Assembly: GCA_964580065.1 (NCBI GenBank)
Contig: CAZOJE010000001.1
Coordinates: 23,717 to 87,716 of the forward strand
DNA: 64,000 nucleotides
Source: an uncultured Candidatus Saccharibacteria bacterium
GTDB lineage: Bacteria > Patescibacteriota > UBA1384 > DTJR01
Reading direction: 5' to 3'
In this document: piece after piece, positions 1 through 64,000 of the stretch
Layout of the letters: every line of letters begins with the position of its first letter
Position numbering within the stretch: position 1 is the first letter of the stretch
The notes under the pieces: model-generated
Databases searched by the model: none
What the model saw: the letters and a program-made list of their open reading frames with translations, nothing else
What the model was told of the DNA's origin: nothing
Position numbers and translations under genes: made by a program

Positions 1-180
1 AATCGCTTTAGAGATCGGGTTTTGTTATAGGAGAGATCATCAAACGAAACTGCGTGCGGTTAATCTTAGCTCGGATTCGGAGCTCCGAATCAGAAAAAGA
101 GATTAAAGGATTCTCCGATTTTGTTAATCGATCAAATATTTTTAGCACCCGTTTTGGGTGTTTTTTTGTTTGCGTAAATA

Positions 181-2373
181 ATGAAATATAAAATCCACAA
201 AAGATCGATCATTCTCTCGTCGCTGGCAATCGCTCTAATTGCCACTCTTGGCATTTCCTTGCTTTATAAAACCAAGAAAGCTGACGCGGTAGCTATAAAC
301 TTGGCTGGACGAGCCCAAATTTTAAACACAAACGGCTACCTTAACTTCACCGATTACTCTGCCAATGTCACAACTTCCAATATCAGCTGCACTTTCGACG
401 GCTATGGCTGGTCTTCTGATATCGGTTGGGTGGCTTTTGGCACGAGTAATAATCTCGACGGCCCCGTAACCTGTGATTTGACAACCGGCATTCTCTCGGG
501 GAAAGCCAGCATCATAAATGATGGCTCAATCATTGATTTTAACGTCGATCCATATCATAGCAATGTCCGTATCCTTTCTTCCGGTGACTTTACCGGTTAT
601 GCTTGGTCAACGACACTCGGCTGGATCAATTTCACCGGTGTTTCAGCCCCAGGAATGATCATCGGCCCTACTTCAAGCTCAACTTCCTCGCCAACAACCA
701 CTGATACGATTTTCACCGAGCCGGCTCCAGTTGATACAACTTCAAGCCCAACACCTGCTTCAAGTCTAACTTCCTCATCAGCGACTAGCACAATTTTCAC
801 CGATCCGGCTCCTGTTGCCATGACTAAAAAAGAAATAATTGAGTTGCCTGACTTCAAATTTTATTTTGTTTTAGAAAATGGAAATCTTGAGGTCAAAATA
901 AATGGCGAAAAAGATTTTGAGCTGGTAAAAAACTCCGAGCTTTTAATTGGGATTCCAGCTGATATTTTTGCCAAGGAAGTCAATGCTATCACCATCACTA
1001 CTGCCGATTCTTCTTATCCGATGAATTTTTTGGCTGACAAAAACAAATATCAGGCAGTCATTTCCGTACCCCAAAAAGGCGAATGCGAACTGCGTATCCT
1101 AATAGCTTACAAAGACGACACAATTCAGGAAATTAAAAAAACTATCCTCGTCGACCCTCAAGGTTATATTTTTACTAAAAGCTCTTCTTATTTCGGTTTA
1201 GGCAGAAAGCAAGAAATGAGAATTGAAGGCGCGGAAGTTACTCTTTATAAGCTTGAAAACGGTGAGTTCCAAAAATGGGATGCCAAGGAATTTAAGCAAA
1301 ATAATCCGGTTATTTCCGACCAGTCGGGGGAATACTCATTTTTTGTGCCCAACGGTGAATACTATTTAGAGGTCAAAAAAAGTGGCTACCGAGACAAGAA
1401 AAGCGATAATTTTAAAGTGGAAAATCAGGTTCTCAACAAAAATATTGAGCTTGAACCCAATATCAAGCCCTGGATTTGGGCAGTGATTATGGCTGTTTTA
1501 GCCGGAATTGTTTTGGTTTTTTTATTGATGAGAAAAAAATTTATATTGAAAATTAAAAAAGGAGTTCGTATGAAAAAACTAATTACTATCCTTGTCAGTG
1601 CAATAGTTTTAGCAACCGGAGTTTTGGTTGGCTCCAGTTATGTCTTGGCTGAACAGTCGGGTTCTTCACCCGAGTCTGGTGTTACAAGTTATTTCAAAGC
1701 CACTTACGACTCGATTGTGGCGCTTTCACACGGTTCGGTTGCAGCCGGCGCTTGGGGCGACTGGGGTGCTTACTGGAACCGAATCAGATCGGCCGCTGAA
1801 TGGGTGCCGTCTGGCGATGCAGCCGTCACCGACGTTGTGTCGGGCAAAACTTTTTACAAAGATTCCCGAACCAAAGCCACTGGAACCAAACTAGTGGTCG
1901 GCCCTTGCCCAACACAGGCCTATCACGACTCGCATGCTTTAGCTACTGCTCAAAATAACTGCTCTCAAACATGGGAAAGCGAAACAAGTGTTACCGGTTC
2001 AGAAAAAAAAGATCCTGTCACCGGTTTAATCTGGAGTAACTTGCTGGTAAATAACGCCGGCACTGTGGCTTTCAGCCCAAGCACTAACTCCACTTGGAGC
2101 TGGGACGCTTCGGCTGCTGCTAACGTGGCGGTTGGCAATAAAACAGCTTCACAGCTTTGTAGCGAACGCGGAGATGGTTGGCGCTTACCAATGCAGAAGG
2201 AGTTAATGCAGGCCTACATTGATGGTTCGACATGGAATCTGACTCAGTCTGCCAACTTCTTTTGGTCAGCTACGGAGACATATAGCACGCTCGCTTGGTA
2301 CGTGACCTTGAATACTGGCCTCACGCTCAGCACCGATAAGACGACTGTGTATCAGTTACGTTGTGTCAGGTAA
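181..2373 (+). CDS. secreted/membrane protein: signal peptide, GW-type repeats, CarboxypepD_reg-like beta-sandwich, TM helix, then a second signal-peptide-like segment and a C-terminal DUF1566 (Lcl C-terminal) domain; possibly two genes fused
   Basis: N-terminal hydrophobic leader. Repeated GYGWSSDIGWVAFG / GYAWSTTLGWINFTG motifs. GEYSFFVPNGEYYLEVKKSGY matches the carboxypeptidase-regulatory fold. C-terminus TGLIWS...GWRLP..EL...FWSAT...VYQLRCVR matches DUF1566. An internal MKKLITILVSAIVLATGVLVG sits after a TM helix at about nt 1570, with AAGGAG 5 nt upstream. Confidence 0.55.
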   Translation: MKYKIHKRSIILSSLAIALIATLGISLLYKTKKADAVAINLAGRAQILNTNGYLNFTDYSANVTTSNISCTFDGYGWSSDIGWVAFGTSNNLDGPVTCDLTTGILSGKASIINDGSIIDFNVDPYHSNVRILSSGDFTGYAWSTTLGWINFTGVSAPGMIIGPTSSSTSSPTTTDTIFTEPAPVDTTSSPTPASSLTSSSATSTIFTDPAPVAMTKKEIIELPDFKFYFVLENGNLEVKINGEKDFELVKNSELLIGIPADIFAKEVNAITITTADSSYPMNFLADKNKYQAVISVPQKGECELRILIAYKDDTIQEIKKTILVDPQGYIFTKSSSYFGLGRKQEMRIEGAEVTLYKLENGEFQKWDAKEFKQNNPVISDQSGEYSFFVPNGEYYLEVKKSGYRDKKSDNFKVENQVLNKNIELEPNIKPWIWAVIMAVLAGIVLVFLLMRKKFILKIKKGVRMKKLITILVSAIVLATGVLVGSSYVLAEQSGSSPESGVTSYFKATYDSIVALSHGSVAAGAWGDWGAYWNRIRSAAEWVPSGDAAVTDVVSGKTFYKDSRTKATGTKLVVGPCPTQAYHDSHALATAQNNCSQTWESETSVTGSEKKDPVTGLIWSNLLVNNAGTVAFSPSTNSTWSWDASAAANVAVGNKTASQLCSERGDGWRLPMQKELMQAYIDGSTWNLTQSANFFWSATETYSTLAWYVTLNTGLTLSTDKTTVYQLRCVR

Positions 2374-2434
2374 CTCCGTGAGGTAAACCCCATTTAATGG
2401 GGATGCCTTTCTTTGGCTGAAATGATGCCATACT

Positions 2435-2460
2435 GAACTTATTTCAGCATCTCACAACAC
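2435..2460. repeat. 26-bp direct repeat, copy 1 (GAACTTATTTCAGCATCTCACAACAC), flanking the GIY-YIG gene
   Basis: Matches the copy at 2849-2875 at 24 of 26 positions. Confidence 0.6.
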
Positions 2461-2478
2461 TTCAGTATCTAAAAAATT

Positions 2479-2709
2479 ATGATAATGAAAACATATTTCA
2501 TTTACATTTTGACCAATCAGACCAACACCACTTTATACATTGGTGTGACCAATAATTTGCAGCGGAGGATGTACGAGCATAAGAATGAACTGATAGATGG
2601 TTTTAGTAAGAGATATAAACTCAAAAAACTTGTATATTCCGAGCAGTGCGAAGATGTGCTGAGTGCAATTTCGAGGGAAAAGCAGTTAAAAAACTGGCAT
2701 AGGGACTAG
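2479..2709 (+). CDS. GIY-YIG nuclease superfamily protein (short, UPF0213-like)
   Basis: YILTN..TLYIGVTNNLQRRMYEHK...GFSKRY...LVY.E....AISREKQLKNW is a GIY-YIG domain signature. Confidence 0.7.
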   Translation: MIMKTYFIYILTNQTNTTLYIGVTNNLQRRMYEHKNELIDGFSKRYKLKKLVYSEQCEDVLSAISREKQLKNWHRD

Positions 2710-2848
2710 AAGCTGAATTTAATCAAAAGCATTAATCCTACATTTAGAGATTTATCAAAAGATTGGGAACGAGATCCCGAAACGAGTTCGAAATGACAGA
2801 TTGCACTTCAGTTCGGGATGACACAGCCGGTTGTCATTTTGTCATGGC

Positions 2849-2875
2849 GAACTTGTTTCAGCATCTAATCAACAC
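2849..2875. repeat. 26-bp direct repeat, copy 2 (GAACTTGTTTCAGCATCTAATCAACAC)
   Basis: Near-identical to 2435-2460. The two copies bracket the GIY-YIG ORF. Confidence 0.6.
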
Positions 2876-2879
2876 AGAC

Positions 2880-3251
2880 CTACAAACCTGGTGGATTGAT
2901 CGCTTTTATTGTTCGAAAATCGAAGATACGTGAAGTTTTGCCGCCGATGTGCTCGAACTTCTCGTCTTCGGGACGACATACCCCGAAAAGCAGTTCAAGT
3001 GCTCCATCCTCGCCCTCGGTCAGGATGTGCTGGACTCGCGCAGCCTCGTCTACGTCACCTGCCTCGCCGGCTGCCGTAGCCGGCGTGAGTTGGGCCTCGT
3101 TCCGCGCGGCGTTCGCTGGGTTCAGGACTGCCGCGTTCTCGCCTTTCGCAAGTAGTCGTCCCTTTGGCCTAGAGAAAGCCATCGGGCGAGGAGCCGTCCG
3201 GCCCCCACGCATGACGTTATATGCGCGGGGGCTTTTGTTTTTAAGAGGCAA
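2880..3251 (-). CDS. GC-rich ORF fragment with strong GC3 bias (hypothetical; foreign-looking). The true start is probably internal (MAFSRPKGRLL...).
   Basis: Local GC is far above the window background. Codons are dominated by G/C in third position (GAC GAG GCG GTC CAG CAC ATC CTG ACC GAG GGC...). No recognisable family. Confidence 0.3.
   Translation of the reverse strand: MPLKNKSPRAYNVMRGGRTAPRPMAFSRPKGRLLAKGENAAVLNPANAARNEAQLTPATAAGEAGDVDEAARVQHILTEGEDGALELLFGVCRPEDEKFEHIGGKTSRIFDFRTIKAINPPGL
3202..3242 (+). terminator. Rho-independent terminator (stem CCCCCACGCAT/ATGCGCGGGGG followed by CTTTTGTTTT)
   Basis: GC-rich hairpin followed by a T-run, read on the + strand. Confidence 0.6.
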
Positions 3252-3581
3252 GGTTTTACAAAATCTAACAATTATTTTATAATTTGTTTGTAAGCAAAAT
3301 TGTTTGCTTGCGTTTTTTTTGTGACTTTTTTTAGGAGGGGATATTAATCAGGAACGAATTAGCGAATTAGAAAAATCGATTGAAAGCGTACAAAAATCAA
3401 CACGAACATTTTTTAGTTTTATGAATAAGCCGCACAACTGGTTGCGGATGAAATCAAAGCACTATTCTATCTTTCTATCTGTTATTTTTTGATTTTTTTG
3501 CTATGATAAAAAGGTCTAATTTAGCTGCTAAAAAAGCAGCCGTTATTTGATAGAAAACTTAGTTCACAATGGTTTTGATAG

Positions 3582-3656
3582 GCGGGTATCGTATAATGGT
3601 TATTATGTCAGCCTTCCAAGCTGAAGATGGCGGTCCGATTCCGCTTACCCGCTCCA
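3582..3656 (+). tRNA. tRNA-Gly (anticodon TCC)
   Basis: Acceptor GCGGGTA/TACCCGC. Anticodon stem TCAGC/GCTGA with loop CTTCCAA. T-arm GGCGG-TCCGATT-CCGCT. Encoded CCA. Confidence 0.85.
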
Positions 3657-3800
3657 AAAATAGTAGGTTAGTAGGTTAGTTGTTAGCGGGTAGGGAAGAA
3701 GAAAACAGAAAGAATAGTAAGTTAGTAGGCTAGTAGTTAGTGGGTAGTGGTTAGGGAAAAAGAGAACAGAAAGGATAGTAAGTTAGAAGGTTGGCGGGTA
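3657..3800. repeat. about 2.5 tandem copies of a roughly 62-bp unit (TAGTAGGTTAGT...GGGTAGGGAAGAAGAAAACAGAAAGAATAGTAA)
   Basis: Unit A 3657-3716, unit B 3717-3782, partial unit C to about 3810. Unit B contains the left arm of an inverted repeat that pairs with 4195-4230. Confidence 0.6.
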
Positions 3801-3846
3801 GTTGTTGGGGCAAGCTAGCCAAAAGACTGTTTTGCGTCTAGGTAAA

Positions 3847-4194
3847 ATGTTCAATTTTGAGAAATTAACCGTATACCAACGATCGCTTATACTAGCAACG
3901 AATTTGTCGAGAGTTGCTGGTGGCTTTCCATTGAAATATCGACGCATACAAGATCAGTTGATAGGTGCCGCCATTTCGGTAACTCTCAATATAGCCGAAG
4001 GATCTGGAAGGTATGGCAAAAGAGAAAAAATACAATTCTATCGAACGGCGCAAGCATCTGCTTTTGAGATAATTCCAATTTTGGAGATATGTGATAATCT
4101 TAATTTGCTCAAGAAAAATGAGTGGGCAGGTGAGGTTGAGGAAATTTGCAAAATGTTAAGTTCATTAATAAAAAAATTGAGTACATCCGAGTAG
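3847..4194 (+). CDS. four-helix-bundle protein (23S rRNA intervening-sequence protein family, PF05635-like)
   Basis: MFNFEKLTVYQRSLILATNL...PLKYRRIQDQLIGAAISVTLNIAEGSGRY...FYRTAQASAFEI matches the family hallmark (F.FE.L.VYQ...L..Q...AA.SI..NIAEG). Confidence 0.75.
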   Translation: MFNFEKLTVYQRSLILATNLSRVAGGFPLKYRRIQDQLIGAAISVTLNIAEGSGRYGKREKIQFYRTAQASAFEIIPILEICDNLNLLKKNEWAGEVEEICKMLSSLIKKLSTSE

Positions 4195-4230
4195 CCCTAA
4201 CCACTAACCTACTAACTACTAACAACTATT
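4195..4230. repeat. right arm of a roughly 34-bp inverted repeat (CCCTAACCACTAACCTACTAACTACTAACAACTA), reverse complement of 3725-3758
   Basis: The reverse complement of this arm matches TAGTAGTTAGT.GGTAGTGGTTAGGG in the upstream tandem repeat. The two arms bracket the four-helix-bundle ORF. Confidence 0.6.
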
Positions 4231-4234
4231 TCAT

Positions 4235-4311
4235 GCGCCCGTAGCTCAGCTGGATAGAGCGGCTGCCTTCTAAGCAGCAGGTCACAGGTTCGAATCCTGT
4301 CGGGCGTACCA
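4235..4311 (+). tRNA. tRNA-Arg (anticodon TCT)
   Basis: GCGCCCG-TA-GCTC-AGCTGGATA-GAGC...GCTGC-CTTCTAA-GCAGC...ACAGG-TTCGAAT-CCTGT-CGGGCGT-A-CCA. Confidence 0.85.
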
Positions 4312-4399
4312 GAATTTTCAATTCACCCGTAAGGGTGTGTTGAAAATTGTTTGGGAGCTACAGGATTCGAATGCCGGACTGAATCGCCGATTAGGCGAT

Positions 4400-4447
4400 G
4401 AGGGAGGCGGGGGTTTCGAGGGTGGAACTCGAAACTGCGGCGCACTC
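4400..4447. repeat. 47-nt motif GAGGGAGGCGGGGGTTTCGAGGGTGGAACTCGAAACTGCGGCGCACTC, identical to 35829-35877; internal hairpin GTTTCGAG-GGTGGAA-CTCGAAAC
   Basis: Exact 47-nt identity between the two loci. Both copies lie 90-100 bp downstream of a tRNA or tRNA fragment and share an upstream TGCCGGAC(T/C)GA block. Confidence 0.7.
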
Positions 4448-4525
4448 CTTAAAATGACTCCAAACGAGGAGTGGAAAGCAATGAAGTGCTTGAAGTGTCT
4501 GTCGACGAGTTGTTAGAATAAATTT

Positions 4526-5038
4526 ATGAAACAAAAAGTTATTTTATACATGGCAATAAGTTTGAACGGAATTATTGCCAAGAGCGATGATGACACAAGC
4601 TGGATTTCAAACGAAGAATGGGATAGCTATAGTTTAGCCGTGCGAACTGCTGGAAATCTCATTGTCGGTCATCGCACATACAACATACTTACTAAACAGC
4701 CGGAATTTTCAGAATTTAAAGATGTAAAACTTGTCGTCGTCGCTTATGATGATTTTCAAACTTTAGCAGAAAATCATTTAGTCGCTCATTCGCCCAAAGA
4801 AGCGTTGAAACTTTTGAGCGATTTTGAGCAGGTGGTCGTTGCGGGCGGCGGAACTCTTAACGCTTCTTTCGTTGAAGAAAATTTGATTGACGAAATTTTT
4901 ATTGATATTGAACCGATAGTTTTAGGTCAAGGCATCCCACTTTTCAAAGATAAAAACTTTGAGCGTAACCTAAAATTGCTCGGGCAAAGACAAATAAGCG
5001 ATAATGAAATACAACTTCATTATGAGGTTTTGAAATAA
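4526..5038 (+). CDS. dihydrofolate reductase family protein (RibD C-terminal-domain-like)
   Basis: KVILYMAISLNGIIAKSDDDTSW...AGNLIVGHRTY...VVVAGGGTLNASFVEENLIDEIFIDIEPIVLGQGIPLF is a typical DHFR-like pattern. Confidence 0.8.
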   Translation: MKQKVILYMAISLNGIIAKSDDDTSWISNEEWDSYSLAVRTAGNLIVGHRTYNILTKQPEFSEFKDVKLVVVAYDDFQTLAENHLVAHSPKEALKLLSDFEQVVVAGGGTLNASFVEENLIDEIFIDIEPIVLGQGIPLFKDKNFERNLKLLGQRQISDNEIQLHYEVLK

Positions 5039-5204
5039 TATTGCAGCAATTCATAAAAAAGTTTGGCCAGAAATTTTATAAAAATTAACAAAACATAAAA
5101 TCAGCCCTATGGGTTGATTTTTTTATCATAATACGCTATAATTATTAGCTGTGTTGAAAGCGACATTAAATATGTTGTGTGAGAACATTGAAAATGAGTA
5201 GTTA

Positions 5205-5260
5205 GAAGCAGCTTAGTAAGCTATCCATTTATGATATTTTACTAAGCTGCTTCTGGCACT
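5205..5260. repeat. perfect 16-bp inverted repeat (AGAAGCAGCTTAGTAA ... TTACTAAGCTGCTTCT) with a 19-nt loop, at the edge of GC-rich islet 2
   Basis: Read directly from the sequence. A strong hairpin immediately upstream of the GC-rich segment. Confidence 0.7.
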
Positions 5261-5408
5261 TTAGTGTCGAAGCGGCGGCCGTCTCGCTAGAGCGAGCGGC
5301 AGTGTCTTCCCGAGATTTCGGGTTGCACAGGCACTACCTCAAAAGGAATCGGGGGTCCCAACCGATTCGCCACTTTAACAAAAGTGGAATCACCAGGAGG
5401 TGAGTGGG

Positions 5409-5834
5409 ATGTCTGGTTTCTACGAAAGCCGTAGAAGTGAATACCTCCAGGGCGCCAACCGGCGGCTGGAGGGGGAGTATGGCTTGTCGTTTTTTTTAGT
5501 CGAGGATCGCGTCCGGTGTCGCAAAGGCGCGACCTTCAACTTGAAGCTGAAGTTCAATGACGTGCCGCAGGTTGTCGAATTCGACATCCTGCTGGCACAG
5601 CCGCGGAAGCGGCTCCGCCGAGCGGTTGCCGCCGTCGAGCAGCACGGCCTTTTGGGCGTGCTGCTCGACCCAGAGACTTATCTCTGGGAGTCGATCCGCG
5701 ACGGAATTGTTTTTGGCCTGGAGCCGGCTCAATGGCTTCTTGAGCCGGTGCTTTCACGCGTCGCGCCCGAAGTTTGGGCGCAGGCGGTAGAGGGGGTCCG
5801 AGCTGACGCAAAAGAGCTCGGACGGGCGTGCTGA
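5409..5834 (+). CDS. GC-rich hypothetical protein (strong GC3 bias; foreign-looking)
   Basis: AGGAGGTG Shine-Dalgarno 6 nt before the ATG. Codon third positions are overwhelmingly G/C, unlike neighbouring genes. Followed by a terminator. No family recognised. Confidence 0.45.
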   Translation: MSGFYESRRSEYLQGANRRLEGEYGLSFFLVEDRVRCRKGATFNLKLKFNDVPQVVEFDILLAQPRKRLRRAVAAVEQHGLLGVLLDPETYLWESIRDGIVFGLEPAQWLLEPVLSRVAPEVWAQAVEGVRADAKELGRAC

Positions 5835-5861
5835 TGAGCGGGGGCACCGGGTAACACTTAC

Positions 5862-5897
5862 GGGACAGGTCGATGCGACCTGTCCCGTTTGCTTTTG
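5862..5897 (+). terminator. Rho-independent terminator (GGGACAGGTCG...CGACCTGTCCC followed by GTTTGCTTTTG)
   Basis: 11-bp GC-rich stem followed by a T-run. Confidence 0.65.
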
Positions 5898-5911
5898 CCA
5901 AAATTCTCACC

Positions 5912-6340
5912 TCAATTATTTCCCAATTTAGAAAGATATTGTTCCATTAGGTTTGCATCATTAATGTCTTTCTGGCGGCCTTCGCCATCTGCAATCCAGC
6001 GGCGTTTTACTTCAAGCAAAAACTTTATTGAATTATAACGGATACCGTCTATTATTGTTGAATGATTGAGCAAATCAGCAAATTCCCAAATTTTTCCAGC
6101 AACTATCCACTTTGTTCTGATTTCCAAAAAACCATCGGCTAAAACCTCGCACCCGTGATTTTGCTCTTTTGTAAAACGACCGCTGTCGAGAAGCTCTTAG
6201 TATTTTTCTTTTGTGACGATAACGTCAATGTCTCCGCTTTCGCGAAGATTGAGTGCATTTAAAATACCCGAGCCGATAACGACAGCATTGTCAGGGTCTA
6301 AGCCGAGGTTGTCAAGTTCAATCTTGATATTTTTTCATTC
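5912..6340 (-). pseudogene. nucleotidyltransferase-domain gene disrupted by an in-frame TAA (about nt 6196-6198 on the + strand) and a probable 5' frameshift
   Basis: The minus-strand translation reads ...LDNLGLDPDNAVVIGSGILNALNLRESGDIDVIVTKEKY*ELLDSGRFTKEQNHGCEVLADGFLEIRTKWIVAGKIWEFADLLNHS... in a single frame. The GSG...DIDV motif is typical of a minimal nucleotidyltransferase. The initiator ATG at about 6338 is out of frame. Confidence 0.45.
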
Positions 6341-6387
6341 GCCATATAAAAGCTATTTAAGAACTTTTTGCCGGTGATGCAAAATGT

Positions 6388-6960
6388 TTATTTTATTTTT
6401 AATCCGTCGAGAAAAATTGTACTTACAGTTGCGATAATTTTTGTTTTTGGGGTTTTAGGGCTAAAGATAATCCAGCGCAAACCGGTGGCAAAAACAAATG
6501 AAAAGAAAACGGTGGTTGTGATTTTAGGATCAATATTTTGTTTAAACTCTTTTTGCTTGATTCCTTCTTTAATTATCTGCGAAATGATTTTGGTATATTT
6601 ACCGTGAATTTTATCAACGCTTCTTTTCCAATAACTTTCAATACGCCAAAGTTCGGCGAAAATAACGCGGCAAATATCCCTATATTCCACTAAATAATCT
6701 AACTCAATCTCGATTATTTTTTCCATTTTTTCAGACGCATTTTGAAGATTTTTAGTGCCATCTTGGATTAACAAGAAAATATCGTCAATTCCTTGATCTA
6801 TGAGGGCAAAGAGTAGCTCTTTCTTACTTTTAAAATGATAATAAAAAGTTCCTTTTGCTGTTTTAGCTTCTAAAACTATTTCATCAACAGACGCGTTGTC
6901 AAAACCCTTTTGAGCGAATATTTTTGCCGCGGCTTTAAATATCCTATCTTTTGTTTCCAT
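6388..6960 (-). CDS. TetR/AcrR family transcriptional regulator
   Basis: N-terminal HTH: IFKAAAKIFAQKGFDNASVDEIVLEAKTAKGTFYYHFKSKKELLFAL. Confidence 0.85.
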   Translation of the reverse strand: METKDRIFKAAAKIFAQKGFDNASVDEIVLEAKTAKGTFYYHFKSKKELLFALIDQGIDDIFLLIQDGTKNLQNASEKMEKIIEIELDYLVEYRDICRVIFAELWRIESYWKRSVDKIHGKYTKIISQIIKEGIKQKEFKQNIDPKITTTVFFSFVFATGLRWIIFSPKTPKTKIIATVSTIFLDGLKIK

Positions 6961-8981
6961 TAGACTGCTAGATTAATTTTGCTTTTTCTTATCTTATCAA
7001 AAGATAAGACTAATGTCATAAGAAATGCAACAGCAATCACAACGATAATGATAAACTCCGATTTAATATTAGCCATATTGCCGCCAGAGATTATTTCTCG
7101 CAAACCTTTAACGGCATAAGTCATTGGCAGATACGGGCTAATTTTGCTAAAAAATTTCGGGGATGTTTCGATTGGGTATGTGCCCGAAGCCGAAGTCAAC
7201 TGAAGCATTAAAAGTAAAATGCCTAAAAATTTACCGCCATCTTGCAAAGCACTGATTAAAAACTGCAAAATTGCTAAGAAGCACCAAGATATGAGAATTG
7301 TGAAAAAGAAGAAAAGAATGTAATTAAGCGGTCGTAAGCCAAGAGCAAAAATCAGAACGAGATCTAAAATGATTGCCTGAAGGGCGCCAAATTTTATTAA
7401 GGTTAGATATTTGGAAAGCGCTAGGATCGAAGAGGGGATTTCTGCTTCTTCTTGATCTTTACCGTCAACTCTAATGATTAAAAACAAGACAAGAGCCCCA
7501 ACCCAAAGCGAAAGAGGAATAAAATATGGGGCGAAACCGGTGCCATAATTTTCAACCCTATCGACGGAAGCGTCTTTTAAATTAATGGGATCTGACAAAA
7601 CAGACAGGTTCTGCTCGCTGTTTTGACTGTTAGCGTTATTTTTTATCTCTTTTGCGCCGTCTGATAATTTGCTCGAAAGTGAAGCAGCGCCGTTTTGCAA
7701 CTGATTCGTAGCTTGGCCAACTGTTCGTTGGCCAGAAATTACAGAGCTTAATCCTGAATCAAGCTTGCTAGCGCCATTATCGGCCTTTGATAACGCTGTA
7801 CTAATTTGGCCGGAAGCATCGACTAATTGTGAGGTGCCGGATTTTATTTGCGTGCTAGCCGGCAGAATTTGATTTTTATATGACAAATCAAGCATCTCGG
7901 TCTTGTCTGAAAGATCTGACAGTCCGCTTTTGAGCTGTGACATTCCAGATTGCAAAGCGGCGATATTTTGTAAATTGCTGGCAGATTGGGCTTGATTAAC
8001 GATCGTTGAAAGCATTAGTTGGGCAACTTGTTTGTTAGTAATGCCGTAGGATATGTTTATAGTATCGGGACTATCTAATAAAGTATTTATTGTTTGCAAT
8101 GTGGTTATGGTTGCATTAGTGTTTTTAATTAATTGATCGACACCGTTTTTGGTCTCATCGGACGCAGTACTTAATTTTTGGGTACCGTCGGTAAGATTTG
8201 ATAACGAAGAAGAAACCTGCGAAAGGCCATTGTCTAATTTTTGAGAACCAGCGGCGAGGTCGCTTAATTTAGTCGTAACCGTGCCTGAACCGTTTAATAT
8301 TTGGTTAATTGCGTCTGACAAAATAACTGTCCCGGAATGTAAACCGACCGTTCCGTCTGCGAGCGATTGATTTGCTTGAGCGATTTTATTTGCGCCTTCG
8401 GCGATTTGGCTAGAGGCATCTGAAGCTTCATTCATTTTGTCCGATATCGAAGCGGTTTGGACAAAAATATTTTCGAAATAATTTTTTGATATTTTTGTAC
8501 TTAAAGTGTGAGAAATTTCGCTAGCGACCCGGTTGATCAACTGGGCGCCTATCATGCTGTTGGACTCTCTAGCGATAAAAATCAAATTAGCTTTTTTGGG
8601 ATTGTTAGTCCCAACCGAAATTGTTTTTTGTGAAAAATCCGCTGGAATTTTGATTTCAGCGTAATAATTATAGTTTTCCAAACCTTTCTTGGCTTCATTT
8701 TCGTTAGTAGAACAAAACTTTAATGCGTCGTTGTCTTCGAGTTCGTTTACAAGGTCGTTTCCAAGGTTTATTTTTTGGCTATCTTTTGATGTGCCAATGT
8801 CCTCGTTGACTATAGCAACGGGAATGTTGTTCACACGGCTTGATGGGTCCCAGAAAGCCCAAAGATACAAAACACCATAAAGAAGGGGAATAAGTGTAAC
8901 AACGGTAAGGGCAACACGAATAAGCCGGCTCGAAACAAGCTTCTTTATTTGTTTTTTAGAATGGAATGTGGCTGCTGTCAT
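6960..8981 (-). CDS. YhgE/Pip domain membrane protein (ABC-2-type permease-like, phage-infection-protein family)
   Basis: N-terminal TM helix, a long Ser/Thr/Gln-rich low-complexity extracellular region, and C-terminal multi-TM ABC-2 permease-like helices. It is translationally coupled to the TetR gene, a classic pairing. Confidence 0.8.
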   Translation of the reverse strand: MTAATFHSKKQIKKLVSSRLIRVALTVVTLIPLLYGVLYLWAFWDPSSRVNNIPVAIVNEDIGTSKDSQKINLGNDLVNELEDNDALKFCSTNENEAKKGLENYNYYAEIKIPADFSQKTISVGTNNPKKANLIFIARESNSMIGAQLINRVASEISHTLSTKISKNYFENIFVQTASISDKMNEASDASSQIAEGANKIAQANQSLADGTVGLHSGTVILSDAINQILNGSGTVTTKLSDLAAGSQKLDNGLSQVSSSLSNLTDGTQKLSTASDETKNGVDQLIKNTNATITTLQTINTLLDSPDTINISYGITNKQVAQLMLSTIVNQAQSASNLQNIAALQSGMSQLKSGLSDLSDKTEMLDLSYKNQILPASTQIKSGTSQLVDASGQISTALSKADNGASKLDSGLSSVISGQRTVGQATNQLQNGAASLSSKLSDGAKEIKNNANSQNSEQNLSVLSDPINLKDASVDRVENYGTGFAPYFIPLSLWVGALVLFLIIRVDGKDQEEAEIPSSILALSKYLTLIKFGALQAIILDLVLIFALGLRPLNYILFFFFTILISWCFLAILQFLISALQDGGKFLGILLLMLQLTSASGTYPIETSPKFFSKISPYLPMTYAVKGLREIISGGNMANIKSEFIIIVVIAVAFLMTLVLSFDKIRKSKINLAV

Positions 8982-9140
8982 TTTATGTACCGACTAGTCA
9001 GTATAATAAAACAAATCTGCAATTTCGTCAAGACCCTTGATGCTAATTATTGCTGTTAAGAACCAAATATGGTAAAATTTGTCATGTTAGTAGGAAGAAA
9101 TCGCTTAAAAACGATATATTTGGATCACTGATAATTTTAT

Positions 9141-9215
9141 GGCGGCCGTAGTTTAACGGTAAAACTCCAGTTTGTGGCACTGGTGTCGAGGGTTCAACTC
9201 CCTCCGGTCGCCCCA
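9141..9215 (+). tRNA. tRNA-His (anticodon GTG), including G-1
   Basis: Extra 5' G pairing with discriminator C. Acceptor GCGGCCG/CGGTCGC. D-stem GTTT/AAAC. Anticodon loop TTGTGGC. T-arm GAGGG-TTCAACT-CCCTC. Confidence 0.85.
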
Positions 9216-9222
9216 TCAATAT

Positions 9223-9717
9223 ATGATTTACAAATACTGTCCAGTTTGCGCTGGAGAATTAAAAACTAAAAGTTCATCCTGTCTCGTTTGCCAAAAATGT
9301 GGTTTTGAATTTTTTCAAAATTCCAAACCAACGGCATCAGGCCTTTTTCTTAACGAAAAGCAAGAAGTTTTACTTTTAAAACGCGCCATTTCGCCTTCTT
9401 TGGGGAAATGGGACATCCCGGGTGGTTTTTTAGAAAACGGCGAAGATCCGATTGAAGGATTAAGGCGAGAAATGCGCGAAGAGCTTTCCTCGGAAATCGA
9501 GCTAGGGCCGATTCTGACAATTTTTATAGACCACTATGGTAAAAACGAAGACGTGGTGTATACTTTTAATGTTTTTTACGAGGCGAAAATTTTATCTGAT
9601 GATATTAAACTAGATCATGAGAATTCCGAGTATAAATGGTTCGCTAAAGACGATATTCCGTGGAATGATTTAGCATTTCAGAACACTCATCACGCTTTGC
9701 ACGCTCTTTACAAATAG
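9223..9717 (+). CDS. NUDIX hydrolase with an N-terminal zinc ribbon
   Basis: CPVCAGELK..CLVCQKCGF is a zinc ribbon. GGFLENGEDPIEGLRREMREELS is a Nudix box. The track ORF begins inside tRNA-His; MIYKYCPVC is the first Met after the tRNA. Confidence 0.8.
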   Translation: MIYKYCPVCAGELKTKSSSCLVCQKCGFEFFQNSKPTASGLFLNEKQEVLLLKRAISPSLGKWDIPGGFLENGEDPIEGLRREMREELSSEIELGPILTIFIDHYGKNEDVVYTFNVFYEAKILSDDIKLDHENSEYKWFAKDDIPWNDLAFQNTHHALHALYK

Positions 9718-9724
9718 ATTTCAC

Positions 9725-9801
9725 GCCCCTGTAGCTCAACTGGATAGAGCGCCTGGCTTCGGACCAGGAGGTTGTGGGTTCGAGTCCTGCCAGGGGTACC
9801 A
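9725..9801 (+). tRNA. tRNA-Arg (anticodon TCG)
   Basis: GCCCCTG-TA-GCTC-AACTGGATA-GAGC-G-CCTGG-CTTCGGA-CCAGG...TTCGAGT...CAGGGGT-A-CCA. Confidence 0.85.
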
Positions 9802-9906
9802 GACAATTTGGTTCTTGGCGACCGGAATGCCGTCATCGCCAAAAATCGACAGGTTAACGACAAAAATAAAAAATGGCTCAAAAGCCATTTTTTATTTGAT
9901 CAAATC

Positions 9907-10458
9907 TCAAAGTAGCTTATTAGTCCTTAATAGCTTATCGATTGATGCCTTGCATCGCATTGCGAGTTCCTCGGCTTCAATTGCCAAACCATTATTTTCT
10001 CCGACAAGTCGTGAAATTCCAAGAGATGGTAGAGGCGATCTTATCCCAACATAAAGTCGGCTATATGGCGGCACACCGATAGGTGCAGAACCTATTGTGT
10101 AACCAATGCCAACTCGTTCGATATCCATATCCTCACTGACCGATGCTCGCTTGGGATCCAGCTTGAGATGCTTAGTTGCATTTGCCAGGTCTCTTGCCCA
10201 TCTGAGTTCAGGGTCTACTTGGTAATACTTATTTACAATGTTTCGTTTTCTTTTGGGAACGCTCGGATCTTTGGTTATCCAATCTCTCAAACTAAGGCAA
10301 TCTTGAAAAAAATGAATAAAATCATCCTCTACTATTTGAATATCTTTTTCAAAACCATAATATGGGAGCTTAGGCTCATCTCCCCATTGCGAATGAGCAA
10401 TGCACTTTTCGTATGAGCGTAACATTCGTTCGTATTGTTCTTTAAATCCTCGTTCCAT
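9907..10458 (-). CDS. hypothetical protein (island cargo)
   Basis: Uninterrupted 183-aa ORF adjacent to the recombinase. No recognisable family. Confidence 0.5.
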   Translation of the reverse strand: MERGFKEQYERMLRSYEKCIAHSQWGDEPKLPYYGFEKDIQIVEDDFIHFFQDCLSLRDWITKDPSVPKRKRNIVNKYYQVDPELRWARDLANATKHLKLDPKRASVSEDMDIERVGIGYTIGSAPIGVPPYSRLYVGIRSPLPSLGISRLVGENNGLAIEAEELAMRCKASIDKLLRTNKLL

Positions 10459-10524
10459 AAGATTAACTTAACAAAAGTACACCACTCTTAACAAGAGTTC
10501 GATTTCTTCTGAAGATTCGGTCTG

Positions 10525-11928
10525 TTAATTGATTACCGACAGTTCCTTATTTCTCAAGCTCATTTTGATCTTAAGGCAGCTCAGGAGTTCTCGTTTTTCC
10601 TCTCTTGCTCCCTCGCGAAGCACAAACTTTGAGTAGTCTCTAAGATCTACTTTGTTATCTAAATCCTTGCTGATTTTTTGTTTTAGGATTTTCGACATAA
10701 ATCTCTCGTATCTATTTATCTCCGACTGTAAATGCTTTTGAGTATTAAGCGTATCGACATTGATATCATCAATAATTTTACAAATTTGTTCTGTAATCTC
10801 TTCTTCTCTTACATACGGCTGTTTACAATTTCGGTCTTTGCCACCAGTGCAGTGATAGTAGACATATCTTCTGATTACGCCATTATCTTGCCTTTTGAAC
10901 TTTTCTTCAGCTGTAACACCTGATCCGCAAACTCCGCAGAAAATGAGCTTGGTAAAGTCAAACTCTTTAGTTCCTGGCTTGGCTCTTGGAGCTACCACTA
11001 ATCTTTCCTGAACTTTATCAAATAGCTCTTTTGTAATGATTGATTCATGTCCGGCTTGATACCAAATTCCAGCACCTCTCGGGTATTCAAATGAACCGTA
11101 GTAGTAATGATTATTCAAAATTGCATAAATTGAACTTAATACCACTGGTTTTCCTTGCCTGGTTCTAAAATTGATTGAATTAAGCCAGTTTAATATTGTC
11201 CGGCCACTTTCACCATTTAAGGATCGCTCAAAAATCTCATGAATTACTGGTGCACGTTCAGGATCTAAGAATATTTTTTTGTATCCCTTTTTACCGCCAA
11301 TTTCATTCACATATCCTAGCGGTGGAGCACAGGGTCTGAATCCCATTTCACATTTGGCCTTAAGGCCTCGTTTTACATTAATAACCTTGTTGTCATTTTC
11401 GAGCTTCGCTTGGCTTCCTAAAATCATCAATAAGAACTTGTCATTCGGTGAATTAGTGAATATTTGATTGTAAGTTCTTATCTCAACAAGATAATTTTGG
11501 TCCATCAGATCTACCAAGGTTCCCAAATCACCAGCGTTTCTGCTTAATCTATCTGGTGCCCAGGTCAGAATACCTTGAATCTTGTCAGCCCGAATATCTT
11601 TGATTATAGACATGAATACTGGCCGTTCGGCCGAGTTTTTAGCTGAATGACTTTCTTTTCTGATATCAGCAACCTCCAAGCCATCCCGATCGGCGACCGC
11701 TAACATCTCTTTGAGCTGAGAATCGATGGAAAGAGCCTGTAATTCGTCTCTTTCGGTTGATTTACGAGCATAAAGGCAGAACTTGATCTTCTTATTTCCT
11801 GGCAGTATTGCTTCCATGGTAGGAGGGAAGGTACCGCAAGGGCTGGGCATGTCAAGCTCATTAAATGACTTTACAACAGGAGTAAATCTGCTAACATTAA
11901 GGTTGTTAATTGTACATTTTGAATACAT
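10525..11928 (-). CDS. large serine recombinase (resolvase/invertase N-terminal catalytic domain + recombinase domain + zinc ribbon)
   Basis: FCLYARKSTERDELQALSIDSQ matches the catalytic Y-x-R-x-S-T ... S-x-x-x-Q motif. LTWAPDRLSRN. The C-terminus has C..C...C..C (CGVCGSG...YYHCTGG..C). Confidence 0.85.
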   Translation of the reverse strand: MYSKCTINNLNVSRFTPVVKSFNELDMPSPCGTFPPTMEAILPGNKKIKFCLYARKSTERDELQALSIDSQLKEMLAVADRDGLEVADIRKESHSAKNSAERPVFMSIIKDIRADKIQGILTWAPDRLSRNAGDLGTLVDLMDQNYLVEIRTYNQIFTNSPNDKFLLMILGSQAKLENDNKVINVKRGLKAKCEMGFRPCAPPLGYVNEIGGKKGYKKIFLDPERAPVIHEIFERSLNGESGRTILNWLNSINFRTRQGKPVVLSSIYAILNNHYYYGSFEYPRGAGIWYQAGHESIITKELFDKVQERLVVAPRAKPGTKEFDFTKLIFCGVCGSGVTAEEKFKRQDNGVIRRYVYYHCTGGKDRNCKQPYVREEEITEQICKIIDDINVDTLNTQKHLQSEINRYERFMSKILKQKISKDLDNKVDLRDYSKFVLREGAREEKRELLSCLKIKMSLRNKELSVIN

Positions 11929-12100
11929 TGCCTAAACCTTAGAAATTTTCTAAGGCATGGCATAAAATCCTTCGCAGATAATGAGCTCGTCGTCAGAGCA
12001 TCTGCGAAGGTTGTGATCCGAAAGGATTGCAGGTAGCCGTAAAAAGCTATCGCTGGCGGCGGGCTTTTTGTATCCGCTTCCGGTTAATCGAGGCAAGAAA

Positions 12101-13240
12101 ATGAAAATATTACATTTAAATCCGGATAAGAAATGGGTTCCGGTTGAAAAGCGATACTATAACGATGAAGCTCAACTTCAAGATCTCTTAACAAACGATG
12201 TTAACACTCTTCCGCTTGATGAAATAGGGTATGATTCCAAATTCGTCACAATAGGAAAGGAAGTAATCCTTCAAAATGGTGCGCTGGATGTTTTGGCGGT
12301 CAGTCCTCAAGGCCACATTGCTTTGATTGAAACAAAGCTCGAGAAAAACCCCGAAGTAAAGAGGACAGTCGTCGGTCAAATCCTCGGTTATGCCGCCTAT
12401 CTTTGGAATAAATCTTATGAAGAGATTGAAGGTAATTGTTTTAGAAAATTCCTACTCCAGCGTAAGGTCAATTTTCAAGGTTCGTTGTGTGAATATATGA
12501 AAGAGAAGATAGGAGAGGAGAATTTCTCAGAATCTGAATTCAAAGAAGGCCTGGAAAAGCGGCTTCGTCTCGGCAGTTTTACTCTTCTGATTGTTGTCGA
12601 TCAGGCCAATCAAGAGCTTAAAGATATCGCTAACTACCTGAATGATCGAACTGGGCAAGAAATCGACTTCTATGTGGTAGAGATGCAATTGGTTGGTGAT
12701 GAACAAGAGCATTTTTTGATACCCAGTCTAGCCAACCCTCCACGAAAAAATATTACCTACTCTGAGAAATCCAAGTCTAACGACAGCTATGATCGAACAC
12801 CGATTGCCAAAGAGGACTTTATAAAATTATTATCACAAAATGGCAAGAGAATTGCCGAAGCACTCCTTGGAAAATTTGAGGCAAGGGATGATGTAGATAT
12901 TGTTTGGCGCAAGAATGGATTCTCGCTGATGGCTAAGTATCCGAAGGATTTTGCCGTACCTGGTTATTCCACAAAATTTTCATTCTTATTTTTTAAGGCT
13001 CCTTCAAATGAACAAGACAGCGAGGAGCTTCAGTTTGGTTATTGCGAATGGCCCTATGAAAACATTCCCAAGCTCAAACCATTTATTGATGAATATGTTA
13101 GTTTCTATCGAACTATGCCTGGATACGACGCAAAACGTAAAACAACTAATGCGTTCAATGAATTTACCGTAGAACAGCAGAATAAATTTATTGGTCTCAT
13201 AGAGGAATCAGCTCGAGAATTAAAATCAAAAGTTTTATAA
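12101..13240 (+). CDS. PD-(D/E)xK nuclease-like hypothetical protein (NucS/DUF91-type motif in the N-terminal domain)
   Basis: ALDVLAVSPQGHIALIETKLEKNPEVKRTVVGQILGYAAYL fits the D...E.K core plus the Q-x-x-x-Y of NucS/DUF91-type restriction-endonuclease-fold proteins. The remaining 280 aa are unassigned. Confidence 0.5.
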   Translation: MKILHLNPDKKWVPVEKRYYNDEAQLQDLLTNDVNTLPLDEIGYDSKFVTIGKEVILQNGALDVLAVSPQGHIALIETKLEKNPEVKRTVVGQILGYAAYLWNKSYEEIEGNCFRKFLLQRKVNFQGSLCEYMKEKIGEENFSESEFKEGLEKRLRLGSFTLLIVVDQANQELKDIANYLNDRTGQEIDFYVVEMQLVGDEQEHFLIPSLANPPRKNITYSEKSKSNDSYDRTPIAKEDFIKLLSQNGKRIAEALLGKFEARDDVDIVWRKNGFSLMAKYPKDFAVPGYSTKFSFLFFKAPSNEQDSEELQFGYCEWPYENIPKLKPFIDEYVSFYRTMPGYDAKRKTTNAFNEFTVEQQNKFIGLIEESARELKSKVL

Positions 13241-13264
13241 ATAGTAATTAAGATTGGGGGAAAT

Positions 13265-13846
13265 ATGGCAAAGCAAACGTTTTCGAAAAAACAGCTTCTA
13301 ATAGCTGTAGGGGCAGCGGTAGTAATCTTTCTGATCGGATTTTATTCAGGAGATGCTTATCGCGTAAATAGAATTAAGAGTGCATTTAACAGCATCGGCT
13401 CGTTAGGCGAATCTCCCGATCTCAATAAAGACAAGAAACTGGTAGAAAAAAAGCTCGGGGAAGAAATCGATATTGTTAAGATGAAACTAACTGTTAATAA
13501 ATCCGAGGAAAAGAATTCCATATCAAGCAAATATGGTGATGCGAAGTCGGCTAAAGATAATGCAAAATTTGTCGTAGTAGATTTATCTGTTACAAACTCA
13601 ACTGATAGTGAATTTAACTTTTCTCCGAATAACACACTTCAACTGGTTGATAATCAGAATAGAAAGTATAAAACATACGACGACTCAATTGGCACAGTCG
13701 ACAACTATCTAGATGTGCGTGAACTATCACCAAGCATTGCCGAATCGGGCGTTCTCGTTTATGAGATTCCAAACGATGCCAGTAATTACTCACTTTGGAT
13801 CGATAAAGATGGATCTAGCGACAGATTCCAAGTCGGCCTAAAGTAA
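13265..13846 (+). CDS. membrane-anchored DUF4352-like protein
   Basis: N-terminal TM helix. KFVVVDLSVTNSTDSEFNFSPNNTLQLVDNQNRKY...GVLVYEIP pattern. Confidence 0.6.
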   Translation: MAKQTFSKKQLLIAVGAAVVIFLIGFYSGDAYRVNRIKSAFNSIGSLGESPDLNKDKKLVEKKLGEEIDIVKMKLTVNKSEEKNSISSKYGDAKSAKDNAKFVVVDLSVTNSTDSEFNFSPNNTLQLVDNQNRKYKTYDDSIGTVDNYLDVRELSPSIAESGVLVYEIPNDASNYSLWIDKDGSSDRFQVGLK

Positions 13847-13923
13847 CCGAGTCAGAAACCTCTTCCATACCTGTTACCTTGGTGATACTATTATATAAAT
13901 AATATCAACTTATTTATAATCAA

Positions 13924-16900
13924 ATGAAAGAAGAGCTAAAAGATATAAAAAGTAATATCGAGATTATGAATCTCATTAGGTATTGCCAAGGTTATATAAA
14001 GCTTGTTAATCCCTCGTTCAATAGATTCAGAATAAATTCTGACCCTATCGAAGAAAAATATCTAAGTACCGATATTCTATATCAAGACAGCGATGAGGAA
14101 GATGAATTTGAAATAAATCTGACAGAGTTTTACGAGAATGACCCTAAAAACGTTCCTGAAGAAGCAAAAGAAGAATATGCACAGCAAAAAGAACTCGCGC
14201 AACAGCTCGAGCAGATTAAGAATCGTTTTAATATAAGTGAGTACACAAAGCAGGTTAATCTCAATTTCGGATATTTTAAGGTAGAAGTGCCCGAACCGGA
14301 AGTAGATGAATTCTCTGAAGATGATACGGAGGAGAATAAGCCCAAGAAGAAAAAATCCGATATTTATCCATTATTCTCTTTACCAATTGAAGTTATAGTC
14401 GACAGGAAGTTTTCGATAAAATTGAAGGATGTGAATATTATTCCAAATATCGGTTTCTTATTCGATGTCCTTGGCGAAGAAAAATTTTATGAATTTGCTG
14501 ATTTTATAAACAAACAAGAGATAGAAGGAGCCCTCAGACTTCCGATACAAAAAAGAACTATCGATAACATATGGGCTGAGTTGAAAGCCAAACTTAAGCT
14601 TTCAGAAGCAATTTTTGACGAAAAGTCATTCGATCCTGATTTCTTTCTAGTTTCTCTTTCAGGCAAATCGAATTATTTCCTAGAGCAAGATTTTAATTCT
14701 TTGCTACAACTTGAAGAAACGGAATTTGAAGATACTTCACTGAGCAGCTGGAATACGGATGATCAACTATCAATAGATGAGCCAGTTAATGAACGAGACG
14801 GCGAATTATTTTTTCCATTTCCATACAATAAAGATCAGGTTGGCGTTCTATCTGCAATTAAAAATAAGGCTTGTATTGTAGAGGGACCTCCAGGCACAGG
14901 TAAATCTCAAACGATTGCAAATCTGTTGTGTCATTTTGCTGCAAATGGCAAAAGAGTGTTGTTCCTTAGCCAAAAAGCTCAAGCAATTAAGGTTGTGAAG
15001 GATTACTTAAAAAAACTAGATGTTCAATATCTTTATGGTTATATACCAAATAGATATTCCAGTCTCTATAATAGTGAAGAAGAAAGGGACGGTGCTTCAA
15101 TTTCATTACAATCAATTCATTTATATCTCAACTCATTAGCCTATGATGCTACTGATCAGACAGAAGAAGATCCAAGATCTATAAAATTTGAAGTTGAAGA
15201 TAAAATAAACGAAACCATAGAAATTGAAAGGAAAATTTACAGTACCTATCAAGAAAAAGAAGCATTAGAAAAATATAACATTGTAGCACTTGATTTTCAT
15301 AAGTTTAATAGCTCGGATGATGATGAAATATTACAACTTTTGGAATTAGATCAAACTATTGATGAGCTAAAGAGACAACTAGATAAATATTATTCGGAAA
15401 ATTCCAAGTATGTAATAAGGTTAAATAAATTGTTCGCAAATATTGATACGAACAATAGTCATTACTCTTTAGCAATCAACGGAGTAATAAACGATATACC
15501 GCAGAATGCATTTGAAAGGGATGGATTGATTCAAAATTTAAAAAAACAACTTATCAAGAACCATTTGAAAAAATATACAAATACCTTGCCGAAAGAAGTT
15601 TACAGTTTTTTTCAAGAGATAATAGATAAATCCACCTCAAGAGCAGAGAAGATAAAAGAACTAAATGGGTTAAAGGATTATTTCAGCTTTTGTGAAAATA
15701 CAATAAAGAATGAGTTGGATCATGTCGACTTTAATGGGCGACTAGAACGGATTGGTCTCAACCAGAAAAGTTTTAATAAACTTAAAAAAATTGTTAGCTC
15801 CGATCAGCATGGATTGGAAAATATACGAAGATACTCGCAAGTTCACTCAGAGATCGAAGAAATTAAACTTAGTAATCCGAATGAGCTAAATAAATATTTG
15901 CATAAAATACAGGATGCGGAAGGAAAGTATATTGCGAATTATCTTCAAAATATAATAATCAATAATCTTAGGGAGATCACTAAAAATGCGACGATCAAAG
16001 GAATCTTGGCAAGAATCGCTAAGAGCTTACAAAAGAGCAAGAAAGCATATAAGACATTCGACAAGTTTAAAAACGAGCCGATCAATTTTTATGTTATGAG
16101 AGAAGCGGTTCCTATCTGGATCATGGACTTGGAAGATGTAAGCAGGCTCATACCACTAGAAAAAAACTTATTCGATTATGTAATTCTCGATGAGGCCTCA
16201 CAATGCAATATCGCATATGCAATGCCTGCAATGTTCAGAGCAGAGAGAGCAATTTTGGTTGGTGATAGTGAGCAGATGAGGGACGACTCAGTAAGGTTTA
16301 AAACTAATAAGTCTTTGGAAATGCTGGCTAAAAAATTTGATATTCCCGACTTCTTGCAGATAAAGGCTATTGGAGATTCAGTTCAGTCAATTATTGATAT
16401 CGGTTACAAGAGAGGCTTTATGATGAAGCCATTAACTTATCACTATAGGTCGCCTAAAGAGCTTATCGGATTTTCAAACGATAATTTCTATGCGCCAAAA
16501 GGTAAAAAATTAAAGGTAATAAACACTAATTATCTGACCTATAAAGATACGAATAGAGTTTTAGTTAATCACATCATAAAACCAAGCAAGGAATTAGACA
16601 TTTCCAGCAAGTCGAATATTGCAGAAGCCAAATATATTTGCAAATTAGTAGAAGAGCTCAAAACAGATCCTAAGACAAAAAATAAGTCCATAGGGGTTCT
16701 ATCCTTCTTTGCTAATCAGGCAGCTCTTTTGAGAGATATGATAAAAGATGAAAAAATTAAAGTTTCTATTATTGAAGGAATCCAGGGAGACGAGAAAGAT
16801 ATAATTATTTACTCAATGGTAATTTGCGACCCAGGTCAAAAAAGAATGTATATTCCCCTAACTGGTGAAGGCGGAGAAATAAATAAAGGATTAAACGAAG

Positions 16901-18039
16901 GTCGAGTAAATGTTGCCTTTTCACGAGCAAGGCAGCAAGTTCATATCGTCACAAGTTTACCGGTAGAAAAATGGTCGGATGGAATCTGGATTAAAAGATA
17001 TCTTGAACATGTTCAAAAAAATGGCGAGGTAGATTTTTTTGAAACTGAGCTGAAGCCATTCGACTCTAAATATGAAGAAGATTTCTATCAAGAGATTTTA
17101 CGAGCCAATTTCACAAAAGGTTATATTATCCAAAATCAAGTTGAAAGCTGTGGATTTAAAATCGATTTCGTTCTAACAAATGTAGATAATGGAAAACAGT
17201 TGGCAATTGAATGTGACGGACCAACCCATTTTGAAAGTGAAGATGAAGGCGTTTATGTTCAGAGCGATTTCGAAAGACAGGCAATACTAGAAAGCGCCGG
17301 CTGGGTTTTTTATAGAACTAATTATGCCGATTGGATAAATAGGAATTTTAATCGAGCAACAATCACAGACGATATAAGTAGACACTTCGAGCTTTCAATA
17401 TTCAATAGCGAAGAAGATGAATCCACCAAACCGAATAAGGAAAGTGGCGATGAAGTAATCGACATAGATGTTGATGATTTAGAGGCACCCGATCAAAACG
17501 TAAAAGAGGGGAAGATATTCTCCGACACCTCAACTAAACTACCGGAAAAGGCTTTGCATCCCGTTGAGATGAAGATTGAAACAAAGAAAACTCAAAAAGA
17601 AAAATTAAGCGAGAAGAAAGATCGTCCGCACGCGAATAGTTTTAAAGATATATTTAAGTTTCCATTAGGTGGTAAAAGGAAACTTGTGGTTTCATCGTTT
17701 AATGATGACGAAGATTTAATAATTACAGAATATATAGAAACAGATTCCTATACAGGATATACACAGAAAAACATTGTTTTAAGTAAGAAAGACATTTTCC
17801 AGTTTGTTACAAAGTCTAGAGAGGTAATAAAGGACTCTGGAGAAGAAACGGTCCCTTGGCGAGGAAATGAAAAAGAAAAAATTATGATACGAATGATTGA
17901 TGATTCTACTATTGATGTCAGACAATATTTGAATACCAGTTGGTATTCTGGTTATACCAAAAAGGGGTTTAGGCTCGATAGTAAGACGTGGTCTAAATTT
18001 CTTGATGTATTGGAAAAAACAATAAGCCTCACAGAATAA
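13924..18039 (+). CDS. Upf1-like SF1 helicase (AAA_11/AAA_12, COG1112-type) fused to a DUF559/Vsr-like PD-(D/E)xK endonuclease domain, with a C-terminal extension containing a duplicated YTGYTQKNIVL / YSGYTKKGFRL module
   Basis: Walker A VEGPPGTGKSQT. Walker B VILDEASQ. Motif III/IV region YHYRSPKELIGFSNDNFY. Motif VI VAFSRARQQVHIV. Then KIDFVLTNVDNGKQLAIECDGPTHF...ERQAILESAGWVFYR is a DUF559-type nuclease. The acidic N-terminal region of about 300 aa is unassigned. Confidence 0.85.
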   Translation: MKEELKDIKSNIEIMNLIRYCQGYIKLVNPSFNRFRINSDPIEEKYLSTDILYQDSDEEDEFEINLTEFYENDPKNVPEEAKEEYAQQKELAQQLEQIKNRFNISEYTKQVNLNFGYFKVEVPEPEVDEFSEDDTEENKPKKKKSDIYPLFSLPIEVIVDRKFSIKLKDVNIIPNIGFLFDVLGEEKFYEFADFINKQEIEGALRLPIQKRTIDNIWAELKAKLKLSEAIFDEKSFDPDFFLVSLSGKSNYFLEQDFNSLLQLEETEFEDTSLSSWNTDDQLSIDEPVNERDGELFFPFPYNKDQVGVLSAIKNKACIVEGPPGTGKSQTIANLLCHFAANGKRVLFLSQKAQAIKVVKDYLKKLDVQYLYGYIPNRYSSLYNSEEERDGASISLQSIHLYLNSLAYDATDQTEEDPRSIKFEVEDKINETIEIERKIYSTYQEKEALEKYNIVALDFHKFNSSDDDEILQLLELDQTIDELKRQLDKYYSENSKYVIRLNKLFANIDTNNSHYSLAINGVINDIPQNAFERDGLIQNLKKQLIKNHLKKYTNTLPKEVYSFFQEIIDKSTSRAEKIKELNGLKDYFSFCENTIKNELDHVDFNGRLERIGLNQKSFNKLKKIVSSDQHGLENIRRYSQVHSEIEEIKLSNPNELNKYLHKIQDAEGKYIANYLQNIIINNLREITKNATIKGILARIAKSLQKSKKAYKTFDKFKNEPINFYVMREAVPIWIMDLEDVSRLIPLEKNLFDYVILDEASQCNIAYAMPAMFRAERAILVGDSEQMRDDSVRFKTNKSLEMLAKKFDIPDFLQIKAIGDSVQSIIDIGYKRGFMMKPLTYHYRSPKELIGFSNDNFYAPKGKKLKVINTNYLTYKDTNRVLVNHIIKPSKELDISSKSNIAEAKYICKLVEELKTDPKTKNKSIGVLSFFANQAALLRDMIKDEKIKVSIIEGIQGDEKDIIIYSMVICDPGQKRMYIPLTGEGGEINKGLNEGRVNVAFSRARQQVHIVTSLPVEKWSDGIWIKRYLEHVQKNGEVDFFETELKPFDSKYEEDFYQEILRANFTKGYIIQNQVESCGFKIDFVLTNVDNGKQLAIECDGPTHFESEDEGVYVQSDFERQAILESAGWVFYRTNYADWINRNFNRATITDDISRHFELSIFNSEEDESTKPNKESGDEVIDIDVDDLEAPDQNVKEGKIFSDTSTKLPEKALHPVEMKIETKKTQKEKLSEKKDRPHANSFKDIFKFPLGGKRKLVVSSFNDDEDLIITEYIETDSYTGYTQKNIVLSKKDIFQFVTKSREVIKDSGEETVPWRGNEKEKIMIRMIDDSTIDVRQYLNTSWYSGYTKKGFRLDSKTWSKFLDVLEKTISLTE

Positions 18040-18048
18040 AGGACAAAT

Positions 18049-18834
18049 ATGTGGTTCTGGATATTTGTAATCGGCGGCATAATTTTATATGCAATTGCTA
18101 ACTCTGGTAAGGAAAAGAGTAAACCAAATATTAGATATTCTTATAAAGTCAGTGAACCTAACTACAACACTGAATACTCATTTAAACCAGCGAAGCCGAG
18201 TGCGCTTCCAGAGAATGATCCCGTTATTGACGCACTGCGAGGATATATAGAGGCGGGCTGGGAAATAAAAATAAGATACTGCAATTCAAGCGGAACTACT
18301 ACTAGCAGAAGGATAAAACCTTTAGAAATTCTGGTATGGAACGGCCAGTATTATTTGAAGGCAGTCTGCCTATTAAGAGAGGAAGAAAGAACGTTTAAAA
18401 TTAAGAGAATACTCGCAATAAACGATGAGAGTATTGAAAAGAAAAGAGAGACAAAGGCTCAATTTATAAGAAGTAGGGTATTGCTTGTTGAAAAAAACGA
18501 GGAAATATTAGCTAGTTGTAAATCTTTTTTGAGAAAAAATAGAATTTCAACTTCAACCGCTCAAGATGGAATTTCAGCTTTAGACAAGGCCGAGAAAGGC
18601 AACTTCGATTTGATTTTCCTCAGTCAAAATATCCCATACGTTAGTGGAATTGAGGTACTCCGCAATATCAAAAAAAGAGGTTTGACTGGAGCGAAAGTAG
18701 TTATGGTAACAACTAAACCAGATGCAAAAATAAAGGAAGAGGCCGAGCGACTTGGTGTAAGCGACTACTTTGTGTTTTCGGATGATTCTAAGGAGGAGCT
18801 TACTTCTGCCCTGGAATATTTCTTATCACAATAA
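18049..18834 (+). CDS. membrane-anchored WYL-domain + response-regulator receiver (REC) fusion protein
   Basis: N-terminal TM helix WFWIFVIGGIILYAIA. WYL domain IKIRYCNSSGTTTSRRIKPLEILVWNGQYYLKAVCLLREEERTFKIKRI. REC domain with VLLVE, FDLIFLS (phospho-acceptor Asp), VVMVTT and KP. Confidence 0.75.
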   Translation: MWFWIFVIGGIILYAIANSGKEKSKPNIRYSYKVSEPNYNTEYSFKPAKPSALPENDPVIDALRGYIEAGWEIKIRYCNSSGTTTSRRIKPLEILVWNGQYYLKAVCLLREEERTFKIKRILAINDESIEKKRETKAQFIRSRVLLVEKNEEILASCKSFLRKNRISTSTAQDGISALDKAEKGNFDLIFLSQNIPYVSGIEVLRNIKKRGLTGAKVVMVTTKPDAKIKEEAERLGVSDYFVFSDDSKEELTSALEYFLSQ

Positions 18835-18840
18835 ATAATT

Positions 18841-20094
18841 ATGAATAAAATAATCCTACAAATATCTGAGCTCAATAAATTAATATCCGACCATATTAAT
18901 CATCTCGAGGAATTTGAGGTTGAAGCAGAAATTTCCGACTGGAGGCTGTTCGGTGGAAAGCTTTTCTATTTTAAGCTCAAAGACAAAAAATCATCCGTTT
19001 CCGCAATGACAAACATTTTTGAGTTAACAAACTGGAGAGATTTTGAGGATGGCATGTTGGTCCGCGCAAAAATTTCAATAAAGTTCAATCAGCTCAAAGG
19101 CACTCTCTATGCATGGGTCGAGGAAATGAACCCACACGGCGAAGGTGCTTTAAAGATAGCTTTCGAGAAGCTTAGAAAACGTCTCGAAACAGAGGGATTG
19201 TTTTCCCAAGAAAGAAAGAGGCATATTGTTCGTTACCCACAACGCTTAGGACTCATTACCTCCAAGGATGGTGCTGCAATCAAGGATTTCGAAAAGATAT
19301 TAAATTCGAGGATGGGAGGCCTGACTATTTATTTTCATCCCGTCAAAGTTGAAGGGAAAGATGCTGTTCCCAGCATTATTGAAGCTTTTTCTTATTTTAA
19401 CAATTTTAAAGAATCGCTTGATGCTATAGTTTTAATTCGAGGAGGCGGTAGTCTTGAAAATCTTCAGGTATTTAATGATGAGAGGATAGCCCGATGTGTT
19501 GCGGGTTCTCGTTACCCAGTCATTTGTGGGGTTGGCCACGAGCATGATGTAAGTTTGTGTGATTTGTGTGCTGACGTTAGAGCTTCGACACCGTCCAATG
19601 CAGCTGAATTGCTTGTCGAGAACAAGGTCCATACACAGAAGATTATAGACACATCGTTAGATAAAATCAGGGGCATCATCAAATTCAAAATTGGTGGAAC
19701 CTCCCAGCAAATAGAGAGCCATTTATTGTTAATCAGCCACTCCATCAAGAACGAACTTCAAAGTAAAAAACTTATCGTTATCGAAATTAATTCTTCGCTT
19801 TTTCGTTATAAATCACAATTTAGTAATTTTGAGCAACAAATTTCTCAATCAGTTGTATCGATATCAAGAGTATTTGTTCACAGATTAGATATTTCTAAAC
19901 AATACCTCGCTCAAACAGCTGTTTTTCTTAAATCGGTAAGTCCTAAAAATATAATGGCAATGGGATATTCTGTTGTCAAAGACGAAAAACAAAAAATCGT
20001 ACGAGACTCCGAACAGTTAGAAATAGAATCTAACTTATGCGCCTACTTTTTAAAGGGGTCTATTAAAGCTAAAGTAATTAAGAAAGGGGTATAA
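18841..20094 (+). CDS. xseA: exodeoxyribonuclease VII large subunit
   Basis: LGLITSKDGAAIKD...LIRGGGSLENLQVFNDERIARCVAGSRYPVICGVGHEHDVSLCDLCADVRASTPSNAAE matches conserved XseA blocks. Confidence 0.9.
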   Translation: MNKIILQISELNKLISDHINHLEEFEVEAEISDWRLFGGKLFYFKLKDKKSSVSAMTNIFELTNWRDFEDGMLVRAKISIKFNQLKGTLYAWVEEMNPHGEGALKIAFEKLRKRLETEGLFSQERKRHIVRYPQRLGLITSKDGAAIKDFEKILNSRMGGLTIYFHPVKVEGKDAVPSIIEAFSYFNNFKESLDAIVLIRGGGSLENLQVFNDERIARCVAGSRYPVICGVGHEHDVSLCDLCADVRASTPSNAAELLVENKVHTQKIIDTSLDKIRGIIKFKIGGTSQQIESHLLLISHSIKNELQSKKLIVIEINSSLFRYKSQFSNFEQQISQSVVSISRVFVHRLDISKQYLAQTAVFLKSVSPKNIMAMGYSVVKDEKQKIVRDSEQLEIESNLCAYFLKGSIKAKVIKKGV

Positions 20095-20095
20095 A

Positions 20096-20296
20096 ATGCC
20101 AGAAGAAAAGACTTTTGCAGAAAAAATGAAAGAATTAGATACTATAAAGGAAAAATTTGAATCGGGAAATTTCGATTTAGAGAAAGATTTGCCGTTATAT
20201 AAGAGAGCTGTTCAGCTTGCTACCGATTTAAAAGAGCATCTGAATAAGCTCGAGAATGAGATTATAGAGATCGAAGCAAAAAAGGAAAATGAATAA
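20096..20296 (+). CDS. xseB: exodeoxyribonuclease VII small subunit
   Basis: 66-aa coiled-coil protein FAEKMKELDTIKEKFESGNFDLEKDLPLYKRAVQL, immediately after xseA. Confidence 0.85.
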   Translation: MPEEKTFAEKMKELDTIKEKFESGNFDLEKDLPLYKRAVQLATDLKEHLNKLENEIIEIEAKKENE

Positions 20297-21830
20297 AAAA
20301 GATAAAAAGATAACAGCTTCCATTCTTTATGACTATGTTCAGTGCCCACACAAAGTATGGCGGGATGTTTATGGTCCACAAAATGAGAAAATCATCGAGC
20401 CAAATCCTTTTGTAGAGTTGCTATGGCGGAAGGGTATACAACACGAAAAAAGGGTTGTGTTGACCTTTGGCGAATATCTTGATTTAAGTAAGGGAACCCT
20501 GGATGAGCGAATCTCAAAAACCATCGAAGCTCTCAGGGATGAAGTGCCATTGATTTATCAAGGGGTATTAAAACATGAAAATTTACTTGGAATACCCGAC
20601 CTCTTGAAACGCCAGTCTGACGGATCATACATTCCTATCGACATTAAGTCTGGTTCAGCCTTTGAAGGTGGAAGTGATGATGGCGCTGGGGATGAGGGTA
20701 AACCAAGATTACATTATGCAATTCAGCTCTGCTTGTATAATGAACTGTTAAAGAAACTTGGATTTGCAGAGCATGATAAAGGTCAAGTGATCGATATACA
20801 TCACGACCAGGTTGAATATGATCTATCGGCGCCCAAAGGATTAAGAGATAAGACGACTTGGTGGAAAAATTACGAAAAGATAAAAACTGATGTTAGGTTA
20901 CTTATGCTGGACCAGACAAAAAATAAGCCGTCTTATTCGAGTAAATGCAAGTTGTGCCCCTGGTATCAAAGTTGCAAGAGGTGGTGCAAAGAAAATAATG
21001 ATCTGACGAATATTTTTGACATGGGAAGAGCTAGTAGGGATAGAATAAACGAAGACCTCTATATCGAAAATTTAAATGATTTAATGTCGATTGATATTGC
21101 TTCGATAATGCAACAAAAAGAACAAGAAAAAAAGGCAGGAAATAAAACTTTTCTATTTAACATTTCCGACAACACCCTGAAGAAGGCTGTTGAAAGAGCG
21201 AGAATCTCTTTAATAACTAAGATTCCTGTATTATACGAACCGATTGATTTTCCCGATGTGAGTTATGAACTTTTTTTTGACATTGAAGATGATCCGACTC
21301 AGGAATTTGTATATTTACACGGTGTCTATGAGAGAAGAAACGGCGCAGAGCGTTTTCTAGATTTTACGGCTAAAGAAATTAGTCCTGAGGCCGAAAAAGA
21401 GGCATGGGCCAACTTTTGGAAGTATATTGACTCGCTACCACAAGATGATTTTACGGTTTACTATTACACGCATCATGAAAAGACAACATATACCAAAATG
21501 CAAAAGCTCTATCCGGATGTGATATCAGCGGAAAAGATTGAGAATTTTTTTTCAAATCCTAACGTGATCGATTTGTACAAAGTTGTACGATCAAAGACAA
21601 ACTGGCCTGTACCAAGTTATTCACTCAAAGAGATTGCGGTTTACCTCGGCTTTGAATGGCGCGATGAAACACCTTCTGGCGCACTCTCCATCCAGTGGTT
21701 TAATGAGTATATAGAGAAGAAAGATCCTAAGATGTTGGAGAGAATACTGCTCTATAACGAAGATGACTGTAAAGCAACGTTAGTTATTAAGGATGCAATT
21801 AGTAAGTTAAATAATGAGTTGGCTAAGTAA
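20289..21830 (+). CDS. RecB-family nuclease, TM0106 type (Cas4-like PD-(D/E)xK N-domain with Cys cluster + C-terminal RNase H-like exonuclease-fold domain)
   Basis: YDYVQCPHKVW...IPDLL...IDIKSG matches the Cas4/RecB nuclease core. Cys cluster CKLCPWYQSC..C. C-terminal YNEDDCKAT. Confidence 0.7.
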   Translation: MNKKDKKITASILYDYVQCPHKVWRDVYGPQNEKIIEPNPFVELLWRKGIQHEKRVVLTFGEYLDLSKGTLDERISKTIEALRDEVPLIYQGVLKHENLLGIPDLLKRQSDGSYIPIDIKSGSAFEGGSDDGAGDEGKPRLHYAIQLCLYNELLKKLGFAEHDKGQVIDIHHDQVEYDLSAPKGLRDKTTWWKNYEKIKTDVRLLMLDQTKNKPSYSSKCKLCPWYQSCKRWCKENNDLTNIFDMGRASRDRINEDLYIENLNDLMSIDIASIMQQKEQEKKAGNKTFLFNISDNTLKKAVERARISLITKIPVLYEPIDFPDVSYELFFDIEDDPTQEFVYLHGVYERRNGAERFLDFTAKEISPEAEKEAWANFWKYIDSLPQDDFTVYYYTHHEKTTYTKMQKLYPDVISAEKIENFFSNPNVIDLYKVVRSKTNWPVPSYSLKEIAVYLGFEWRDETPSGALSIQWFNEYIEKKDPKMLERILLYNEDDCKATLVIKDAISKLNNELAK

Positions 21831-22785
21831 TTTATTTTCGAGCGAACCTGCTAAAACAAATCAAAACGCTGTTTGCGTTACTAAAAGCGAAATAATTGCT
21901 GGCTCGAGATTTTCTATACCCGAGCCAACTAGGTCGTTGGTTTTTGTAACTGATGATTCTCCCGATAAAGCCCAAGCTCTAGGGCCATCAATAAGGATTA
22001 CTTTCAATCTGGGTAGTCTTGAAACCGAACGGGAGGTTGAAGAAGGAAATATTTTTTCCGAACCTAGCCTAATATGGACAAGACTTCCAATAAAACCAAA
22101 TAGTGATTTAGAAGATAAGCCAATGTATTATCCATGCTATGTCCATCTAAATCCTCTGCAGAGATATCAGTATCTTAGTTGGCTTCAGGACGTTACCAAG
22201 AAGACAAATTTGAGCTATGTCTTTTTATATTATTATGGTCTCGAAAGGCACCTATTGATCGGTGACTATGATAAAGCAGTTGATGAAATACTTAGATTAA
22301 TTAAATATCATGATCATGATAAATTTCGCTACTATGTAATTACACCACTTATCGTTGCCAGCCTGTACAGAAAGAGGGTGGATGTATTCAAAAAGGCTGA
22401 CTTTTTGTCTCGCGAGGTTTCCAATGAAGCACTGATCATGCGAGCCCTACAGAATATTCACTTAAATGCTGATGACTTGATCAAATTATCTTCATCGGTC
22501 GGGTTTAGAAATAAGAGGTATATTCATCAGAAGCCAGAATTATTTAAAGAAATTCTGATTGAAAAAATGCAAGAAGATGAAGCAAAAAGCGTCCCCATTC
22601 TCAATAGGTTCGAAATAAGTCAGCTCCAAAAGGAAAAAATATCTGCTTTTTGCAATCTATCGATCCCGGAGAGATTCAAAAAGCTTGAGACTCCCCAGCT
22701 CTTAAGGAATAAGCGCTTTGAAAAATTAATTTTCAACTTAATAACCGAAACTCACGCAGAAGTGAAGATCAGAAAAGAAGTATAA
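21814..22785 (+). CDS. TerB-N domain-containing protein (hypothetical; conflict-system associated)
   Basis: YYPCYVHLNPLQRYQYLSWLQD...SYVFLYYYGLERHLL matches, as I remember it, the TerB_N signature (Y.FLYlYGLERR). Confidence 0.5.
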   Translation: MSWLSNLFSSEPAKTNQNAVCVTKSEIIAGSRFSIPEPTRSLVFVTDDSPDKAQALGPSIRITFNLGSLETEREVEEGNIFSEPSLIWTRLPIKPNSDLEDKPMYYPCYVHLNPLQRYQYLSWLQDVTKKTNLSYVFLYYYGLERHLLIGDYDKAVDEILRLIKYHDHDKFRYYVITPLIVASLYRKRVDVFKKADFLSREVSNEALIMRALQNIHLNADDLIKLSSSVGFRNKRYIHQKPELFKEILIEKMQEDEAKSVPILNRFEISQLQKEKISAFCNLSIPERFKKLETPQLLRNKRFEKLIFNLITETHAEVKIRKEV

Positions 22786-22814
22786 CCAATTCAAAGCAAG
22801 AACAGGAGTTAAAG

Positions 22815-24413
22815 TCAAGATCTCCTATATGGCAGCCCATCTGACCCGAACTCAATCGAAGAGCTTTTGCCCGGTCCCCAAGGATGGCGATTTAATCTCT
22901 TGAACATCTCTCGATCGTCTTTGTCTCCCCAATCCTCGCCTCGTCTTTTTCCTAAAGTTCCACTAATTAGGCCATTGGTCTCAACAAACAGGACGCCACA
23001 ATTACTTGGCATTTTCTCAATTAGTCCAAGAATTAAGATGCTAAATGCATCTGCCATGTCATCATGTCTTGTTCTACCGAAATCCACGAGTTGCTTGATC
23101 AGTTCTTCGCAGCCATTTCGGGGAAAATACACTTTGCTCTGGTAAACCTTATTGGCAGCAAGTTCGAGGCGTTCTCTTTTATCTTTGCCTCTAATTTTGA
23201 CTCCAACTGCATCGATGTTGCGCTCCCTTAACTGTTGAGTCACATAGCCCTGAAGCATCGTATCTTCAACATAAAACTTATTGCTGAATCTGCCATCGTG
23301 TACTTTGCAGATATCCTCGGCACGCTCCAGAATTTCAGTAAATTTCAGGCGTGCATTGACGGGGTTTGGCAAGATATAAACTTCAAAGTTATCGCCCGAT
23401 CCAACAACTTTTGCCGAAACAAGCGAGGTAAAATCAGCTGTCGCTTTTTCGCTAATTGCCAAGTCAATTCCGGTGGCGAAACTATAGGATTGATTTCGTA
23501 AGTTTTCTGGCAGTTTATCGTAGTATTGAATCTTGTCTTCGGTAATGACACGCTCTCTGTCATCAATAATGTGAAGCAGATATTCTTTATTCCATGTTTT
23601 TTCGTCTCCAACTCGGAGTCGTTCATCTTCGACTGCCTTCAAATCCTCGTACTTTCCAGGCCAGGCAATATTGTCATACTCATCAAGAAGCGGATATTTT
23701 CTGAATATTCCCGAGAGCTTCTCGTGGACAATAAGATTTTCAAGACGCTTCAGTAAGCTGTCTTCGTGAAGCAGATTACCGACTATTATGATTTTAGTTC
23801 CCTTATCACCGAGAGGGAACACTTCGCTCGTTAACCAGTTGAAAGTACTCTCTCTGGCTTCCTGTGTTTTCACCGAATCTGTGTTCTCAACATCGTCAGC
23901 TACTATCAGGTCCGGGCGATATCGGCCGTGTCTGATGCCGCGAAAACTTTGATCCTTGGATACGGCAATGATTTTGGCGTTGTACCGGGGAATAACTAAA
24001 CTACAATTATTCCACTCATCGGTTTCTTGAAAGGGACCAAGATCACGCTTCAATAAGTCGTTTGTTTCAAGCTCGCGTTTTAAGTTTTTGAAGTGAAGTT
24101 TGGCCTGTTCGGCAGTCTGCGAGATTAATACCACAAACTTCTTTTGTGGACGTCCAACAACGGCCCAGATTGGATAGCTTAGAGTCATAAGCGTTGATTT
24201 GGCTGATCCGCGAAAACTACATATAGCGGCGAGACTTATATCATCTCGCTCAGTAATCGCAAACATTTCTTTGTGAAATTCTGCAATTTTGTACTGAACG
24301 AATGAACTTAAGTAGGTGTGAAAGAACCATACATGGCTTTTCTTGGTTAGATCTGCCCTTGTTGCTTGGTTTTTGATGATTTTACTTATTTGGTTTTTCT
24401 TTTTTCTTTTCAT
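22815..24413 (-). CDS. phage terminase large subunit
   Basis: Walker A-like SFRGSAKSTL. Walker B LIVADDVEN. C-terminal RNase H-like nuclease ATGIDLA...RHDDMADAF. Confidence 0.85.
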   Translation of the reverse strand: MKRKKKNQISKIIKNQATRADLTKKSHVWFFHTYLSSFVQYKIAEFHKEMFAITERDDISLAAICSFRGSAKSTLMTLSYPIWAVVGRPQKKFVVLISQTAEQAKLHFKNLKRELETNDLLKRDLGPFQETDEWNNCSLVIPRYNAKIIAVSKDQSFRGIRHGRYRPDLIVADDVENTDSVKTQEARESTFNWLTSEVFPLGDKGTKIIIVGNLLHEDSLLKRLENLIVHEKLSGIFRKYPLLDEYDNIAWPGKYEDLKAVEDERLRVGDEKTWNKEYLLHIIDDRERVITEDKIQYYDKLPENLRNQSYSFATGIDLAISEKATADFTSLVSAKVVGSGDNFEVYILPNPVNARLKFTEILERAEDICKVHDGRFSNKFYVEDTMLQGYVTQQLRERNIDAVGVKIRGKDKRERLELAANKVYQSKVYFPRNGCEELIKQLVDFGRTRHDDMADAFSILILGLIEKMPSNCGVLFVETNGLISGTLGKRRGEDWGDKDDREMFKRLNRHPWGPGKSSSIEFGSDGLPYRRS

Positions 24414-24882
24414 TTTCCTCTCCTTTGGAAGTAATGAGCGTGGCCAGTTCTAGTGCTTTCATAATGCTCTCTTCCTGCTCCTTAGTTAACTCATCTTTTT
24501 TGATTTCTAGACCACCCGATACCTCAAGTTTATTCTTGTAGGCGTTGTGGCGGTGATTGAGCCAATACATCACAGCGGTCAGATTATTATCTTTCATCGC
24601 TGTAATGAGCTTGCTTTCTGCCAAATCATTTATGAATTGGCAACCCTCCTCAATTGCTTTATCACTTGAAGCAGCAAATTTTTTGCTTGCTTTTCGCCAG
24701 CGATAATATGTATTTCGACTGATACCAACTTTTTGGCAAGCGACTTCGATAATTGGGGTTTTGCTGAATTGCTCAACTAGGGTTTTTTGATTTTGCGCAG
24801 TTCTGATCTGAATCTTCGAATCTACATCACTCATTTTGCCTTCTTGATCAGCTCTGACTTTTGCCCGGTGAATTTTTCCCAA
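24382..24882 (-). CDS. putative terminase small subunit (HTH protein)
   Basis: Overlaps the terminase large-subunit start. HTH CQKVGISRNTYYRWRK. Position and size are typical. Confidence 0.5.
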   Translation of the reverse strand: MGKIHRAKVRADQEGKMSDVDSKIQIRTAQNQKTLVEQFSKTPIIEVACQKVGISRNTYYRWRKASKKFAASSDKAIEEGCQFINDLAESKLITAMKDNNLTAVMYWLNHRHNAYKNKLEVSGGLEIKKDELTKEQEESIMKALELATLITSKGEENEKKKEKPNK

Positions 24883-26159
24883 CGATTTCTAATCACCTCG
24901 GCATAGATCGGACACTTTTCCATTACATAACAGCGACGCTTGAGTGTTTCCGCAGCAATCAAGGTGCTTCCAGATCCGCCGAAGGGTTCGATAATAAGGT
25001 CATCTCTTTTGGTGAGAACCTTGATGTACGGAATGAGGATTTCAACAGGTTTTGTGCCGAAAATAATCGCTTGCCCCGTACTTTTCTCATCGCCAGCTTT
25101 CGATTCAATCACATCGGTGGGACAATACTGCTTGCCTTTTTCATATCCTTCCCACTGAGCATCGCCCGATGTGGCAAACAGTGCCGTCTGATACTCATTT
25201 TGCAGCAGCTCTTCTTCGGGTTCAAGATTCAACTGTTTACCGGGCGTTGTACCAACTACTGCGATGTCATATTTAGAGAAGAATTTGTGCTTAGCGGAAT
25301 ATCCTTGATTTCTATTTGGAATTTTCCAAATAATCATATTGCGGATAGTCCAAAATTTTTCCATCGCTCCCCATAGCTCACGGACATTTTTCCAGTTCTC
25401 AAAGGCAATGATATTGAAGTTTTCATTTTGGACCTTGGCAACGTTGGCCGTCCAGAGTTCAATGAAATCAGGCGGAAGCTCGTCAGTACCAATATATTTT
25501 CTGTTTTTCTTGGCTCCGAACCCGTCTGTCGGTTTGCCGTGACGCTTTCCCTGGAGGTAATTGAGAACATATGGCTCATCAGTGAAACACATGTCGGCTT
25601 TCTCGCCATTCATTAGCTTGATAATGTCATCTTCTACCATGCTGTTTCCGCACATCAACCTGTTTTTGCCGAGGATGTATGTATCTCCCGGTTCAATTTC
25701 TATCTTTGAAATCTTGAGCTTTTCAAGTTCACGATTTACGTCGAATTGTTCTGGCTCTGTTTCGATATCAAAGATATCGTCAAGTTCTTCCGAATCAAAT
25801 CCGACATCAGCTAGAAATCTTTCGTCAAATTCGGCGAGAAGTTTGAAGTCAAATTCTCCCGTGTTGCGATTTAATCGCAAGTTGAGCTCTTTTTCTTTTT
25901 CGATGTCTGCGATATCGACATAGACAACAGGAACTTTTTCAATTCCAATTTCTTTGGCTGCGACAACTCTCATGTGCGCACCAATTATTATATTCTTGCG
26001 ATTTGGATTTGAGTTGACGATCGCTGGATCAACGAATCCAAATTTCTTGATACTTTCCTTCAGGTCAGAAAGTTGTTTATCATTCCATTTTCTTGGATTG
26101 TAATCGCTAGCGATCAAATCCTTAGTTGATACATATTCTATTTTGTGTGTGTTGTTCAT
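24831..26159 (-). CDS. ParB-like nuclease domain fused to an N6/N4 DNA methyltransferase (beta class)
   Basis: ParB N-terminus LIASDYNPRK...L..SI...GFVDPAIV. Methyltransferase motif IV-like FTDEPYV and motif I EPFGGSGSTLIAA, in beta-class order. Confidence 0.85.
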   Translation of the reverse strand: MNNTHKIEYVSTKDLIASDYNPRKWNDKQLSDLKESIKKFGFVDPAIVNSNPNRKNIIIGAHMRVVAAKEIGIEKVPVVYVDIADIEKEKELNLRLNRNTGEFDFKLLAEFDERFLADVGFDSEELDDIFDIETEPEQFDVNRELEKLKISKIEIEPGDTYILGKNRLMCGNSMVEDDIIKLMNGEKADMCFTDEPYVLNYLQGKRHGKPTDGFGAKKNRKYIGTDELPPDFIELWTANVAKVQNENFNIIAFENWKNVRELWGAMEKFWTIRNMIIWKIPNRNQGYSAKHKFFSKYDIAVVGTTPGKQLNLEPEEELLQNEYQTALFATSGDAQWEGYEKGKQYCPTDVIESKAGDEKSTGQAIIFGTKPVEILIPYIKVLTKRDDLIIEPFGGSGSTLIAAETLKRRCYVMEKCPIYAEVIRNRWEKFTGQKSELIKKAK

Positions 26160-26185
26160 AGATACTCCTTATTTTTTAGTTAATA

Positions 26186-26216
26186 ACAAAAAACCCACAC
26201 TTGATGGTGTGGTTTT
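26186..26216. terminator. bidirectional Rho-independent terminator (AAAAAACCCACAC-TTGATG-GTGTGGTTTTGT)
   Basis: Stem CCACAC/GTGTGG flanked by an A-run and a T-run. Confidence 0.6.
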
Positions 26217-26366
26217 GTAGGCTCGACCCTTAAATACAAAAACACACCTAACTCGCGATAACTAAATTCGCCTTTAGTTGTGCTTTTGCAGTTCTGGGGT
26301 TTCCTTACTGTGCAAAAACTATTTTCTTAATTTTCAATTTACATTCAAATAATACTCTACTACTGC

Positions 26367-26537
26367 TTACCGTTTTTTGTCAAGTTTTTGTTTGCTAATA
26401 TTCTCAATGGCCTTAGTAAATATCATATCGAATGCTTGTTCGATGTTCCAGTCAGCCCTTGCTTTCTCTTCCGGACTTAAAGAGTCGTAAATATTTTCGT
26501 AAACGATTTCAAGTTTCTTCGGCTTTTTCTTTTTCAT
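26367..26537 (-). CDS. small basic hypothetical protein (56 aa, MKKKKPKKLEIVYENIYDSLSPEEKARADWNIEQAF...). It is not in the supplied ORF track.
   Basis: ATG..TAA ORF on the minus strand overlapping the upstream gene by about 29 nt. Protein-like composition. Confidence 0.25.
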   Translation of the reverse strand: MKKKKPKKLEIVYENIYDSLSPEEKARADWNIEQAFDMIFTKAIENISKQKLDKKR

Positions 26538-26769
26538 TTAAGTAGAATTTGATCGTTTTGCCTACAATCTCAATCTTGCCTTGATTCGTCAGTTCTTTGT
26601 AAGCATCCTGAAAAGTTATATTTTTTTCGACAATCATTTTGTTTAACATGTGATAAAGAGCGAGAGGAATTTCATATCCCTCAACTTTTAAAGCTTTATA
26701 CCACGAAGATGTAGTTTTATATTTGTCCATATCCATTTTTACATTATACACGTCTAGTATTTTATTCAA
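26509..26769 (-). CDS. hypothetical protein (prophage remnant)
   Basis: 86-aa ORF in the leftward gene string. Confidence 0.4.
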   Translation of the reverse strand: MNKILDVYNVKMDMDKYKTTSSWYKALKVEGYEIPLALYHMLNKMIVEKNITFQDAYKELTNQGKIEIVGKTIKFYLNEKEKAEET

Positions 26770-26796
26770 CCAAGGAGCTCAACGATATTGTTGTTC

Positions 26797-27315
26797 TTAG
26801 TTCGAGAAGGAAATACTAGAGAGAACCGTTTTAAGATCTCTGTCTATATTCCACCCTGAGAAATCATTGCTCAAAAAACTAATTTCATAGTATCCAGTAT
26901 TATCTGGAAGCTCATAAATGTAAGCATAGTAAAAAACTGCTGCGTCGCCATCGCCATACGCCAGAAATTTTTTATCACCAAAGATTGTGGTTATCAGATA
27001 CTCCTGTGGTAGTGGTCCGCCAGTTGTTTTAATATTTTCTTTATCAAAAGGTGAATCTTTGAATTCATAAGAAATACAATCATCAAGACCTTGCTTGTTT
27101 GGTTTAGAGCAAAGATATCTCGCCCCTTTAATTTCTTTGGAATCAACAAGGTGTTGTGGATATTTAAAGCTAATCAACTGATCAGAATAAGTTTTCCAAA
27201 AAAGTTGGGTATTTTGCGTCAATTCGAAATAAATAACATAAAGAAAAGCTATTGAGAGAATAATTATGCCGATAAATATAAACAGTGGTTGTTTTCTCAC
27301 ACTTCCATTATACAA
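26797..27315 (-). CDS. hypothetical membrane-anchored protein
   Basis: N-terminal TM helix LFIFIGIIILSIAFLYVIYF. Confidence 0.4.
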   Translation of the reverse strand: MYNGSVRKQPLFIFIGIIILSIAFLYVIYFELTQNTQLFWKTYSDQLISFKYPQHLVDSKEIKGARYLCSKPNKQGLDDCISYEFKDSPFDKENIKTTGGPLPQEYLITTIFGDKKFLAYGDGDAAVFYYAYIYELPDNTGYYEISFLSNDFSGWNIDRDLKTVLSSISFSN

Positions 27316-27356
27316 CTTTATTTGCCTGATTCTATTAAATCGCTTATGATTTACTT

Positions 27357-28412
27357 ATGGATCAAGAACAAGAAGGTAAAGTTAGTGAACAGCAGCAAAA
27401 ATGGAAGGCTCCGAAGTTTAAGCAAAGTCTTAAAATCAACCCCAAACTCCAGGTAGAAATTAAGCAGCAAGAAGAAAGACAAGAAGCAGCGGATCAGCTT
27501 AGGGCGGACGAGGTTCGTCGATCAATCGGACTACCAACAGTGGAAGCAGCACAGCCTCCAAAACCTAAGAGCCGACGGGACTTATTTGTCGAACAAATAG
27601 AGGAAGCGACACAAGCACCTGATAGTGCACAACGAATTGCACTGGCAAGGCAAGTAATATCAACAAGATTAGCTGAATTGAAGGATCATCAAATGGCGGT
27701 CGAGACCATACAGCCCGTATTTGGGACTATGAAAGGCGAAAAATTTAAATACGATGGTTTTATTGGAGAAACTACTAAGATTAAAAGAGGCGCCAGTGCG
27801 GAATTCCAGCTTGACGACGAGACGGCGTATTTAGATTTTGCCGACACCTTGCAAGAAGTAAGAGCTCAGATTGGAGATAAATCCATCGGAGATTATCTAC
27901 CTTATGCTGTCTTTAGACATATTGGAAAGTATTTTGGCAATTATGTTTCAAATAACCAAACCGAATCTTCAAATCAAGCATTTTATGCCGAACAGGCTGA
28001 TAAGATCGATCTAGGCGAAGCGGCAAAAACATCAATCAGTGATATGAAGGGAATGGGTATTGCGGTGTGTGCCGAAAAAGCAGCTTTGGCTCAAAACCTT
28101 TTCCAAATCGCTGGAATGGAATCGAAGCTGGTTTCGGGTGGCGTATCTGGCGGGCAAGAACAATCAGGCCTCGGGCATTATTATAATATTATCAGCTCCG
28201 AAAATGGGAGTTATCTGGTTGATGTGACAAATCCAGTGGTTTACAGTCGAGAAGGCCAAATGGTTAATTTTAACCCATCAATCTACCCGCTCACACAGGA
28301 TCAAATGGCTTCCCTGGAAGGCATAAAACCGATTGAGGTCACGCATACCGATTATGAAATAGGTGATGATAATTCTCTAACTCCGAGAGAAACAAAGCTT
28401 ACTTACTCTTAA
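27357..28412 (+). CDS. hypothetical protein; possible papain/transglutaminase-like Cys-His-Asp fold in the C-terminal half
   Basis: GIAVCAEKAALAQNLF ... GLGHYYNII ... LVDVTN has the spacing of a Cys/His/Asp triad. Weak. Confidence 0.4.
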   Translation: MDQEQEGKVSEQQQKWKAPKFKQSLKINPKLQVEIKQQEERQEAADQLRADEVRRSIGLPTVEAAQPPKPKSRRDLFVEQIEEATQAPDSAQRIALARQVISTRLAELKDHQMAVETIQPVFGTMKGEKFKYDGFIGETTKIKRGASAEFQLDDETAYLDFADTLQEVRAQIGDKSIGDYLPYAVFRHIGKYFGNYVSNNQTESSNQAFYAEQADKIDLGEAAKTSISDMKGMGIAVCAEKAALAQNLFQIAGMESKLVSGGVSGGQEQSGLGHYYNIISSENGSYLVDVTNPVVYSREGQMVNFNPSIYPLTQDQMASLEGIKPIEVTHTDYEIGDDNSLTPRETKLTYS

Positions 28413-28569
28413 TTCTGAATCTTTTTTTATACTGTAACATTGTGTAACATTTCGGATTGAAAAAATCGCCCCTATAAGGTATAGTGATTGAGGTATCAGT
28501 GCTAGACCGGAGTAGGGTACCATTTCTTATATAGTAAATTTTTCTTAAATTTTAACGGCAAGGAGAAGA

Positions 28570-29244
28570 ATGGGTGAATTTCTAACAGATCAGAGTCAAA
28601 GAGAGCTGTGGGAAAAACAGCATTTAGAGAGAGCGGAAGAACACGAGGAGCTTGAAGATACTCCAAATGAGTTTGGCAAAGAATGTGTACATCTTATTCC
28701 GGAAAATGGCATTGTTCTGGAAATCGGGGCGGCAAATGGCAGGGATGCAAGATACTTCGCAAAGGAAAAAGGGTGCAAAGTTGTTGCAACCGATTTTTCC
28801 GAAGTTGCTGCCGGCCATCTCAAGAGCGCAGCTACCAAGGATGGCACTGGCTCTCATGTTTATCCCGTAGTCGCAGATGTGAGAAACCTGCCCATAACTC
28901 AAAAAGAGAATTTCGATGCAGTATATGCTAGATCGTCGCTTCATCTAGATGATGAAGAATTAGACAGATTTTTGGATGAGGTTGCTGTAGTTCTGAAACC
29001 CGGCGGTTATTTAATGATAGAGGGGAAACCAAAAGAAGATCCAAAGATTTCACGAAGCGAAGAGGTTAAAGCAAACATGCACATGGATTATGACGGTCAT
29101 TTACGTCGTGCCTGGTCAGAGGAGGGAATTAAAAAAATCGTAGATAAATTAGGATTTGAGCTTGTTTCAATCAACCGCTCAACAGAAACATGGCATGGCG
29201 TCGAAACACATTTTATTAATTTTATAGCAAAAAAACATGAATAA
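28570..29244 (+). CDS. class I SAM-dependent methyltransferase
   Basis: Motif I VLEIGAANGRDARYFA. Acidic motif II VVATDFS. Confidence 0.8.
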   Translation: MGEFLTDQSQRELWEKQHLERAEEHEELEDTPNEFGKECVHLIPENGIVLEIGAANGRDARYFAKEKGCKVVATDFSEVAAGHLKSAATKDGTGSHVYPVVADVRNLPITQKENFDAVYARSSLHLDDEELDRFLDEVAVVLKPGGYLMIEGKPKEDPKISRSEEVKANMHMDYDGHLRRAWSEEGIKKIVDKLGFELVSINRSTETWHGVETHFINFIAKKHE

Positions 29245-29782
29245 TCTTGAATCAAGACCAATCATATCGGCAATATTATTAAAGTATGAAAACGGACAAG
29301 GTTTCGTTTATTTACAGGAACGATGGAAACCCAAAGTAAGTCCTACTTATTCGGGAATGCTGGAAATCCCTGCCGGTGGTATTGATGCATATGAGAATGT
29401 TTATGATGCACTCACAAGAGAGGTAGAGGAAGAGTGTGGCCTGAAGATCACTAAGATTATCGGCGATTATAAGAGTGAAATAATCCAGCCCAGAGAGAAA
29501 GACAAATCATTTGTATTCAAACCGTTCATTTGTCAACAAGTATTGGAAACAGACAATGGTTTGCCATGGATCGGTTTCGTATTTGTCTGCCTTACCGAAG
29601 GGGAGATAAAAATTAATCCAGACGAAGCGCGAAATCCTCAATGGGTTAGTCTGGATCAGTTGAAAGAAATGCTAGATAGAGATAAAACACAATTTTTCCC
29701 GCTCCAGTTGCCTGTCTTACAATATCTGTGCAAAAATATTGAATCGATATCTCAAGGACTCGGAGCCGACATAACAACCTGA
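29237..29782 (+). CDS. NUDIX hydrolase
   Basis: Nudix box GGIDAYENVYDALTREVEEECGL. Confidence 0.85.
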   Translation: MNNLESRPIISAILLKYENGQGFVYLQERWKPKVSPTYSGMLEIPAGGIDAYENVYDALTREVEEECGLKITKIIGDYKSEIIQPREKDKSFVFKPFICQQVLETDNGLPWIGFVFVCLTEGEIKINPDEARNPQWVSLDQLKEMLDRDKTQFFPLQLPVLQYLCKNIESISQGLGADITT

Positions 29783-30011
29783 ACTTGTCATTCAACCTAA
29801 AAGGGCTATGCGGGGTTTGCCCCGCAGAATATAACGGCGTGGGGTGTACCGTGAAAGTTTACTGAAGAGGTATATAGTGGTCAGCAAATTTTAAAACAAG
29901 AAAACTTGCGGAAGATTTTGAAAAGTATTTAAAAAGTTCATCAGGCTTTGCCTTTTGAAATAAAAGATTAATTTGACCCCACCCAGGAAGGTTGGAACTT
30001 TTTTCAAAAAT

Positions 30012-30043
30012 GAAAAGTCGGGCTGCAGTCCCGACTTTTTCAT
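30012..30043. terminator. bidirectional terminator (AAAAGTCGGGCTGCAGTCCCGACTTTTT) between convergent genes
   Basis: 10-bp stem with A-run and T-run flanks. Confidence 0.7.
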
Positions 30044-30045
30044 AC

Positions 30046-30576
30046 TTAACTACAAAACACGCCTCGCATTGGAGTGTCGCATTTCGGACATTTAGTTTGT
30101 GAGCAAGGAATCCCTCTGACGTGGGCAACTTTTTCGCCACAGTTTGGACAGGTGCACTCGGCGCTTCCGCCTGCTTTTCGTCCTAACGAATTTTGTCTTC
30201 TTCCTATCCCTCTACCGGCGCCCCTACCCATTCCTCGTCCGGTCATCGGACCTTGGCCTTGTGGCCCAGTTCCATCTAAATTTGGCATTATAATATCACC
30301 TCCCTTCAATTGAATACTTTTTCCAAATATTAAACTCGTAGCAACCTTTCTGTGTGCGCTATGCAAAACATTCAAATAAGTAATTCTGGCAATCCCCATT
30401 TTTTTTGATGCTGTTTCTTGGTCTAAATTTTCAATATCAGATAAACGCAAAGCTTCTACCTCGTCTAATGTCAGTACTTCCTCTTGCAGCTCGCGAAGTG
30501 GAATGCCCGCTGGTTTGAAATAGGTTATCTCGGGTATAAAACTTACAAATCTTTTTCTTTTTGGTCTGCCTCTCAT
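30046..30576 (-). CDS. DUF134 (sigma-70 region-4-like HTH) protein fused to a C-terminal DUF5320-like Gly/Cys-rich domain
   Basis: MRGRPKRKRFVSFIPEITYFKPAGIPLRELQEEVLTLDEVEALRLSDIENLDQETASKKMGIARITYLNVLHSAHRKVA is DUF134. MPNLDGTGPQGQGPMTGRGMGRG...CPNCG...CPKC is DUF5320-like. SD AAAGGAAAA sits before the internal ATG. The upstream 34 codons of the track ORF are probably not translated. Confidence 0.65.
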   Translation of the reverse strand: MRGRPKRKRFVSFIPEITYFKPAGIPLRELQEEVLTLDEVEALRLSDIENLDQETASKKMGIARITYLNVLHSAHRKVATSLIFGKSIQLKGGDIIMPNLDGTGPQGQGPMTGRGMGRGAGRGIGRRQNSLGRKAGGSAECTCPNCGEKVAHVRGIPCSQTKCPKCDTPMRGVFCS

Positions 30577-30824
30577 AATTTTCCTTTCGTGCAATACTAA
30601 TTTATAACATATGTCATAAATTATCAATAGTAAGCAGATTAGTAGGATAAGTTCTAATGCGATTTGTGGACGGAACACAAACCTAAACCTTTTTTAAAAT
30701 ATTGATCGCCGTTGCAAAAAACGACGAAAGAATTATTTCTTTACCGAGCCGTGGTATGCTTCAGACTAAAAATTAGCGTTTTGGGATTAGTTTCTGTGAT
30801 GGTAAAATAAAGATAAGGAGGATT

Positions 30825-31301
30825 ATGGGCGAAGAAAATATATTGGTCAAAAAAGGTATATCGATTGGAACGGTTGTTCTAATTATTGTACCTATCGCTA
30901 TTATTTTTGGCGGTGGCGTTTATGTTTATATGAATGATAAAGCAACAAAAGACAAAAATGATTTAAATTCCCAAATCAGTCAGCTGGAGAGTCAAGTTTC
31001 TGCCTTACGGACGACGGTAACTCCGGGTCCAGCTGGTACTGTTTCAGCTACTATTTCGACGACCGCGTCATCTACCTCGGCAGAGCTGACAAAAGACCAA
31101 GCGCTGGCAAAAGTTAAAGATTTGCCCGAAGTAAAAACTTATCTCGCGAAAAACAGTAAAAACGTCGCTGAATTTGATCATGAAGACGCGCCAACAAATT
31201 CTTGGGTGATACATGTTTTTTATAATGGTCCCGATTTAACAGCCACATTTAACTGGTATAGCGTAAATAAAGTAACAGGCGATATCACCAAGACTTTCTA
31301 A
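30825..31301 (+). CDS. membrane-anchored hypothetical protein
   Basis: TM helix ISIGTVVLIIVPIAIIFGGGVYVY followed by a coiled-coil and a Thr/Ser-rich linker. Confidence 0.5.
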   Translation: MGEENILVKKGISIGTVVLIIVPIAIIFGGGVYVYMNDKATKDKNDLNSQISQLESQVSALRTTVTPGPAGTVSATISTTASSTSAELTKDQALAKVKDLPEVKTYLAKNSKNVAEFDHEDAPTNSWVIHVFYNGPDLTATFNWYSVNKVTGDITKTF

Positions 31302-31430
31302 CAAAGGAAGAGTTCTTGGTGAAACGTTCCCTAGGATTTCTTTGTCAAAAGTATATTTGTTTTGATATAATAAAAACCAAAGAGCGATTGGAAATTTCGT
31401 TGAGATAATAATTTCAAGTAATGGATATCT

Positions 31431-34400
31431 ATGGCGAAATTTTATCTTAACAGAAATTTTAGCCAAGTTCTTAGTGTTTTTTTGGTGTGTCTCGTGGCAG
31501 CCGTTGTTGCTTTGTGGGCGATTCGAGGTACAAGGGCGGCAGATACTTTTACTTATTACGTGCGAACCGATGGGGCCGATACCAATGATGGCTTAAGTAA
31601 TAGTGCCGAAGGCGCTTTTAAGACAATTACCAAAGCTGCCGAGATAGTTAATGTCGGCGATACGGTTTTAGTTCAGGCGGGTACTTATGATGAGCAGGTG
31701 ACTCTTTCAAAATCAGGGACTGAATCAAGCCGGATTACTTTCGAGGGAGTTGGGGCGGTTATAATCGAAGGCGGCACACGAGTTAATGCGGTGGTAATTT
31801 CTGGTGCGTATAACACTTTCAAAAATATTGAAGTTCAACACGGCCAAACGGGAATTTCTGTTCAAAATGCTAATGTTACGATCGATGGCTGCCATATCCA
31901 TAACACTAGCTCTTCTTACTATGGTGCGATTTCGGGCGACAGCGCAACAATCGTTACAAACAGTGAGATAAACAACAATGTCAGAGTGGCTTTTTTTGAA
32001 AAATGGGCAGCTGTTTCCAATTGCAACATTCATGATAATACAGGCGGCCTTAGCTACCGACAATTATCAAGCTCGCCGAGAATAGAAATTAAGAATAATA
32101 TTTTCACTGACAACCAATGGACATTCAGCATTTATTCTGGCGATCAAAATAAAGATGTCCTATTTGAAGGCAATGAGTTTAATGGCGGCGGCGGATTTGA
32201 ATTTAGCAACGGTAAGATCACACTCATAGACAATTCTTTTCATGATATAAACGGCCCTGTTATAAATCTTGCCTATTACGGTACTCCTTCGGCGACAGAT
32301 GCTTTTATCGATCATAATCTTTTTGACAGCTGTAATCCGGTTCTAGCTATGTATAACGGAATTACTACGATGTTTAGTGATGACAATGTTTTTACTTCGG
32401 ACACGGTTATAAGCAATTGGCAATCACCGGAGGCGGCGGCTGGCAGCTGGACATCAGCTGAAGTTGGCACTCTGCCTGATTGGCAAACCAATTCCGGCCA
32501 GGATTCTAACAGCGTCATTGGCACCTCGCTATCCGACACAACCAAATCAACGGCTTACGTGACCAGTTGGACAGTTTCGCCCATACTGGATAGCAACGGC
32601 TTGAATATTAAATTTAGCGGCACAATGGCCAGCCGCGAAACTTTTACGGCTAAATTGCAATTTAGCGTCACAGATGAAAGCAATAATGTTTACACTGCCA
32701 CTGTCAATAATTTTAATTTGACTGCCGAAGAAAGTTCGAATTTTGATCAAAACGTGATAATTCCACAAATTACCGGCCAGGTGCTGTGCAAATTGGATAT
32801 TTTAGACGGTACCGATACGCGAGTTGGCGGCAAATTTAAATATTTAACTTCGCCCAGTGCTGTGGAGGTGGATTGGCTCAACCCCTCCTACCGCGCCAGC
32901 ATTTTTACCAGACAAACAGACAAAGAGGTAAGAGTAAAAGTTACTATTACCAGCGAAAATATTAATTTAAGCACTTGGTCTGTGCACGCCGGAATTCGGC
33001 TTAAGAATGAAGTTGACTGGCAACAGGAAAATATTTTTACCGCGGCGGCGGAATTGACGGTAAATTTACCGGGGGGTGGCTTGGCGATCGGTTCTTATGA
33101 ATTAGTCACTACTTTGTTGGATGATAGCAGCGTGAAAATCGATGAAACAATTATGGATCTCACGGTTTTGGCCCAGGCAGATAATGAGGTAAGAATCGAT
33201 GAAAACGGTACGATTTTAATTAACGAAGAGCCATTTTTTCCTATCTCAATTGACGGCGACACAAATCAAATTTCTGATTTTCTGTCTTTTGCCGATGCTG
33301 GCTTTAATGTGGCAAATCTTTACCGTTGGAATGGAGATAATAATTTTTGGAATGCCATTGATCAAACAGATTTAAAAATTTTATATATTGGCATTGTGGC
33401 AAATTTATTGACAGAAAGTCAATATACGACCGAGCAAAAACTTGAGTTTTTAAATTCAGCCGCAGATACCATCAATAGTCTTAAAAATCACACTTCTTTT
33501 CTTGGCTATCTTTGGGGTGAGGAATTGGTCTGGAAAAATGAATTAGTTAGTTTATATCAACAAAACGCTGTCCTGGATCCATATCATCCGGTAGCCATGA
33601 ACGGATCTTTTTCCGGTGCGAATTCACTTTACTATATTGCGGATATTATGATGAATCACCTTTATCCTTATCCTAAATATTCAGATAATGCGGCGCAAGT
33701 GGCAGCCAAAATTGGGAATATTGGCGATATTTCTGATGCGAATATTGCCGTCAGCAATGGTGAAGATATCGATGCCAGCTTCCCTGGCTTGCATTTGGCG
33801 GTAGGCAAGAAACCGTGGTGGATTTGGCCGCAATATTTTTATGGTGGTAATTGGGTCTCTGGCGGCGGCGGCCGTTTTTTGACTTTGACAGAAATGCGCG
33901 ATTATATCTGGACGGAAATTGCTCGCGGCGCCAAAGGTGTCCATTTTTGGGCTTATTTTCACGATTACACTAATCCTAGAATGAATCCAAAGCTGTGGGA
34001 AAGTGTTAGGGCAATTGCCGGAGAGGTCAGGTCATTGGAAAAAGTTTTGGTGCAAACCGATGCAGCGAATGTTGTGTCGGCAGATTCCACAACTGATTTA
34101 AGCATGAAGGTAAAAGAATATCAGGGAAATAAATATATTTTTGCGACTTATAACGGATCAACCGCTAAAAAAATTAAATTTTACTTTTCCAGCGCACAAA
34201 GCGGTAATATCGCGGTTTGGTCGGAAAACCGTACGCTTTCTATCGCCGATAATGCTTTTGAAGATGATTTTGAACCAACCAGCGTACATATTTATACTAC
34301 GGCGGCAGCCGACAATAATGTCAAAATGAAAAGTTTGCTGGCCGATTCATATTTTGCCGATAGATTATCATATCAAGCCAAAGCCGGTAATTTTGCCTCA

Positions 34401-35636
34401 AAACAAAGCGGGGCTACCGCTTCGAGTAGTAACTACTACTGTGGCTTGAATCATGGCACTTATGCCATCGATAGTGATCCGGATACAAACTGGTTCCCGC
34501 TATATGACGGCTCGATAATTCCGTCTTTTACCAACCCTACTGGTAATAATCCGGAATGGCTGCAGGTTAATTTTGCCAATGGAGCGACTAAAAATATTAA
34601 CCAAATTGTGGTGCGGTCGTATAAACCAAAATATTATGCCGATGCCAACGATGTGCTGGCGGATTTTGATTTACAATACTGGGATGGATCTGACTGGCAA
34701 CTCATAGAGAGTGTTACTGGTAATGATGATGAGAACCTGACTTTGGATTTTCCCTATGTAAGCACTAATAAAATCCGTTTAGTGGCAAAATATGGTTTGT
34801 ATGTTTCGGAAATTGAGGCCTATCACGTCAACTATACTCCAACACTTGATAATATCGGAAATAAAAATATTGTTGTCGGAGAGAATTTGTCTTTCAATGT
34901 TTCTGGCAGTGATCCCGAAGACGATACTTTGATTTATTCGGCCAGCAATTTGCCGGAAGGCGCCACTTTCGATGCTCTAACGCATAGTTTTTCCTGGGCC
35001 CCAACAGATTCACAAGTCGGCACTTATACGACAGTTAGATTTACCGTAAGTGACGGCACCGCTTCGGCTTCGGAAGATATCACTATTACTGTTTATGAAA
35101 ATGTGGCCGAGGCCTTAGCTGGTAATGATGACGCAGAAATAGATTTGTTCGAGAGTAGAAGCGTTGAATCGACAACGGAAAAAATAAATCTCGCTCCTAT
35201 CTTGTCGGCTATCGGTAATAAACGCGTAATGGAGCAGACTAGACTTTCTTTCACTGTATTCGCTTCTGATCCCGAAGGCGATACATTAACTTTTTTGGCT
35301 AGTAATTTGCCTCATGGCGCCCGTTTTGATACCGACAATCATAGTTTTTATTGGACGCCATCTGCTAATCAAGTTGGCGAATACGGCGCAGTCACATTTA
35401 CTGTCAGTGATGGACGAAAAAGCGTTTCTGAATCAATTAATATTACCGTTGAACCAAAAAGTATTGTTTCGGAAGTAATTTCTGGCATCAGTAAAATTTT
35501 TTCTCCCCAAAGTAATAACAACGGATCAGCCCAAGGTTCTAACAATGGTTGGATTGTTTTTGCAATCGCCGCTTTGCCGATAACAGGAGCACTTGTGACA
35601 GGGACTATTTATTTAAGGCGATTAATAATGCGATAG
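31431..35636 (+). CDS. giant cell-surface protein: signal peptide, right-handed beta-helix repeats, TIM-barrel-like middle region, F5/8 type C (discoidin) domain, two He_PIG/Ig-like repeats, C-terminal TM anchor
   Basis: Parallel beta-helix repeat motifs (NNVRVAFFEKWAAVSNCNIHDN...). Discoidin-like YYCGLNHGTYAIDSDPDTNWFP...NINQIVVRSY...IRLVAKYGLYVSEIEAY. Duplicated ...LSFNVSGSDPEDDTLIYSASNLPEGATFDALTHSFSWAPT...FTVSDG. C-terminal IVFAIAALPITGALVTGTIYL followed by RR. Confidence 0.75.
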   Translation: MAKFYLNRNFSQVLSVFLVCLVAAVVALWAIRGTRAADTFTYYVRTDGADTNDGLSNSAEGAFKTITKAAEIVNVGDTVLVQAGTYDEQVTLSKSGTESSRITFEGVGAVIIEGGTRVNAVVISGAYNTFKNIEVQHGQTGISVQNANVTIDGCHIHNTSSSYYGAISGDSATIVTNSEINNNVRVAFFEKWAAVSNCNIHDNTGGLSYRQLSSSPRIEIKNNIFTDNQWTFSIYSGDQNKDVLFEGNEFNGGGGFEFSNGKITLIDNSFHDINGPVINLAYYGTPSATDAFIDHNLFDSCNPVLAMYNGITTMFSDDNVFTSDTVISNWQSPEAAAGSWTSAEVGTLPDWQTNSGQDSNSVIGTSLSDTTKSTAYVTSWTVSPILDSNGLNIKFSGTMASRETFTAKLQFSVTDESNNVYTATVNNFNLTAEESSNFDQNVIIPQITGQVLCKLDILDGTDTRVGGKFKYLTSPSAVEVDWLNPSYRASIFTRQTDKEVRVKVTITSENINLSTWSVHAGIRLKNEVDWQQENIFTAAAELTVNLPGGGLAIGSYELVTTLLDDSSVKIDETIMDLTVLAQADNEVRIDENGTILINEEPFFPISIDGDTNQISDFLSFADAGFNVANLYRWNGDNNFWNAIDQTDLKILYIGIVANLLTESQYTTEQKLEFLNSAADTINSLKNHTSFLGYLWGEELVWKNELVSLYQQNAVLDPYHPVAMNGSFSGANSLYYIADIMMNHLYPYPKYSDNAAQVAAKIGNIGDISDANIAVSNGEDIDASFPGLHLAVGKKPWWIWPQYFYGGNWVSGGGGRFLTLTEMRDYIWTEIARGAKGVHFWAYFHDYTNPRMNPKLWESVRAIAGEVRSLEKVLVQTDAANVVSADSTTDLSMKVKEYQGNKYIFATYNGSTAKKIKFYFSSAQSGNIAVWSENRTLSIADNAFEDDFEPTSVHIYTTAAADNNVKMKSLLADSYFADRLSYQAKAGNFASKQSGATASSSNYYCGLNHGTYAIDSDPDTNWFPLYDGSIIPSFTNPTGNNPEWLQVNFANGATKNINQIVVRSYKPKYYADANDVLADFDLQYWDGSDWQLIESVTGNDDENLTLDFPYVSTNKIRLVAKYGLYVSEIEAYHVNYTPTLDNIGNKNIVVGENLSFNVSGSDPEDDTLIYSASNLPEGATFDALTHSFSWAPTDSQVGTYTTVRFTVSDGTASASEDITITVYENVAEALAGNDDAEIDLFESRSVESTTEKINLAPILSAIGNKRVMEQTRLSFTVFASDPEGDTLTFLASNLPHGARFDTDNHSFYWTPSANQVGEYGAVTFTVSDGRKSVSESINITVEPKSIVSEVISGISKIFSPQSNNNGSAQGSNNGWIVFAIAALPITGALVTGTIYLRRLIMR

Positions 35637-35728
35637 ATTTTTTTGTCTATTTTAGCGCACACATATTCATTTTTGTCCTGTTTTATGTTAAGATCTTCAC
35701 TGTAAAAGAGGGGAGAGTTGGTTTTTTT

Positions 35729-35781
35729 GGGCCAGTAGCTCACGGGTTGTGTCGGTTGCCTCTTAAGCAACTTGTCGAGGG
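35729..35781 (+). pseudogene. 5' fragment of tRNA-Lys(CTT) with a mutated D-arm (pseudo-tRNA, 53 nt)
   Basis: GGGCCAGTAGCTCAcGGGTtGtGtcGGTTGCCTCTTAAGCAACTTGTCGAGGG compared with the intact gene at 35952: identical except for the D-loop. Ends where the T-loop would begin. Confidence 0.6.
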
Positions 35782-35828
35782 CTTGAGTGGGTGGAACGCT
35801 CAAGTGCCGGACCGAGTGAGCTAGCGAA

Positions 35829-35877
35829 CGAGGGAGGCGGGGGTTTCGAGGGTGGAACTCGAAACTGCGGCGCACTC
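35829..35877. repeat. second copy of the 47-nt hairpin motif (identical to 4400-4447)
   Basis: Exact identity. Preceded by a related hairpin CTTGAGTG-GGTGGAAC-GCTCAAG with the same loop sequence. Confidence 0.7.
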
Positions 35878-35951
35878 GTTGACAAAAAAATATCGCGCCG
35901 ACTTGTGACCGATCCCCAAGGGGATCGAACATTATAAATATATGTTAGTTT

Positions 35952-36026
35952 GGGCCAGTAGCTCAGTGGTAGAGCGGTTGCCTCTTAAGCAACTTGTCGA
36001 GGGTTCGATCCCCTCCTGGCCCTCCA
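35952..36026 (+). tRNA. tRNA-Lys (anticodon CTT)
   Basis: GGGCCAG-TA-GCTC-AGTGGTA-GAGC-G-GTTGC-CTCTTAA-GCAAC-TTGTC-GAGGG-TTCGATC-CCCTC-CTGGCCC-T-CCA. Confidence 0.85.
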
Positions 36027-36062
36027 AGCAAGTACCCCACGCAAGTGGGGTTTTTGCTTGGA
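36025..36062 (+). terminator. Rho-independent terminator after tRNA-Lys (CCCCACGCAAGTGGGG + TTTTT, with outer CCAAGCAA/TTGCTTGG)
   Basis: Hairpin followed by a T-run. Confidence 0.6.
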
Positions 36063-36153
36063 GTGATTTTGGCGCGGGGATCGAAGGCCGCAGGGCTGAC
36101 TGAGTCCGAGGCCCGCCCCGAAGAAATTTCAGCAGAAATTTACTGAGGGGGAG

Positions 36154-36170
36154 CCCCTCCTGGCCCTCCA
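36154..36170 (+). repeat. 17-19 nt duplicate of the tRNA-Lys 3' end (CCCCTCCTGGCCCTCCAA); att-like remnant
   Basis: Identical to the tRNA 3' terminus, 130 bp downstream of the intact gene. Confidence 0.55.
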
Positions 36171-36427
36171 AACCTATTTTGCGCAAGCAAGGAGGTTTGT
36201 CCTCCGTCTTGTCTATCATAGCTTCATGCGAAGATGGAAGCTCTAAAGAGCGTAGGACGGACTACCCATAACCCATAACTTTACGTGAAGAAGAACATTC
36301 TAAACCTAGAGTTTGCCGCCTAATACAGATAGCTTTTTATTCGAGTAATTGGAGACAATGACCAAAATTTTTGAAAGTAAAAGGGACCTACTTAGTAGGT
36401 CCCTGTGTACAGCTTCTCGTGCTGCAA

Positions 36428-36778
36428 CTAGTCCTCGAACTCGAGGGCAACGCGCCTGATGCGGCGGAACCGGACGAACCGGAACCCTTGGCCGCGCGCG
36501 CCCCAGAAATCGACCTTGGCCGGATCGTTTTCTTCGACCGATTCCGACCAAAGCGGCTTGACACCCTCATGACAGAGCACCGCGATGACCGAGAGGGGGG
36601 CCACGACCACCAGATCGTCGAACCCGCCCTGTTCGTATCGGGTAGCAATCTGCCTAGCGTCATCGAACGGCTTCGAATCCTGTTCGATGATTGTATCGGC
36701 GCCGTACATCTTTTGCAGCGCCTTGATCTGTCGAGGGTGTGGCTTGTGTCGCGACATCCACAAGATCTTTTTCGACAT
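36428..36778 (-). CDS. GC-rich hypothetical protein (strong GC3 bias; foreign-looking)
   Basis: MSKKILWMSRHKPHPRQIKALQKMYGADTIIEQ...GGFDDLVVVAPLSVIAVL.... Third-position G/C dominates the codons. Local GC is above 60% against about 38% background. Confidence 0.4.
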   Translation of the reverse strand: MSKKILWMSRHKPHPRQIKALQKMYGADTIIEQDSKPFDDARQIATRYEQGGFDDLVVVAPLSVIAVLCHEGVKPLWSESVEENDPAKVDFWGARGQGFRFVRFRRIRRVALEFED

Positions 36779-36964
36779 CTGTGTCCCTCCGGTTCGACGG
36801 GTTTGTGCGTTTAGACAGCTAAAAATCTTACTATAAAAATAGCGTTTTGTCTACTTCGCGAATTAGATCATCAGAAATGTTACCGAAATGTTCGCCCGTT
36901 AGCTCATTAACAATGTTACCGTAATTTGGGATAATCTCCGGTCAAACAATCGATAAGACAGGAG

Positions 36965-37180
36965 ATGAAAATGATGAACAAAATGAGCAAAAGAGAGTAT
37001 TTGCGGGAGCTGAAAAAGAGATATCGTAAAGCAAGCAAGAAGCGCAAAACCCAGCTTTTGAATGACTTTTGTACGTTCACTGGCTATCACCGGAAATCAG
37101 CTTTGCGGTTGATTAATAATCGTTTACCAAGTCAATTAGGTAATTTTGTGAAATGTTTTAATTTGGGCGCTGATATTTAA
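36965..37180 (+). pseudogene. truncated transposase/integrase N-terminal HTH fragment (71 aa)
   Basis: MSKREYLRELKKRYRKASKKRKTQLLNDFCTFTGYHRKSALRLI resembles the N-terminal HTH region of DDE-type integrase-core transposases. The ORF stops after 71 aa with no catalytic domain following. Confidence 0.35.
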
Positions 37181-37226
37181 GCGCCTATTGCGAGTAAAAT
37201 TTTATTCGATAAAGTAAATTATAGAT

Positions 37227-37634
37227 ATGAAAAAAATTATTGTTTTTGGATCGTTCGACCCTCTCCATCAAGGTCATTTGAATTTTTTTAATCAGGCAAA
37301 AAAACTTGGTGATTATTTAATTGTTGTGGTGGCGCGAGATGAAAACATTAAAAAAAATAAGAATAGGGAAGTGAGATTTGGCGAAGATGAACGAATGAAA
37401 GCTGTTGAAGCAACACAAATTGCCAACGAAGTGATGTTGGGAGACGAGAGCGATAGCTACACAATCCTTGAAAAAATTAATCCTGACGTTATTGCTGTCG
37501 GTTATGATCAAAAAATCCCCGAGGTCTTGAAAAATAAGGTTAAAAAGTATAAAATTGTCACGTTGAAGCCGTTTAAGCCGGAAATTTTTAAATCGAGTAA
37601 GATGATAAATTCGGATAACGGCCCCATCGTCTAG
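37227..37634 (+). CDS. cytidylyltransferase-family nucleotidyltransferase (HxGH motif; RibL/TagD-like). Its 3' end overlaps tRNA-Glu by about 15 nt.
   Basis: IIVFGSFDPLHQGHLNFF...YLIVVVARDE. Confidence 0.75.
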   Translation: MKKIIVFGSFDPLHQGHLNFFNQAKKLGDYLIVVVARDENIKKNKNREVRFGEDERMKAVEATQIANEVMLGDESDSYTILEKINPDVIAVGYDQKIPEVLKNKVKKYKIVTLKPFKPEIFKSSKMINSDNGPIV

Positions 37635-37694
37635 TGGTCAGGACACCAGGTTTTCATCCTGGCAACCGGGGTTCGACTCCCCGTGGGGTCACCA
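37620..37694 (+). tRNA. tRNA-Glu (anticodon TTC)
   Basis: GGCCCCA-TC-GTCT-AGTGGTCAGGAC-ACCAGG-TTTTCAT-CCTGG-CAAC-CGGGG-TTCGACT-CCCCG-TGGGGTC-A-CCA. Confidence 0.85.
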
Positions 37695-37739
37695 ATTGAA
37701 TTCGTGAGAGGAATAGGTTTTTGTTCCACCCAAAAACCG

Positions 37740-37798
37740 CATCCTGGCAACCGGGGGTTTCGAGAGTGGAGCTCGAAACTATCCCCGTGGGGTCACCA
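37740..37798 (+). repeat. duplicate of the tRNA-Glu 3' half in which the T-loop is replaced by a GTTTCGAG-AGTGGAG-CTCGAAAC hairpin (a relative of the 47-nt motif)
   Basis: CATCCTGGCAACCGGGGG[TTTCGAGAGTGGAGCTCGAAACTA]TCCCCGTGGGGTCACCA compared with the tRNA CATCCTGGCAACCGGGG-TTCGACT-CCCCGTGGGGTCACCA. Confidence 0.65.
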
Positions 37799-37826
37799 GT
37801 TCGCCGCCTTTTTTGGCGGTTTTTTG

Positions 37827-39833
37827 TTAGACGGAAAATTGGCTTTTATAAAGCGATTCGTAAAACCCTTTTTGTGCCAAGAGCTCTTCGTGAGTGCCTT
37901 GTTCGATAACATTTCCGTCTTTCATTACTAAAATTAAATCTGCATCTCTTATCGTCGAAAGTCGATGCGCGATCACGAAACTGGTTTTTCCTTTCATCAA
38001 ATTGTCCATGGCTTTTTGAATAAGAATTTCAGTTCTAGTATCAACCGAACTTGTCGCTTCGTCCAAAATCAACATTGGTGTTTTTGCTAGCATTGCACGG
38101 GCTATGGTTAATAGCTGTTTTTCACCTTGAGAAATATTGCTGGTTTCTTCATTTAACTCCATATCATAACCTTGCGGCAAAGAATGAATAAAATGTTCGG
38201 CATGGGCCGCTTCGGCCGCTTCGATAATTTCTTTTTTGCTGGCGCGATCGTCGCTGTAGGCGATATTATCGCGAATTGTCCCGTTAAATAACCACGTATC
38301 TTGTAAAACCATACCGAAAAGTTGACGAACATCGGCGCGCTTCATATCGTTGATATTTATTCCGTCGATTTTGATTGAGCCGCCTTGAACATCGTAAAAA
38401 CGCATTAGTAAATTTACGAGCGTAGTTTTACCAGCACCAGTGGGACCGACGATGGCAACTCGGTCGCCCGGTTTAATTTTAGCGCTAAGACCTTTGATAA
38501 TAACTTTTTCTGGATCATAGCCGAAAACAACATTATCAAATTCAACTTGACCTTTAACAGTCGGTAATGAAACTAATTTTTCTATTTCAGCGCTTTCCTC
38601 TTTCTCGTTTAAAAATTCAAAAACACGCTCGGCTGCAGCCATGGTAGATTGAATAATATTAGCAATATTGGCTGTTTGTACGATGGGCTGGTTAAACTGC
38701 TGGACATATTGAATGAAGGCCTGAATATCGCCAATTTTAATTCTGTCTTTAATTGCCATCCAGCCACCCAAAACAGAAACACAAACATAACCCAGATTGC
38801 CGATAAAGCTCATGATCGGGAACATAAGACCGGACAGAAATTGCGATTTCCAAGCGCTGTCGTAAATTTTGTTGTTGATAAGGTTGAATTTATTAAGTGA
38901 TTTTTTTTCGCCGTTAAAGGCCTTCATTACAGCATGGCCACCATACATTTCTTCGATATGGCCATTGATTTCGCCAAGACTTTCTTGCTGACGAATGAAC
39001 TGAACTTGAGATTTTTTCATAATAACGCCAATGAGACCAAAGCTAAGTGGCAAAATAACAATGGTTACCAAAGTCAAAAGCCAGCTAATTGACAACATCA
39101 TTATCACAATGCCGACGATCGAAACAATTGACGTTATTATTTGGGAAAGACTTTGGTTGAGCGTTTGGCTGATTGTGTCAACATCGTTAGTGACACGGCT
39201 AAGCACTTCACCGTATGTTCTTTTATCGAAATATTCTAGTGGCAGGCGGTTAATTTTTTGGGAAATATTTCGTCGTAATTTTTGAGTTGCTTTTTGGGTG
39301 ACGCCAGAAATAATCCAACCCTGAACATAGGCAAAAATGGTGCTTAGAGCGTAAAGAACAATCAGAAACACCGCGATTTGTTTCATTTTATCAAAATGAA
39401 ATACCGGCCTTTCGGACATATCGAGATTTTTAATTTTCTCGAGAGTGTCAGAGGGGATTTTTTCTTTGACTTGAGGAGACATTTTTTTAATAAAATCTGC
39501 TCCAGTCGTACCTTTGGGCAATTTTGTGCCGGCAGGCAGTTGTGACATTATTTCTTCGTAAGCTTTAACATTGACGTAATCATCAACTATTTGATTAGTA
39601 ACCCGCCCGAGAATTTTAGGGCTGACAATCGAAAATATAGTGCTGATTGCGGCAAAAACTATAACGACAATAATTGATGTCCAGTATGGTTTGAGATAAC
39701 GCACTAAATTTTTAAAAGTGCCTTTAAAATCTTTGGCTTTTTCCGCTGGACCGCCAATGGGAGGTCCGCCAAAAGGTCCGCCCATTCTTTTGTTTGATTT
39801 TTGATTCATTTTAGTTGTTTCGTTTTCTGCCAT
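37827..39833 (-). CDS. ABC transporter ATP-binding/permease fusion (exporter, MsbA/MdlB-like), partner 2 of a heterodimer
   Basis: Six N-terminal TM helices. Walker A GPTGAGKTT. Signature LSGGQKQ (ISQGEKQ). Walker B ILDEATS. Confidence 0.9.
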   Translation of the reverse strand: MAENETTKMNQKSNKRMGGPFGGPPIGGPAEKAKDFKGTFKNLVRYLKPYWTSIIVVIVFAAISTIFSIVSPKILGRVTNQIVDDYVNVKAYEEIMSQLPAGTKLPKGTTGADFIKKMSPQVKEKIPSDTLEKIKNLDMSERPVFHFDKMKQIAVFLIVLYALSTIFAYVQGWIISGVTQKATQKLRRNISQKINRLPLEYFDKRTYGEVLSRVTNDVDTISQTLNQSLSQIITSIVSIVGIVIMMLSISWLLTLVTIVILPLSFGLIGVIMKKSQVQFIRQQESLGEINGHIEEMYGGHAVMKAFNGEKKSLNKFNLINNKIYDSAWKSQFLSGLMFPIMSFIGNLGYVCVSVLGGWMAIKDRIKIGDIQAFIQYVQQFNQPIVQTANIANIIQSTMAAAERVFEFLNEKEESAEIEKLVSLPTVKGQVEFDNVVFGYDPEKVIIKGLSAKIKPGDRVAIVGPTGAGKTTLVNLLMRFYDVQGGSIKIDGININDMKRADVRQLFGMVLQDTWLFNGTIRDNIAYSDDRASKKEIIEAAEAAHAEHFIHSLPQGYDMELNEETSNISQGEKQLLTIARAMLAKTPMLILDEATSSVDTRTEILIQKAMDNLMKGKTSFVIAHRLSTIRDADLILVMKDGNVIEQGTHEELLAQKGFYESLYKSQFSV

Positions 39834-39834
39834 T

Positions 39835-41676
39835 TTATTTTTTTATGTTGGAAATTGTCTTTAACTCTTTGTCGGAAAGTTGTGAAAAAGCAATTTCGCG
39901 ATAAACTTCATTAGTTTTTAGTAGATTTTCATGAGTTCCTTGACCGACAATCTTCCCTTCATCAATTACGATAATTTTATCGGCATTCATAATACTCCCG
40001 ATGCGCTGGCCGATAATTATTACGGTTTTATCCTTGGTTTGTTTAGCCAAATCAGCGCGGAGTTTGGCATCTGTTTTAAAGTCTAGTGCTGAAAAAGAAT
40101 CGTCAAAAATATAAACTTTTGCGTCTTTGGCTAAAGCGCGGGCGATCGAGAGTCTTTGTTTTTGACCACCTGAAACATTTGCCCCGCCTTGAGCAATGAA
40201 AGAATCGTATTTATCTTCGATTTTATCTATAAATTCGTCAGCTTGAGCAGTTTGAGCGGCTTGTTTAACTTCTTCGTCGGTTGTTTTTTCACGACCGTAT
40301 TTTATATTAGATTTGATTGTCCCAGAAAAGAGAACTCCTTTTTGTGGTACATAACCGAGTTGATTACGCAAATCCTCTAATTTAATGTCTCGGATATCAA
40401 CGCCATCAAGAAGAATTTGCCCAGCGGTTACATCATAAAATCGCGGAATCAAGTTAATAATAGTGGATTTGCCACTTCCAGTACTGCCAATAAAGGCGGT
40501 GGTTTGTCCCGGCTCGGCTGTAAATGAAATATCGGTTAGCACGGGCAAGTCAGCGTCGGGATAAGAAAAAGTGACTTCTTTGAATTCAACCAGTCCCCTG
40601 ACTCTACTGTTCATATTCACCGGTTTTTTCGGTTCTTTAATTGTTAGTGGAGTTTTGAGAATCTCGGCTATTCTCTTTGTTGAAACTGAGGCGCGAGGAA
40701 ACATAATAAAGATTATCGAAATCATCAAAAATGACATAATTGTTTGGATTGAATATTGCATGAAGGCCATCATGTTGCCGATTTGTAGATTGTTGGCATC
40801 GATTAGATGAGCGCCAAACCAAACAACTCCAAGTGTTGCGAAGTTTAAAATCAACATCATGATGGGCTGAACCATTGCCATGAGTCGATTAACAAACAAA
40901 TTCATTTTTGTTAGGTCGGTGTTAGCTTTCTCAAATTTTTCTTCTTCTTTAGCTTCATTATTAAAAGCGCGAATAACTCTTAAGCCAGTGAGGTTTTCGC
41001 GGGTGACCAAATTCAGCTTATCGACTAATTTTTGTAATAGCTGGAACCTCGGTATGCCAATGCCGAAAAGCGTAATAATTACACAAAACATGCAGACAAC
41101 GGCAACCACAATGAGCCAACTCATCGAAGGTGCATTTTGATAGGCCTTTTGAAGGGCGCCAACAGCCATGATGGGGGCCATTAAAACCATACGAAAAAAC
41201 ATTAGTGTGACGGTTTGGATTTGCTGGACGTCGTTGGTAGTTCGCGTAATTAAAGAAGCGGTAGAAAAATTATTGAATTCGCTTAAGGAAAAACTTTCCA
41301 CTTTGGCAAAAGTTTTCTCGCGCAGTGATTTAGAAAATCCTGTGGCAATACGGGCGGCCAAAAAACCAACGCCAACGGCGCAGACAACACCAATAAAAGA
41401 AACAGCAATCATCCTTATCCCGTCATCTATTATAATGGCGTTATCTTTAGCAACAATTCCTTCATTGATTATTTTGGCCATGTAATCCGGGAGACGCAAA
41501 TTCGCCATCACTTGAATATAAGTAAAGGCAATTAACACTAGAATGTGCCAAATATATGGCTTAAATAATTTAATTATTTTGTTCAATTTAGTACCTTTTT
41601 TAACCTTATGCGATATCAATCTCGCACATGACTTTAATATGTTGACATTTTCGATTACCCTTGTCAATGGTGGCAA
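39835..41676 (-). CDS. ABC transporter ATP-binding/permease fusion (exporter), partner 1
   Basis: Walker A GSTGSGKST. Signature VSGGQKQR. Walker B IFDDSFSALD. Confidence 0.9.
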   Translation of the reverse strand: MPPLTRVIENVNILKSCARLISHKVKKGTKLNKIIKLFKPYIWHILVLIAFTYIQVMANLRLPDYMAKIINEGIVAKDNAIIIDDGIRMIAVSFIGVVCAVGVGFLAARIATGFSKSLREKTFAKVESFSLSEFNNFSTASLITRTTNDVQQIQTVTLMFFRMVLMAPIMAVGALQKAYQNAPSMSWLIVVAVVCMFCVIITLFGIGIPRFQLLQKLVDKLNLVTRENLTGLRVIRAFNNEAKEEEKFEKANTDLTKMNLFVNRLMAMVQPIMMLILNFATLGVVWFGAHLIDANNLQIGNMMAFMQYSIQTIMSFLMISIIFIMFPRASVSTKRIAEILKTPLTIKEPKKPVNMNSRVRGLVEFKEVTFSYPDADLPVLTDISFTAEPGQTTAFIGSTGSGKSTIINLIPRFYDVTAGQILLDGVDIRDIKLEDLRNQLGYVPQKGVLFSGTIKSNIKYGREKTTDEEVKQAAQTAQADEFIDKIEDKYDSFIAQGGANVSGGQKQRLSIARALAKDAKVYIFDDSFSALDFKTDAKLRADLAKQTKDKTVIIIGQRIGSIMNADKIIVIDEGKIVGQGTHENLLKTNEVYREIAFSQLSDKELKTISNIKK

Positions 41677-41722
41677 TATTGTTTTGTTATGTGGTAGAAT
41701 TAAAAAAATAAACGGAGGGGAA

Positions 41723-42184
41723 ATGCCTAACGACGAAAAATCTAATACTTGGCGAGATACTATCTCGATTTTATCTTTACTGCTTTTAGCGACACCTTTT
41801 CAGGCAGTTGGGGTGATTATCATGTGGCTTATATCGCGATGGTCTTACATCACAAAGTGGATTGTTACGGCTGTTGTGATTATCAACCTTGGTATTTTCG
41901 GTAAATATAGTATTAATGCTTACAAATATTACGGGTATCAAAAAGCGTTTACGCCGCTTTTAAGCGTTCAGCAAGCTCTGGACATTTATGGCGTGGTCAA
42001 CGGCAAGTATCCTGACAAGGTCGATCAGCTCAAACCCAAATATATTTTATCGATTCCCGAAGGATACGATATTCAATATTCGCAATTAGAAGATGGAAAA
42101 AGCTATTCACTCAAAGCGAAAGTAAACGGCAAAGAAATAGAACTAAGGCCCTCGTTTACTCAACTTCCCGAAAAATCCTCCTAA
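41723..42184 (+). CDS. small two-TM membrane protein (hypothetical)
   Basis: GGAGGGG SD before MPNDEKS. The earlier part of the track ORF overlaps the ABC gene and was discarded. Confidence 0.45.
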   Translation: MPNDEKSNTWRDTISILSLLLLATPFQAVGVIIMWLISRWSYITKWIVTAVVIINLGIFGKYSINAYKYYGYQKAFTPLLSVQQALDIYGVVNGKYPDKVDQLKPKYILSIPEGYDIQYSQLEDGKSYSLKAKVNGKEIELRPSFTQLPEKSS

Positions 42185-42237
42185 ATAGTTGACTTTCAGT
42201 CTATAAAAAGCGAAAATTGTTCTTCGCAGGAAGAATA

Positions 42238-44223
42238 ATGTTTAAAGTTGTAAGCAAATATAAACCTTCGGGATCGCAGCCGGAAGCGATCAAGCAACTT
42301 GTTGATGGTGTTAAAAATGAGAAAAATCAACAGGTTCTTTTGGGTGTGACCGGAAGCGGAAAAACTTTTACAGTTGCCAATGTTGTTGAAAAGCTCCAAC
42401 TTCCGACACTAGTAATTGCTCACAATAAAACCTTGGCGGCGCAGTTAACGCAAGAATTCAGAGAATACTTTCCACACTCGGCGGTGGGCTATTTTGTCAG
42501 CTACTATGATTATTATCAGCCGGAAGCTTATTTACCCAATACTGATACTTATATAGAAAAAGAAGCGACAATCAACGAAGAAATTGAGCGCCTTCGCAAT
42601 GCGGCAACCGAGGCAATATTGAATCGTAACGATGTCATTATTGTTTCATCGGTTTCGTGCATTTATGGCTTGGGCTCGCCGGAATATTACAAAAATGCGA
42701 TCAGAGAATTTACTGTTGGGCAAAAAATTTCCCGAATGGAAGTGATGCAAAATCTGGTTGACTTGCTTTTTAGCCGAAACGATATTGAGTTAGCGAAAGG
42801 AACTTTTAGGTCGGTCGGCATGGGGATTGAGATTGTTCCCGCTAGCGAACAAAAAATTATTAAATTAAATTTTAAAGATGAGGCAATTGTCGAGATTGTT
42901 ATTTTAGACAGCGTAAACCGCGACGTAATTGATCGTTATGATAGAATTCAGATTTTTCCGGCCAAACATTATTTAGCGCCGGAAAATATAGTCAAAAAAG
43001 CTTTGAGTGAAATTGAACGTGATCTCGAAAAACGCTTGGCGGAGTTTAGAAAAGAAGGCAAAATTTTGGAAGCGGAAAGATTGAGTCGCAAAACCCGTTA
43101 TGATTTGGAGATGATTCAATCGGTTGGCTATTGCAACGGGATTGAAAACTATTCTCGATATTTTGACGGTCGCGCGCCCAACGAACCCCCCTATACTTTA
43201 ATCGACTACTTTAAAATGAAATACGGCGATGATTTTTTGCTTGTCATAGACGAGTCGCACGTAACTGTGCCGCAATTAAACGGTATGTATGCAGGTGATA
43301 AAAGCCGAAAAGACATGCTGATAAATTATGGTTTTCGTTTGCCAAGTGCCCGCGATAACCGGCCACTCAAGTTTGTCGAGTTTGAAAAAATGGTCAAAAA
43401 GGCAATTTACGTTTCGGCAACGCCCGCCAAATATGAAATAGAAAAATCAAAAGGTCAGATAGTCGAACAGGTTGTCCGGCCAACCGGTCTTGTTGATCCT
43501 CAAGTCGAAGTTCGCAAAACTGAAAATCAAATTAACGATTTGATTGATGAAATTCAAAAAACGATTGCCTCGAGTGAGCGAGTTTTGGTAACTACGCTGA
43601 CAAAAAAGATGGCCGAAGATTTATCTAATTATCTTAAAGAAAAAGATATTAAGGTCAAATATTTGCACAGTGGGGTTGAAACTATTGAAAGAATTCGCCT
43701 GATTAGCGCCTTGAGATCTGGCGAATTTGATGTTTTAGTTGGTGTCAATCTCTTGCGCGAAGGTCTCGATATGCCCGAAGTTTCTCTAGTGGCAGTATTG
43801 GATGCTGATAAAGAGGGTTTTTTACGCAGTGAGACTTCTTTGATTCAAACAATTGGGCGCGCGGCTAGAAATGTTAACGGTCGAGTGATTTTGTATGCCG
43901 ATAATGTAACGCGTTCGATGCAAAGTGCCATACTGGAAACTAACCGTCGTCGGAAGATTCAGCTGGCTTACAATGAAGCACACGATATTACGCCAAAAAC
44001 TATCGAAAAGGAAATAAAATCGATCGCTTCCGAAATAGGAGAGTTTGCGCTTGATGATGTAGAAAAGTCCTTGAGCGAAAAAGATTCAAAACGCTTGATT
44101 CGTGAAAAAGAACAACAAATGAAACAAGCGGCGCAGGAACTTAGATTTGAAGAGGCGGCAATTTTACGAGACCAAATTGCTTCACTTAAAAAATCGAGTC
44201 GTTTCTTTTCTAGGGTGAGATAA
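42238..44223 (+). CDS. uvrB: excinuclease ABC subunit B
   Basis: PSGSQPEAIKQL...GVTGSGKTFT, full-length conservation through the C-terminal UVR domain. Confidence 0.95.
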   Translation: MFKVVSKYKPSGSQPEAIKQLVDGVKNEKNQQVLLGVTGSGKTFTVANVVEKLQLPTLVIAHNKTLAAQLTQEFREYFPHSAVGYFVSYYDYYQPEAYLPNTDTYIEKEATINEEIERLRNAATEAILNRNDVIIVSSVSCIYGLGSPEYYKNAIREFTVGQKISRMEVMQNLVDLLFSRNDIELAKGTFRSVGMGIEIVPASEQKIIKLNFKDEAIVEIVILDSVNRDVIDRYDRIQIFPAKHYLAPENIVKKALSEIERDLEKRLAEFRKEGKILEAERLSRKTRYDLEMIQSVGYCNGIENYSRYFDGRAPNEPPYTLIDYFKMKYGDDFLLVIDESHVTVPQLNGMYAGDKSRKDMLINYGFRLPSARDNRPLKFVEFEKMVKKAIYVSATPAKYEIEKSKGQIVEQVVRPTGLVDPQVEVRKTENQINDLIDEIQKTIASSERVLVTTLTKKMAEDLSNYLKEKDIKVKYLHSGVETIERIRLISALRSGEFDVLVGVNLLREGLDMPEVSLVAVLDADKEGFLRSETSLIQTIGRAARNVNGRVILYADNVTRSMQSAILETNRRRKIQLAYNEAHDITPKTIEKEIKSIASEIGEFALDDVEKSLSEKDSKRLIREKEQQMKQAAQELRFEEAAILRDQIASLKKSSRFFSRVR

Positions 44224-44242
44224 GTAGATATACTTAAAAGTA

Positions 44243-45091
44243 GTGGCTATAAAAGAGAGAAAACCAGTTTTAATTATTAGATTGTACAAACGTCATATTT
44301 TGCTTATTACGGCACTGATTGTGACTGGATTTTTGGGATATGGCAGTTATTTTAGGCGTTATATGACCCTGCCGCAGTCGGCGATTAATATCGTGCAAGA
44401 AGTGCCATTTTCGGTTGAAAGCAAAAAAGTTTTAATTTTAGCGCCCCATTGTGATGATGAAACACTTGGTGCTGGCGGGTTAATCCAGAAAACTTTAAAA
44501 TCTGGCGGGCAAGTGAAAGTCGCTATTGTGACTGATTGCGATTATCACAAAACAGGAGCGACGCGGAGGAATGAATCGATTAGTGCCCTAAAACAACTTG
44601 GTTTATCGAAAGAGAATGTTAGTTTTTTAAATTTTCCCGAACGCGGTGAAAATATGCAGGGTGATATTAACGAAGAAACGAGCATCTCAAAATCCATTAG
44701 TCAGCTTGTTGATGGTTTCTCGCCTGACGTTGTAGTTTTGCCTCATCCTAACGATACACACAGCGATCATGCTATTACTGGCAAGGCGGGGGAAATTGTT
44801 TTAAGGGATAAAGACAATATCAAGATAATGTACTATTTAATTCATTATAATTTTTTGAAGTTTCCGTCGCCTTCGGGTTTTCGTCCAGACGGGTATTTGT
44901 TGCCGCCGGCGGCACTAATTAATTTTACCGATCTTTGGTACAAATTTCCGCTTGATCAAACTGACGAAGAGCAAAAGGAAATGGCAATTTTGGAATATAA
45001 AACACAGTTGCGCAAAACCAACCCCATACTTTATAAAATTATGTTCGATTTTGTTCGTCGCAATGAGCTTTTCATGATTAAAAGCAATTAG
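44243..45091 (+). CDS. PIG-L/LmbE family deacetylase
   Basis: LILAPHCDDETLGAGG and HPNDTHSDH motifs. Confidence 0.8.
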   Translation: MAIKERKPVLIIRLYKRHILLITALIVTGFLGYGSYFRRYMTLPQSAINIVQEVPFSVESKKVLILAPHCDDETLGAGGLIQKTLKSGGQVKVAIVTDCDYHKTGATRRNESISALKQLGLSKENVSFLNFPERGENMQGDINEETSISKSISQLVDGFSPDVVVLPHPNDTHSDHAITGKAGEIVLRDKDNIKIMYYLIHYNFLKFPSPSGFRPDGYLLPPAALINFTDLWYKFPLDQTDEEQKEMAILEYKTQLRKTNPILYKIMFDFVRRNELFMIKSN

Positions 45092-45140
45092 CGCAAGTGT
45101 CAAGAGGCATATTTTTTAAACCGATATTTGTTCTCAATGT

Positions 45141-48011
45141 TTGATTTTTGTTCGGTATTATAATAAAATGTTGTCTATGCAAAACGAAATGGATTATATT
45201 TTTGTTAAGGGAGCGCGCGAGCACAATCTCAAAAATGTTGATGTTAAAATTCCGCGCAATAAATTAGTCGTTATTACCGGTCTTTCAGGGAGCGGTAAAT
45301 CTTCGTTGGCTTTTGACACTATTTATGCTGAAGGCCAGCGTCGATATATGGAATCTCTTTCCAGCTACGCCAGACAATTTTTGGGGCAGATGGAAAAGCC
45401 GGATGTCGACTATATTGAAGGTCTTTCGCCGGCGATTTCGATAGATCAAAAGGCGGTTTCGAAAAATCCACGTTCCACAGTTGGGACGGTTACGGAAATA
45501 TACGATTATCTTAGGGTATTGTTTGCGCGTATTGGTAAGGCCCATTGTCCAATTGACGGTAAAAGAATTCAGCAATACAGCGTCGATGAAGTGGCTGATT
45601 TTGTTTTGGAGAATTTTGCCGACAAAGAAATCGCAATTCATTCACCGATTGTCCGTGGCAGAAAGGGCGATTATCTGACGTTGCTAACCGACTTGAAAAA
45701 GAAAGGGTACGAATTTGCTCGGATTGATAAAGAAACAATTAAGCTATCTGATGTTAAAAGATTGGAAAGGTATAAAGCGCACAATATCAGTGTTTTGGTT
45801 GATGAAATATCGATAAAAAAAGGTAATCAATCAGATGAGTCCAAGTCTCGTCTCTCTCAATCACTAGAAGAAGCTACGAAATTGTCGGAAGGTTTGGTTT
45901 TAATTATTTCAAACGACGAAGAAATTATTTTTTCAACAAGATTCTCCTGTCCTGACGGCCATGTTTTTGAGGAAATCGAGCCGCGTCTTTTTTCTTTTAA
46001 TAATCCTTATGGCGCCTGTCCGAGCTGTTTGGGCTTGGGCTATCACCAAGAAGTTGATCCAAGCTTGATTATTCCCGATAAGAATAAAACAATTGATGAA
46101 GGCGGCATATTGCCCTGGAGTTATTCCCATTTTAATTACTACGGTTCCATTATCCGTTCAGTAGCAAAGGCCCTCGGTACGGGTACAAGTGTGCCGATTA
46201 AAAATTTTTCGTCAGAAATTCTCGATTTTTTTCTCTTTGGCTCCAGCACAGAAGAATATTTACCGGTAACTTATTACTCTCAAGGCCGACCGATGCATTT
46301 TACAATAAAGTTTAATGGGCTGATAGATCTACTGGCAAAAAGATACGACAAAACTGACTCGGACGCAGTGCGCGAAGAAATCTCTAAATATATGGCAAAA
46401 ATGCCTTGCGAAACCTGTGGCGGAAGACGATTAAAACCGGAGGCCTTGGCCGTAACGATTGATAGAAAAAATATTGACGAGGTTGCCAATATGACAATAT
46501 CCCAGTTGCTAAAGTTTTTTACTAACCTTGATTTATCAGAAGAAGAAAAGTTAATTTCCGATCGTTTAATAAAGGAAATAATTGGTCGAGCAAAATTTTT
46601 AAAAAATGTTGGGCTTAAATATCTTACTTTGAGCCGATTCGCTAACAGTCTTTCTGGTGGTGAAACACAGAGGATTCGTTTGGCCTCCCAAATTGGTTCA
46701 GGGTTGATGGGAGTTTTATACGTTTTAGACGAGCCGTCAATTGGTTTGCATCAAAAAGATAACGCCCAGCTACTAAAAACACTAAGGGATTTGCGAGATT
46801 TAGGCAACACTGTTTTAGTAATTGAACATGATGAAGAAACAATGAAGCAAGCCGATTGGGTCGTTGATGTTGGGCCTGGGGCAGGCGAAAAAGGTGGACA
46901 TATTGTGGCAACTGGCACAGCGGAAGAAATCGCCCAAAATCCCGATTCAATTACAGGATCTTACTTGAGTGGACGTAAAAAAATTAAAGTTCCAGAAAAA
47001 AGAAGGCAGGTAAGTGGAAAATATCTTTCCATAATTGGCGCGGGGGCGAACAATTTAAAGGATATTACGGTTAAAATTCCGGTTGGCTCTTTTGTCGCAG
47101 TAACGGGCGTCTCTGGAAGTGGCAAATCCACGTTCGTGAATGATGTTCTTTACAAGGGACTAAAGAGAGAGCTGGGTCATGGTTGGGAGAAGCCCGGAAG
47201 ATACAAAGCGATAGAAGGAAAGGAAAACATTGATAAGGTAATTTGTATTGACCAATCGCCAATTGGCCGCACTCCAAGGAGCAACCCAGCAACTTATACG
47301 AAATCATTTGATATTATCAGGGACCTTTTTACTTTATCTAAAGAAGCAAAAATCCGCGGCTATAATCCCGGTCGTTTTTCCTTCAACGTTGCTGGCGGCC
47401 GATGTGAGAAATGCCGCGGTGATGGTGTTTTAAAAATTGAAATGCATTTTTTGCCAGATGTATTTATTCCTTGTGATGTTTGTAAAGGAGCGCGTTATAA
47501 TAGGGAGACTTTACAGGTTAAATATAACGGCAAAAATATTGCTGATGTTTTGGCGATGAGCGTTGATGAAGCAAGTGATTTCTTTAAAAATATTCCTAAA
47601 CTTTATGATAAACTGAAAGTTCTACAAGACGTTGGACTTGGTTACATTCGTTTAGGCCAACCGGCAACAACATTATCTGGCGGTGAAGCCCAAAGAATAA
47701 AGCTCGCCAGTGAATTGTCGAAAAGAGCGACTGGCAAAACACTGTATGTTCTTGACGAACCGACAACGGGCTTGCATTTTTATGACGTAGCAAAGCTTTT
47801 AGATGTACTCAATCGACTAGTCGATGCAGGAAATACGATAGTTGTAATCGAGCATAATTTAGATGTTATCAAAACAGCCGACTATGTAATTGATCTAGGG
47901 CCAGAAGGTGGTGACGAAGGTGGCAAAGTAGTCGCGGCTGGATCGCCTGAAGCTATTAGCGGTGTGGATGCCTCTTATACTGGACAGTATCTTAAAAAAA
48001 TACTAAAATAA
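45141..48011 (+). CDS. uvrA: excinuclease ABC subunit A
   Basis: Two ABC ATPase modules (GLSGSGKSS and GVSGSGKST), zinc fingers, LSGGE.QR signatures. The true start may be one of the nearby in-frame Mets. Confidence 0.95.
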
Positions 48012-48031
48012 GCGCAATCCTCTGAAGGGAA

Positions 48032-48262
48032 GTGGTTGCTATGCTGCTAATTGATATTGCCGCCTACAACCTGAGGGATCCGCGACAACTCATGCGGTTG
48101 TTCTGCAGAATTGTCAATGCAAGTATTTCGGAGTATCTGGCGATTCTTTCCGAGGTGAGGAAGGGGTTGATCGGATATGGGCTGCATTCAAGTATGGCTG
48201 AAAGCTTCATTAACGAGGCGGAAAGCGAGGCATGGGAGGTGATGGTAAATGAGGCCGGCTAG
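48032..48262 (+). CDS. small hypothetical protein in a moderately GC-richer segment
   Basis: 76-aa ORF followed by a strong terminator. No recognisable family. Confidence 0.3.
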   Translation: MVAMLLIDIAAYNLRDPRQLMRLFCRIVNASISEYLAILSEVRKGLIGYGLHSSMAESFINEAESEAWEVMVNEAG

Positions 48263-48270
48263 CAGTCTCC

Positions 48271-48309
48271 ATGCGCCGCCGGGGACAACATCCGAGCGGC
48301 GCATTTTTT
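48271..48309 (+). terminator. Rho-independent terminator (ATGCGCCGC...GCGGCGCAT + TTTTTT)
   Basis: 9-bp GC stem followed by a T-run. Confidence 0.7.
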
Positions 48310-48314
48310 AACTT

Positions 48315-49523
48315 ATGAAAAACTTAAAAACAAAGGTACTAAATTTTCCCGAAAAACCGGGCGTTTATATTATGAAAAACATTGCCGGGGAAATTATTTA
48401 TATTGGCAAGGCGACTTCGCTTAAAGAAAGAGTCCGCTCGTATTTTTCAAGTAATATTGCGCCAAAGACAATTCAGCAGATGCTTGAGGTTACTGACATT
48501 GAATATCAGCTGACGGAAAGTGCCTTCGAGGCCTTGGTGCTAGAATCGAACTTAATTAAAAAATACTTTCCCAAATATAACATCAGAGAAAAAGATGATA
48601 AAAGTCGATCGTATATTTACATTACTAATGAAAGTTTTCCGCGAATTTATATCTTAAGAGCCAGTGATTTGGCTAAAGAAAAATATTTAAATAAAAACTT
48701 GTTTGGACCATTTGGATCAGGCCATGTAGTTGGTCAGGCCTTGGATGTGATAAGAGAAATTGTGCCTTTTCGAACTTGTCGCATTATGCCTAAAAAGAAA
48801 TGTTTGTATGGGCGGCTTGGGCTTTGTGAGGCGCCGTGCGAAGGCAAAATAGCAAAAGATGATTACAATAAAAACATTAAAAGTATAAAAAATTTCTTAT
48901 CGGGGAAAAAAGAAAAAGTTCTTAATCAATTCAAAAAAGATTTAAAATTCTATTCTAAAAACCTTGAGTTTGAAAAAGCCGCGGAAATTCGCGATAGAAT
49001 TTTTGCTTTAGAGCATTTAAAGAAAGTTCATGTCGTCAGTGATTCGAATGCCACCGTGTACGATCGTATAGAAGGATACGACATTTCGAATATTTTTGGA
49101 GAATATGCTACTGGATCAATGGTGGTATTCATAAATGGTGAAAGTGAAAAAAGCGAATACAGAAAATTTAAAATTAAAACAGTCAAGGGTGCGAATGATG
49201 TCGCGATGATGAAAGAAGTGCTTGAGAGAAGATTCCGCAACAACTGGCCATATCCGGATTTAATTTTAATTGATGGCGGCCGACCACAGGTAAACGCGGC
49301 ACTGGAAGTTTTGAAAGAAAGAGGTCTAAATATTCCAATTGTTGGCCTTGCTAAGGGGCCAGATCGAAAAAAAGATGAAATTGTAGCAAGTAAAACCTTT
49401 CCACGAGACGAAATTAGTTTGCTTAAGCAAGTGCGTGATGAAGCCCATCGCTTTGCCAAAGGATATTACGAAAAACTACATCGTCGCGGCTTGCTTAGTG
49501 ATTTTACCGACAAAGCTCGTTAA
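48315..49523 (+). CDS. uvrC: excinuclease ABC subunit C, short form (GIY-YIG + Cys-rich + UvrBC-interaction + RNase H-like endonuclease; no C-terminal HhH pair)
   Basis: GVYIMKN..GEIIYIGKA is the GIY-YIG. FRTCR...C...C..C. UvrBC domain EKAAEIRDRIFALE. The endonuclease domain follows up to the stop at 402 aa. Confidence 0.85.
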   Translation: MKNLKTKVLNFPEKPGVYIMKNIAGEIIYIGKATSLKERVRSYFSSNIAPKTIQQMLEVTDIEYQLTESAFEALVLESNLIKKYFPKYNIREKDDKSRSYIYITNESFPRIYILRASDLAKEKYLNKNLFGPFGSGHVVGQALDVIREIVPFRTCRIMPKKKCLYGRLGLCEAPCEGKIAKDDYNKNIKSIKNFLSGKKEKVLNQFKKDLKFYSKNLEFEKAAEIRDRIFALEHLKKVHVVSDSNATVYDRIEGYDISNIFGEYATGSMVVFINGESEKSEYRKFKIKTVKGANDVAMMKEVLERRFRNNWPYPDLILIDGGRPQVNAALEVLKERGLNIPIVGLAKGPDRKKDEIVASKTFPRDEISLLKQVRDEAHRFAKGYYEKLHRRGLLSDFTDKAR

Positions 49524-49929
49524 TTTGCTGACCGACAATATTCAAGCCAACAGAATCAGCGTTTAGCTCGATGGCCTTGTCGGCTTTTGTTTTAGATTCG
49601 TAAGTTTTAGCTGGATTGGTTGGGTCTGGCTCAACGCTCATTTCTTTAACATCAACAATTCGACAACCGTCGAGAAAAACTATTTCCAAAGGGATCAGAG
49701 TATCCTTCATCCAAAAAATTTGAATGTCTCTTGTGCCAAAGAGAAAAAGCATTCCGTTATTTTGTTCAAGTGTCGCTCTGGAAGATAGCCCCTTTTTCCT
49801 TTGTTCATCGGTTTTGGCAATCTCTAAATTAAACGTTTTTCCATTGATGTGGACAGTTTGAAAATCACGATTATTCGTGCAACCGACTAAAAATAGAGCT
49901 ATGATAATAAAAATAAGAGACTTTTTCAT
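49504..49929 (-). CDS. DUF192 lipoprotein
   Basis: Lipobox LFLVGC. GLSSRATLEQNNGMLFLF...FWMKDTLIPLEIVFLD. Confidence 0.75.
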   Translation of the reverse strand: MKKSLIFIIIALFLVGCTNNRDFQTVHINGKTFNLEIAKTDEQRKKGLSSRATLEQNNGMLFLFGTRDIQIFWMKDTLIPLEIVFLDGCRIVDVKEMSVEPDPTNPAKTYESKTKADKAIELNADSVGLNIVGQQINELCR

Positions 49930-50025
49930 ATAATGAATTTATCATTTTTCCATATTTTTCTAATACGTTAAATCTAGTATAGATCATATAAAATAATAAT
50001 TTAAGCAATTTAATTAGGAAAAAAT

Positions 50026-51297
50026 ATGCAAGATAAACAAGAGTTCAAAAATAAATTCCAAATCGAAGCAAAATATGAAATTATCGTTCCCAGCCGAGTT
50101 AATCTAATTGGCGAACATTCGGATTATTTTGGTAATTTCGTCATGTCGATGGCTGTGGAAAATGTCAAAATGAAGTCGTATCTGTGCCCAAGAGATGACG
50201 ACAAGGTGCGAATGTTTTCTGTTAATTTATCTGAAAGTAAAGGGATAACAAACGGAAATTATAAGCCGTTCGAAGAATTTTCTGTTTTAGACGATCGAAT
50301 AAATGACCAATGGGTGCAATATGTTCAAGGGGCAATTGCGATGTATGCCGAAGAGTATACTAGACGTAAATTAAAAGGTTTTGATTTACTGATCGACTCA
50401 AGTATTCCGGTCGGCGGGGGGCTATCATCGTCTTCGGCGTTGACCATGACAGCCATTGTGGCTTTAGGCATTGCCAACGGCTTTACGGACGGGGCTAAAA
50501 ATTACACGCCGGAAGAAGGTCTGGCGATTTTGAACAAAAAAGACGACAGTGAAACGACTAAAAATCTTTTTCGCAAATTGTTTATGATGGGTTGCTGGAG
50601 CGAATATTGGTATGGCACAAGGGGCGGTTTCAATGATCATCTGGCAATGACCGTCGGTAAAAAAGGGGTGGCTTCTGTTTCGGATAATTTTAAAAAAGAT
50701 TATGAATACGTCCCCCTGCCGCGAGGGTTGAGTATTGTCATTTGCAATACTATGGTAAGACATAATCAGCTTTATTCTGAATATGATAATCGAAAAAAAG
50801 ATGCTTGGCATGGTTTTGCAAAATTAAACCATTACGTTCCTAGTGCTAAAAATGTCCGTGATATTTCTTTGGAATTACTCGAGGAACACAAGAACGAACT
50901 TACTGAAAATGAATACAAGAGATTGTTGCATCCGATTACCGAAAAACAAAGAGTATTTGATTTTATTGACGCTTTAAAGGAACGTGATTTTGCAAAAGCG
51001 GGCGAGCTTTTAAACAAAACTCACGAGAGTTTAAGAAGAAACTATGAGGTGTCGTGCAATGAATTAAATATTATGCAACGAGCGGCGGTGAATAGCCCCG
51101 GCTGTTATGGGGCGCGTCTTGTCGGCGGTGGGTTTGGCGGATGCGTCATAGCGCTAGTCGATGAGAGTAAAAAAAATGATTTTATTGTTCGTGTCAAAAA
51201 AGAATATGACAATGATCCGGAAATTTCAGCGTTGGAAATTGACAGTGAAATTTGGGAAGCTGTAAGTGGCGAAGGTATCTTAGTTAACGAGCTTTAA
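50026..51297 (+). CDS. GHMP kinase, galactokinase-like
   Basis: PSRVNLIGEHSDY matches the galactokinase signature. PVGGGLSSSSAL is the GHMP ATP-binding motif. Confidence 0.8.
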   Translation: MQDKQEFKNKFQIEAKYEIIVPSRVNLIGEHSDYFGNFVMSMAVENVKMKSYLCPRDDDKVRMFSVNLSESKGITNGNYKPFEEFSVLDDRINDQWVQYVQGAIAMYAEEYTRRKLKGFDLLIDSSIPVGGGLSSSSALTMTAIVALGIANGFTDGAKNYTPEEGLAILNKKDDSETTKNLFRKLFMMGCWSEYWYGTRGGFNDHLAMTVGKKGVASVSDNFKKDYEYVPLPRGLSIVICNTMVRHNQLYSEYDNRKKDAWHGFAKLNHYVPSAKNVRDISLELLEEHKNELTENEYKRLLHPITEKQRVFDFIDALKERDFAKAGELLNKTHESLRRNYEVSCNELNIMQRAAVNSPGCYGARLVGGGFGGCVIALVDESKKNDFIVRVKKEYDNDPEISALEIDSEIWEAVSGEGILVNEL

Positions 51298-51317
51298 TTT
51301 TTTTAGCTGAGAGCAAA

Positions 51318-52184
51318 ATGCCCGAATTGCCCGAAGTAGAAATCATCAAAAGAGGTCTCGAACAAAAGATTATTGGCAGAACCATTGCCTCTGTTGATGT
51401 ACGCGAGAGTAAAATTTTTCAGGGTAGAAAAGAAGATGTAGTTGACTCTAAAATTATTAACATCAAGCGGCGGGCCAAGATGATTGTGATAGAACTATCT
51501 AACCAAAAAAGTCTTTTAATCCATTTGAAAATGACCGGTCAGCTTATTTTCGATCGCAAACCAAACGACAAAACTACTCGGACGGCTGGTGGACATCCGT
51601 CTAAAGATTGGGTGGCTGATTTACCAAGTCAATTCACGAGAGTGATTTTTGTTTTTACAGATGGAAGCGTTTTGTATTTTAACGATTTGCGTAAATTCGG
51701 CTATATTAAAGTCTATAAAAGCTCTGAAATTGATGATCTCAAAGTTTTGCGTGAGCTTGGGCCGGAGCCATTTGATAAAGAATTTACGGCGGAATATTTA
51801 TTACGCTGTTGTGATAAAAAACCGCGAACAAAAATAAAACAACTTTTAATTGATCAAACGATAATTTCGGGCGTTGGTAATATATACGCCGATGAGTCGC
51901 TTTTTTGCGCCCATATTTCGCCTCTGCGGTTAGGGCGCGATATTAAATTATCGGAATTAAGAAAGATTGCAGAATGTGTCAAAGAAGTTTTAACGAAAGC
52001 GCTTAAAATGGGCGGTTCAAGCGAAAATACTTTTGTCGACGTTGAAGGAAAAAGGGGACAAATGCAAAACCATTTTTTGGTATATCGTCAAACAGGAAGA
52101 AATTGTCCGAATGGCTGTGGAAAAATAATGAGAACGACTGTGGGAGGCAGAGGAACGCATTATTGCCCAATTTGCCAAGTTTAA
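51318..52184 (+). CDS. mutM: formamidopyrimidine-DNA glycosylase
   Basis: N-terminal MPELPEVE. H2TH region. C-terminal zinc finger CPNGCG...C..C. Confidence 0.9.
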   Translation: MPELPEVEIIKRGLEQKIIGRTIASVDVRESKIFQGRKEDVVDSKIINIKRRAKMIVIELSNQKSLLIHLKMTGQLIFDRKPNDKTTRTAGGHPSKDWVADLPSQFTRVIFVFTDGSVLYFNDLRKFGYIKVYKSSEIDDLKVLRELGPEPFDKEFTAEYLLRCCDKKPRTKIKQLLIDQTIISGVGNIYADESLFCAHISPLRLGRDIKLSELRKIAECVKEVLTKALKMGGSSENTFVDVEGKRGQMQNHFLVYRQTGRNCPNGCGKIMRTTVGGRGTHYCPICQV

Positions 52185-52407
52185 TTAATTTGATAAGGAT
52201 AAAAAAACTGTTATTATAAAAATATGTTAACCGAATTAATAAATAAGACCTTTGCATATTGGTTTTTTACCGACTCTCACAGCCGGCGTTTTTAGTTATT
52301 TAAAATAATCAAAATAAATTTAGCCGGCTGAAGAGCCGGTTTTTTTGTGTTTAGCTGCTAACTTTCGATTTTCGAAGGTTGGCACATTGAACACAAGGGA
52401 GGCAGAA

Positions 52408-52593
52408 ATGGACGCTCAAGAGGTGTTCTTTAAAAGGGCGCTTGTCTGGATGCAAGCATTGGAGCGAGCAAAAATGTCGGGAATCCAGTCGTGGATAAAC
52501 GACTGTGAAGAACAGGTAAGAAGGGCAAAAGAAGAAGCCGAGAGAGCCGGCTACCCTGTACCGATTCAAGAAGTGCCCAATCGCACCGCGTAA
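52408..52593 (+). CDS. small hypothetical protein (61 aa)
   Basis: GGGAGG SD before MDAQEVFF. Terminator downstream. Confidence 0.4.
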   Translation: MDAQEVFFKRALVWMQALERAKMSGIQSWINDCEEQVRRAKEEAERAGYPVPIQEVPNRTA

Positions 52594-52745
52594 CTGGTCT
52601 GCGTCGAATTTAGTTTGTTGAGAGGACCCTGCCTTTTGTGTTTTACGGGGTTGGATTTATTTGCAAGATCCAACCCTTATTTTTTTATTCAGCAATTTTG
52701 TCAAATCTAAGATGATTATTAGGCCTTGCGCTAACATAACGATTG

Positions 52746-52774
52746 TTGACCAGAGAAAAAATATTTGCTACGAT
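52746..52774 (+). promoter_or_regulatory. sigma-70-like promoter TTGACC-17 bp-TACGAT
   Basis: Both hexamers are a good match with canonical spacing. The putative +1 coincides with the ATG of a 27-codon ORF. Confidence 0.45.
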
Positions 52775-52781
52775 TTAACCG

Positions 52782-52865
52782 ATGAAAAACTTAGTTGCTA
52801 GCGCATTCGTATTATCGCTTGGTCTACTACTGGGCGACTCTTTACCTTTGCGGCGGGCACGCTGA
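52782..52865 (+). CDS. putative leaderless small hydrophobic peptide (27 aa, MKNLVASAFVLSLGLLLGDSLPLRRAR); could instead be a small RNA
   Basis: ATG about 7 nt downstream of the -10. The ORF is followed by a terminator. Confidence 0.25.
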   Translation: MKNLVASAFVLSLGLLLGDSLPLRRAR

Positions 52866-52894
52866 GTTTTTAGCACCTTTCAATCAATAAATAG

Positions 52895-52920
52895 AAAAGC
52901 CCCGTCGCAAGACGGGGTTT
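52895..52920 (+). terminator. Rho-independent terminator (AAAAGCCCCGTC-GCAA-GACGGGGTTTTTC)
   Basis: Stem CCCCGTC/GACGGGG followed by a T-run. Confidence 0.7.
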
Positions 52921-52999
52921 TTCTATTCCCTTTCATTTTTGGGCGTTCCTGCCTTTGTCGTATTTACTGCAAGGGCGCGACGCGCCCAAAAAGGAGAAA

Positions 53000-53380
53000 A
53001 TGAGAATGAACGAGTTTACTTTGGACGGAGCATGGATGAACGGCAATCAAACGTTTGCCGTCAGAGTGAGGACTCTCGATGGCATCGTCGTATCTGACGC
53101 TGCATCTAGCTCAAACTTGTTCGAAGCTATATCGAAGGCGTTCCAAAGAACGACGGGGGTTGACTTTTCGATCACATCTCTTGTGGTCGATTCGAGGTTC
53201 GAGAGCAACTCCGTGTCGTTCAAAGTCCATCTTTCTGTTGTTGCTGATGGGTTTTGGATGGCGAAAACCGAAGGAGAATCCAGCAACTTGGTCGAAGCGA
53301 TAGCGAGCGCGGCTTTGGCCGGTGTCAACATGCGTCTTCGGTACACTGCGGCCGCTCCAGCACCCGCTTCAGTTGCCTAG
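53000..53380 (+). CDS. hypothetical protein with an internal duplication (SSSNLFEAISKA / ESSNLVEAIASA)
   Basis: AAGGAG SD. Two repeated half-domains. Moderately GC-richer than surrounding genes. Confidence 0.45.
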   Translation: MRMNEFTLDGAWMNGNQTFAVRVRTLDGIVVSDAASSSNLFEAISKAFQRTTGVDFSITSLVVDSRFESNSVSFKVHLSVVADGFWMAKTEGESSNLVEAIASAALAGVNMRLRYTAAAPAPASVA

Positions 53381-53547
53381 TGTGGCAGCATCCGGGGCCT
53401 TGGCAGAATTTTCTGCCGAGGCCCTTGATCGTCAGGAGGGATTTTGATATTTTATATTCATATAAAATGTTTAGTTTAAACCAAAATATTATTGCTATCA
53501 TTATTACTCCGCCGACGCGGTGGTAGCTTAAAGTATCTTGAAAAACA

Positions 53548-53577
53548 AAGCTCCCGCCGCAAAACGGCGGTTTTTTT
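53548..53577 (+). terminator. Rho-independent terminator (CTCCCGCCGCAAAACGGCGG + TTTTTTT)
   Basis: GC stem followed by a T-run. Confidence 0.7.
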
Positions 53578-53645
53578 GTCTGCTGGATTGATCAAGAACG
53601 ACCATTTTTGGTCAGAATCAGCAGACAAAAAGGAGATGAAAGAAG

Positions 53646-53996
53646 ATGGGTGAAGTAACCGAAGGACTGGCCAACGAGCTGAAGCCGCTTTTTGAGAGGG
53701 GCGAGACTCTCATAGACAGCGAGGAGGAAAAGGCGCGTTTCTTGAAGGAAGCCAGGATTCTCTTCAGTGTAGAGATTCGCTGGGGACATTCTGCCGGTAG
53801 AGACTACTGGCTTCGTGCAGGTCATACCGAGTTCATCACATCTTGCGCCACCTCGCTGTCTCGCCAAGATGCCATTGGGAGGGCAATCTGGTGGCTAGAC
53901 AGAAAACCTTACTTCCAGTCGGAGTTCTTCAAAACCCATCGGAGTGAATTGCTTCAACACCCGGGGGTTCCTCTAATCCGTCGCGGGTTGATCTGA
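53646..53996 (+). CDS. hypothetical protein
   Basis: AAGGAG SD. 116-aa ORF. Terminator downstream at 54001-54035. Confidence 0.4.
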   Translation: MGEVTEGLANELKPLFERGETLIDSEEEKARFLKEARILFSVEIRWGHSAGRDYWLRAGHTEFITSCATSLSRQDAIGRAIWWLDRKPYFQSEFFKTHRSELLQHPGVPLIRRGLI

Positions 53997-54000
53997 CATT

Positions 54001-54035
54001 CCGGGCGGCCGCTTTTTGCGGCCGCCCTTTCTCTT
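54001..54035 (+). terminator. Rho-independent terminator (GGGCGGCCGC-TTTTT-GCGGCCGCCC)
   Basis: 10-bp palindromic GC stem. Confidence 0.65.
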
Positions 54036-54090
54036 ACTCCTTGATTCTGTTTACTCTTGTTTTTGTTATATTTTAGATTATATTTGAAAC

Positions 54091-54855
54091 ATGATTAACA
54101 ACAAAAAAGTTTTTGCAATTGTGATGGCGGGCGGCAAGGGCACGCGCATTGGCGCTACAGATTTTCCAAAAGTAATGTTTACCGTGGCGGACAAACCAAT
54201 TATTGAATGGGCTTTGCGGCCGTTGGAGCAGTTAAAAAAAGACGGCCTGATTGATCGCATTCTTGTTATCGTTGGTTTTAAAGGCGACAAAATTATTGAT
54301 TATCTCAAAGATCGTGTTGAATATGTTTGGCAAAAAGAACAGTTGGGAACGGCGCACGCTGTGCAAATGGCCGAAAATTTATTGGCTAACGAAGAAGGAA
54401 TTACAGTCATTGTCAACGGTGACCATGCCCTTTATTCAGCAGCTACTTATGAAAAAATGCTCAAAACTTATACTGACAAAGATTTGACGCTGGCATTTGC
54501 CACAGTTGAATCGGCTAGCCGTTTTGATTCTTACGGACGAGTGCTGCGCGGCGATAAAGGAGAAATAAAAGGTGTGGTGGAAGTTCCCGAAGCCACCGAG
54601 GCCGAGCTGAAAATAAAAGAAAAGAGTATCAATTTATACGCGGTTGACAATGAGTGGCTTTTTGGCGTTTTGCCGGACATTAAGCAAAGCGCGGCCAAAA
54701 AAGAATATTATATTGTGGATATTGTTAAAAAAGCTATTGATCAGGGCAAAAAAGTAGCAACGGTTGGAGTTGACGACGAGGACGAGGCCTTGGGCATTAA
54801 TACTTTAGACGACCGAGCGGAAGTTGAAGGAATTCTGCGCGCCAGACAATTTTAA
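54091..54855 (+). CDS. sugar-phosphate nucleotidyltransferase (GlmU N-terminal-domain-like; no acetyltransferase domain)
   Basis: AIVMAGGKGTRIG...QLGTAHAV matches the nucleotidyltransferase signature. Confidence 0.8.
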   Translation: MINNKKVFAIVMAGGKGTRIGATDFPKVMFTVADKPIIEWALRPLEQLKKDGLIDRILVIVGFKGDKIIDYLKDRVEYVWQKEQLGTAHAVQMAENLLANEEGITVIVNGDHALYSAATYEKMLKTYTDKDLTLAFATVESASRFDSYGRVLRGDKGEIKGVVEVPEATEAELKIKEKSINLYAVDNEWLFGVLPDIKQSAAKKEYYIVDIVKKAIDQGKKVATVGVDDEDEALGINTLDDRAEVEGILRARQF

Positions 54856-54932
54856 AAATTAGTGAGTTTCAGAATTTAATGCAACATTTTTGAGCTTTGT
54901 TTGTATTCTTTCAATAACTCGCTGATCTGATA

Positions 54933-54961
54933 TTGACAGTCTACCCTTATCGGGGTAGAAT
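54933..54961 (+). promoter_or_regulatory. strong sigma-70-like promoter TTGACA-17 bp-TAGAAT. The spacer contains the palindrome CTACCC..GGGTAG.
   Basis: Consensus -35 and a near-consensus -10 with 17-bp spacing, at the start of a 630-bp non-coding interval. Confidence 0.55.
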
Positions 54962-54967
54962 TTTAAA

Positions 54968-55466
54968 CGTGAATACAAACCTGACAATAGATCAAAAGCA
55001 AACAGCCATTTATTTTGGCAGTTTTTGCTTTTCTAAATGGATGACCGGAGAGCGGTTTTGAGGTAGAGATACATAATTTCCCCTCAAAACCGCTCCGCCC
55101 CACGGAGCGGTTTTATTTTGACAAGGGGGGTGGGACAGTGGCCGGCTTTACTTAGCCGCACATGGCTCTGCTTCTCTAGCAGAGCCGGGGGTCAGCCCCT
55201 TATAGCTGCGTTCGTTGAAAACGGGTTCGCCCGTGCACTTTTCAACCATGTTTCTTCCTTTTAGCCGACGTATGAAGCAAGGGGGAAGGTACGTCTAGGA
55301 CTTCGGTCCTCGGTTGATTCGTGCGATAGCGAGTGGGAAAGGGTCCGGGTCTCTGCCCTTCCCTTCGGCTTCGGCCGAAAAAAGAGACCCCCACGGGACG
55401 GTGAGGTTTCCGCCTCACCGTCCCGACCAGTTTACCAGACGAAGACCCCGTGGGTCTTTTTTTGTT
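54968..55466 (+). ncRNA. candidate structured non-coding transcript of about 500 nt (unidentified). It begins with an attenuator and contains UUCG tetraloop hairpins; a terminator closes it at the 3' end.
   Basis: No plausible ORF. GC-rich stem-loops include GGACTTCGGTCC, GGCTTCGGCC, GGGACGGTGAGG...CCTCACCGTCCC and GGCTCTGC...GCAGAGCC. A terminator (AGACCCCGTGGGTCTTTTTTT) at 55443-55466 closes the region. Does not match the RNase P, tmRNA or SRP consensus as I recall them. Confidence 0.3.
55045..55118 (+). promoter_or_regulatory. terminator/antiterminator-type alternative hairpins. Segment 1 CCGGAGAGCGGTTTTGAGG and segment 3 CGGAGCGGTTTT are both complementary to segment 2 CCTCAAAACCGCTCCG.
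   Basis: Pairing 1:2 is a 14-bp perfect stem. Pairing 2:3 is an 8-bp stem followed by a T-run (terminator). The two pairings are mutually exclusive. Confidence 0.45.
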
Positions 55467-55491
55467 GGAATTATTTGTTAACTTTTAATCA

Positions 55492-56226
55492 ATGAAATCT
55501 TATTCGACTTATGGCATTATCATTAAAAAAAGAAATTTTCTTGAAAAAGACCGGATTTTAACTATTTTTTCCCGAGATAGGGGAAAAATCGAGATTTTAT
55601 CCAAAGGTTGTCGTCGCCCGGGGTCGAAATTGTCCTATTGTTCGGATTTGGGTGTGGTCGGTAGATTTTTTCTCCATGCCGGCAAAAGTCTGGATATTTT
55701 AACGGATTTTCAGCCGATTTTTTATCCTCAAGAAATTACTGGCGATTATGAAAAAACTAATTTCATGGGTGCGATTTTTTCGATCGTCAACAAGCTTTTT
55801 GAGTTTGATCAGCCCCACCGTAAAACTTATGCGTTATTGTGCGAAATCGTGGAAAATTTGAACGAAACTTCGGTTAAATTGAACGGAGTTGTTTTTTGGG
55901 CTAAATTAAGCGAAGATTTGGGCATCAGGCCGAATTTAAACACTTGCCCTGTTTGCAAAGATAGCATCAATTCTCGGGACGATTTATGTTTCAATGAGGA
56001 AGGAGAGATTTTTCACCGCCATTGCCGCGATTTGAGCAGAAAAATTTCAACAGATGCGGTTAAGTTTATAAAATTACTTTTAGATAAAGACTTATTTTTT
56101 ATCCGGCGGATTAAAGCTAGTGCAAATGTTTTAACCGAAGCCGAGGATTATTTTGAAACATATTTTGTCTGGCATTTTGGTAAGATTATTAATGAAGCGA
56201 CATTAAGACATTTTCGGTTAATATGA
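55492..56226 (+). CDS. recO: DNA repair protein RecO
   Basis: N-terminal OB-fold region (YGIIIKKRNFLEKDRILTIFSRDRGKI) and a C-terminal C..C...H.C zinc motif. Confidence 0.75.
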   Translation: MKSYSTYGIIIKKRNFLEKDRILTIFSRDRGKIEILSKGCRRPGSKLSYCSDLGVVGRFFLHAGKSLDILTDFQPIFYPQEITGDYEKTNFMGAIFSIVNKLFEFDQPHRKTYALLCEIVENLNETSVKLNGVVFWAKLSEDLGIRPNLNTCPVCKDSINSRDDLCFNEEGEIFHRHCRDLSRKISTDAVKFIKLLLDKDLFFIRRIKASANVLTEAEDYFETYFVWHFGKIINEATLRHFRLI

Positions 56227-57317
56227 ACGAAATAGAAATAAATTTGAACGCGATTAACGCCAACGTAAATTATTTTCGTGGTTTGTTGGAGACGGAAACA
56301 AAACTCATCGGCGTAGTGAAAGCCAACGCTTATGGCCACGGTCTCGTGGAGACGGGGAGGGTTATTTGGACGTCGGGGGCGGATATTTTGGCAACGACTT
56401 CTGTGGCTGAAGCGGTTATGTTGAGATTAGAAAAAATCAAAGCGCCAATCATTGTGTTGGGTGCGATCGAAAAAGGAGATTTTCAGAGAATAATTGATTT
56501 TGATTTAACGGTGACTATATATGATTTTGAAACGGCTTATCAGCTGGCCAGAGCGGCTAAAGCGGAAAATAAGTGGGTGAAACTTGATTTAAAAATTGAT
56601 ACGGGTCTTAGCCGTTATGGCTTTAAACCGCCGGAGTTGCTTGAAAATTATCGCAAAATTAGTGCTCTTGAGCATGTTAAAGTAGTGGGGATTCATTCCC
56701 ATTTTGCCAATGTATCTGATAAGGATTTTTCTAAAGAACAGATTAAACTAATGCAGGCGGTGCTGTTCTCTTTTCAGCAAAATTCTCTTGAAATTCCGAT
56801 GACGCACATGGCGGCAACTGATGCAACGGTGAATTTTCCCGAAGCTCATTTTGACGCAGTCCGAATCGGCATTGGCCTATATGGCTATGGAACATTTGAC
56901 GGTTATGGGGAGGCGCTGAAACCGGCTCTTGAGCTAAAAAGCACAATTTCTTGCATAAGGATTGTCGGCAAGGGAGAAACGGTGGGCTACAGGCAAACCT
57001 ACAAAGCCAAAGAAGCAATCAAAGCGGCGGTGATTCCACTGGGTTATTTTGACGGTTATCCCAGGGCCTTGTCGAATAAGGCGGAGGTCTTGATTGGCGG
57101 CAAAAGAGCTAAAGTGATCGGATTGGTTTGTATGAATGCCATGTTGGCTGATGTTACAGGTATTAAATGCGCTGTTGGCGACGAAGTTACTTTAATTGGG
57201 CGACAAGGTAATGAAATGGTCACGGCAATGGAATTAGCCCATAAAATAGATACTATCCCGCATGAAATTTTGTGTCGCTTGCCGGAACATTTACCAAGAA
57301 AACACTGTTTTAAATAA
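56223..57317 (+). CDS. alr: alanine racemase
   Basis: PLP-binding VVKANAYGHG. Full-length conservation. Confidence 0.9.
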   Translation: MNEIEINLNAINANVNYFRGLLETETKLIGVVKANAYGHGLVETGRVIWTSGADILATTSVAEAVMLRLEKIKAPIIVLGAIEKGDFQRIIDFDLTVTIYDFETAYQLARAAKAENKWVKLDLKIDTGLSRYGFKPPELLENYRKISALEHVKVVGIHSHFANVSDKDFSKEQIKLMQAVLFSFQQNSLEIPMTHMAATDATVNFPEAHFDAVRIGIGLYGYGTFDGYGEALKPALELKSTISCIRIVGKGETVGYRQTYKAKEAIKAAVIPLGYFDGYPRALSNKAEVLIGGKRAKVIGLVCMNAMLADVTGIKCAVGDEVTLIGRQGNEMVTAMELAHKIDTIPHEILCRLPEHLPRKHCFK

Positions 57318-57369
57318 GAACTATTTAGAAGTTTTTCGATCGTGTTTTTTGTTCGTCTTTTGTTCTATC

Positions 57370-57429
57370 TTGACACCTTATTCCAACAGGATTAATATGG
57401 GTCAAGTGGAATAAGGTGGGGAAAAGTGG
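57370..57429 (+). promoter_or_regulatory. mraZ promoter (TTGACA-17 bp-TAATAT) followed by three GTGG direct repeats at exact 10-bp spacing (MraZ operator)
   Basis: AAGTGGaataAGGTGGggaaAAGTGGtgaa immediately upstream of mraZ. This matches the known MraZ autoregulatory arrangement. Confidence 0.65.
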
Positions 57430-57442
57430 TGAATAAACGAAG

Positions 57443-57874
57443 ATGTTTATTGGGCAATACGAACATTCTGTTGATCAAAAAGGGCGGGCGGCTGTACCCG
57501 CAGAATTCAGGAGACACCTTGTTGATGGCTCGATTATTACTAAAGGGCTTGATGGGTGCCTTTTTCTTTTCCCCAAAAATAAATGGCAGTCATTGGCAAA
57601 AAACATTGGTGAATTGCCGATAAGCAAATCGGCGGCAAGGTTATACGCCCGATTAATCTTAGCCAATGCCAGCGAAGTGGAATTTGACAATCAGGGAAGA
57701 ATATTAATACCCGCCTACCTTCGAGGGTACGCAACAATTAAAACAAAAATAATCTTCACGGGGGTTTACGACCGTATTGAAATATGGGATAAGCAATCGT
57801 GGAAGAAGTTATCTGAAAAAACAGATAAAAGCGTCGGCGAAATTGTCGAACAGCTGTCGGAGTTGGGGGTTTAA
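57443..57874 (+). CDS. mraZ: transcriptional regulator MraZ
   Basis: Duplicated SpoVT-AbrB-like halves with DxKGR (VDQKGR / DNQGR). Confidence 0.9.
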   Translation: MFIGQYEHSVDQKGRAAVPAEFRRHLVDGSIITKGLDGCLFLFPKNKWQSLAKNIGELPISKSAARLYARLILANASEVEFDNQGRILIPAYLRGYATIKTKIIFTGVYDRIEIWDKQSWKKLSEKTDKSVGEIVEQLSELGV

Positions 57875-58064
57875 CTCGTGGCTAGAGGCGTGAGGTGTTG
57901 GCCCCAGGCCATCTGCCCGCGAGAAATATTTGTATGAGCGGTGTGCCGACACATTGCAAAATGTAGAGGAGGGGAAGCTTTTCTGAAGGAGGGTTAACCC
58001 GGATTTGGAAAAGTATCGTCAAACACATCGCTCATACAAAACAATAAGGTCATTGATATTTTCC

Positions 58065-58940
58065 ATGCACCACATACCCGTTTTGTTAAATGAAGTTATC
58101 CAATATTTAGAACCCGAGAACGGGGACATATTTGTGGACGCAACGTTTGGTTTCGGCGGCCATTCCAGAGAAATTGCTTCGCAGTTGGGGCCAAATGGCC
58201 GGATAATCGGTATCGAAAAAGACTTTGCCGTTTATGATATCGATTGTGCCGACAAAACTTTGAGCGACCATCGGCTCACGCTGGTCAGAGATGATTTTAA
58301 AAACATTGATTTGATCCTTGAAAAGGAGGGGGTTTCTAAAGTAAATAAAATCCTTTTTGATTTGGGCGTTTCTTCTTATCATTTTGACGAATCGGAAAAA
58401 GGTTTCAGTTTTTCCGGCGACCAACCGCTTGATATGCGCCTAGATACACAAAGTGGTGTTACCGCTCAAGATTTGATTAACGGTTTGACGGAAAAAGAGC
58501 TGGCTGACTTGTTTTATAATCTTGCCGACGAAAGAGCGTCGCGGCAAATCGCCAAACGGATCATTCTGGAGAGAAAAAAGGAAAAAATTGCCTCAACAGC
58601 CAGATTAGTTGAAATTGTTTCGAAAGCAAAAACTGGCGGGAGGATCAATCCGGCGACAAAGGTTTTTCAGGCCTTGAGAATGGCAGTCAATGACGAGCTT
58701 GGCGTAATCAAAGAAGCTCTGCCGAAGGCGATAAATTTATTGGAAAAAGGGGGGAGATTAGCGGTTATTAGTTTTCATTCGGGAGAGGACAGAATCGTAA
58801 AAAATATTTTTAAAGATTTTGCAAAAATTAATGAAGTAAAAATTTTAACAAAAAAACCGGTTTCAGCGAGCATAACAGAGATTCGTCAGAATCCACGTTC
58901 TAGAAGCGCTAAACTAAGGGTTGTAGAAAGGAATACATGA
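58065..58940 (+). CDS. rsmH: 16S rRNA (cytosine1402-N4)-methyltransferase
   Basis: HIPVLL.EV...L.......VDATFGFGGHS matches the MraW signature. Confidence 0.9.
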   Translation: MHHIPVLLNEVIQYLEPENGDIFVDATFGFGGHSREIASQLGPNGRIIGIEKDFAVYDIDCADKTLSDHRLTLVRDDFKNIDLILEKEGVSKVNKILFDLGVSSYHFDESEKGFSFSGDQPLDMRLDTQSGVTAQDLINGLTEKELADLFYNLADERASRQIAKRIILERKKEKIASTARLVEIVSKAKTGGRINPATKVFQALRMAVNDELGVIKEALPKAINLLEKGGRLAVISFHSGEDRIVKNIFKDFAKINEVKILTKKPVSASITEIRQNPRSRSAKLRVVERNT

Positions 58941-59245
58941 TAACAGTTGGCCAAAGAGACATCAATCTAGGACAGAGAAAAAGAGGAATTTCGCGTAAAG
59001 TTGTCTTTGGTCCAGGATCACTTAAGGTCATCGCCTTTATTATTTTGGCGGCATTTTCATTTTTTTATTTATCACAATCGAGTCAAAGTGCGACCAAAAC
59101 AATTCAGGTTTCGGATCTCGAACAAAAAGAAAAAGATATTACAGCAGAAAAGGAACGCTTAGAAGTAGAATCAAGTCGTTTAAAAGCGCTGTCGGTTATT
59201 CAAGAAAAAGCCAAGGAAAAGGGCATGGAGCAAGTCACCCAATAA
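58937..59245 (+). CDS. ftsL: cell division protein FtsL-like (TM + coiled coil)
   Basis: Single TM helix, short coiled coil, positioned between rsmH and ftsI. Confidence 0.6.
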   Translation: MITVGQRDINLGQRKRGISRKVVFGPGSLKVIAFIILAAFSFFYLSQSSQSATKTIQVSDLEQKEKDITAEKERLEVESSRLKALSVIQEKAKEKGMEQVTQ

Positions 59246-59251
59246 AATATT

Positions 59252-61015
59252 ATGAAGGTGACACAATCTCCAATGAACACTGAAAATATCCGACTAGGAG
59301 TGGTCTCCTGGGTTTTTTTAATTCTGACCTTAGTTATTTTAGTGCGGCTTTGCGATAGGCAATTAATCAGACGTGATACCTATGTGGCAATGGCCCAAAA
59401 ACAGTATTATACCGAGACAAAGCAAGAAGCAAAAAGGGGCAAAGTTTATATTCAAGATAAAGATAGCCAAGATCTCATTGATGAATCGAAGTCGGGACTT
59501 TTTTCTGTAGCAACAGATTTGGAACTTTTTAATCTTGTTATTGTGCCAAAACAAGTTAAGGACAAGCAGGTGGTGGCGGATAAACTATCAGGAATAATTG
59601 GTGAAGATGCTAAGGCAATTTTCGACAAGATAAATTGTGACAAATGGTATGTCCCCCCGATTAAGAAAAAAATTCCTAAAGAAACGGCCGATAAAATTGA
59701 CAATCTTAATTTGGCGGGCGTTTTTCTTCAGGGGGAATATTCGCGATTTTATCCGGAAAATGATTTTCTTTCTCAAGTTCTTGGTTTTGTTGATTATCAA
59801 GGCGATGGCAAATACGGTATCGAAGAATACTATGACGGAATACTTAAGGGCGAAGGTGGCACGATCAAGGGGCTTAAGGATAATAATGGCCATGTTATTA
59901 AACAGGAAGAAAGTGATCCGGGCAAGGACGGCTCGGATATTGTTTTAACGATCGATCGCAGTGTCCAATATATGGCGGAAAAAAAACTCAAGGAAGGAAT
60001 CGAAAAGTATGGGGCGGAGGGTGGTTCGATTGTAATTATGAATCCCCAAGATGGCAGCATTTTGGCGATGGCCTCAAATCCGTCGTACGATCCAAATAAA
60101 TTTAACGAAATTAGCGGTGACGGGCAAAGCATCTTTTTAAATCCCGCTTCATCGCTAGCTTGGGAACCCGGGTCAATTTTTAAGCCAGTTGTAACGGCGG
60201 CGGCCATTAACGAAAAGAAGGTTGATGTTGATTCTAAACCAGATGAAATTCCAGGCGGATTTAAAAATTCTATTACGGTCGACGGCTATGAAATTCACAA
60301 TTCTCAAGATAAATCCTTTGGCTACGAAACGGTAATGCAAATATTAGAAAACTCGGACAATGTTGGTATGGTTTGGATTGCAAATAAACTTGGCAATGAG
60401 CTTTTGGGCAATTTTATTAAAAAAATGGGATTTGGTACCAAGACCGGACTCGATTTAGCGGGTGAGTCAACGGGCAAAGTGAGTCCGTCAAAGCAATGGC
60501 GCGATGTTAACCGTGCCACTATTTCCTTTGGCCAAGGTATAACGGTTACTCCAATTCAAATTGTTAGTGCTTACAGCGCCATTGCCAATAAAGGAAAATA
60601 CGTTAAGCCACATCTTTTGGATAAAATTATTGATCCCAATGGCAACGAAAAAAAAGCCGATTCCGGTCAAGGAGAGCAAATGCTTTCCGAAGAGGACTGC
60701 AACAAGGTCACGCAAATGCTTATTTCGGTAGTGGAAAATGGTCACGGTAAAAAAGCGGCGGTTAGCGGCTTCAAGGTGGCGGGTAAAACCGGTACAGCCC
60801 AAGTTGCCAAAGCTGAAGGCGGCTATGAAGAAAACGCCTTCATCGGATCTTTTGCTGGCTACGCGCCGGCCTATGATCCTAAATTTGTAATGCTGGTAAA
60901 ATTAAATAAACCAAAAAATGTGGAATGGGCAGAAAGTTCGGCGGCGCCAATTTTTGGTGAAATGGCTGATTGGTTGCTTAATAGTTATTATCGAGTTCCC
61001 AAAACGGAACAATAG
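59252..61015 (+). CDS. ftsI: penicillin-binding protein (FtsI/PBP2-type transpeptidase)
   Basis: N-terminal TM. SIFK (SxxK), SDN and KTGT motifs. Confidence 0.9.
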   Translation: MKVTQSPMNTENIRLGVVSWVFLILTLVILVRLCDRQLIRRDTYVAMAQKQYYTETKQEAKRGKVYIQDKDSQDLIDESKSGLFSVATDLELFNLVIVPKQVKDKQVVADKLSGIIGEDAKAIFDKINCDKWYVPPIKKKIPKETADKIDNLNLAGVFLQGEYSRFYPENDFLSQVLGFVDYQGDGKYGIEEYYDGILKGEGGTIKGLKDNNGHVIKQEESDPGKDGSDIVLTIDRSVQYMAEKKLKEGIEKYGAEGGSIVIMNPQDGSILAMASNPSYDPNKFNEISGDGQSIFLNPASSLAWEPGSIFKPVVTAAAINEKKVDVDSKPDEIPGGFKNSITVDGYEIHNSQDKSFGYETVMQILENSDNVGMVWIANKLGNELLGNFIKKMGFGTKTGLDLAGESTGKVSPSKQWRDVNRATISFGQGITVTPIQIVSAYSAIANKGKYVKPHLLDKIIDPNGNEKKADSGQGEQMLSEEDCNKVTQMLISVVENGHGKKAAVSGFKVAGKTGTAQVAKAEGGYEENAFIGSFAGYAPAYDPKFVMLVKLNKPKNVEWAESSAAPIFGEMADWLLNSYYRVPKTEQ

Positions 61016-61023
61016 GCAAATAA

Positions 61024-62178
61024 ATGAAAGATTTTTTTAGATATTTTCTTGAATCAGAATTAAAGTTTTTTGCGGCTAAGTTAATTAAAAAATTTAAACC
61101 GTTCGTAATTGGTGTGACCGGCAGTTCTGGGAAAACTACGGTCAAATATATGATTGGCGAAATGATGAGAGCATCTGGGAAAAAAGTTAGAGCCGGAGCG
61201 TCTAATCTAAATACGGAAACCGGACTACCTTTGGCGATTTTAGGATATGAACAGGCGCCTGAAACGATTTTGCAATGGCTGGCTGTGTGCCTGGGTGTGC
61301 CGTGGAGGTATTTATTTACCAGCCAACTGCCAGAATTTTTAGTTTTAGAATATGCCGCCGACAAACCGGGTGATATTAAATATTTAACCAGCATTGTTCG
61401 GCCGCAAATAGCGGTTATCACTAATATTGGTGTTGCTCATATTGAAATTTTTAAAACGGTCGACAAAATTGCGCGGGAAAAATGGAATTTAGCCTCGGCA
61501 GCTGAAGAAAAAATCATTTGTTTTAAAAAGGATTACGCCAAAGTGAGCGATCATGCCGCGCGAGCCGAGCTTATTTTGGTCGAAGAAGGGCCGATTAAAA
61601 TTACCGCCGTTAAATATTTGCCCAATCAAACGACGATGAATATTGGTCTTTATGGCGATATAATTTCGACACAAACATCATTTTTAGGCGAACATAATAT
61701 TGCTAATCTTCAAATTAGCTTAATCGCTTCTTATCTCGCCGGAGGCGATTTTAAAAAAATTGTTCGAGCGGTTGAAACAATCAAACCGCAAGCCGGCCGA
61801 GGGATGAGGATCATCGGGCGCAACGAGGTTGTTATAATTGATGAAAGCTATAACGCTAACCCACTGTCGATGATGGCGGCTTTAAGTAATTTAGCTAATG
61901 TTAAGTATTCCCGCAAAGTGGCCGTGCTGGGGGAGATGATGGAGATTGGCCCTGTCAGCCAGAAGTCTCATCACGAAGTGGCTAAATATGCTCGCGAAGT
62001 GGCTGATTTCATTGTTGGCGTAGGCGGCAAATTCAAAGAGGAAAAACTTGATCTCTGGTACCCTAATGTGACAGAATTAAGCAAGATGGCCGAAGATATA
62101 ATCAAGAAAGGCGATATTGTGTTGGTTAAAGGTTCTCACTCTAATCGTCTAGATAAATTTGTGGAGATATTAAAATAA
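61024..62178 (+). CDS. murF: Mur ligase family protein, MurF-like (short; N-terminal domain reduced)
   Basis: VIGVTGSSGKTT P-loop. Mur ligase middle and C-terminal domains. Position before mraY. Confidence 0.65.
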   Translation: MKDFFRYFLESELKFFAAKLIKKFKPFVIGVTGSSGKTTVKYMIGEMMRASGKKVRAGASNLNTETGLPLAILGYEQAPETILQWLAVCLGVPWRYLFTSQLPEFLVLEYAADKPGDIKYLTSIVRPQIAVITNIGVAHIEIFKTVDKIAREKWNLASAAEEKIICFKKDYAKVSDHAARAELILVEEGPIKITAVKYLPNQTTMNIGLYGDIISTQTSFLGEHNIANLQISLIASYLAGGDFKKIVRAVETIKPQAGRGMRIIGRNEVVIIDESYNANPLSMMAALSNLANVKYSRKVAVLGEMMEIGPVSQKSHHEVAKYAREVADFIVGVGGKFKEEKLDLWYPNVTELSKMAEDIIKKGDIVLVKGSHSNRLDKFVEILK

Positions 62179-63200
62179 TGAACAGTTTTTCTGTCAACAG
62201 CACAGATCTTTTTAGTATTTTGGTTTATTTTTCAATATCATTTTTGATCGCTTGGTTTGCCACGCCATTTTTAACGGATTTTTTGTACAAAAACAGGATT
62301 GGCAAGAAAATTCGCGATGTCGATTACGCCGGTAAGAAAACGCCAATTTTTTCCAAACTGCATCAAGCAAAAGAAAATACACCAACTTTGGGCGGAGTTT
62401 TAATTTGGGGGACTGCTTCGATTGTTACATTTGTGGCAAATTTCACGCGAACAGGAACACTTTTGCCAGTTTTCACCTTAATCGCTTCTGGCGTTATTGG
62501 CGCTATCGACGATCTGATGAATGTTTTCGGTGTCGGTTTTGCCCGTGGCGGTATGAGATTTAGAACGAAATTCGTCTTTTATTTTCTTGTTTCGCTGGCC
62601 GGCGCTTTGTGGTTTGCTTTTAAGCTTGATTGGATTAACCGATCTTTTGTTTTTGGGCCGGGCAGTGTTGTTTTGGGATATTATTACATACCAATTTTTA
62701 TTCTTGTGGCTATTTTCACCGCTTTTTCCGCCAACCAGACCGATGGTTTGGACGGTTTGGCTGGCGGGGTTTTCGCCTTTGCTTACGGGGCTTATACTTT
62801 TATTTGCCTGCTGAAAGGCAATTATTCCTTGGCTCTTTTTTGCGCCACGATTATGGGCAGCATCCTCGCTTTTTTGTGGTTTAATATTTATCCTGCCCGT
62901 TTTTTTATGGGTGATACGGGAGCAATGAGTTTGGGCATGACGCTGGCGGTTATTGCCTTTTTGACGAATACTGTTTACGCTTTGCCTTTTATTGGCTTAA
63001 TTTTGATAGTGGAGGCGATTACGACAATTATTCAGATTATCAGCAAGAAAGTTTTTAAAAGAAAAGTATTTCTGGTTGCCCCAATCCATCACCATTTCGA
63101 AGCAAAGGGTTGGCCGGAAACCAAGGTGACAATGAGGTTTTGGATTGTTTCAGCGGTTTCCACGGCAATCGGACTATGTATGGTTTTGATATATGGCTAA
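62178..63200 (+). CDS. mraY: phospho-N-acetylmuramoyl-pentapeptide transferase
   Basis: Ten TM helices. NQTDGLDGLAGG. Full-length conservation. Confidence 0.9.
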   Translation: MNSFSVNSTDLFSILVYFSISFLIAWFATPFLTDFLYKNRIGKKIRDVDYAGKKTPIFSKLHQAKENTPTLGGVLIWGTASIVTFVANFTRTGTLLPVFTLIASGVIGAIDDLMNVFGVGFARGGMRFRTKFVFYFLVSLAGALWFAFKLDWINRSFVFGPGSVVLGYYYIPIFILVAIFTAFSANQTDGLDGLAGGVFAFAYGAYTFICLLKGNYSLALFCATIMGSILAFLWFNIYPARFFMGDTGAMSLGMTLAVIAFLTNTVYALPFIGLILIVEAITTIIQIISKKVFKRKVFLVAPIHHHFEAKGWPETKVTMRFWIVSAVSTAIGLCMVLIYG

Positions 63201-64000
63201 TTTAGAAATCGATACATTGAGGCAGAAGAAAATTGCTATCTTGGGATATGGCGTTGAAGGTTCGGCTCTAGCAAATTTTTTGCGCTCTCACAAGGTTGAA
63301 AATATTTTGATTTTTGACGAAAATGCGTCTGCTCTCGAAAATGTTGACTCTGTTTTCGAATGCACTAGCGATTCTACAAAATTAAATGAATTTGCTCCGG
63401 AAATTGTTTTTCGTAGCCCGGGCTTTCAATATAAAAAAGCGGCCGAGCTTTTACCGAACGCTTTTATCACAAGCGGCACGGATCTTTTTTTGTCTTTAAA
63501 AAAAGGAACGGTGATTGGAATTACAGGAACCAAGGGCAAATCGACAACAGCCAACCTAATTTATGCCATTTTAAAAGCCAATGGCGAAAAAGTATTTTTA
63601 GGCGGCAATATTGGCAATTCTCCCCTGGATTTTGTTGGTGAACTAGATGAACGATCGTACACCATAATGGAATTATCAAGTTTTCAGTTGCAAGAAATGA
63701 AAAATTACCCCGAAATAGCAATAATTTTGCCTATATCATCTGACCATTTAAATTATCACGAATCAATCGAAGAATACCGTCAAGCAAAAATGAATATTAT
63801 TGCGCCCGAAGGTCAAGAGCAGATTGTTGTGATGCCGTATGATCTTCGCGAACAGGTTCCGTCAGATGACAAGAAAAAAATCGTTAGCTATTCACTTGAT
63901 AATCAAGCGTCTGACTGTCATTTGACTTCGACTGATTTCATCTGTCGTGAAAATAAAATTACAGAAGATTTTTTGAGTTTAGCAAAAAAACTGGCCACGC
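63193..64000 (+). CDS. murD: UDP-N-acetylmuramoylalanine--D-glutamate ligase (partial; continues past the window end)
   Basis: IAILGYGVEG...VIGITGTKGKSTT. No stop before nt 64000, which is why it is absent from the ORF track. Overlaps the mraY stop. Confidence 0.8.
   Translation, partial: MANLEIDTLRQKKIAILGYGVEGSALANFLRSHKVENILIFDENASALENVDSVFECTSDSTKLNEFAPEIVFRSPGFQYKKAAELLPNAFITSGTDLFLSLKKGTVIGITGTKGKSTTANLIYAILKANGEKVFLGGNIGNSPLDFVGELDERSYTIMELSSFQLQEMKNYPEIAIILPISSDHLNYHESIEEYRQAKMNIIAPEGQEQIVVMPYDLREQVPSDDKKKIVSYSLDNQASDCHLTSTDFICRENKITEDFLSLAKKLAT

Follow-up and report, generated by a model that had tools for sequence, protein, structure and literature searches.

Three short GC-rich islets stand out sharply in the AT-rich, CPR-type genome represented by the 64,000-nt stretch of DNA analysed here (the window), and these patches are genuine. 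The account that we favour, and consider moderately probable, is that the islets are small horizontally acquired pieces of DNA of GC-rich ancestry, moron-like in build and placed in scarred, variable regions flanked by tRNA genes. At least one patch is traceable to a mobile GC-rich gene module common to CPR lineages rather than to the host of the organism, a result which tempers claims of host-to-symbiont transfer made from composition only.

In the favoured account, each islet, about one gene long, would have been acquired into an AT-rich, probably CPR, genome; the direction and the mode of this transfer are what we infer. Islets 2 and 3 appear to be built like phage morons, as lone genes that deviate in composition, with a promoter-like site and a strong Shine-Dalgarno sequence ahead of them and an intrinsic-terminator-like hairpin behind. 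These promoter and terminator assignments are predictions from consensus matches, and both genes would be expressed from them.

Composition of the GC-rich islets

The GC content of the window is 40.2%. A 150-nt scan (mean 0.402, sd 0.065) gave 0.57–0.58 for the three islets against 0.40 for the window, with local maxima of 0.65–0.69 inside them, which bears out the three GC-rich islets that were claimed in an initial annotation of this DNA. The three ORFs named there are also present (Table 1), one in each islet. However, the statement that G or C is used at nearly every third position was overstated, as GC3 is 0.58 for the called ORF of islet 1 (minus strand), 0.70 for islet 2 and 0.76 for islet 3, while the reference value from 39 window ORFs of at least 150 aa is 0.367 ± 0.037 (maximum 0.447).

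By codon position (1/2/3), GC is 0.68/0.47/0.58 in the called minus-strand ORF of islet 1, 0.70/0.42/0.70 in the islet 2 ORF and 0.62/0.39/0.76 in the islet 3 ORF. In islets 2 and 3, codon choice for Arg, Ser, Leu, Lys and Glu has moved to CGC/CGG, TCG, CTG/CTC, AAG and GAG. Compared with the rest of the window in codon usage, the islets have a coding composition foreign to the window and their ORFs are GC3 outliers, in line with the initial annotation. These data support a coding-type composition signal that is foreign to the genome.

The three islets are real, but the original listing was incomplete. Several short GC-enriched units and a GC-rich stretch without an ORF are found further downstream (Table 1), so the count of three is a lower bound.

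Table 1. Positions of the islets, their predicted genes and signals, and nearby features in the window
Feature	Position	Strand	Description
GIY-YIG gene, disrupted	2479-2709		early stop
Called ORF, islet 1	2880-3251	-	123 aa, gene-finder call; shorter versions from 3212 or 3182 (range 100-123 aa)
Islet 1 patch	2910-3267		GC 0.58 (150-nt scan)
GC-rich core and terminal hairpin, islet 1	2936-3245		orphan sequence; GC ~0.64 over 2940-3200
Alternative ORF, islet 1	2949-3155	+	68 aa, antisense, same codon register; GC3 0.81
GC hairpin followed by TTTTGTTTTT, islet 1	3203-3245	+	12-bp stem; one A.C mismatch on the + strand, G.U on the - strand
Tandem repeat, 61 nt	3675-3796
Promoter-like site upstream of islet 2	5114-5142	+	TTGATT-17-TATAAT, 10/12 consensus matches
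Perfect hairpin, left edge of islet 2	5207-5251	+	16-bp stem, within predicted 5' leader
Islet 2 patch	5242-5933		GC 0.58 (150-nt scan)
GC-rich 5' leader of islet 2 gene	5260-5408	+	AGGAGG at 5395-5400
Islet 2 gene	5409-5834	+	141-aa near-orphan protein
Intrinsic-terminator-like hairpin and T-run closing islet 2	5860-5898	+	13 pairs
Truncated gene beside islet 2	5912-6127	-	C-terminal 71 aa (C-terminal third) of a protein of ~190 aa, intact in locus L090
tRNA-Lys 3'-end repeat	36154-36170	+	exact 17-nt copy of 36010-36026; att-like scar between tRNA and islet 3
Islet 3 patch	36350-36765		GC 0.57 (150-nt scan)
Intrinsic-terminator-like hairpin and T-run, 3' of islet 3 gene	36382-36404	-	10 pairs
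Islet 3 gene	36428-36778	-	116 aa; GGAGGG RBS at 36785-36790
Promoter-like site, islet 3 gene	36825-36853	-	TAGACA-17-TAAGAT, 9/12 consensus matches
Further GC-enriched short units	48032-48262, 52345-52593, 52955-53380, 53646-53996		GC3 0.51-0.61
GC-rich stretch without ORF	55040-55470

Islet 3 encodes a member of a conserved small-protein family

Islet 3 is a protein gene of a conserved, unannotated family and not a structured RNA. Its product has 144 homologues with 55–77% identity, and the family proteins are about 115 aa long. The named sources are mostly MAGs of CPR/Patescibacteria, the others being unclassified MAGs and a few odd bins, and the closest relatives (74–77% identity) are found on other AT-rich CPR-type contigs. 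The alignment has 19 invariant columns, including P37, F38, A60-V64, R100, F101 and R103-R106, which give the invariant motifs PFD (also given as PF), VAPLSV (APLSV) and RFxRFRR. The AF2 model (pLDDT 91.8) shows six strands alternating with three helices in a small alpha/beta fold. In length, invariant motifs and predicted alpha/beta fold, the islet 3 protein agrees with the rest of its unnamed family.

Using the protein sequence against Pfam, PHROG, PADLOC and NCBIfam, no match was obtained, and a sequence-profile search of PDB also returned nothing. With Foldseek, the model gave nothing against PDB at E < 0.01, and against the BFVD viral library it gave only unnamed phage proteins of 128–144 aa with weak similarity (TM about 0.5–0.6).

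When GTDB was scanned with one genome for each species, the family was found at 28 loci, from Paceibacteria, Komeilibacteria, Doudnabacteria, Saccharibacteria, Uhrbacteria and unclassified Patescibacteria, with a few in bins labelled Gammaproteobacteria, Nanoarchaeota, Kapaibacterium, Planctomycetota or Marsarchaeota. Distant relatives are also present on 7 IMG/VR viral contigs.

MoxR-VWA context of the islet 3 family

In 8 of the 28 GTDB loci, the neighbours of the family gene code for a bpMoxR AAA+ ATPase (PF20030), a VWA protein and a protein of 500–890 aa. In these eight loci and in L018, the family gene is located immediately upstream of the bpMoxR ATPase and the VWA protein, and it stands at the head of an operon in several genomes. 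The most informative locus is L018, a 327-kb Doudnabacteria contig with GC of 0.44, which contains a 3.6-kb island of GC 0.55–0.64, and GC3 in this island is 0.79 for the small gene, 0.76 for bpMoxR and 0.74 for a frameshifted VWA gene. In 6 other loci, the family gene comes after a 1200–1400-aa protein and an LRV_2 protein, and one copy of the large protein (that of L006) ends in a VWA-like motif, as judged by eye.

The copy in the window is solitary, and no MoxR or VWA gene was detected in the 64-kb window by tblastn with the proteins of L014, L018 and L007. The best explanation is that islet 3 holds, on its own, a copy of the gene that comes first in a module (small alpha/beta protein, bpMoxR AAA+ ATPase, VWA protein) circulating among CPR bacteria; distant relatives are also carried by viral contigs. 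These results bring to notice an abundant, unannotated small protein family tied to MoxR-VWA modules.

GC history of the islet 3 family

For the 20 closest copies among the 28 GTDB loci (at least 55% identity), gene GC is 0.52–0.65 while flank GC is 0.38–0.59. Since gene GC stays high whatever the GC of the flanks, the family gene is an islet in other AT-rich hosts too; gene GC3 regresses on flank GC with a slope of 0.33 and r of 0.35 (19 aligned copies). More distant members (37–53% identity, including the 7 on viral contigs) mostly match their own genome in GC, GC3 falling to 0.16 at the lowest, and so the islet 3 protein itself does not need GC-rich codons.

In order to follow the direction of change, recent substitutions were polarised with an outgroup in close pairs, giving 51 S>W against 22 W>S. 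A non-stationary two-state maximum-likelihood model was also fitted, using third positions in 13 of the copies that AT-rich hosts carry. Whole-tree parsimony counts of S>W and W>S had been tried and were dropped in favour of these two approaches, because skewed composition biases parsimony. The fit gives a root GC3 close to 1.0 (0.81 in the syntenic clade), a present-day GC3 of 0.66 and an equilibrium GC3 of 0.51 (support about 0.40–0.58). The data reject an equilibrium of 0.65 (delta-lnL 6–9) and one of 0.35 (delta-lnL 3.6–4.4), and a second rate class makes no change. Because current GC3 lies above the equilibrium and 70% of the recent changes are S>W, the family copies are still losing GC.

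The fitted model thus supports a very GC-rich ancestor for the islet 3 subfamily, whose synonymous sites would be drifting to AT in AT-rich hosts (amelioration). The window copy, with GC3 of 0.76, is among the least decayed of the subfamily. From the above, one half of the proposed high-GC donor stands, namely a GC-rich ancestor of the islet 3 family (root GC3 0.8–1.0, as estimated), while the other half, a recent jump from host to symbiont, was not borne out, and the transfer that led to islet 3 belongs to the history of the family within CPR. The relatives of islets 1 and 2 are too few for evolutionary tests of this kind.

Passive amelioration may not be the whole story, because the GC3 offset between the gene and its surroundings is almost constant and the equilibrium from the fit (0.51) exceeds host GC3. 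Six loci share the synteny giant VWA protein, LRV_2 protein, family gene; in them, GC3 is 0.57–0.77 for the family gene against 0.26–0.44 for its neighbours, an almost constant offset of about 0.33, and four-fold-site identity is about 0.4 for gene and neighbours alike, that is, near-saturated. Such a pattern would be expected if the genes were long-resident and a local force, either selection on mRNA stability or expression or GC-biased gene conversion via frequent recombination, kept their synonymous sites GC-rich against AT-biased host mutation. It would also fit that both known members of the islet 2 family, only 38% identical, are GC-rich amid AT-rich DNA. We regard this gene-specific maintenance as unlikely, however, as the current GC3 exceeds the fitted equilibrium and recent changes run mainly to AT, distant members take the GC of their hosts, and a search for conserved mRNA structure found none. 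In addition, the fit comes from a crude model with two states, an NJ tree kept fixed and 104 sites, and therefore its equilibrium, somewhat above the host level, is taken as tentative.

A wider reading joins two proposals: that a gene-specific force holds GC high in the islet 3 family, and perhaps in that of islet 2, and that the small protein is an unrecognised separable part of mobile CPR MoxR-VWA conflict modules. We think this combination doubtful, though it deserves some credence; the candidates for this force are selection on mRNA and, by way of repeated exchange between CPR lineages, GC-biased conversion. The islet 3 family offers a possible case of locally raised equilibrium GC. Apart from the protein family and this possible elevation, the event is ordinary horizontal gene transfer.

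Islets 2 and 1, and the structured-RNA alternative

Islet 2 was described in the initial annotation as bounded by a perfect 16-bp hairpin and a terminator, and both are in place (5207-5251; 5860-5888). The predicted leader is about 260 nt with the perfect hairpin included, and the fold of 5150-5420 (z = -7.5) is due mostly to this hairpin. The AGGAGG motif is located in the leader, eight bases before the start codon. A word-indexed search with the islet 2 protein returned only itself, and an HMMER scan, run exhaustively over 1.84 billion representatives, yielded a single relative (P0130; 38% identity over 129 residues, E 1.2e-9). P0130 lies on a 1-kb JGI contig, in which the GC-rich gene is flanked by AT-rich ends and has its own TTGACA...TATAGT promoter-like sequence and terminator hairpin. 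Between the 5' leaders of islet 2 and of its relative L033 there is no convincing conservation. The protein has no match in Pfam, PHROG, PADLOC or NCBIfam and none on viral contigs, and its AF2 model is unreliable (pLDDT 52), too poor for structure searching. In the best reading, islet 2 holds a rare orphan gene whose architecture is of the islet 3 type.

Islet 1 is an orphan sequence. The final ~60 nt of the called minus-strand ORF extend beyond the GC-rich core into AT-rich DNA, and by eye this ORF has no good RBS and no terminator. GC by codon position in the core, read on the minus strand, is 0.77/0.51/0.655, a three-base periodicity. The antisense ORF on the plus strand has the composition profile typical of the other islets, with no RBS, no family match and no call in any assembly. 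The hairpin at the right edge of the islet begins 48 nt past the stop of this plus-strand ORF; it appears in computed folds and is absent from the listing of the terminator pattern scan. Together with its T-run, it reads as a predicted plus-strand intrinsic terminator. Either strand could therefore code, the minus-strand ORF (GC3 0.58) leaving the core and the plus-strand ORF combining a higher GC3 with the putative terminator, and strain variants do not separate the two frames because they carry only 0–1 SNP inside islet 1. A homologue search with the minus-strand ORF returned only itself, the islet has no match in Pfam, PHROG, PADLOC, NCBIfam or Rfam, and proteins from both strands found nothing on viral contigs. 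From these features we infer that islet 1 probably represents decayed remains, perhaps those of the 3' end and terminator of a GC-rich plus-strand gene.

The islets, or islet 1 at least, could instead be structured non-coding RNAs that are GC-rich because they fold, which we consider improbable. Islet 1 gives this idea some ground, with no RBS on either strand, no protein homologue, a strong terminal hairpin and fold z-scores of -2.7 (plus strand) and -3.0 (minus strand), and in the same window the ORF-free GC-rich segment 55118-55462 folds at z = -5.7. However, these islet 1 z-scores are unremarkable for GC-rich sequence, and the islet shows three-base periodicity. Rfam 15 at gathering thresholds has no match in any islet, its matches in the window being six tRNAs and one LOOT RNA only, and permissive thresholds (E up to 5) gave nothing credible in islets 1 and 2. 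For islet 3, 19 aligned nucleotide sequences vary in a codon-type manner and the RNAalifold covariation term is negligible (-2.2 kcal/mol), so that a structured RNA is rejected. For islet 2 it is unlikely, given a protein homologue that aligns over 129 residues. The original view that the islets are not structural RNA is in agreement with these results.

tRNA genes, scars and neighbouring genes

Islet 1 has a tRNA gene at a distance of 330 nt, islet 2 at about 950 nt and islet 3 at about 345 nt, and the surroundings are scarred, consistent with the earlier observation that all three lie within 1 kb of tRNA genes or scars. For example, the 3' end of tRNA-Lys is repeated near islet 3 (Table 1), with 2 matches of 17 nt against 0.04 expected by chance. 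The repeat is 128 nt from the tRNA and upstream of islet 3, which it does not bracket, and the window lacks a third copy. A repeat of about 100 nt is also seen after tRNA-Arg and after a degenerate copy of tRNA-Lys, with a weaker case after tRNA-Glu. A disrupted GIY-YIG gene, a tandem repeat and a truncated gene lie around islets 1 and 2.

The neighbours of the islets are tRNA genes and genes for RibD_C, TetR, cytidylyltransferase and ABC transporter proteins. No integrase, transposase or phage gene was seen within or adjoining the islets, and a PHROG scan of the islet proteins and the short neighbouring ORFs gave no matches; a 71-aa ORF at 36965-37180 has a weak DUF7207 match only.

In order to find empty islet sites in sister genomes, we used the RibD_C gene (4526-5038). 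It has 73 metagenomic relatives, most with 63–92% identity, and can be called a "wandering" gene, as none of these 73 loci keeps the window's neighbours; for the same reason no empty site is definable. The islet surroundings are variable, recombination-prone loci.

Search for a donor

The initial annotation suggested transfer from an actinobacterial host, and our searches speak against it. There is no actinobacterial relative among the named matches of the 144 islet 3 homologues, among the 28 GTDB loci or in the exhaustive HMMER scan for islet 2. No islet has a match in 72,556 plasmids, and islet 3 has none in 50,697 phage genomes; no donor for islets 1, 2 or 3 was identified by these searches. 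That a high-GC actinobacterial host recently passed these genes directly to its episymbiont would suit a codon usage like that of a genome of about 60% GC and the very GC-rich ancestor estimated for the islet 3 subfamily. We hold it to be very improbable in view of these searches and of the nearest islet 3 relatives, which sit in other AT-rich CPR-type DNA. No literature on GC-rich islets in CPR genomes was found.

Contiguity of the islets in independent assemblies

Single-run contigs of SRR9860463 (Logan) reproduce window positions 36161-37234 and 4421-8083 at 100% identity, and each border of islets 3 and 2 is covered. Three further Logan runs contain islet 1 and its flanks, SRR9878565 at 100% identity, SRR30200690 at 99.37% (over window 316-4280) and ERR7570001 at 99.47% (over window 1917-3621), the last two of which are strain variants (99.4–99.5%) with the same context. 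Although composition shifts abruptly at the islet borders, an assembly or binning chimera, in which reads of a GC-rich organism were joined into an AT-rich contig, is hardly conceivable, because independent assemblies repeat the junctions of all three islets base for base (100% identity) and each islet has sensible transcription signals at its bounds; this mundane alternative, raised at the outset, is rejected.

Comparison with known systems

Phage morons are independent transcription units added to prophage genomes, with deviant GC and their own promoter and terminator (PMC3594210). Islets 2 and 3 resemble them in deviant GC (0.57–0.58 against 0.40; GC3 0.70 and 0.76 against 0.37 ± 0.04) and in predicted promoter-like and terminator-like sites, of which islet 1 has a terminator-like hairpin only. 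As with morons, horizontal transfer is implied. In contrast to morons, the islets lie among chromosomal and tRNA genes and have no phage or prophage neighbours. As they lie outside any prophage, they do not belong to the phage moron class.

With tRNA-linked genomic islands, the islets share deviant composition, closeness to tRNA genes, a tRNA-Lys 3'-end repeat and degraded genes nearby, and the S>W drift at synonymous sites in the islet 3 family is like amelioration in such islands. They differ in being just 0.35–0.7 kb long, with no integrase identified, and islet 3 is not bracketed by a tRNA and a direct repeat of its 3' end, as a tRNA-integrated island would be. The fitted equilibrium GC3 of the islet 3 family, which is above the host level, also differs from amelioration.

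The third comparison is with bpMoxR-VWA modules (PF20030, 'MoxR domain in the MoxR-vWA-beta-propeller ternary systems'). Related loci pair the islet 3 family gene with bpMoxR and VWA genes as these modules do, whereas the window carries the small gene only, with no MoxR and VWA genes together, and the small protein itself stands apart from any Pfam, NCBIfam or PADLOC family and from any solved structural relative.

Other GC-rich sequences in the window

Besides the GC-rich single-gene islets, which are read as horizontally acquired, a GC-rich stretch that holds no ORF was found in the window (see table). Terminator-like hairpins flank it, at about 55085–55118 and 55443–55470, and the sequence between 55118 and 55462 folds at −157 kcal/mol (z = −5.7), with two cUUCGg loops in the fold. 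The stretch has no match in Rfam and is a candidate structured RNA of a type not yet described. Four short ORFs with raised GC3, none of which matches Pfam above its cut-off, may be weaker or older cases of the islet phenomenon.

Features of the window, with coordinates
Feature	Position	Strand	Details
Repeat, about 100 nt	4340–4450, 35790–35890, 37744–37794		just 3' of tRNA genes or a tRNA copy
61-nt unit	3675–3796		two tandem copies, 80% identical
Four-helix-bundle protein gene	3802–4194		"23S rRNA intervening sequence protein" type; PF05635, TIGR02436
RibD_C/DHFR-like gene	4526–5038		
LOOT RNA, full-length	11929–12051		Rfam RF03000, 93.6 bits
Short ORFs (four)	48032–48262, 52345–52593, 52955–53380, 53646–53996		GC3 0.51–0.61
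GC-rich ORF-free stretch	55040–55470	+	GC 0.55–0.61

For the small alpha/beta protein family of islet 3, a conserved motif, CGAGTTTATGAGGTTTCTC, is common to several AT-rich-host loci just 3' of the family gene, about 40 nt past it in L003–L015. In L006, one of the loci carrying this gene, a second GC-rich ORF (116 aa; 3345–3695) comes after it.

Repeats and a possibly mobile gene

The tRNA-downstream repeat sits directly 3' of tRNA-Arg and of a degenerate tRNA-Lys copy (35729–35790), with a weaker copy directly 3' of tRNA-Glu; its 51-nt core is 98% identical between the copies at 4340–4450 and 35790–35890. For the RibD_C/DHFR-like gene, 73 relatives turned up in metagenomes, the majority at 63–92% protein identity, and the gene neighbourhood of the window is found at none of the 73; the gene seems to be mobile between genomic contexts. 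On several other metagenome contigs, RibD_C homologues have GC-rich patches no more than about 0.5 kb away, and by eye only, the translations of these patches resemble the tRNA-downstream repeat.

The 61-nt tandem repeat lies between tRNA-Gly and the four-helix-bundle gene, and an ORF (12068–13240) is located directly 3' of the LOOT RNA. The GIY-YIG gene (region 2479–2790) ends prematurely at 2709, its usual C-terminal tail resumes in a different frame, as judged by eye, and a repeated motif, AGTTCG(A/G)(A/G)ATGACA, comes after this tail; the gene is probably disrupted.

Strain variation

Compared with the strain variant in the Logan run SRR30200690, 19 of 25 differences are concentrated in 1664–1815, within an Lcl_C-type protein gene, and several of those in the cluster fall at third codon positions. 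The cluster looks like a recombination tract, unlike DGR-type mutagenesis.

Follow-up and report, generated by a model that had tools for sequence, protein, structure and literature searches.

The 48-nt repeat present at two tRNA loci of this genome is best explained as the core module of tRNA-linked repeats of a kind specific to CPR bacteria, GC-rich non-coding cassettes lying directly after tRNA genes. The hairpin cassette family to which it belongs, carried by uncultured CPR/Patescibacteria, is previously undescribed. Judging from sequence and fold, we tentatively suggest (with a probability of about 0.45) that the cassette is a structured read-through RNA with protein-binding loops, spreading by recombination at tRNA ends. 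The CPR/Patescibacteria account for a large share of bacterial diversity, and their non-coding RNAs and small mobile elements are almost wholly uncharted. The family described here combines clear structural conservation with a precise tie to tRNA 3′ ends, and it matches nothing in Rfam, in phage and plasmid collections or in the searchable literature.

The repeat and its surroundings at three tRNA genes

The sequence GAGGGAGGCGGGGGTTTCGAGGGTGGAACTCGAAACTGCGGCGCACTC (48 nt) has exactly two occurrences in the window, the whole 64-kb stretch of DNA analysed here, at 4400–4447 and 35830–35877 (features lie on the + strand unless stated otherwise); 100 shuffles gave no match for it. The original prediction described an exact 47-nt duplicate with its second copy at 35829–35877; the identity is confirmed, the length is 48 nt and the second copy starts at 35830. 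The core hairpin of the repeat, GTTTCGAG-GGTGGAA-CTCGAAAC, occupies 4413–4435 and 35843–35865, and a variant with two mismatches, GTTTCGAG-AGTGGAG-CTCGAAAC, lies at 37757–37779. Copy 1 starts 88 nt past tRNA-Arg(TCT), close to the predicted distance of about 90 bp, and copy 2 starts about 50 nt after the 5′ part of a pseudo-tRNA-Lys, again as predicted; the TGCCGGACYGA block expected ahead of both copies is found at 4372–4382 and 35805–35815. The variant hairpin does replace the T-loop in a 3′ half of tRNA-Glu, but this arrangement, originally described as an insertion, is conserved in a relative (L024) whose neighbouring gene is only 60% identical and is therefore not a one-off event. The 47/48-mer is likewise a genuine repeat but not the unit; it is a module within a larger cassette that has an inverted tRNA 3′-end copy on one side and a direct one on the other.

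A covariance-model search of the 64 kb returned exactly five strong copies of the GGTGGAA hairpin (hereafter hp2), every one at tRNA loci, and one degenerate copy. The five copies share three stems and are dispersed, at 4.4, 35.8, 35.85, 37.7 and 37.76 kb. The original prediction had overlooked the hairpins at 35781–35805 (+) and 37716–37738 (−), the degenerate sixth one at 30659–30685 and a cassette devoid of hp2 located after the real tRNA-Lys (36070–36170).

Copy 1 belongs to tRNA-Arg(TCT) (4235–4311; called by ARAGORN, 72.3 bits with the Rfam tRNA model). Between the tRNA gene and the cassette stands a terminator-like hairpin, T1, followed by TTGTTTGGG (4312–4348; recognized from sequence and fold, with a homologous hairpin in L029 and others); a T1-like layout after the tRNA recurs in most related loci. 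The left arm of the cassette, TGGGAGCTACAGGATTCGAA (4352–4371), is an inverted and partly decayed copy of the tRNA-Arg(TCT) 3′ end: its own tRNA scores first among 17 tRNAs, and within the arm ACAGGATTCG is exactly complementary to CGAATCCTGT of the tRNA. Next come a junction, TGCCGGACTGA, and a small hairpin, hp1 (ATCGCC-GATTA-GGCGAT; together 4372–4399), which has a compensated variant, CTTGCC-GTAA-GGCAAG, in L030. The 48-nt repeat itself (42.5 bits) comprises the junction GAGGGAGGCGGG, hp2 (4412–4436, loop GGTGGAA) and CGGCGC, the 5′ strand of a third hairpin. Compared with the complete cassettes of L029 and L030, copy 1 is 3′-truncated after 4450, and thus the GCGCCG partner strand, GTGAC and the direct tRNA-end repeat are missing.

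Copy 2, recognized by exact identity and by the covariance model, lies within a pseudo-tRNA-Lys form. The pseudo-tRNA-Lys (35729–35781; exact 5′ probe match at −223), for which ARAGORN made no call, retains the 5′ acceptor strand, the T-stem 5′ strand and an anticodon arm that is intact; its D-loop is altered. Its T-loop position is taken by a second family hairpin with another stem (GCTTGAGTG-GGTGGAA-CGCTCAAGT; 35781–35805, 34.9 bits), and the 48-nt repeat follows, with hp2 at 35842–35866. Sequence comparison delimits the rest of this cassette (35868–35930), which contains the complete third hairpin CGGCGC...GCGCCG (35868–35900), GTGACC (35905–35910), a T-loop/T-stem 3′ fragment CGATCCCC and finally GGGGATCGAAC, an 11-nt exact complement to the T-arm 3′ side of the real tRNA-Lys.

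The real tRNA-Lys(CTT) (35952–36026; ARAGORN, Rfam) is followed by a predicted terminator-like hairpin T1 (36034–36051), by a complete cassette of a second subtype (36070–36170), which has an orthologue after tRNA-Lys in L024, and by a second predicted terminator-like hairpin, T2 (36191–36205). The modules of this cassette are the left arm TGGCGCGGGGATCGAA, then GGCCGCAGGG, then CGAGGCCCGCCCC-GAAG-[AAATTTC-AGCA-GAAATTT]-ACTGA-GGGG, where the AGCA-loop hairpin (hp3) occupies 36120–36146, and lastly the direct repeat CCCCTCCTGGCCCTCCA (36154–36170), whose 17 nt are identical to the tRNA-Lys 3′ end.

Downstream of tRNA-Glu(TTC) (37620–37694; ARAGORN), a family hairpin is present in inverted orientation (GGTTTTTG-GGTGGAA-CAAAAACC; 37716–37738, − strand, 38.9 bits), so that its loop reads TTCCACC on the tRNA-sense strand. 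It is followed by a copy of tRNA-Glu positions ~38–76 (37740–37798; covariance model and sequence), in which GGTTTCGAG-AGTGGAG-CTCGAAACT (37756–37780) stands in place of the T-loop and which terminates in the exact 16-nt tRNA-Glu 3′ end, CCCCGTGGGGTCACCA (37783–37798). A predicted terminator closes the locus (37803–37820). The half-copy arrangement is also present in L024, where the T-stem carries a compensated C-G to T-A change. The degenerate sixth hairpin, GATTTGTG-GACGGAA-CACAAACC (30659–30685; 17.8 bits, E 0.04), lies away from tRNAs.

Architecture of the cassette

The modules are ordered as follows: the tRNA gene and a terminator-like hairpin come first, then an inverted copy of the last ~23 nt of the tRNA, GCCGGAG, a small hairpin, the hairpins with the GGUGGAA and the AGCA loop, GUGAC and, last, the tRNA 3′ end repeated directly from C56 to CCA. 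Cassettes are 100–230 nt long (80–230 nt for the segments bounded by tRNA repeats) and GC-rich, at 53–61% against about 40% for the genome. Exact direct repeats of the tRNA 3′ end, of up to 21 nt, were found 78–232 nt downstream at 10 loci, and their boundary is constant at C56 in the T-loop. The junction strings (GCCGGAG, CGAGGCGGG, GUGACC, GAAG/ACUGA) and the order of modules recur across tRNAs and genomes. Inside the cassettes examined, no protein-coding capacity was found.

Since the cassette opens with an inverted and closes with a direct copy of the last ~21–23 nt of the tRNA, a single strand can fold into a long closing stem, P1. Within P1 lie two or three hairpins whose stems drift and whose loops are fixed (GACG-type, G-GGUGGAA-C, C-AGCA-G). 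The left arm complements the tRNA 3′ end and does not copy the T-stem 5′ strand, as seen in L029, where GCAGGACTCG stands against a T-stem of GTGGG. It also follows T-loop differences between orthologues, both for tRNA-Lys (GGGGATCG in the window, GGATTCG in L024) and for tRNA-Arg(TCT) (ATTCG in the window, GCTCG in L024). When the P1 runs of each cassette were compared with shuffles, none was individually significant. This test was noisy and was therefore replaced by a comparison of cognate with non-cognate tRNAs, in which the cognate tRNA ranked first for the left arm in 11 of 17 cassettes; full 23-nt TGG...TTCGAA alignments were seen in four. RNAalifold applied to whole cassettes (10 sequences, automatic alignment) gave a weak consensus fold, MAFFT failing on the optional modules, and for this reason the modules were tested separately.

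Covariation and linkage to tRNA genes

The stem of hp2 is 8–9 bp long and encloses the loop GGUGGAA, which we call invariant; at least 14 different, fully compensated stems were recovered. Across 23 distinct members, 98.9% of cells are paired, a percentage partly built in by the collection procedure, which required a stem, and seven of the eight pairs are changed on both sides. The covariation score of 0.88 compares with 0.18 in shuffles and at most 0.18 with slid partners, and no shuffle out of 500 reached the observed value; the covariance check proposed in the original prediction thus came out strongly in favour of the hairpin. In hp3 (12 distinct members), 92.9% of cells are paired and six of the seven pairs are doubly changed. 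Between the window and L024 the hp3 stem is wholly replaced (AAATTTC to CCCCGC), with the flanks GAAG/ACTGA kept.

A count of copies in related genomes, also proposed there, located GGUGGAA hairpins in 3 CPR genomes and ~30 metagenome contigs. Of 49 hairpins, 18 are located on the strand of a tRNA gene and no more than 300 nt downstream of it (3.3% expected), an enrichment of more than 10-fold. The suggestion that copies always lie 3′ of tRNA genes holds only as such an enrichment, for hairpins also occur away from tRNAs: solitary ones stand in either orientation in ordinary intergenic DNA, some between divergent genes and some after genes. Hairpins are sometimes paired (37716/37756 in the window; L042). 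The tRNA identities represented at cassettes or hairpins are Arg, Lys, Glu, Gln, Trp, Thr, Tyr, Asp, Met, Val and Leu.

Searches for known families

Searching the whole window with Rfam 15 at the gathering threshold returned only tRNAs and LOOT, and relaxing E to 10 over both motif regions gave chance-level matches and nothing credible over the motif. A degenerate hairpin pattern matched seven times in 2.9 million viral contigs, none of the matches having a complementary stem, so that these serve as a negative control; the hp3 motif had no match there. BLAST of a complete cassette against phage and plasmid collections gave no match. A literature search on the motif sequence and on CPR tRNA or T-loop insertions returned nothing relevant save one study of tRNA-linked repeats (PMC8144298).

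Several known element types were considered and rejected. A tmRNA or permuted tmRNA was prompted by GGGAGCUACAGGAUUCGAA, which resembles a tmRNA 5′ end; ARAGORN found none, and the sole Rfam permuted-tmRNA match (9 bits) falls over a tRNA T-arm. For the GAAG/ACUGA internal loop, a hammerhead, another small ribozyme and a K-turn were considered; by inspection the hammerhead CUGANGA core is absent, and the loop is best read as tandem G-A pairs. The GTTTC...GAAAC ends recall a CRISPR repeat, but copies are dispersed and form no regularly spaced array. A MITE does not fit either: the arms change with each tRNA, and the repeat consists of 16–21 nt of tRNA sequence instead of element-specific TIRs and a short TSD.

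A proposed read-through RNA related in kind to E. coli tRNA-linked repeats

The closest known kind of element is the tRNA-linked repeats (TLRs) of E. coli (Egan and Landy 1978; Rudd 1999; the RrA/RrB/RrF sRNAs, PMC8144298). They are non-coding stretches of ~150 nt located right after a tRNA or 5S rRNA gene, between two terminators, with a 3′ end that repeats the last 18–19 nt of the gene; those of the rrn operons give read-through transcripts that bind Hfq and CsrA, the latter recognizing GGA in hairpin loops (PMC8144298). The CPR cassettes are comparable in several respects. They too lie directly downstream of tRNA genes, as the 18 of 49 hairpins mentioned above illustrate, and their 3′ end equals the tRNA 3′ end, exactly so for the window Lys (17 nt) and Glu (16 nt) cassettes and at eight other loci (up to 21 nt); copy 1, being truncated, and copy 2, in its pseudo-tRNA form, do not show this identity. 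The Lys and Glu cassettes of the window have terminator-like hairpins predicted both before and after them, and we count this predicted T1–cassette–T2 layout, which matches that of the E. coli read-through sRNAs (PMC8144298), in favour of the RNA reading. A GGA, the loop target of CsrA in E. coli, is contained in the invariant hp2 loop. The two kinds differ in several ways. The cassettes lack sequence or Rfam (RtT) similarity to TLRs, both at the gathering threshold and with E relaxed to 10. They have, in addition, an inverted tRNA-end copy forming the closing stem, a constant set of hairpins with conserved loops, and pseudo-tRNA forms upstream; their hairpin module is also dispersed away from tRNAs, and they span many tRNA identities and several CPR lineages.

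The data above show the anatomy, the covariation, the tRNA linkage, the conservation at orthologous tRNAs and the presence/absence differences between genomes; for the transcription of the cassette, its binding partner and its copying route we infer the following. Read-through of a weak first terminator in the tRNA transcription unit would make the cassette RNA, which would fold into P1 carrying the hairpins, its ends being set by the tRNA-end copy and P1. A protein or RNA acting in trans may contact the invariant loops. Cassettes could pass between tRNA loci by copying or exchange, or be truncated or lost, through the homology that the tRNA-end repeats provide; such recombination would explain both the 48-nt exact identity at two loci and the patchy distribution. 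If the cassette is an RNA, it extends the poorly understood E. coli TLRs to a distant phylum, with a defined fold and candidate protein-binding loops. Several observations argue against an RNA. Most cassettes are preceded by a terminator-like hairpin, the pairing of P1 right through CCA is not tRNA-like, and the variation in module order, presence and orientation at the same tRNA looks more like mobile or recombining DNA than like a vertically conserved RNA gene. The weak consensus fold of whole cassettes, the P1 runs that individually fall short of significance and the solitary hairpins found both between divergent genes and after genes count against it too. Of the possibilities originally offered, a small RNA, a recombinase recognition structure and a tRNA-targeting miniature element remain the right short list.

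Variation among relatives and a possible folded attachment site

The variation just mentioned was seen, for example, at tRNA-Tyr, tRNA-Thr and tRNA-Trp in the related genomes L002, L022 and L028, and the inverted tRNA-Glu hairpin differs between L024 and the window. The main rival explanation is one that we regard as possible although rather unlikely: the cassette would be a non-autonomous integrative DNA element, namely a folded single-strand attachment site comparable to integron attC or the CTX-phi attP hairpin, with a recombinase encoded elsewhere exchanging strands in the T-loop at position 55/56. This would leave the tRNA followed by a 3′ end and terminator brought in by the element, the inverted arm, the hairpins and the displaced native 3′ end, the hairpin loops acting as protein recognition points. 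The order of the cassette is exactly what a one-strand exchange with a folded hairpin predicts; in L030 the repeat takes in the 44-nt terminator too, and the repeat boundary is constant at C56. A repeat from T-loop to CCA is reportedly the classical identity block of tRNA-targeting integrases.

The distribution of cassettes also speaks for integration. Related genomes carry different variants or none at the same tRNA, the Arg(TCT)–His spacing being 10 nt in L034, 4.8 kb in the window and occupied by a 187-nt cassette in L024. The cassette at Arg(TCG) of L029 is nearly identical to the one at Arg(TCT) of the window, and the 48-nt identity is exact within one genome. Truncated and nested copies occur (L025, L034/L038), and DNA of foreign composition adjoins cassettes. 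Against integration, no integrase, transposase or other recombinase gene was found in or beside any cassette examined; the ten ORFs adjoining cassettes encode HD, NUDIX, phosphoesterase, aminotransferase and similar proteins. The sole recombinase of the window, a large serine recombinase, is 26 kb from copy 2, beside a cassette-free tRNA. Copy 2 was also considered as an attachment junction of a 26-kb island carrying a serine recombinase, and no matching tRNA-Lys fragment was found at the far end of the island. No full-length form carrying cargo in the interval from T1 to the left arm was encountered, nor any copy in the 2.9 million viral contigs or the phage and plasmid collections. Cassettes are kept at Arg-TCT, Lys and Glu alike in L024, a genome with only 60% identity in the neighbouring cytidylyltransferase, and the upstream pseudo-tRNA forms are unexplained by simple integration.

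The att scars of tRNA-integrating islands and prophages (attL/attR) and their miniature, cis-mobilisable derivatives share with the cassettes a direct tRNA 3′-end repeat from the T-loop, a replacement terminator, presence/absence differences between relatives and nearby DNA of foreign composition. They differ in that the bounded CPR segment is only 80–230 nt long and has no integrase and no ORFs, and in that an inverted core copy and covarying hairpins are unneeded by ordinary double-stranded att arms. The likeness to integron attC and CTX-phi attP(+) is one of form only: inverted arms around a variable structured region would fold to mimic the partner site, and structure plus a few bases is conserved rather than stem sequence. 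In contrast to those sites, the CPR arms are tRNA-specific and lack a shared GTTRRRY or dif core; the cassettes form no arrays and contain no ORF, and no tyrosine recombinase (IntI/Xer-type) was seen among the ORFs scanned.

A bolder version, which we consider unlikely, makes the cassettes a new class of CPR non-autonomous mobile elements that integrate at tRNA genes via a folded single-strand site with a stem copied from the tRNA 3′ end. An integron- or CTX-phi-like mechanism would then have been retargeted to T-loops, the GGUGGAA and AGCA loops would be handles for a recombinase encoded elsewhere, and the sites would seed insertion of the adjoining foreign DNA. A folded attachment site would represent a new way to target tRNA genes and would help explain the mosaic tRNA loci of these tiny genomes.

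Unlikely alternatives: scar accumulation and tRNA sensing

It is quite improbable that the cassettes have no function of their own and accumulate as scars, with integrating elements and homing-endonuclease genes leaving partial tRNA copies and a REP-like selfish palindrome colonising their T- and D-loops and other intergenic spots. Many tRNA fragments of several kinds do lie near the loci, including 5′ fragments with GIY-YIG ORFs (L031, L024, L018) and a 5′ tRNA-Glu fragment in L024. In L034/L038 one hairpin sits inside the loop of another, hairpins also occupy D-loop positions of pseudo-tRNAs, and the solitary intergenic hairpins in both orientations, the truncated copy 1 and the decayed repeats fit as well. 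However, selfish repeats normally share stems within a genome, whereas the CPR hairpins combine an invariant loop with differing, perfectly compensated stems. The recurrent junction strings and module order, a left arm tuned to each tRNA and covarying between orthologues, and the compensated T-stem of the L024 tRNA-Glu half copy likewise argue against scars. REP/BIME elements are also short intergenic palindromes in mosaic combinations, in both orientations and sometimes paired, but they conserve the stem (5′ GTAG-type tetranucleotide), leave the loop free and reach high copy number, the reverse of the CPR hairpins, which number 5–6 copies per 64 kb and cluster at tRNAs. No RAYT gene was seen among the ORFs scanned.

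The closing pair and loop of hp2 read GGGUGGAAC, resembling what we take to be the T-box core GGGUGGNAC, and cassettes are tRNA-linked and carry tRNA-end copies. That UGGA in the loop pairs with tRNA NCCA ends in the manner of the T-box leader UGGN, so that the cassette senses or sequesters uncharged tRNA, is nevertheless very improbable: the same loop is found next to tRNAs with any of the four discriminator bases (A, G, U or C), so that the covariation defining T-box pairing is absent, no Rfam T-box match appears at E up to 10, and the motif is a hairpin loop instead of an antiterminator bulge, with no regulated gene following.

Whatever their origin, the tRNA-end copies and pseudo-tRNAs can lead tRNA annotation astray, and short-read assemblies break at the cassette repeats, as in two Logan contigs that stop at or close to them.

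The Repeated Motif and Its Hairpin Family

An exactly duplicated 48-nt sequence, GAGGGAGGCGGGGGTTTCGAGGGTGGAACTCGAAACTGCGGCGCACTC, lies at positions 4400–4447 and 35,830–35,877 of the window and is absent from every shuffle. Its core hairpin, GTTTCGAG-GGTGGAA-CTCGAAAC, occurs once more at 37,757–37,779 with two loop changes. ARAGORN reports six tRNA genes in the window (Gly, 3582; Arg-TCT, 4235; His, 9142; Arg-TCG, 9725; Lys, 35,952; Glu, 37,620). The first copy is located 88 nt downstream of tRNA-Arg(TCT), the second 3′ of the 5′ part of a pseudo-tRNA-Lys and ~75 nt upstream of the real tRNA-Lys, and the third replaces the T-loop in a 3′-half copy of tRNA-Glu. The original prediction was right about the duplication, the tRNA-adjacent loci and the T-loop variant; its length (47 nt) and one coordinate needed correction.

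Further members were sought by combining the GGTGGAA loop with any complementary stem. The window contains one with a second stem at 35,781–35,805 (GCTTGAGTG...CGCTCAAGT) and one on the opposite strand at 37,716–37,738 (GGTTTTTG...CAAAAACC); GGTGGAAC forms 8–9 bp stems at four of its five occurrences there. In a set with one genome for each GTDB species, the pattern matched three contigs, from two CPR assemblies of which one is labelled Berkelbacteria; in metagenomes it matched 35 contigs, the flanks of which hold many more members with other stems. Among 2.9 million viral contigs, a degenerate form of the pattern matched seven times, never with a stem.

The 23 distinct members align without gaps, with the closing G-C pair and loop bases GUGGA invariant. 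Their eight stem pairs are 98.9% paired, a figure to which the stem requirement in selection contributes, and in seven of the eight both partners vary; covariation scores 0.88, versus 0.18 in shuffles and slid controls. A covariance model, proposed earlier for the three window copies and built here from the family, recovers five strong matches in the window (35–42 bits) and a weak one at 30,659–30,685 (loop GACGGAA).

In the sense of the tRNA, the loops of the two hairpins 3′ of tRNA-Glu are UUCCACC (37,724–37,730) and AGUGGAG (37,765–37,771); a 5-bp kissing contact UCCAC/GUGGA could form between them, and the former resembles a T-loop (UUC.A..). In two related loci (L034, 1730–1775; L038, 9620–9665) one family hairpin appears to have received a GGTGGAA hairpin within its loop (CTTGAGCGGGTGG|GTTTCGAGGGTGGAACTCGAAAC), and the pseudo-tRNA-Arg in L034 carries another at its D-loop position, a hint that insertions favour hairpin loops.

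Cassette Anatomy

Read from the regions downstream of tRNAs across the window and related loci, the hairpin is one module of a GC-rich cassette. Downstream of the tRNA gene come, in order, a terminator-like hairpin with ATTTGG after it, the left arm, AA(A/G)GCCGGAG, a small hairpin of 3–6 bp (loop GACG, GAAG, GAUUA or GUAA), CGAGGCGGG, the GGUGGAA hairpin, a 7-bp AGCA-loop hairpin, NUGUGAC and, finally, the tRNA 3′ end repeated exactly from T-loop C56 through CCA. One subtype has GAAG/ACUGA and an outer stem CGCCC/GGGCG around the AGCA hairpin; the subtype containing the 48-mer has CGGCGC...GCGCCG in its place. The AGCA hairpin likewise covaries (12 distinct stems, 92.9% paired, double changes in six of seven pairs). 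Exact repeats of the tRNA 3′ end lie 78–232 nt downstream at 10 tRNAs; in L030 the direct repeat also takes in the 44-nt terminator.

The left arm reverse-complements the 3′ end of its own tRNA, often from TGG (the complement of CCA) to ATTCGAA; in L027 it is an exact 13-nt complement, GGGCAGGGATTCG. When each arm was compared with 17 tRNA 3′ ends, its own tRNA ranked first in 11 cassettes and no lower than fourth in 16. Inverted and direct copies of the tRNA end thus frame the cassette, and by this complementarity its single strand can close into a predicted long stem. The arm is not copied from the 5′ strand of the T-stem: L029 has GCAGGACTCG versus GTGGG in its own T-stem. The bounded segments contain no ORFs, and 10 neighbouring ORFs at other loci are ordinary genes.

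Immediately 3′ of the CCA of several tRNAs (tRNA-Trp and tRNA-Arg; L002, L022, L029) stands another short repeat, TTCGACTCGCTTCGCTCGCTCATGG, which also accompanies solitary hairpins, with L003 860–890 among its positions; it is a repeat family distinct from the hairpin. Same-population short-read contigs (L011, a Logan contig ending at 1578, and L051) stop inside or just beside a hairpin or cassette, consistent with these repeats breaking assemblies.

In the window, copy 1 (4352–4450) comprises a left arm tuned to tRNA-Arg(TCT), the small and GGUGGAA hairpins and the first strand of a third; it parts from the complete cassettes of L029 and L030 after CACTCCTT and is therefore 3′-truncated. A 4.7-kb stretch with a RibD_C gene, a GC-rich orphan ORF and TetR and ABC-2 genes separates it from tRNA-His. 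Copy 2 (35,781–35,930) has the complete module set, placed at the T-loop position of the pseudo-tRNA-Lys, and ends in CGATCCCC-AA-GGGGATCGAAC, the final 11 nt complementing the T-arm in the real tRNA-Lys, which lies 21 nt downstream; similar upstream pseudo-tRNAs, with D- and T-loop insertions, are found in L024, L034 and L038. The other subtype is represented by a third cassette at 36,070–36,170, 3′ of the real tRNA-Lys and between two terminator-like hairpins. The tRNA-Glu unit (37,716–37,798) is different in design, consisting of a hairpin, the 3′-half tRNA copy with its T-loop hairpin, and a terminator.

Linkage to tRNA Genes and Comparison with Relatives

Among 33 non-redundant loci (243 kb, 53 tRNAs, 49 hairpins), 18 of the 49 hairpins lie on the same strand within 300 nt downstream of a tRNA, versus 3.3% expected, and 30 lie within 300 nt on either side. 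The rest occupy ordinary intergenic regions, some between divergent genes.

The related locus L024 carries Gly, Arg-TCT, His, Arg-TCG, Lys and Glu in the window's order within 2.7 kb, shares the cytidylyltransferase gene preceding tRNA-Glu (60% identity), and likewise has cassettes after Arg-TCT, Lys and Glu. After tRNA-Lys, the AGCA hairpin stem is wholly different (CCCCGC versus AAATTTC in the window), with GAAG, ACUGA and CGAGGCCCGCCC retained around it; left arms track the T-loop differences between the two tRNA sets. The tRNA-Glu half copy of L024 shows a compensated C-G to T-A change in its T-stem, and the hairpin in its T-loop has another stem and the opposite orientation. Elsewhere, L034 has no cassette between Arg-TCT and His, which are 10 nt apart; the related contigs L002, L022 and L028, whose tRNA-Thr, -Tyr and -Trp genes have identical 3′ ends, differ in the cassette variant that follows or lack one; and a near-identical cassette follows Arg-TCG in L029 and Arg-TCT in the window. 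Persistence in L024 together with variation and absence elsewhere therefore indicates both long persistence and turnover of the family.

On the minus strand of L024 (10,290–10,350 and 10,190–10,215), a 5′ tRNA-Glu fragment precedes the real tRNA-Glu, flanked by a ~13-bp inverted repeat by which the acceptor stem is lengthened (AAGACGTTCAATTGGT/ACCAATTAAACGTCTT), an arrangement that resembles insertion of a new tRNA-Glu copy into an older gene.

Possible Function

Invariant loops on freely compensated stems, tRNA-tracking arms, GC-richness and the terminator–cassette–terminator layout point to a cassette that would act as a folded single strand. Among described elements they most resemble the E. 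coli tRNA-linked repeats, segments of ~150 nt located 3′ of tRNA or 5S genes, whose end repeats the last 18–19 nt of the gene; three of these are read-through sRNAs binding Hfq and CsrA (PMC8144298). We therefore tentatively favour, at a probability of roughly 45%, a cassette transcribed by read-through into a structured RNA whose loops would be binding sites, and which recombination through the tRNA-end repeats may spread and reshuffle.

In the main alternative, the same fold would be used as single-stranded DNA, an attachment site mimicking the tRNA gene end (compare integron attC and CTX-phi) and mobilised in trans. This predicts the observed module order exactly and accounts for cassette turnover, but neither a linked recombinase nor a full-length element was found at the cassettes, and we regard it as rather unlikely. 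That the cassettes are only scars plus a selfish palindrome is less probable again, since loop invariance and arm covariation would go unexplained. A T-box-like role in binding tRNA ends, which failed the discriminator covariation test, is very improbable.

Neither cassette nor hairpin is matched in Rfam 15 (which has no family for the hairpin), phage and plasmid collections, viral contigs or the searchable literature. We class the cassettes among the tRNA-linked repeats, with a defined modular fold and a putative function.

Accessory DNA around the tRNA Loci

The ~26 kb from tRNA-Arg(TCG) to the pseudo-tRNA-Lys (9802–35,728) looks like an integrated island; in L024, which lacks it, tRNA-Arg(TCG) and tRNA-Lys are 67 nt apart. 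It encodes a large serine recombinase (10,525–11,928, minus strand) directly abutting a LOOT RNA (11,929–12,051, plus strand; 93.6 bits), as well as ParB-methylase, TerB_N, PD-(D/E)XK/RNase H-like and WYL-receiver proteins and two proteins of >1300 aa. No connection between this recombinase and the cassettes was found.

Between tRNA-Gly and tRNA-Arg, an ORF of the 23S-rRNA-IVS-protein family (PF05635; 3802–4194) is bracketed by 20–29 nt inverted repeats (3667–3695/4195–4223) and preceded by a 61-nt tandem duplication (3675–3796); as read from sequence, region 3660–4230 is an IVS-like stem-bounded insert in the tRNA spacer.

Three islands of 55–69% GC (2880–3250, 5240–5900 and 36,380–36,800; genome ~40%) contain one small ORF each. 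ORF 5400–5834, whose GC-rich leader (5240–5400) is probably structured, has no relatives but itself among 5.8 billion proteins. ORF 36,428–36,778 (minus strand) belongs to a 116-aa family conserved in Patescibacteria at 65–77% identity, whose members have variable accessory neighbours (HicAB, methylases) and in one case lie directly 3′ of a tRNA-Ser.

A small GIY-YIG ORF (2479–2709) lies within a 38-nt repeat pair (2415–2452/2829–2866). Similar ORFs in L018, L024 and L031 either separate a 5′ tRNA fragment from the intact gene (tRNA-Ser in L031) or closely follow tRNAs, which suggests that tRNA loci in these genomes are targets of homing-endonuclease genes as well.

What the first reader, a model, noticed from the sequence alone, without database searches (positions are those of the whole stretch)
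9725..13846. Island integrated at tRNA-Arg(TCG) carrying a large serine recombinase, a NucS/DUF91-like nuclease protein and a DUF4352 membrane protein
A tRNA gene is followed within about 100 bp by a hypothetical gene and a 467-aa large serine recombinase (YARKST...SIDSQ) on the opposite strand. Next come a 380-aa protein whose N-domain has a PD-(D/E)xK core like NucS and Shedu, then a DUF4352 protein, then the helicase-nuclease locus. The arrangement is typical of a mobilisable defence island. The 380-aa nuclease-like protein has 280 unassigned residues and may be a sensor or effector in its own right.
Basis: partly seen in the sequence, partly recalled or inferred. Interest (0 to 1): 0.55.

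Follow-up and report, generated by a model that had tools for sequence, protein, structure and literature searches.

The report
Mobile defence island at tRNA-Arg
The finding is the left end of a real 18.7-kb mobile island, inserted by a serine recombinase into a tRNA-Arg gene of a Saccharibacteria-type bacterium. It belongs to an undescribed family of elements that carry a phage packaging module, changeable anti-phage genes and the orphan "LOOT" structured RNA.

Summary
A near-identical relative (L139, 99% flanks) lacks window 9802-28514, so the island is real. It is 18.7 kb, not 4 kb. It is bounded by an 8-bp core, GGGTACCA, which forms the tRNA-Arg 3' end (9794-9801) and recurs at 28515-28522.

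A 97%-identical recombinase sits beside a different tRNA-Arg (CCT) in another metagenome, with 47 identical junction bases. This shows mobility.

The island belongs to a recurrent family in Saccharibacteria and other candidate-phyla-radiation (CPR) bacteria. Its parts are:
- a large serine recombinase next to a tRNA;
- a variable, defence-rich cargo;
- a conserved terminase-large, terminase-small and ParB-methyltransferase module;
- no capsid or tail genes.

Across 108 copies, LOOT has a covarying pseudoknot followed by a U-tract. It has promoter-like −10 sequences upstream and always points into the cargo.

The 379-aa protein has a NucS-like PD-(D/E)xK N-domain. This domain is shared with PADLOC PDC-S11, recently validated as the "Madara" type IV restriction protein. 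Its confidently folded C-domain matches nothing.

A phage-satellite lifestyle and a cargo-controlling role for LOOT are inferences, not results.

The parts
9725..9801 (+). tRNA-Arg(TCG), the integration target (attB side of attL). It stays intact.
   Evidence: ARAGORN; Rfam tRNA. 99.5% identical to L139 up to base 9801.
9794..9801 (+). attL copy of the 8-bp common core GGGTACCA (the last 8 nt of the tRNA).
   Evidence: GGGTACCA occurs only twice on the + strand of the window, at the two junctions set independently by the L139 comparison.
9802..9839 (+). Left end of the island: the P' arm of the recombinase attachment site.
   Evidence: 47 nt (GGGGTACCA plus 38 nt) are identical in L087, next to a different tRNA-Arg (CCT). 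The motif CCAG-N5-6-(G/T)TTTGGNNC follows the CCA of 7 different target tRNAs.
9864..9897 (.). 15-bp bidirectional terminator-like hairpin between attL and the hypothetical gene.
   Evidence: Terminator scan.
9907..10458 (-). 183-aa hypothetical protein. This slot between recombinase and tRNA is variable: L087 has a different gene here.
   Evidence: No Pfam, NCBIfam, PADLOC or PHROG match. Not conserved in L087.
10525..11928 (-). Large serine recombinase (integrase). Probable true start is M38 at 11817.
   Evidence: Resolvase, Recombinase and Zn_ribbon_recom; CcrB/CcrC/XisF-like; phrog_95 integrase 4.5e-70. Homologues have their 3' end facing a tRNA 3' end in at least 10 loci.
11870..11897 (+). 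Promoter-like site (TTTACA-16-TG-TAACAT) upstream of LOOT.
   Evidence: Promoter scan. Conserved in the window's LOOT subfamily. Many other LOOT copies have a TATAAT-like box roughly 25 nt upstream (read by eye).
11929..12071 (+). LOOT structured RNA. The Rfam model covers 11929-12051. The extension adds a pseudoknot strand (12057-12064, pairing with 11985-11992) and a U-tract (12065-12071).
   Evidence: RF03000 at 93.6 bits against a gathering score of 46.4. Fold z = -5.7. In 108 copies all 8 pseudoknot pairs covary and 90.6% of cells are paired; the dominant U-G pair fixes the strand.
12101..13240 (+). 379-aa two-domain protein: a NucS-like PD-(D/E)xK nuclease (about residues 1-215), a linker, and an unassigned C-domain (about residues 229-379). 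It is the first cargo gene after LOOT.
   Evidence: PADLOC PDC-S11 1.3e-17, N-domain only. AF2 pLDDT 86.5. Foldseek top hits are NucS/EndoMS. C-domain model has pLDDT 94.3 and no PDB or BFVD match. About 55 full-length homologues; the source names and record titles available assign them to CPR lineages. 5042 cluster representatives share the N-domain.
13265..13846 (+). DUF4352 protein with an N-terminal membrane anchor.
   Evidence: PF11611 2.4e-15; phrog_806. Follows the nuclease gene in L002, L009 and L010.
13924..18039 (+). 1371-aa SF1 helicase fused to an MTES_1575/DUF559 nuclease (cargo).
   Evidence: AAA_11/12 and MTES_1575. PADLOC PDC-S37 9e-69, Hhe, MkoA/C. Partial NCBIfam ProA and Hhe matches, far below cut-off. 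A 36%-identical homologue occupies the same slot in L004.
18049..18834 (+). WYL plus receiver-domain regulator (cargo).
   Evidence: PF13280 and PF00072; PADLOC WYL.
18841..20296 (+). Exonuclease VII large (18841-20094) and small (20096-20296) subunits, located inside the island.
   Evidence: Exonuc_VII_L 1.3e-67; Exonuc_VII_S 6e-10. Inside the segment missing from L139.
20289..21830 (+). TM0106-family RecB/Cas4-like nuclease with an RNase H-like domain (cargo).
   Evidence: TIGR03491 3.7e-72; PDDEXK_1 and RNase_H_2. A DUF2779 protein occupies the corresponding slot in L003.
21814..22785 (+). TerB_N-domain protein (cargo).
   Evidence: PF13208 5.8e-14; PADLOC SngA 4.6e-13.
22815..24413 (-). 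Terminase large subunit.
   Evidence: phrog_38 4.4e-77; NF033889. 97% identical in L010 and 42-55% in many other LOOT/recombinase loci.
24382..24882 (-). Terminase small subunit (HTH).
   Evidence: phrog_4102, 309 and 4044 terminase small subunit; HTH_Tnp_1_2.
24831..26159 (-). ParB-like nuclease domain fused to an N6/N4 DNA methyltransferase.
   Evidence: phrog_498 4.4e-79; ParB and methyltransferase NCBIfam hits. Always next to the terminase genes.
26367..28412 (.). Four unassigned island genes: 56 aa (26367-26537 -), 86 aa (26509-26769 -), 172 aa (26797-27315 -) and 351 aa (27357-28412 +).
   Evidence: No Pfam or PHROG hits. Inside the segment absent from L139. The 56-aa gene is conserved in L010.
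28423..28522 (+). Conserved right end of the island (P arm), ending in the attR copy of the core GGGTACCA (28515-28522). Contains an outward-facing promoter-like site at 28457-28485.
   Evidence: 92% identical to the L003 right end. The L139 alignment resumes at 28515. Core position. Promoter scan.

Best explanation
**Shown.**
- Window 9802-28514 is an 18.7-kb integrative element. It sits at the very 3' end of tRNA-Arg(TCG), at an 8-bp common core GGGTACCA, and the tRNA remains intact.
- The element's own large serine recombinase lies at the tRNA-proximal end. A 97%-identical recombinase with the same 47-nt junction sits at tRNA-Arg(CCT) in another community, so the element moves between GGGTACCA-ending tRNA-Arg genes.
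- The element belongs to a modular family in Saccharibacteria and related CPR bacteria. The order is: recombinase; the LOOT RNA gene, with promoter-like sequences upstream, pointing away from the recombinase; a cargo region that differs between otherwise near-identical elements; then a conserved, oppositely oriented terminase-large, terminase-small and ParB-methyltransferase module; then a conserved right end.
- The element has no capsid, portal or tail genes.

**Inferred.**
- The recombinase excises the element as a circle. Its own terminase then packages it into capsids supplied by a helper phage. This is a phage-satellite (PICI/PLE-like) lifestyle.
- The cargo protects the host, and so the island, from phages. 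The 379-aa protein would act as a Madara-like nuclease: a C-terminal sensor domain gates a NucS-type PD-(D/E)xK nuclease that cuts foreign, possibly modified, DNA.
- LOOT is transcribed from its own promoter. Either it ends at the pseudoknot/U-tract as a roughly 150-170-nt RNA, or transcription reads through into the cargo. In that way it would control expression of whatever genes lie downstream.
For: **Insertion.** L139 aligns to window 6180-9801 at 99.5% and to 28515-37456 at 98.8%, with the 18.7 kb missing. The core occurs on the + strand only at the two junctions. Island GC is 0.379 against 0.41-0.42 in the flanks.

**Mobility.** The L087 recombinase is 97% identical and lies next to tRNA-Arg(CCT) with a 47-nt identical junction. 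Homologous recombinases abut Asn, Ser, Asp, Gln and Arg tRNAs; in L010 a tRNA-Leu lies about 1.7 kb away, with two ORFs between. A shared P'-arm motif follows the tRNA in 7 loci.

**Family.** The same module order recurs in L002, L003, L004, L006, L008 and L010. L010 shares 92% nucleotide identity over the packaging module and 83% over LOOT-nuclease-DUF4352. Its cargo is different (a STAND NTPase and an HNH protein) and its recombinase is only 49% identical.

**Recombinase linkage to LOOT.** 20 of 41 LOOT loci have a resolvase-domain protein within 5.5 kb upstream, against 2 of 25 downstream.

**Packaging genes** are identified. No structural genes were found in the island.

**Cargo after LOOT elsewhere** includes GmrSD, methyltransferase, PLD/NgoFVII and NERD proteins, and NucS-like nucleases fused to DUF4268 or DUF5655.

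**LOOT.** Score, structure, covariation and a same-strand ORF within about 0-100 nt in most loci that have room.

**Nuclease.**. Madara is described in bioRxiv 10.64898/2026.09.05.749240.
Against: - No circular form or attP junction was observed, and no helper phage was identified.
- No relative of the terminase large subunit was confirmed by a pattern-based scan of IMG/VR, and no LOOT was found there.
- No replication or primase module was recognised in this island.
- The island-free relative is not a clean attB. It carries a 240-bp scar at the site.
- The island contains the housekeeping-type genes xseA and xseB, which is unusual for a satellite.
- The order of the three modules differs between loci (arrangements A-D), and this is not explained.
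- The nuclease's C-domain does not match the C-terminal part of the PDC-S11 models or any solved fold.
- No expression data exist for LOOT.
Confidence: 0.75

Rival explanations
1. The element is a decaying prophage remnant that can no longer move. The terminase and methyltransferase genes are relics, and the region now persists only as a chromosomal defence island.
For: There are no capsid, portal or tail genes. LOOT also occurs in a phage-like region with portal, major head, tail and amidase genes in L062, so cargo-type elements could derive from such phages. Scars of earlier elements lie at the same tRNA site. L025 keeps only the small terminase and the ParB-methyltransferase next to a tRNA.
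Against: The recombinase, both terminase subunits and the ParB-methyltransferase are full-length. They are conserved at 42-97% identity in many loci that all lack structural genes. A 92%-identical packaging module occurs in another genome with different cargo and recombinase, which indicates recent exchange. A 97%-identical recombinase with an identical junction at a second tRNA indicates recent integration. Presence/absence polymorphism between 99%-identical strains also argues for recent movement.
Confidence: 0.2
2. The recombinase acts mainly as an invertase or shuffler. It flips or relocates the LOOT-plus-cargo segment relative to the core genes, giving phase variation of defence gene expression, rather than acting as an integrase.
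For: LOOT plus cargo is found in several positions and orientations relative to the recombinase and the packaging block (arrangements A-D). LOOT always points away from the recombinase side.
Against: No inverted repeats flank LOOT or the cargo in the window. The recombinase gene consistently abuts a tRNA 3' end. The empty site shows clean integration at the tRNA core. The different arrangements come from different lineages, not from variants of one sequence.
Confidence: 0.04
3. The locus is ancestral and syntenic in all related genomes, not an island.
For: Nothing beyond the absence of a long direct repeat.
Against: A strain with 99% identical flanks lacks the whole 18.7 kb. The neighbours to the left of homologous recombinases differ in every genome.
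Confidence: 0.01

Closest known systems
Phage satellites that use a large serine recombinase: PLEs of Vibrio cholerae and serine-recombinase VEIMEs (PMC6002521, PMC9618062)
   Same: A small integrative element (about 18 kb) with a large serine recombinase at one end, packaging-related genes, no virion structural genes, and defence-type genes.
   Different: This element encodes both terminase subunits plus a ParB-methyltransferase. It integrates at tRNA 3' ends, lives in CPR bacteria, carries a conserved structured RNA (LOOT), and has no recognisable replication module. Dependence on a helper phage is not shown.
PICIs and tycheposons: tRNA-targeting islands with cargo or satellite variants (bioRxiv 10.1101/2020.12.28.424599)
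   Same: tRNA-targeted site-specific integration, a modular build with a variable cargo region, arrays of scars at tRNA hot spots, and a small terminase subunit in the satellite-type members.
   Different: Those elements mostly use tyrosine recombinases and leave partial tRNA duplications. Here a serine recombinase leaves only an 8-bp core. No primase or helicase hallmark genes were found. LOOT RNA is present.
Madara (PADLOC PDC-S11), a type IV-like restriction protein of E. coli ECOR34 (bioRxiv 10.64898/2026.09.05.749240)
   Same: A single protein of about 360-380 aa with an N-terminal NucS-like PD-(D/E)xK nuclease whose catalytic Asp is at position 63, then a linker and a C-terminal domain of about 150 aa. 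Located in a defence context. PDC-S11 HMM match at E 1.3e-17.
   Different: Only the N-terminal ~200 profile positions align. The C-domain matches neither the PDC-S11 C-terminus nor any EVE/PUA structure in the PDB. Specificity and activity are untested.
NucS/EndoMS mismatch endonuclease (PDB 2vld, 5gke)
   Same: Best structural match for the nuclease core, with the same D...E-x-K strand arrangement.
   Different: Domain order is opposite: in NucS the nuclease is C-terminal and follows a DNA-binding N-domain. No Pfam NucS match was found. TM-scores are low (0.2-0.34).
LOOT RNA motif (Rfam RF03000; from the comparative screen in PMC5737381)
   Same: A full-length match at twice the gathering score, with all Rfam helices supported by covariation.
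   Different: This analysis adds a 3' pseudoknot strand with a U-tract, promoter-like sequences upstream, and a genomic context (serine-recombinase elements and a phage-like region of CPR bacteria). None of these appears in the text I could read. The supplement of the original paper was not available.

Membership tests
tRNA-integrated genomic island / integrative element | Segment present in one strain and absent from a close relative, with conserved flanks | tested here: met
   L139 has 99.5% and 98.8% identical flanks and lacks 9802-28514.
tRNA-integrated genomic island / integrative element | Site-specific recombinase gene at one end, next to the tRNA | tested here: met
   The recombinase lies about 720 bp from the tRNA 3' end in the window. 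The same layout occurs in at least 10 other loci.
tRNA-integrated genomic island / integrative element | Direct repeat (att core) at both junctions | tested here: met
   GGGTACCA at 9794-9801 and 28515-28522, the only two + strand copies in 64 kb. It is only 8 bp, and no longer repeat exists.
tRNA-integrated genomic island / integrative element | Same element at a different site elsewhere | tested here: met
   L087: 97% identical recombinase at tRNA-Arg(CCT) with 47 nt of identical junction.
Large serine recombinase (integrase type) | Resolvase catalytic domain, recombinase domain and zinc-ribbon domain | tested here: met
   PF00239 2.1e-23, PF07508 2.4e-16, PF13408 9.6e-9; phrog_95 integrase.
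Large serine recombinase (integrase type) | Recombination activity on attP x attB, and a directionality factor for excision | not testable with these tools
   Needs biochemistry. No candidate directionality factor was identified.
Phage satellite (PICI/PLE/VEIME-like) | Integrase plus packaging gene(s), with no capsid, portal or tail genes | tested here: met
   Both terminase subunits are present. No structural families were found among island proteins.
Phage satellite (PICI/PLE/VEIME-like) | Own replication module (primase, helicase or rep) | tested here: not met
   No primase or rep family was found in the island. The only helicase is the defence-type SF1 helicase-nuclease fusion.
Phage satellite (PICI/PLE/VEIME-like) | Helper-phage-dependent induction and encapsidation | not testable with these tools
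   No LOOT and no confirmed terminase-large relative in IMG/VR with these pattern-based scans.
Complete prophage | Virion structural and lysis genes | tested here: not met
   None in 9802-28514. L062, by contrast, has portal, major head, tail and amidase genes after LOOT.
LOOT RNA (RF03000) | Covariance-model score at or above the gathering threshold over the full model | tested here: met
   93.6 bits against 46.4, model positions 1-121.
LOOT RNA (RF03000) | Helices supported by compensatory changes | tested here: met
   38 of 45 pairs change on both sides. Covariation score is 0.447 against 0.172 in shuffles and about 0.1 in slid controls.
Madara / PADLOC PDC-S11 | N-terminal NucS-like PD-(D/E)xK nuclease with a catalytic Asp and E-x-K | tested here: met
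   PDLC04916 1.3e-17 over residues 8-228. D63, E77 and K79 are invariant. NucS is the top Foldseek hit.
Madara / PADLOC PDC-S11 | C-terminal EVE-like modification-sensing domain | tested here: not met
Madara / PADLOC PDC-S11 | Restriction of phages with modified DNA | not testable with these tools
   Experimental.
NucS/EndoMS (DUF91) | Match to the NucS N- and C-domain models, with the nuclease at the C-terminus | tested here: not met
   No Pfam hit even at E up to 10, apart from a spurious Cas6_C hit. PDB profile hit to NucS at E 0.97 only. Domain order is reversed.
Shedu (SduA, DUF4263) | Match to DUF4263 or the SduA model | tested here: not met
   No PADLOC SduA or Pfam DUF4263 hit for the 379-aa protein. 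SduA structure 8ps5 is only rank 13, probability 0.38.

The most novel reading that the evidence does not exclude
LOOT is a functional RNA component of a whole class of serine-recombinase elements and phages of CPR bacteria. It would be made from its own promoter at the head of the late or cargo operon, and its pseudoknot-plus-U-tract would decide whether RNA polymerase stops or reads on. This would resemble put-like processive antitermination or a factor-gated terminator. One conserved RNA would then control whichever defence or virion genes have been swapped in downstream. That would give the orphan LOOT family its first function and reveal a portable RNA 'expression cassette head' for mobile defence cargo.
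Probability: 0.25. Interest if true: 0.75.

Novelty: new variant of a known kind. Interest (0 to 1): 0.62.

Why it matters
CPR bacteria such as Saccharibacteria are ultra-small episymbionts, and I found no description of elements like this in them in the papers I searched. This analysis gives four things.

- A precisely bounded, recently mobile island with reconstructable attP and attB sites. The serine recombinase targets tRNA 3' ends, which could be useful as a new integrase/att pair.
- A recurrent element family that combines a recombinase, a full terminase pair and exchangeable defence genes. These are candidate phage satellites of CPR bacteria.
- The first genomic context for the orphan LOOT RNA, plus an extended structure with a pseudoknot and U-tract. 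This makes its function testable.
- A diverged relative of the newly validated Madara nuclease with a different, unassigned sensor domain.

Tried and rejected
- **Long att repeat.** A search for the tRNA 3' end (26 nt, up to 3 mismatches) found only the tRNA itself. General repeat finding over 9-30 kb gave only chance-level pairs. An ungapped scan with the attL 86-mer, in both orientations, over 12-40 kb found nothing convincing. The 8-bp core became visible only after the empty-site comparison.
- **Family searches on the 379-aa protein.** Pfam (also at E up to 10), NCBIfam and PHROGs gave no match, and PDB sequence search gave nothing significant. The PADLOC SduA hit belongs to the receiver domain of the WYL regulator, not to this protein.
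- **"LOOT is the leader of the nuclease gene."** Rejected. LOOT was found upstream in 10 of 11 distinct loci of the nuclease family that were checked (L014 lacks it; L012 gave no Rfam match but does not hold the upstream region). However, only about 7 of 117 LOOT copies are followed by that family; the rest precede unrelated genes.
- **"LOOT guides the recombinase to its tRNA target" (bridge-RNA-like).** The longest matches between a LOOT and its own tRNA target are no longer than for mismatched pairs (mean 7.7 against 7.5 nt).
- **LOOT in viral contigs.** The strict pattern gave 0 hits. The loose pattern gave 22 hits that cover only the 5' 45 nt of the model. The 10 hits checked with Rfam do not reach the gathering score.
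- **Terminase-large relatives in IMG/VR.** None were confirmed.
- **The 102 nt at 28423-28524 as an RNA gene.** No Rfam match. It is the conserved right end of the island.

Full report
**1. Observation**

- tRNA-Arg(TCG) lies at 9725-9801.
- A 183-aa ORF with no family match lies at 9907-10458 on the minus strand.
- A 467-aa large serine recombinase lies at 10525-11928 on the minus strand. It has Resolvase, Recombinase and Zn_ribbon_recom domains, is CcrB/XisF-like, and matches the PHROG integrase family.
- A protein with a PD-(D/E)xK core lies at 12101-13240. It is 379 aa; the ATG is at 12101.
- A DUF4352 protein lies at 13265-13846.
- A 1371-aa helicase-nuclease lies at 13924-18039.

It lies at 11929-12051 on the plus strand and scores 93.6 bits against a gathering score of 46.4. 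It fills the gap between the recombinase and the nuclease gene.

**2. The island and its boundaries**

Repeat searches based on the tRNA 3' end found nothing. The decisive evidence came from a relative.
- The flanking YhgE/Pip-type membrane protein (6960-8981) has a 99%-identical copy on JGI contig Ga0116243_10009122, fetched as L139.
- L139 aligns to window 6180-9801 at 99.5% and to window 28515-37456 at 98.8%. The 18,713 bp between are absent.
- The sequence GGGTACCA forms the last 8 nt of the tRNA (9794-9801) and recurs at 28515-28522. These are its only two plus-strand copies in the 64-kb window.
- Island GC is 0.379, against 0.418 and 0.410 in the flanks. The cargo part is 0.357.

The island therefore spans 9802-28514. 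It includes exonuclease VII (xseA and xseB), a TM0106 nuclease, a TerB_N protein, a phage packaging module and four unassigned genes, as well as everything in the original finding.

L139 is not a clean empty site. Between the tRNA and the right flank it carries 240 bp made of two scars. One ends in a degenerate copy of the island's right-end motif (CTAGACCGGACTTGGGTGCCA). The other ends in a 20-bp copy of the tRNA 3' end. The first scar unit also follows the right end of the related island in L003. The tRNA-Arg site is thus a repeatedly used hot spot.

**3. Mobility and the recombinase**

- Metagenome locus L087 carries a recombinase 97% identical to the window's, but next to tRNA-Arg(CCT).
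- The two tRNAs differ through most of their length. From GGGGTACCA onward, 47 nt are identical: GGGGTACCAGACAATTTGGTTCTTGGCGACCGGAATGCCGTCATCGC. That stretch is the core plus the element-borne P' arm.
- Homologous recombinases (49-62% identity) have their 3' end facing the 3' end of tRNA-Asn, -Ser, -Asp, -Gln or -Arg genes in at least nine other loci. In L010 a tRNA-Leu lies about 1.7 kb away, with two ORFs between.
- The bases after the CCA share a motif in seven of these loci: CCAG-N5-6-(G/T)TTTGGNNC.
- A short common core without a long duplication is what established large serine integrases produce. This last point rests on general knowledge of that family.

**4. The element family**

Contexts of homologues of the 379-aa protein and of 120 LOOT copies from metagenomes show three recurring modules.
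- The recombinase.
- LOOT followed by same-strand genes.
- A block of terminase large subunit, terminase small subunit and ParB-N6/N4 methyltransferase. The window's copies match phrog_38 at 4e-77, small-terminase PHROGs, and phrog_498 at 4e-79.

In the window and in L002, L004 and L010 the order is recombinase(-), LOOT(+), cargo(+), packaging block(-). Other lineages have the packaging block between recombinase and LOOT, or have no cargo at all (L108).

L010, from a Saccharibacteria genome, shares 92% nucleotide identity with the window over the packaging block and 83% over LOOT-nuclease-DUF4352. Its cargo is different: an HTH-STAND NTPase, a 221-aa protein and an HNH protein. Its recombinase is only 49% identical. 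This is a modular element with an exchangeable cargo slot.

A census supports the layout.
- 20 of 41 LOOT loci with at least 4 kb upstream have a resolvase-domain protein within 5.5 kb upstream. Nineteen of these also have the recombinase domain, and two further loci have tyrosine integrases.
- Nine proteins in that upstream set match N6_N4 methyltransferase and seven match ParB.
- Only 2 of 25 loci have a resolvase downstream.

The first genes after LOOT are extremely diverse: 80 clusters among about 100 proteins. They include GmrSD, a DNA methyltransferase, a PLD/NgoFVII protein, a NERD protein, NucS-like nucleases fused to DUF4268 or DUF5655, and DUF4352 proteins. In one contig (L062) LOOT precedes a portal, major head protein, tail protein and amidase. 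LOOT therefore also occurs in a phage-like region, at the head of the structural genes.

The window's island has no structural genes. The best reading is a phage-derived, satellite-like integrative element that kept integration and packaging functions and carries defence cargo. The closest known analogues are PLEs, serine-recombinase VEIMEs, PICIs and tycheposons. Helper dependence is inferred, not shown.

**5. LOOT**

- The region folds far better than shuffled sequence (z = -5.7).
- Aligning 108 non-identical copies showed that conservation continues about 20 nt beyond the Rfam model.
- The 5' strand inside the long hairpin (GCUCGUCG, 11985-11992) pairs with CGGCGGGC (12057-12064). All 8 pairs change on both sides, and 90.6% of cells are paired. 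The commonest pair at one position is U-G in 84 copies, which fixes the strand.
- This helix crosses the long hairpin, so it is a pseudoknot. It is followed directly by UUUUUGU.
- By eye, many copies have a TATAAT-like box roughly 25 nt upstream and an ACAAYTWAAT-type leader. The window has TTTACA-16-TG-TAACAT at 11870-11897.
- In most loci with room, a same-strand ORF starts about 0-100 nt after the RNA.

LOOT thus looks like a self-contained transcription unit ending in a terminator-like structure, placed at the head of whatever operon follows. I infer that it controls read-through into the cargo or late genes.

Two alternatives failed. LOOT is not specific to the nuclease gene. It also shows no complementarity to its element's tRNA target beyond background.

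The searchable literature says nothing about its function. The supplement of the discovery paper is not held.

**6. The 379-aa protein**

- It has about 55 full-length homologues at 42-88% identity. The few source names and record titles available assign them to CPR lineages (Saccharibacteria, Berkelbacteria).
- Its N-terminal ~210 residues belong to a very large superfamily: 5042 cluster representatives at E ≤ 1e-3. Most are 350-390 aa, with differing C-termini.
- The AF2 model (pLDDT 86.5) shows two domains joined by a disordered linker at residues 218-227.
- The best PDB matches are NucS/EndoMS (2vld at E 2.5e-3, probability 1.0; 5gke), then Exo5. SduA is weak. A profile search of PDB sequences finds only NucS, marginally, aligned on the catalytic strand.
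- The only family-library match is PADLOC PDC-S11, at 1.3e-17 over residues 8-228.
- A 2026 preprint shows that PDC-S11 of E. coli ECOR34, renamed Madara, restricts T4-like phages with glucosyl-hmC DNA. It has an N-terminal NucS-like nuclease that is inactivated by D63A, and a C-terminal EVE-like domain. The window protein has its invariant Asp at the same position 63.
- Neither it nor its relatives align to the C-terminal half of the main PDC-S11 model, PDLC04916. Its C-domain, modelled alone at pLDDT 94.3, has no Foldseek match in the PDB or BFVD.

I therefore file it as a Madara-like nuclease with a different, unassigned sensor domain. It works like Madara with moderate confidence, but membership is not established.

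**7. Verdict**

It is wrong in extent and in the expected att signature, and the family labels (DUF91, Shedu) do not hold.

What is really there is an 18.7-kb, recently mobile, tRNA-targeting serine-recombinase element. It belongs to a previously uncharacterised, LOOT-bearing family of CPR bacteria with a swappable defence cargo.

This is a new variant of a known kind. The most interesting open point is what LOOT does.

Noticed in passing
window 4312-4450; partial copy at 35830-35912; L139 8941-9180: A GC-rich, strongly structured sequence of about 145-170 nt (fold z = -5.2) lies directly after tRNA-Arg(TCT). A partial copy lies upstream of tRNA-Lys(CTT), and another copy lies inside the scar at the tRNA-Arg(TCG) site of the island-free relative. 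It has no Rfam match. It is either the ends or scars of another tRNA-targeting element, or an unknown tRNA-linked RNA.
   Followed up: partly
L139 8941-9180; L003 18093-18190: The tRNA-Arg site carries tandem scars. A 68-bp unit ends in a degenerate copy of the island's right-end motif plus core. A further piece of about 170 bp ends in a 20-bp copy of the tRNA 3' end. The same 68-bp unit follows the right end of the related island in L003. This indicates repeated integration and decay at the site.
   Followed up: partly
window 18841-20296: Exonuclease VII large and small subunit genes, normally housekeeping, lie inside the mobile island between a WYL-receiver regulator and a TM0106 nuclease. 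Whether the host has another copy is unknown.
   Followed up: no
window 28457-28485: A good sigma-70-like promoter (TTGAAA-17-TATAGT) lies in the conserved right end of the island. It faces outward toward the host methyltransferase gene at 28570. In the circular form it would instead read across attP, antisense to the recombinase operon.
   Followed up: no
L062 (JAANMX010003782.1) 3635-12800: Here LOOT sits in a phage-like region. Upstream are an ATPase/clamp-loader-like protein and an HNH protein. Downstream are portal, major head (SU10-type), tail and amidase genes. This contig may be a phage or prophage related to the elements described here.
   Followed up: partly
L144-L165 (IMG/VR contigs): 22 viral contigs carry a hairpin module of about 45 nt, GCCTAAACC-N-GGCATGGCA, identical to the 5' domain of LOOT but without the rest of the RNA. 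Several give near-identical scores, which suggests a separate recurring motif rather than chance.
   Followed up: partly
L010 and L011 (contig CAZAOT010000002.1, 283 kb): One Saccharibacteria genome carries two elements of this family about 210 kb apart on the same contig. Their nuclease proteins are 88% and 65% identical to the window's.
   Followed up: no
window 6960-8981: The gene just left of the tRNA cluster encodes a YhgE/Pip-type membrane protein, followed by a TetR regulator. In other bacteria the Pip family is known as a phage infection protein (from general knowledge, not tested here). It is a chromosomal neighbour of the island, not part of it.
   Followed up: no
window 12085-12093 versus 11928-11933: In the minimum-free-energy fold, the 5' end of LOOT (UUGCCU) pairs with AGGCAA, which overlaps the Shine-Dalgarno sequence of the nuclease gene. 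This is an alternative to the Rfam P1 helix. It is conserved only in the closest relatives (window, L002, L087).
   Followed up: no
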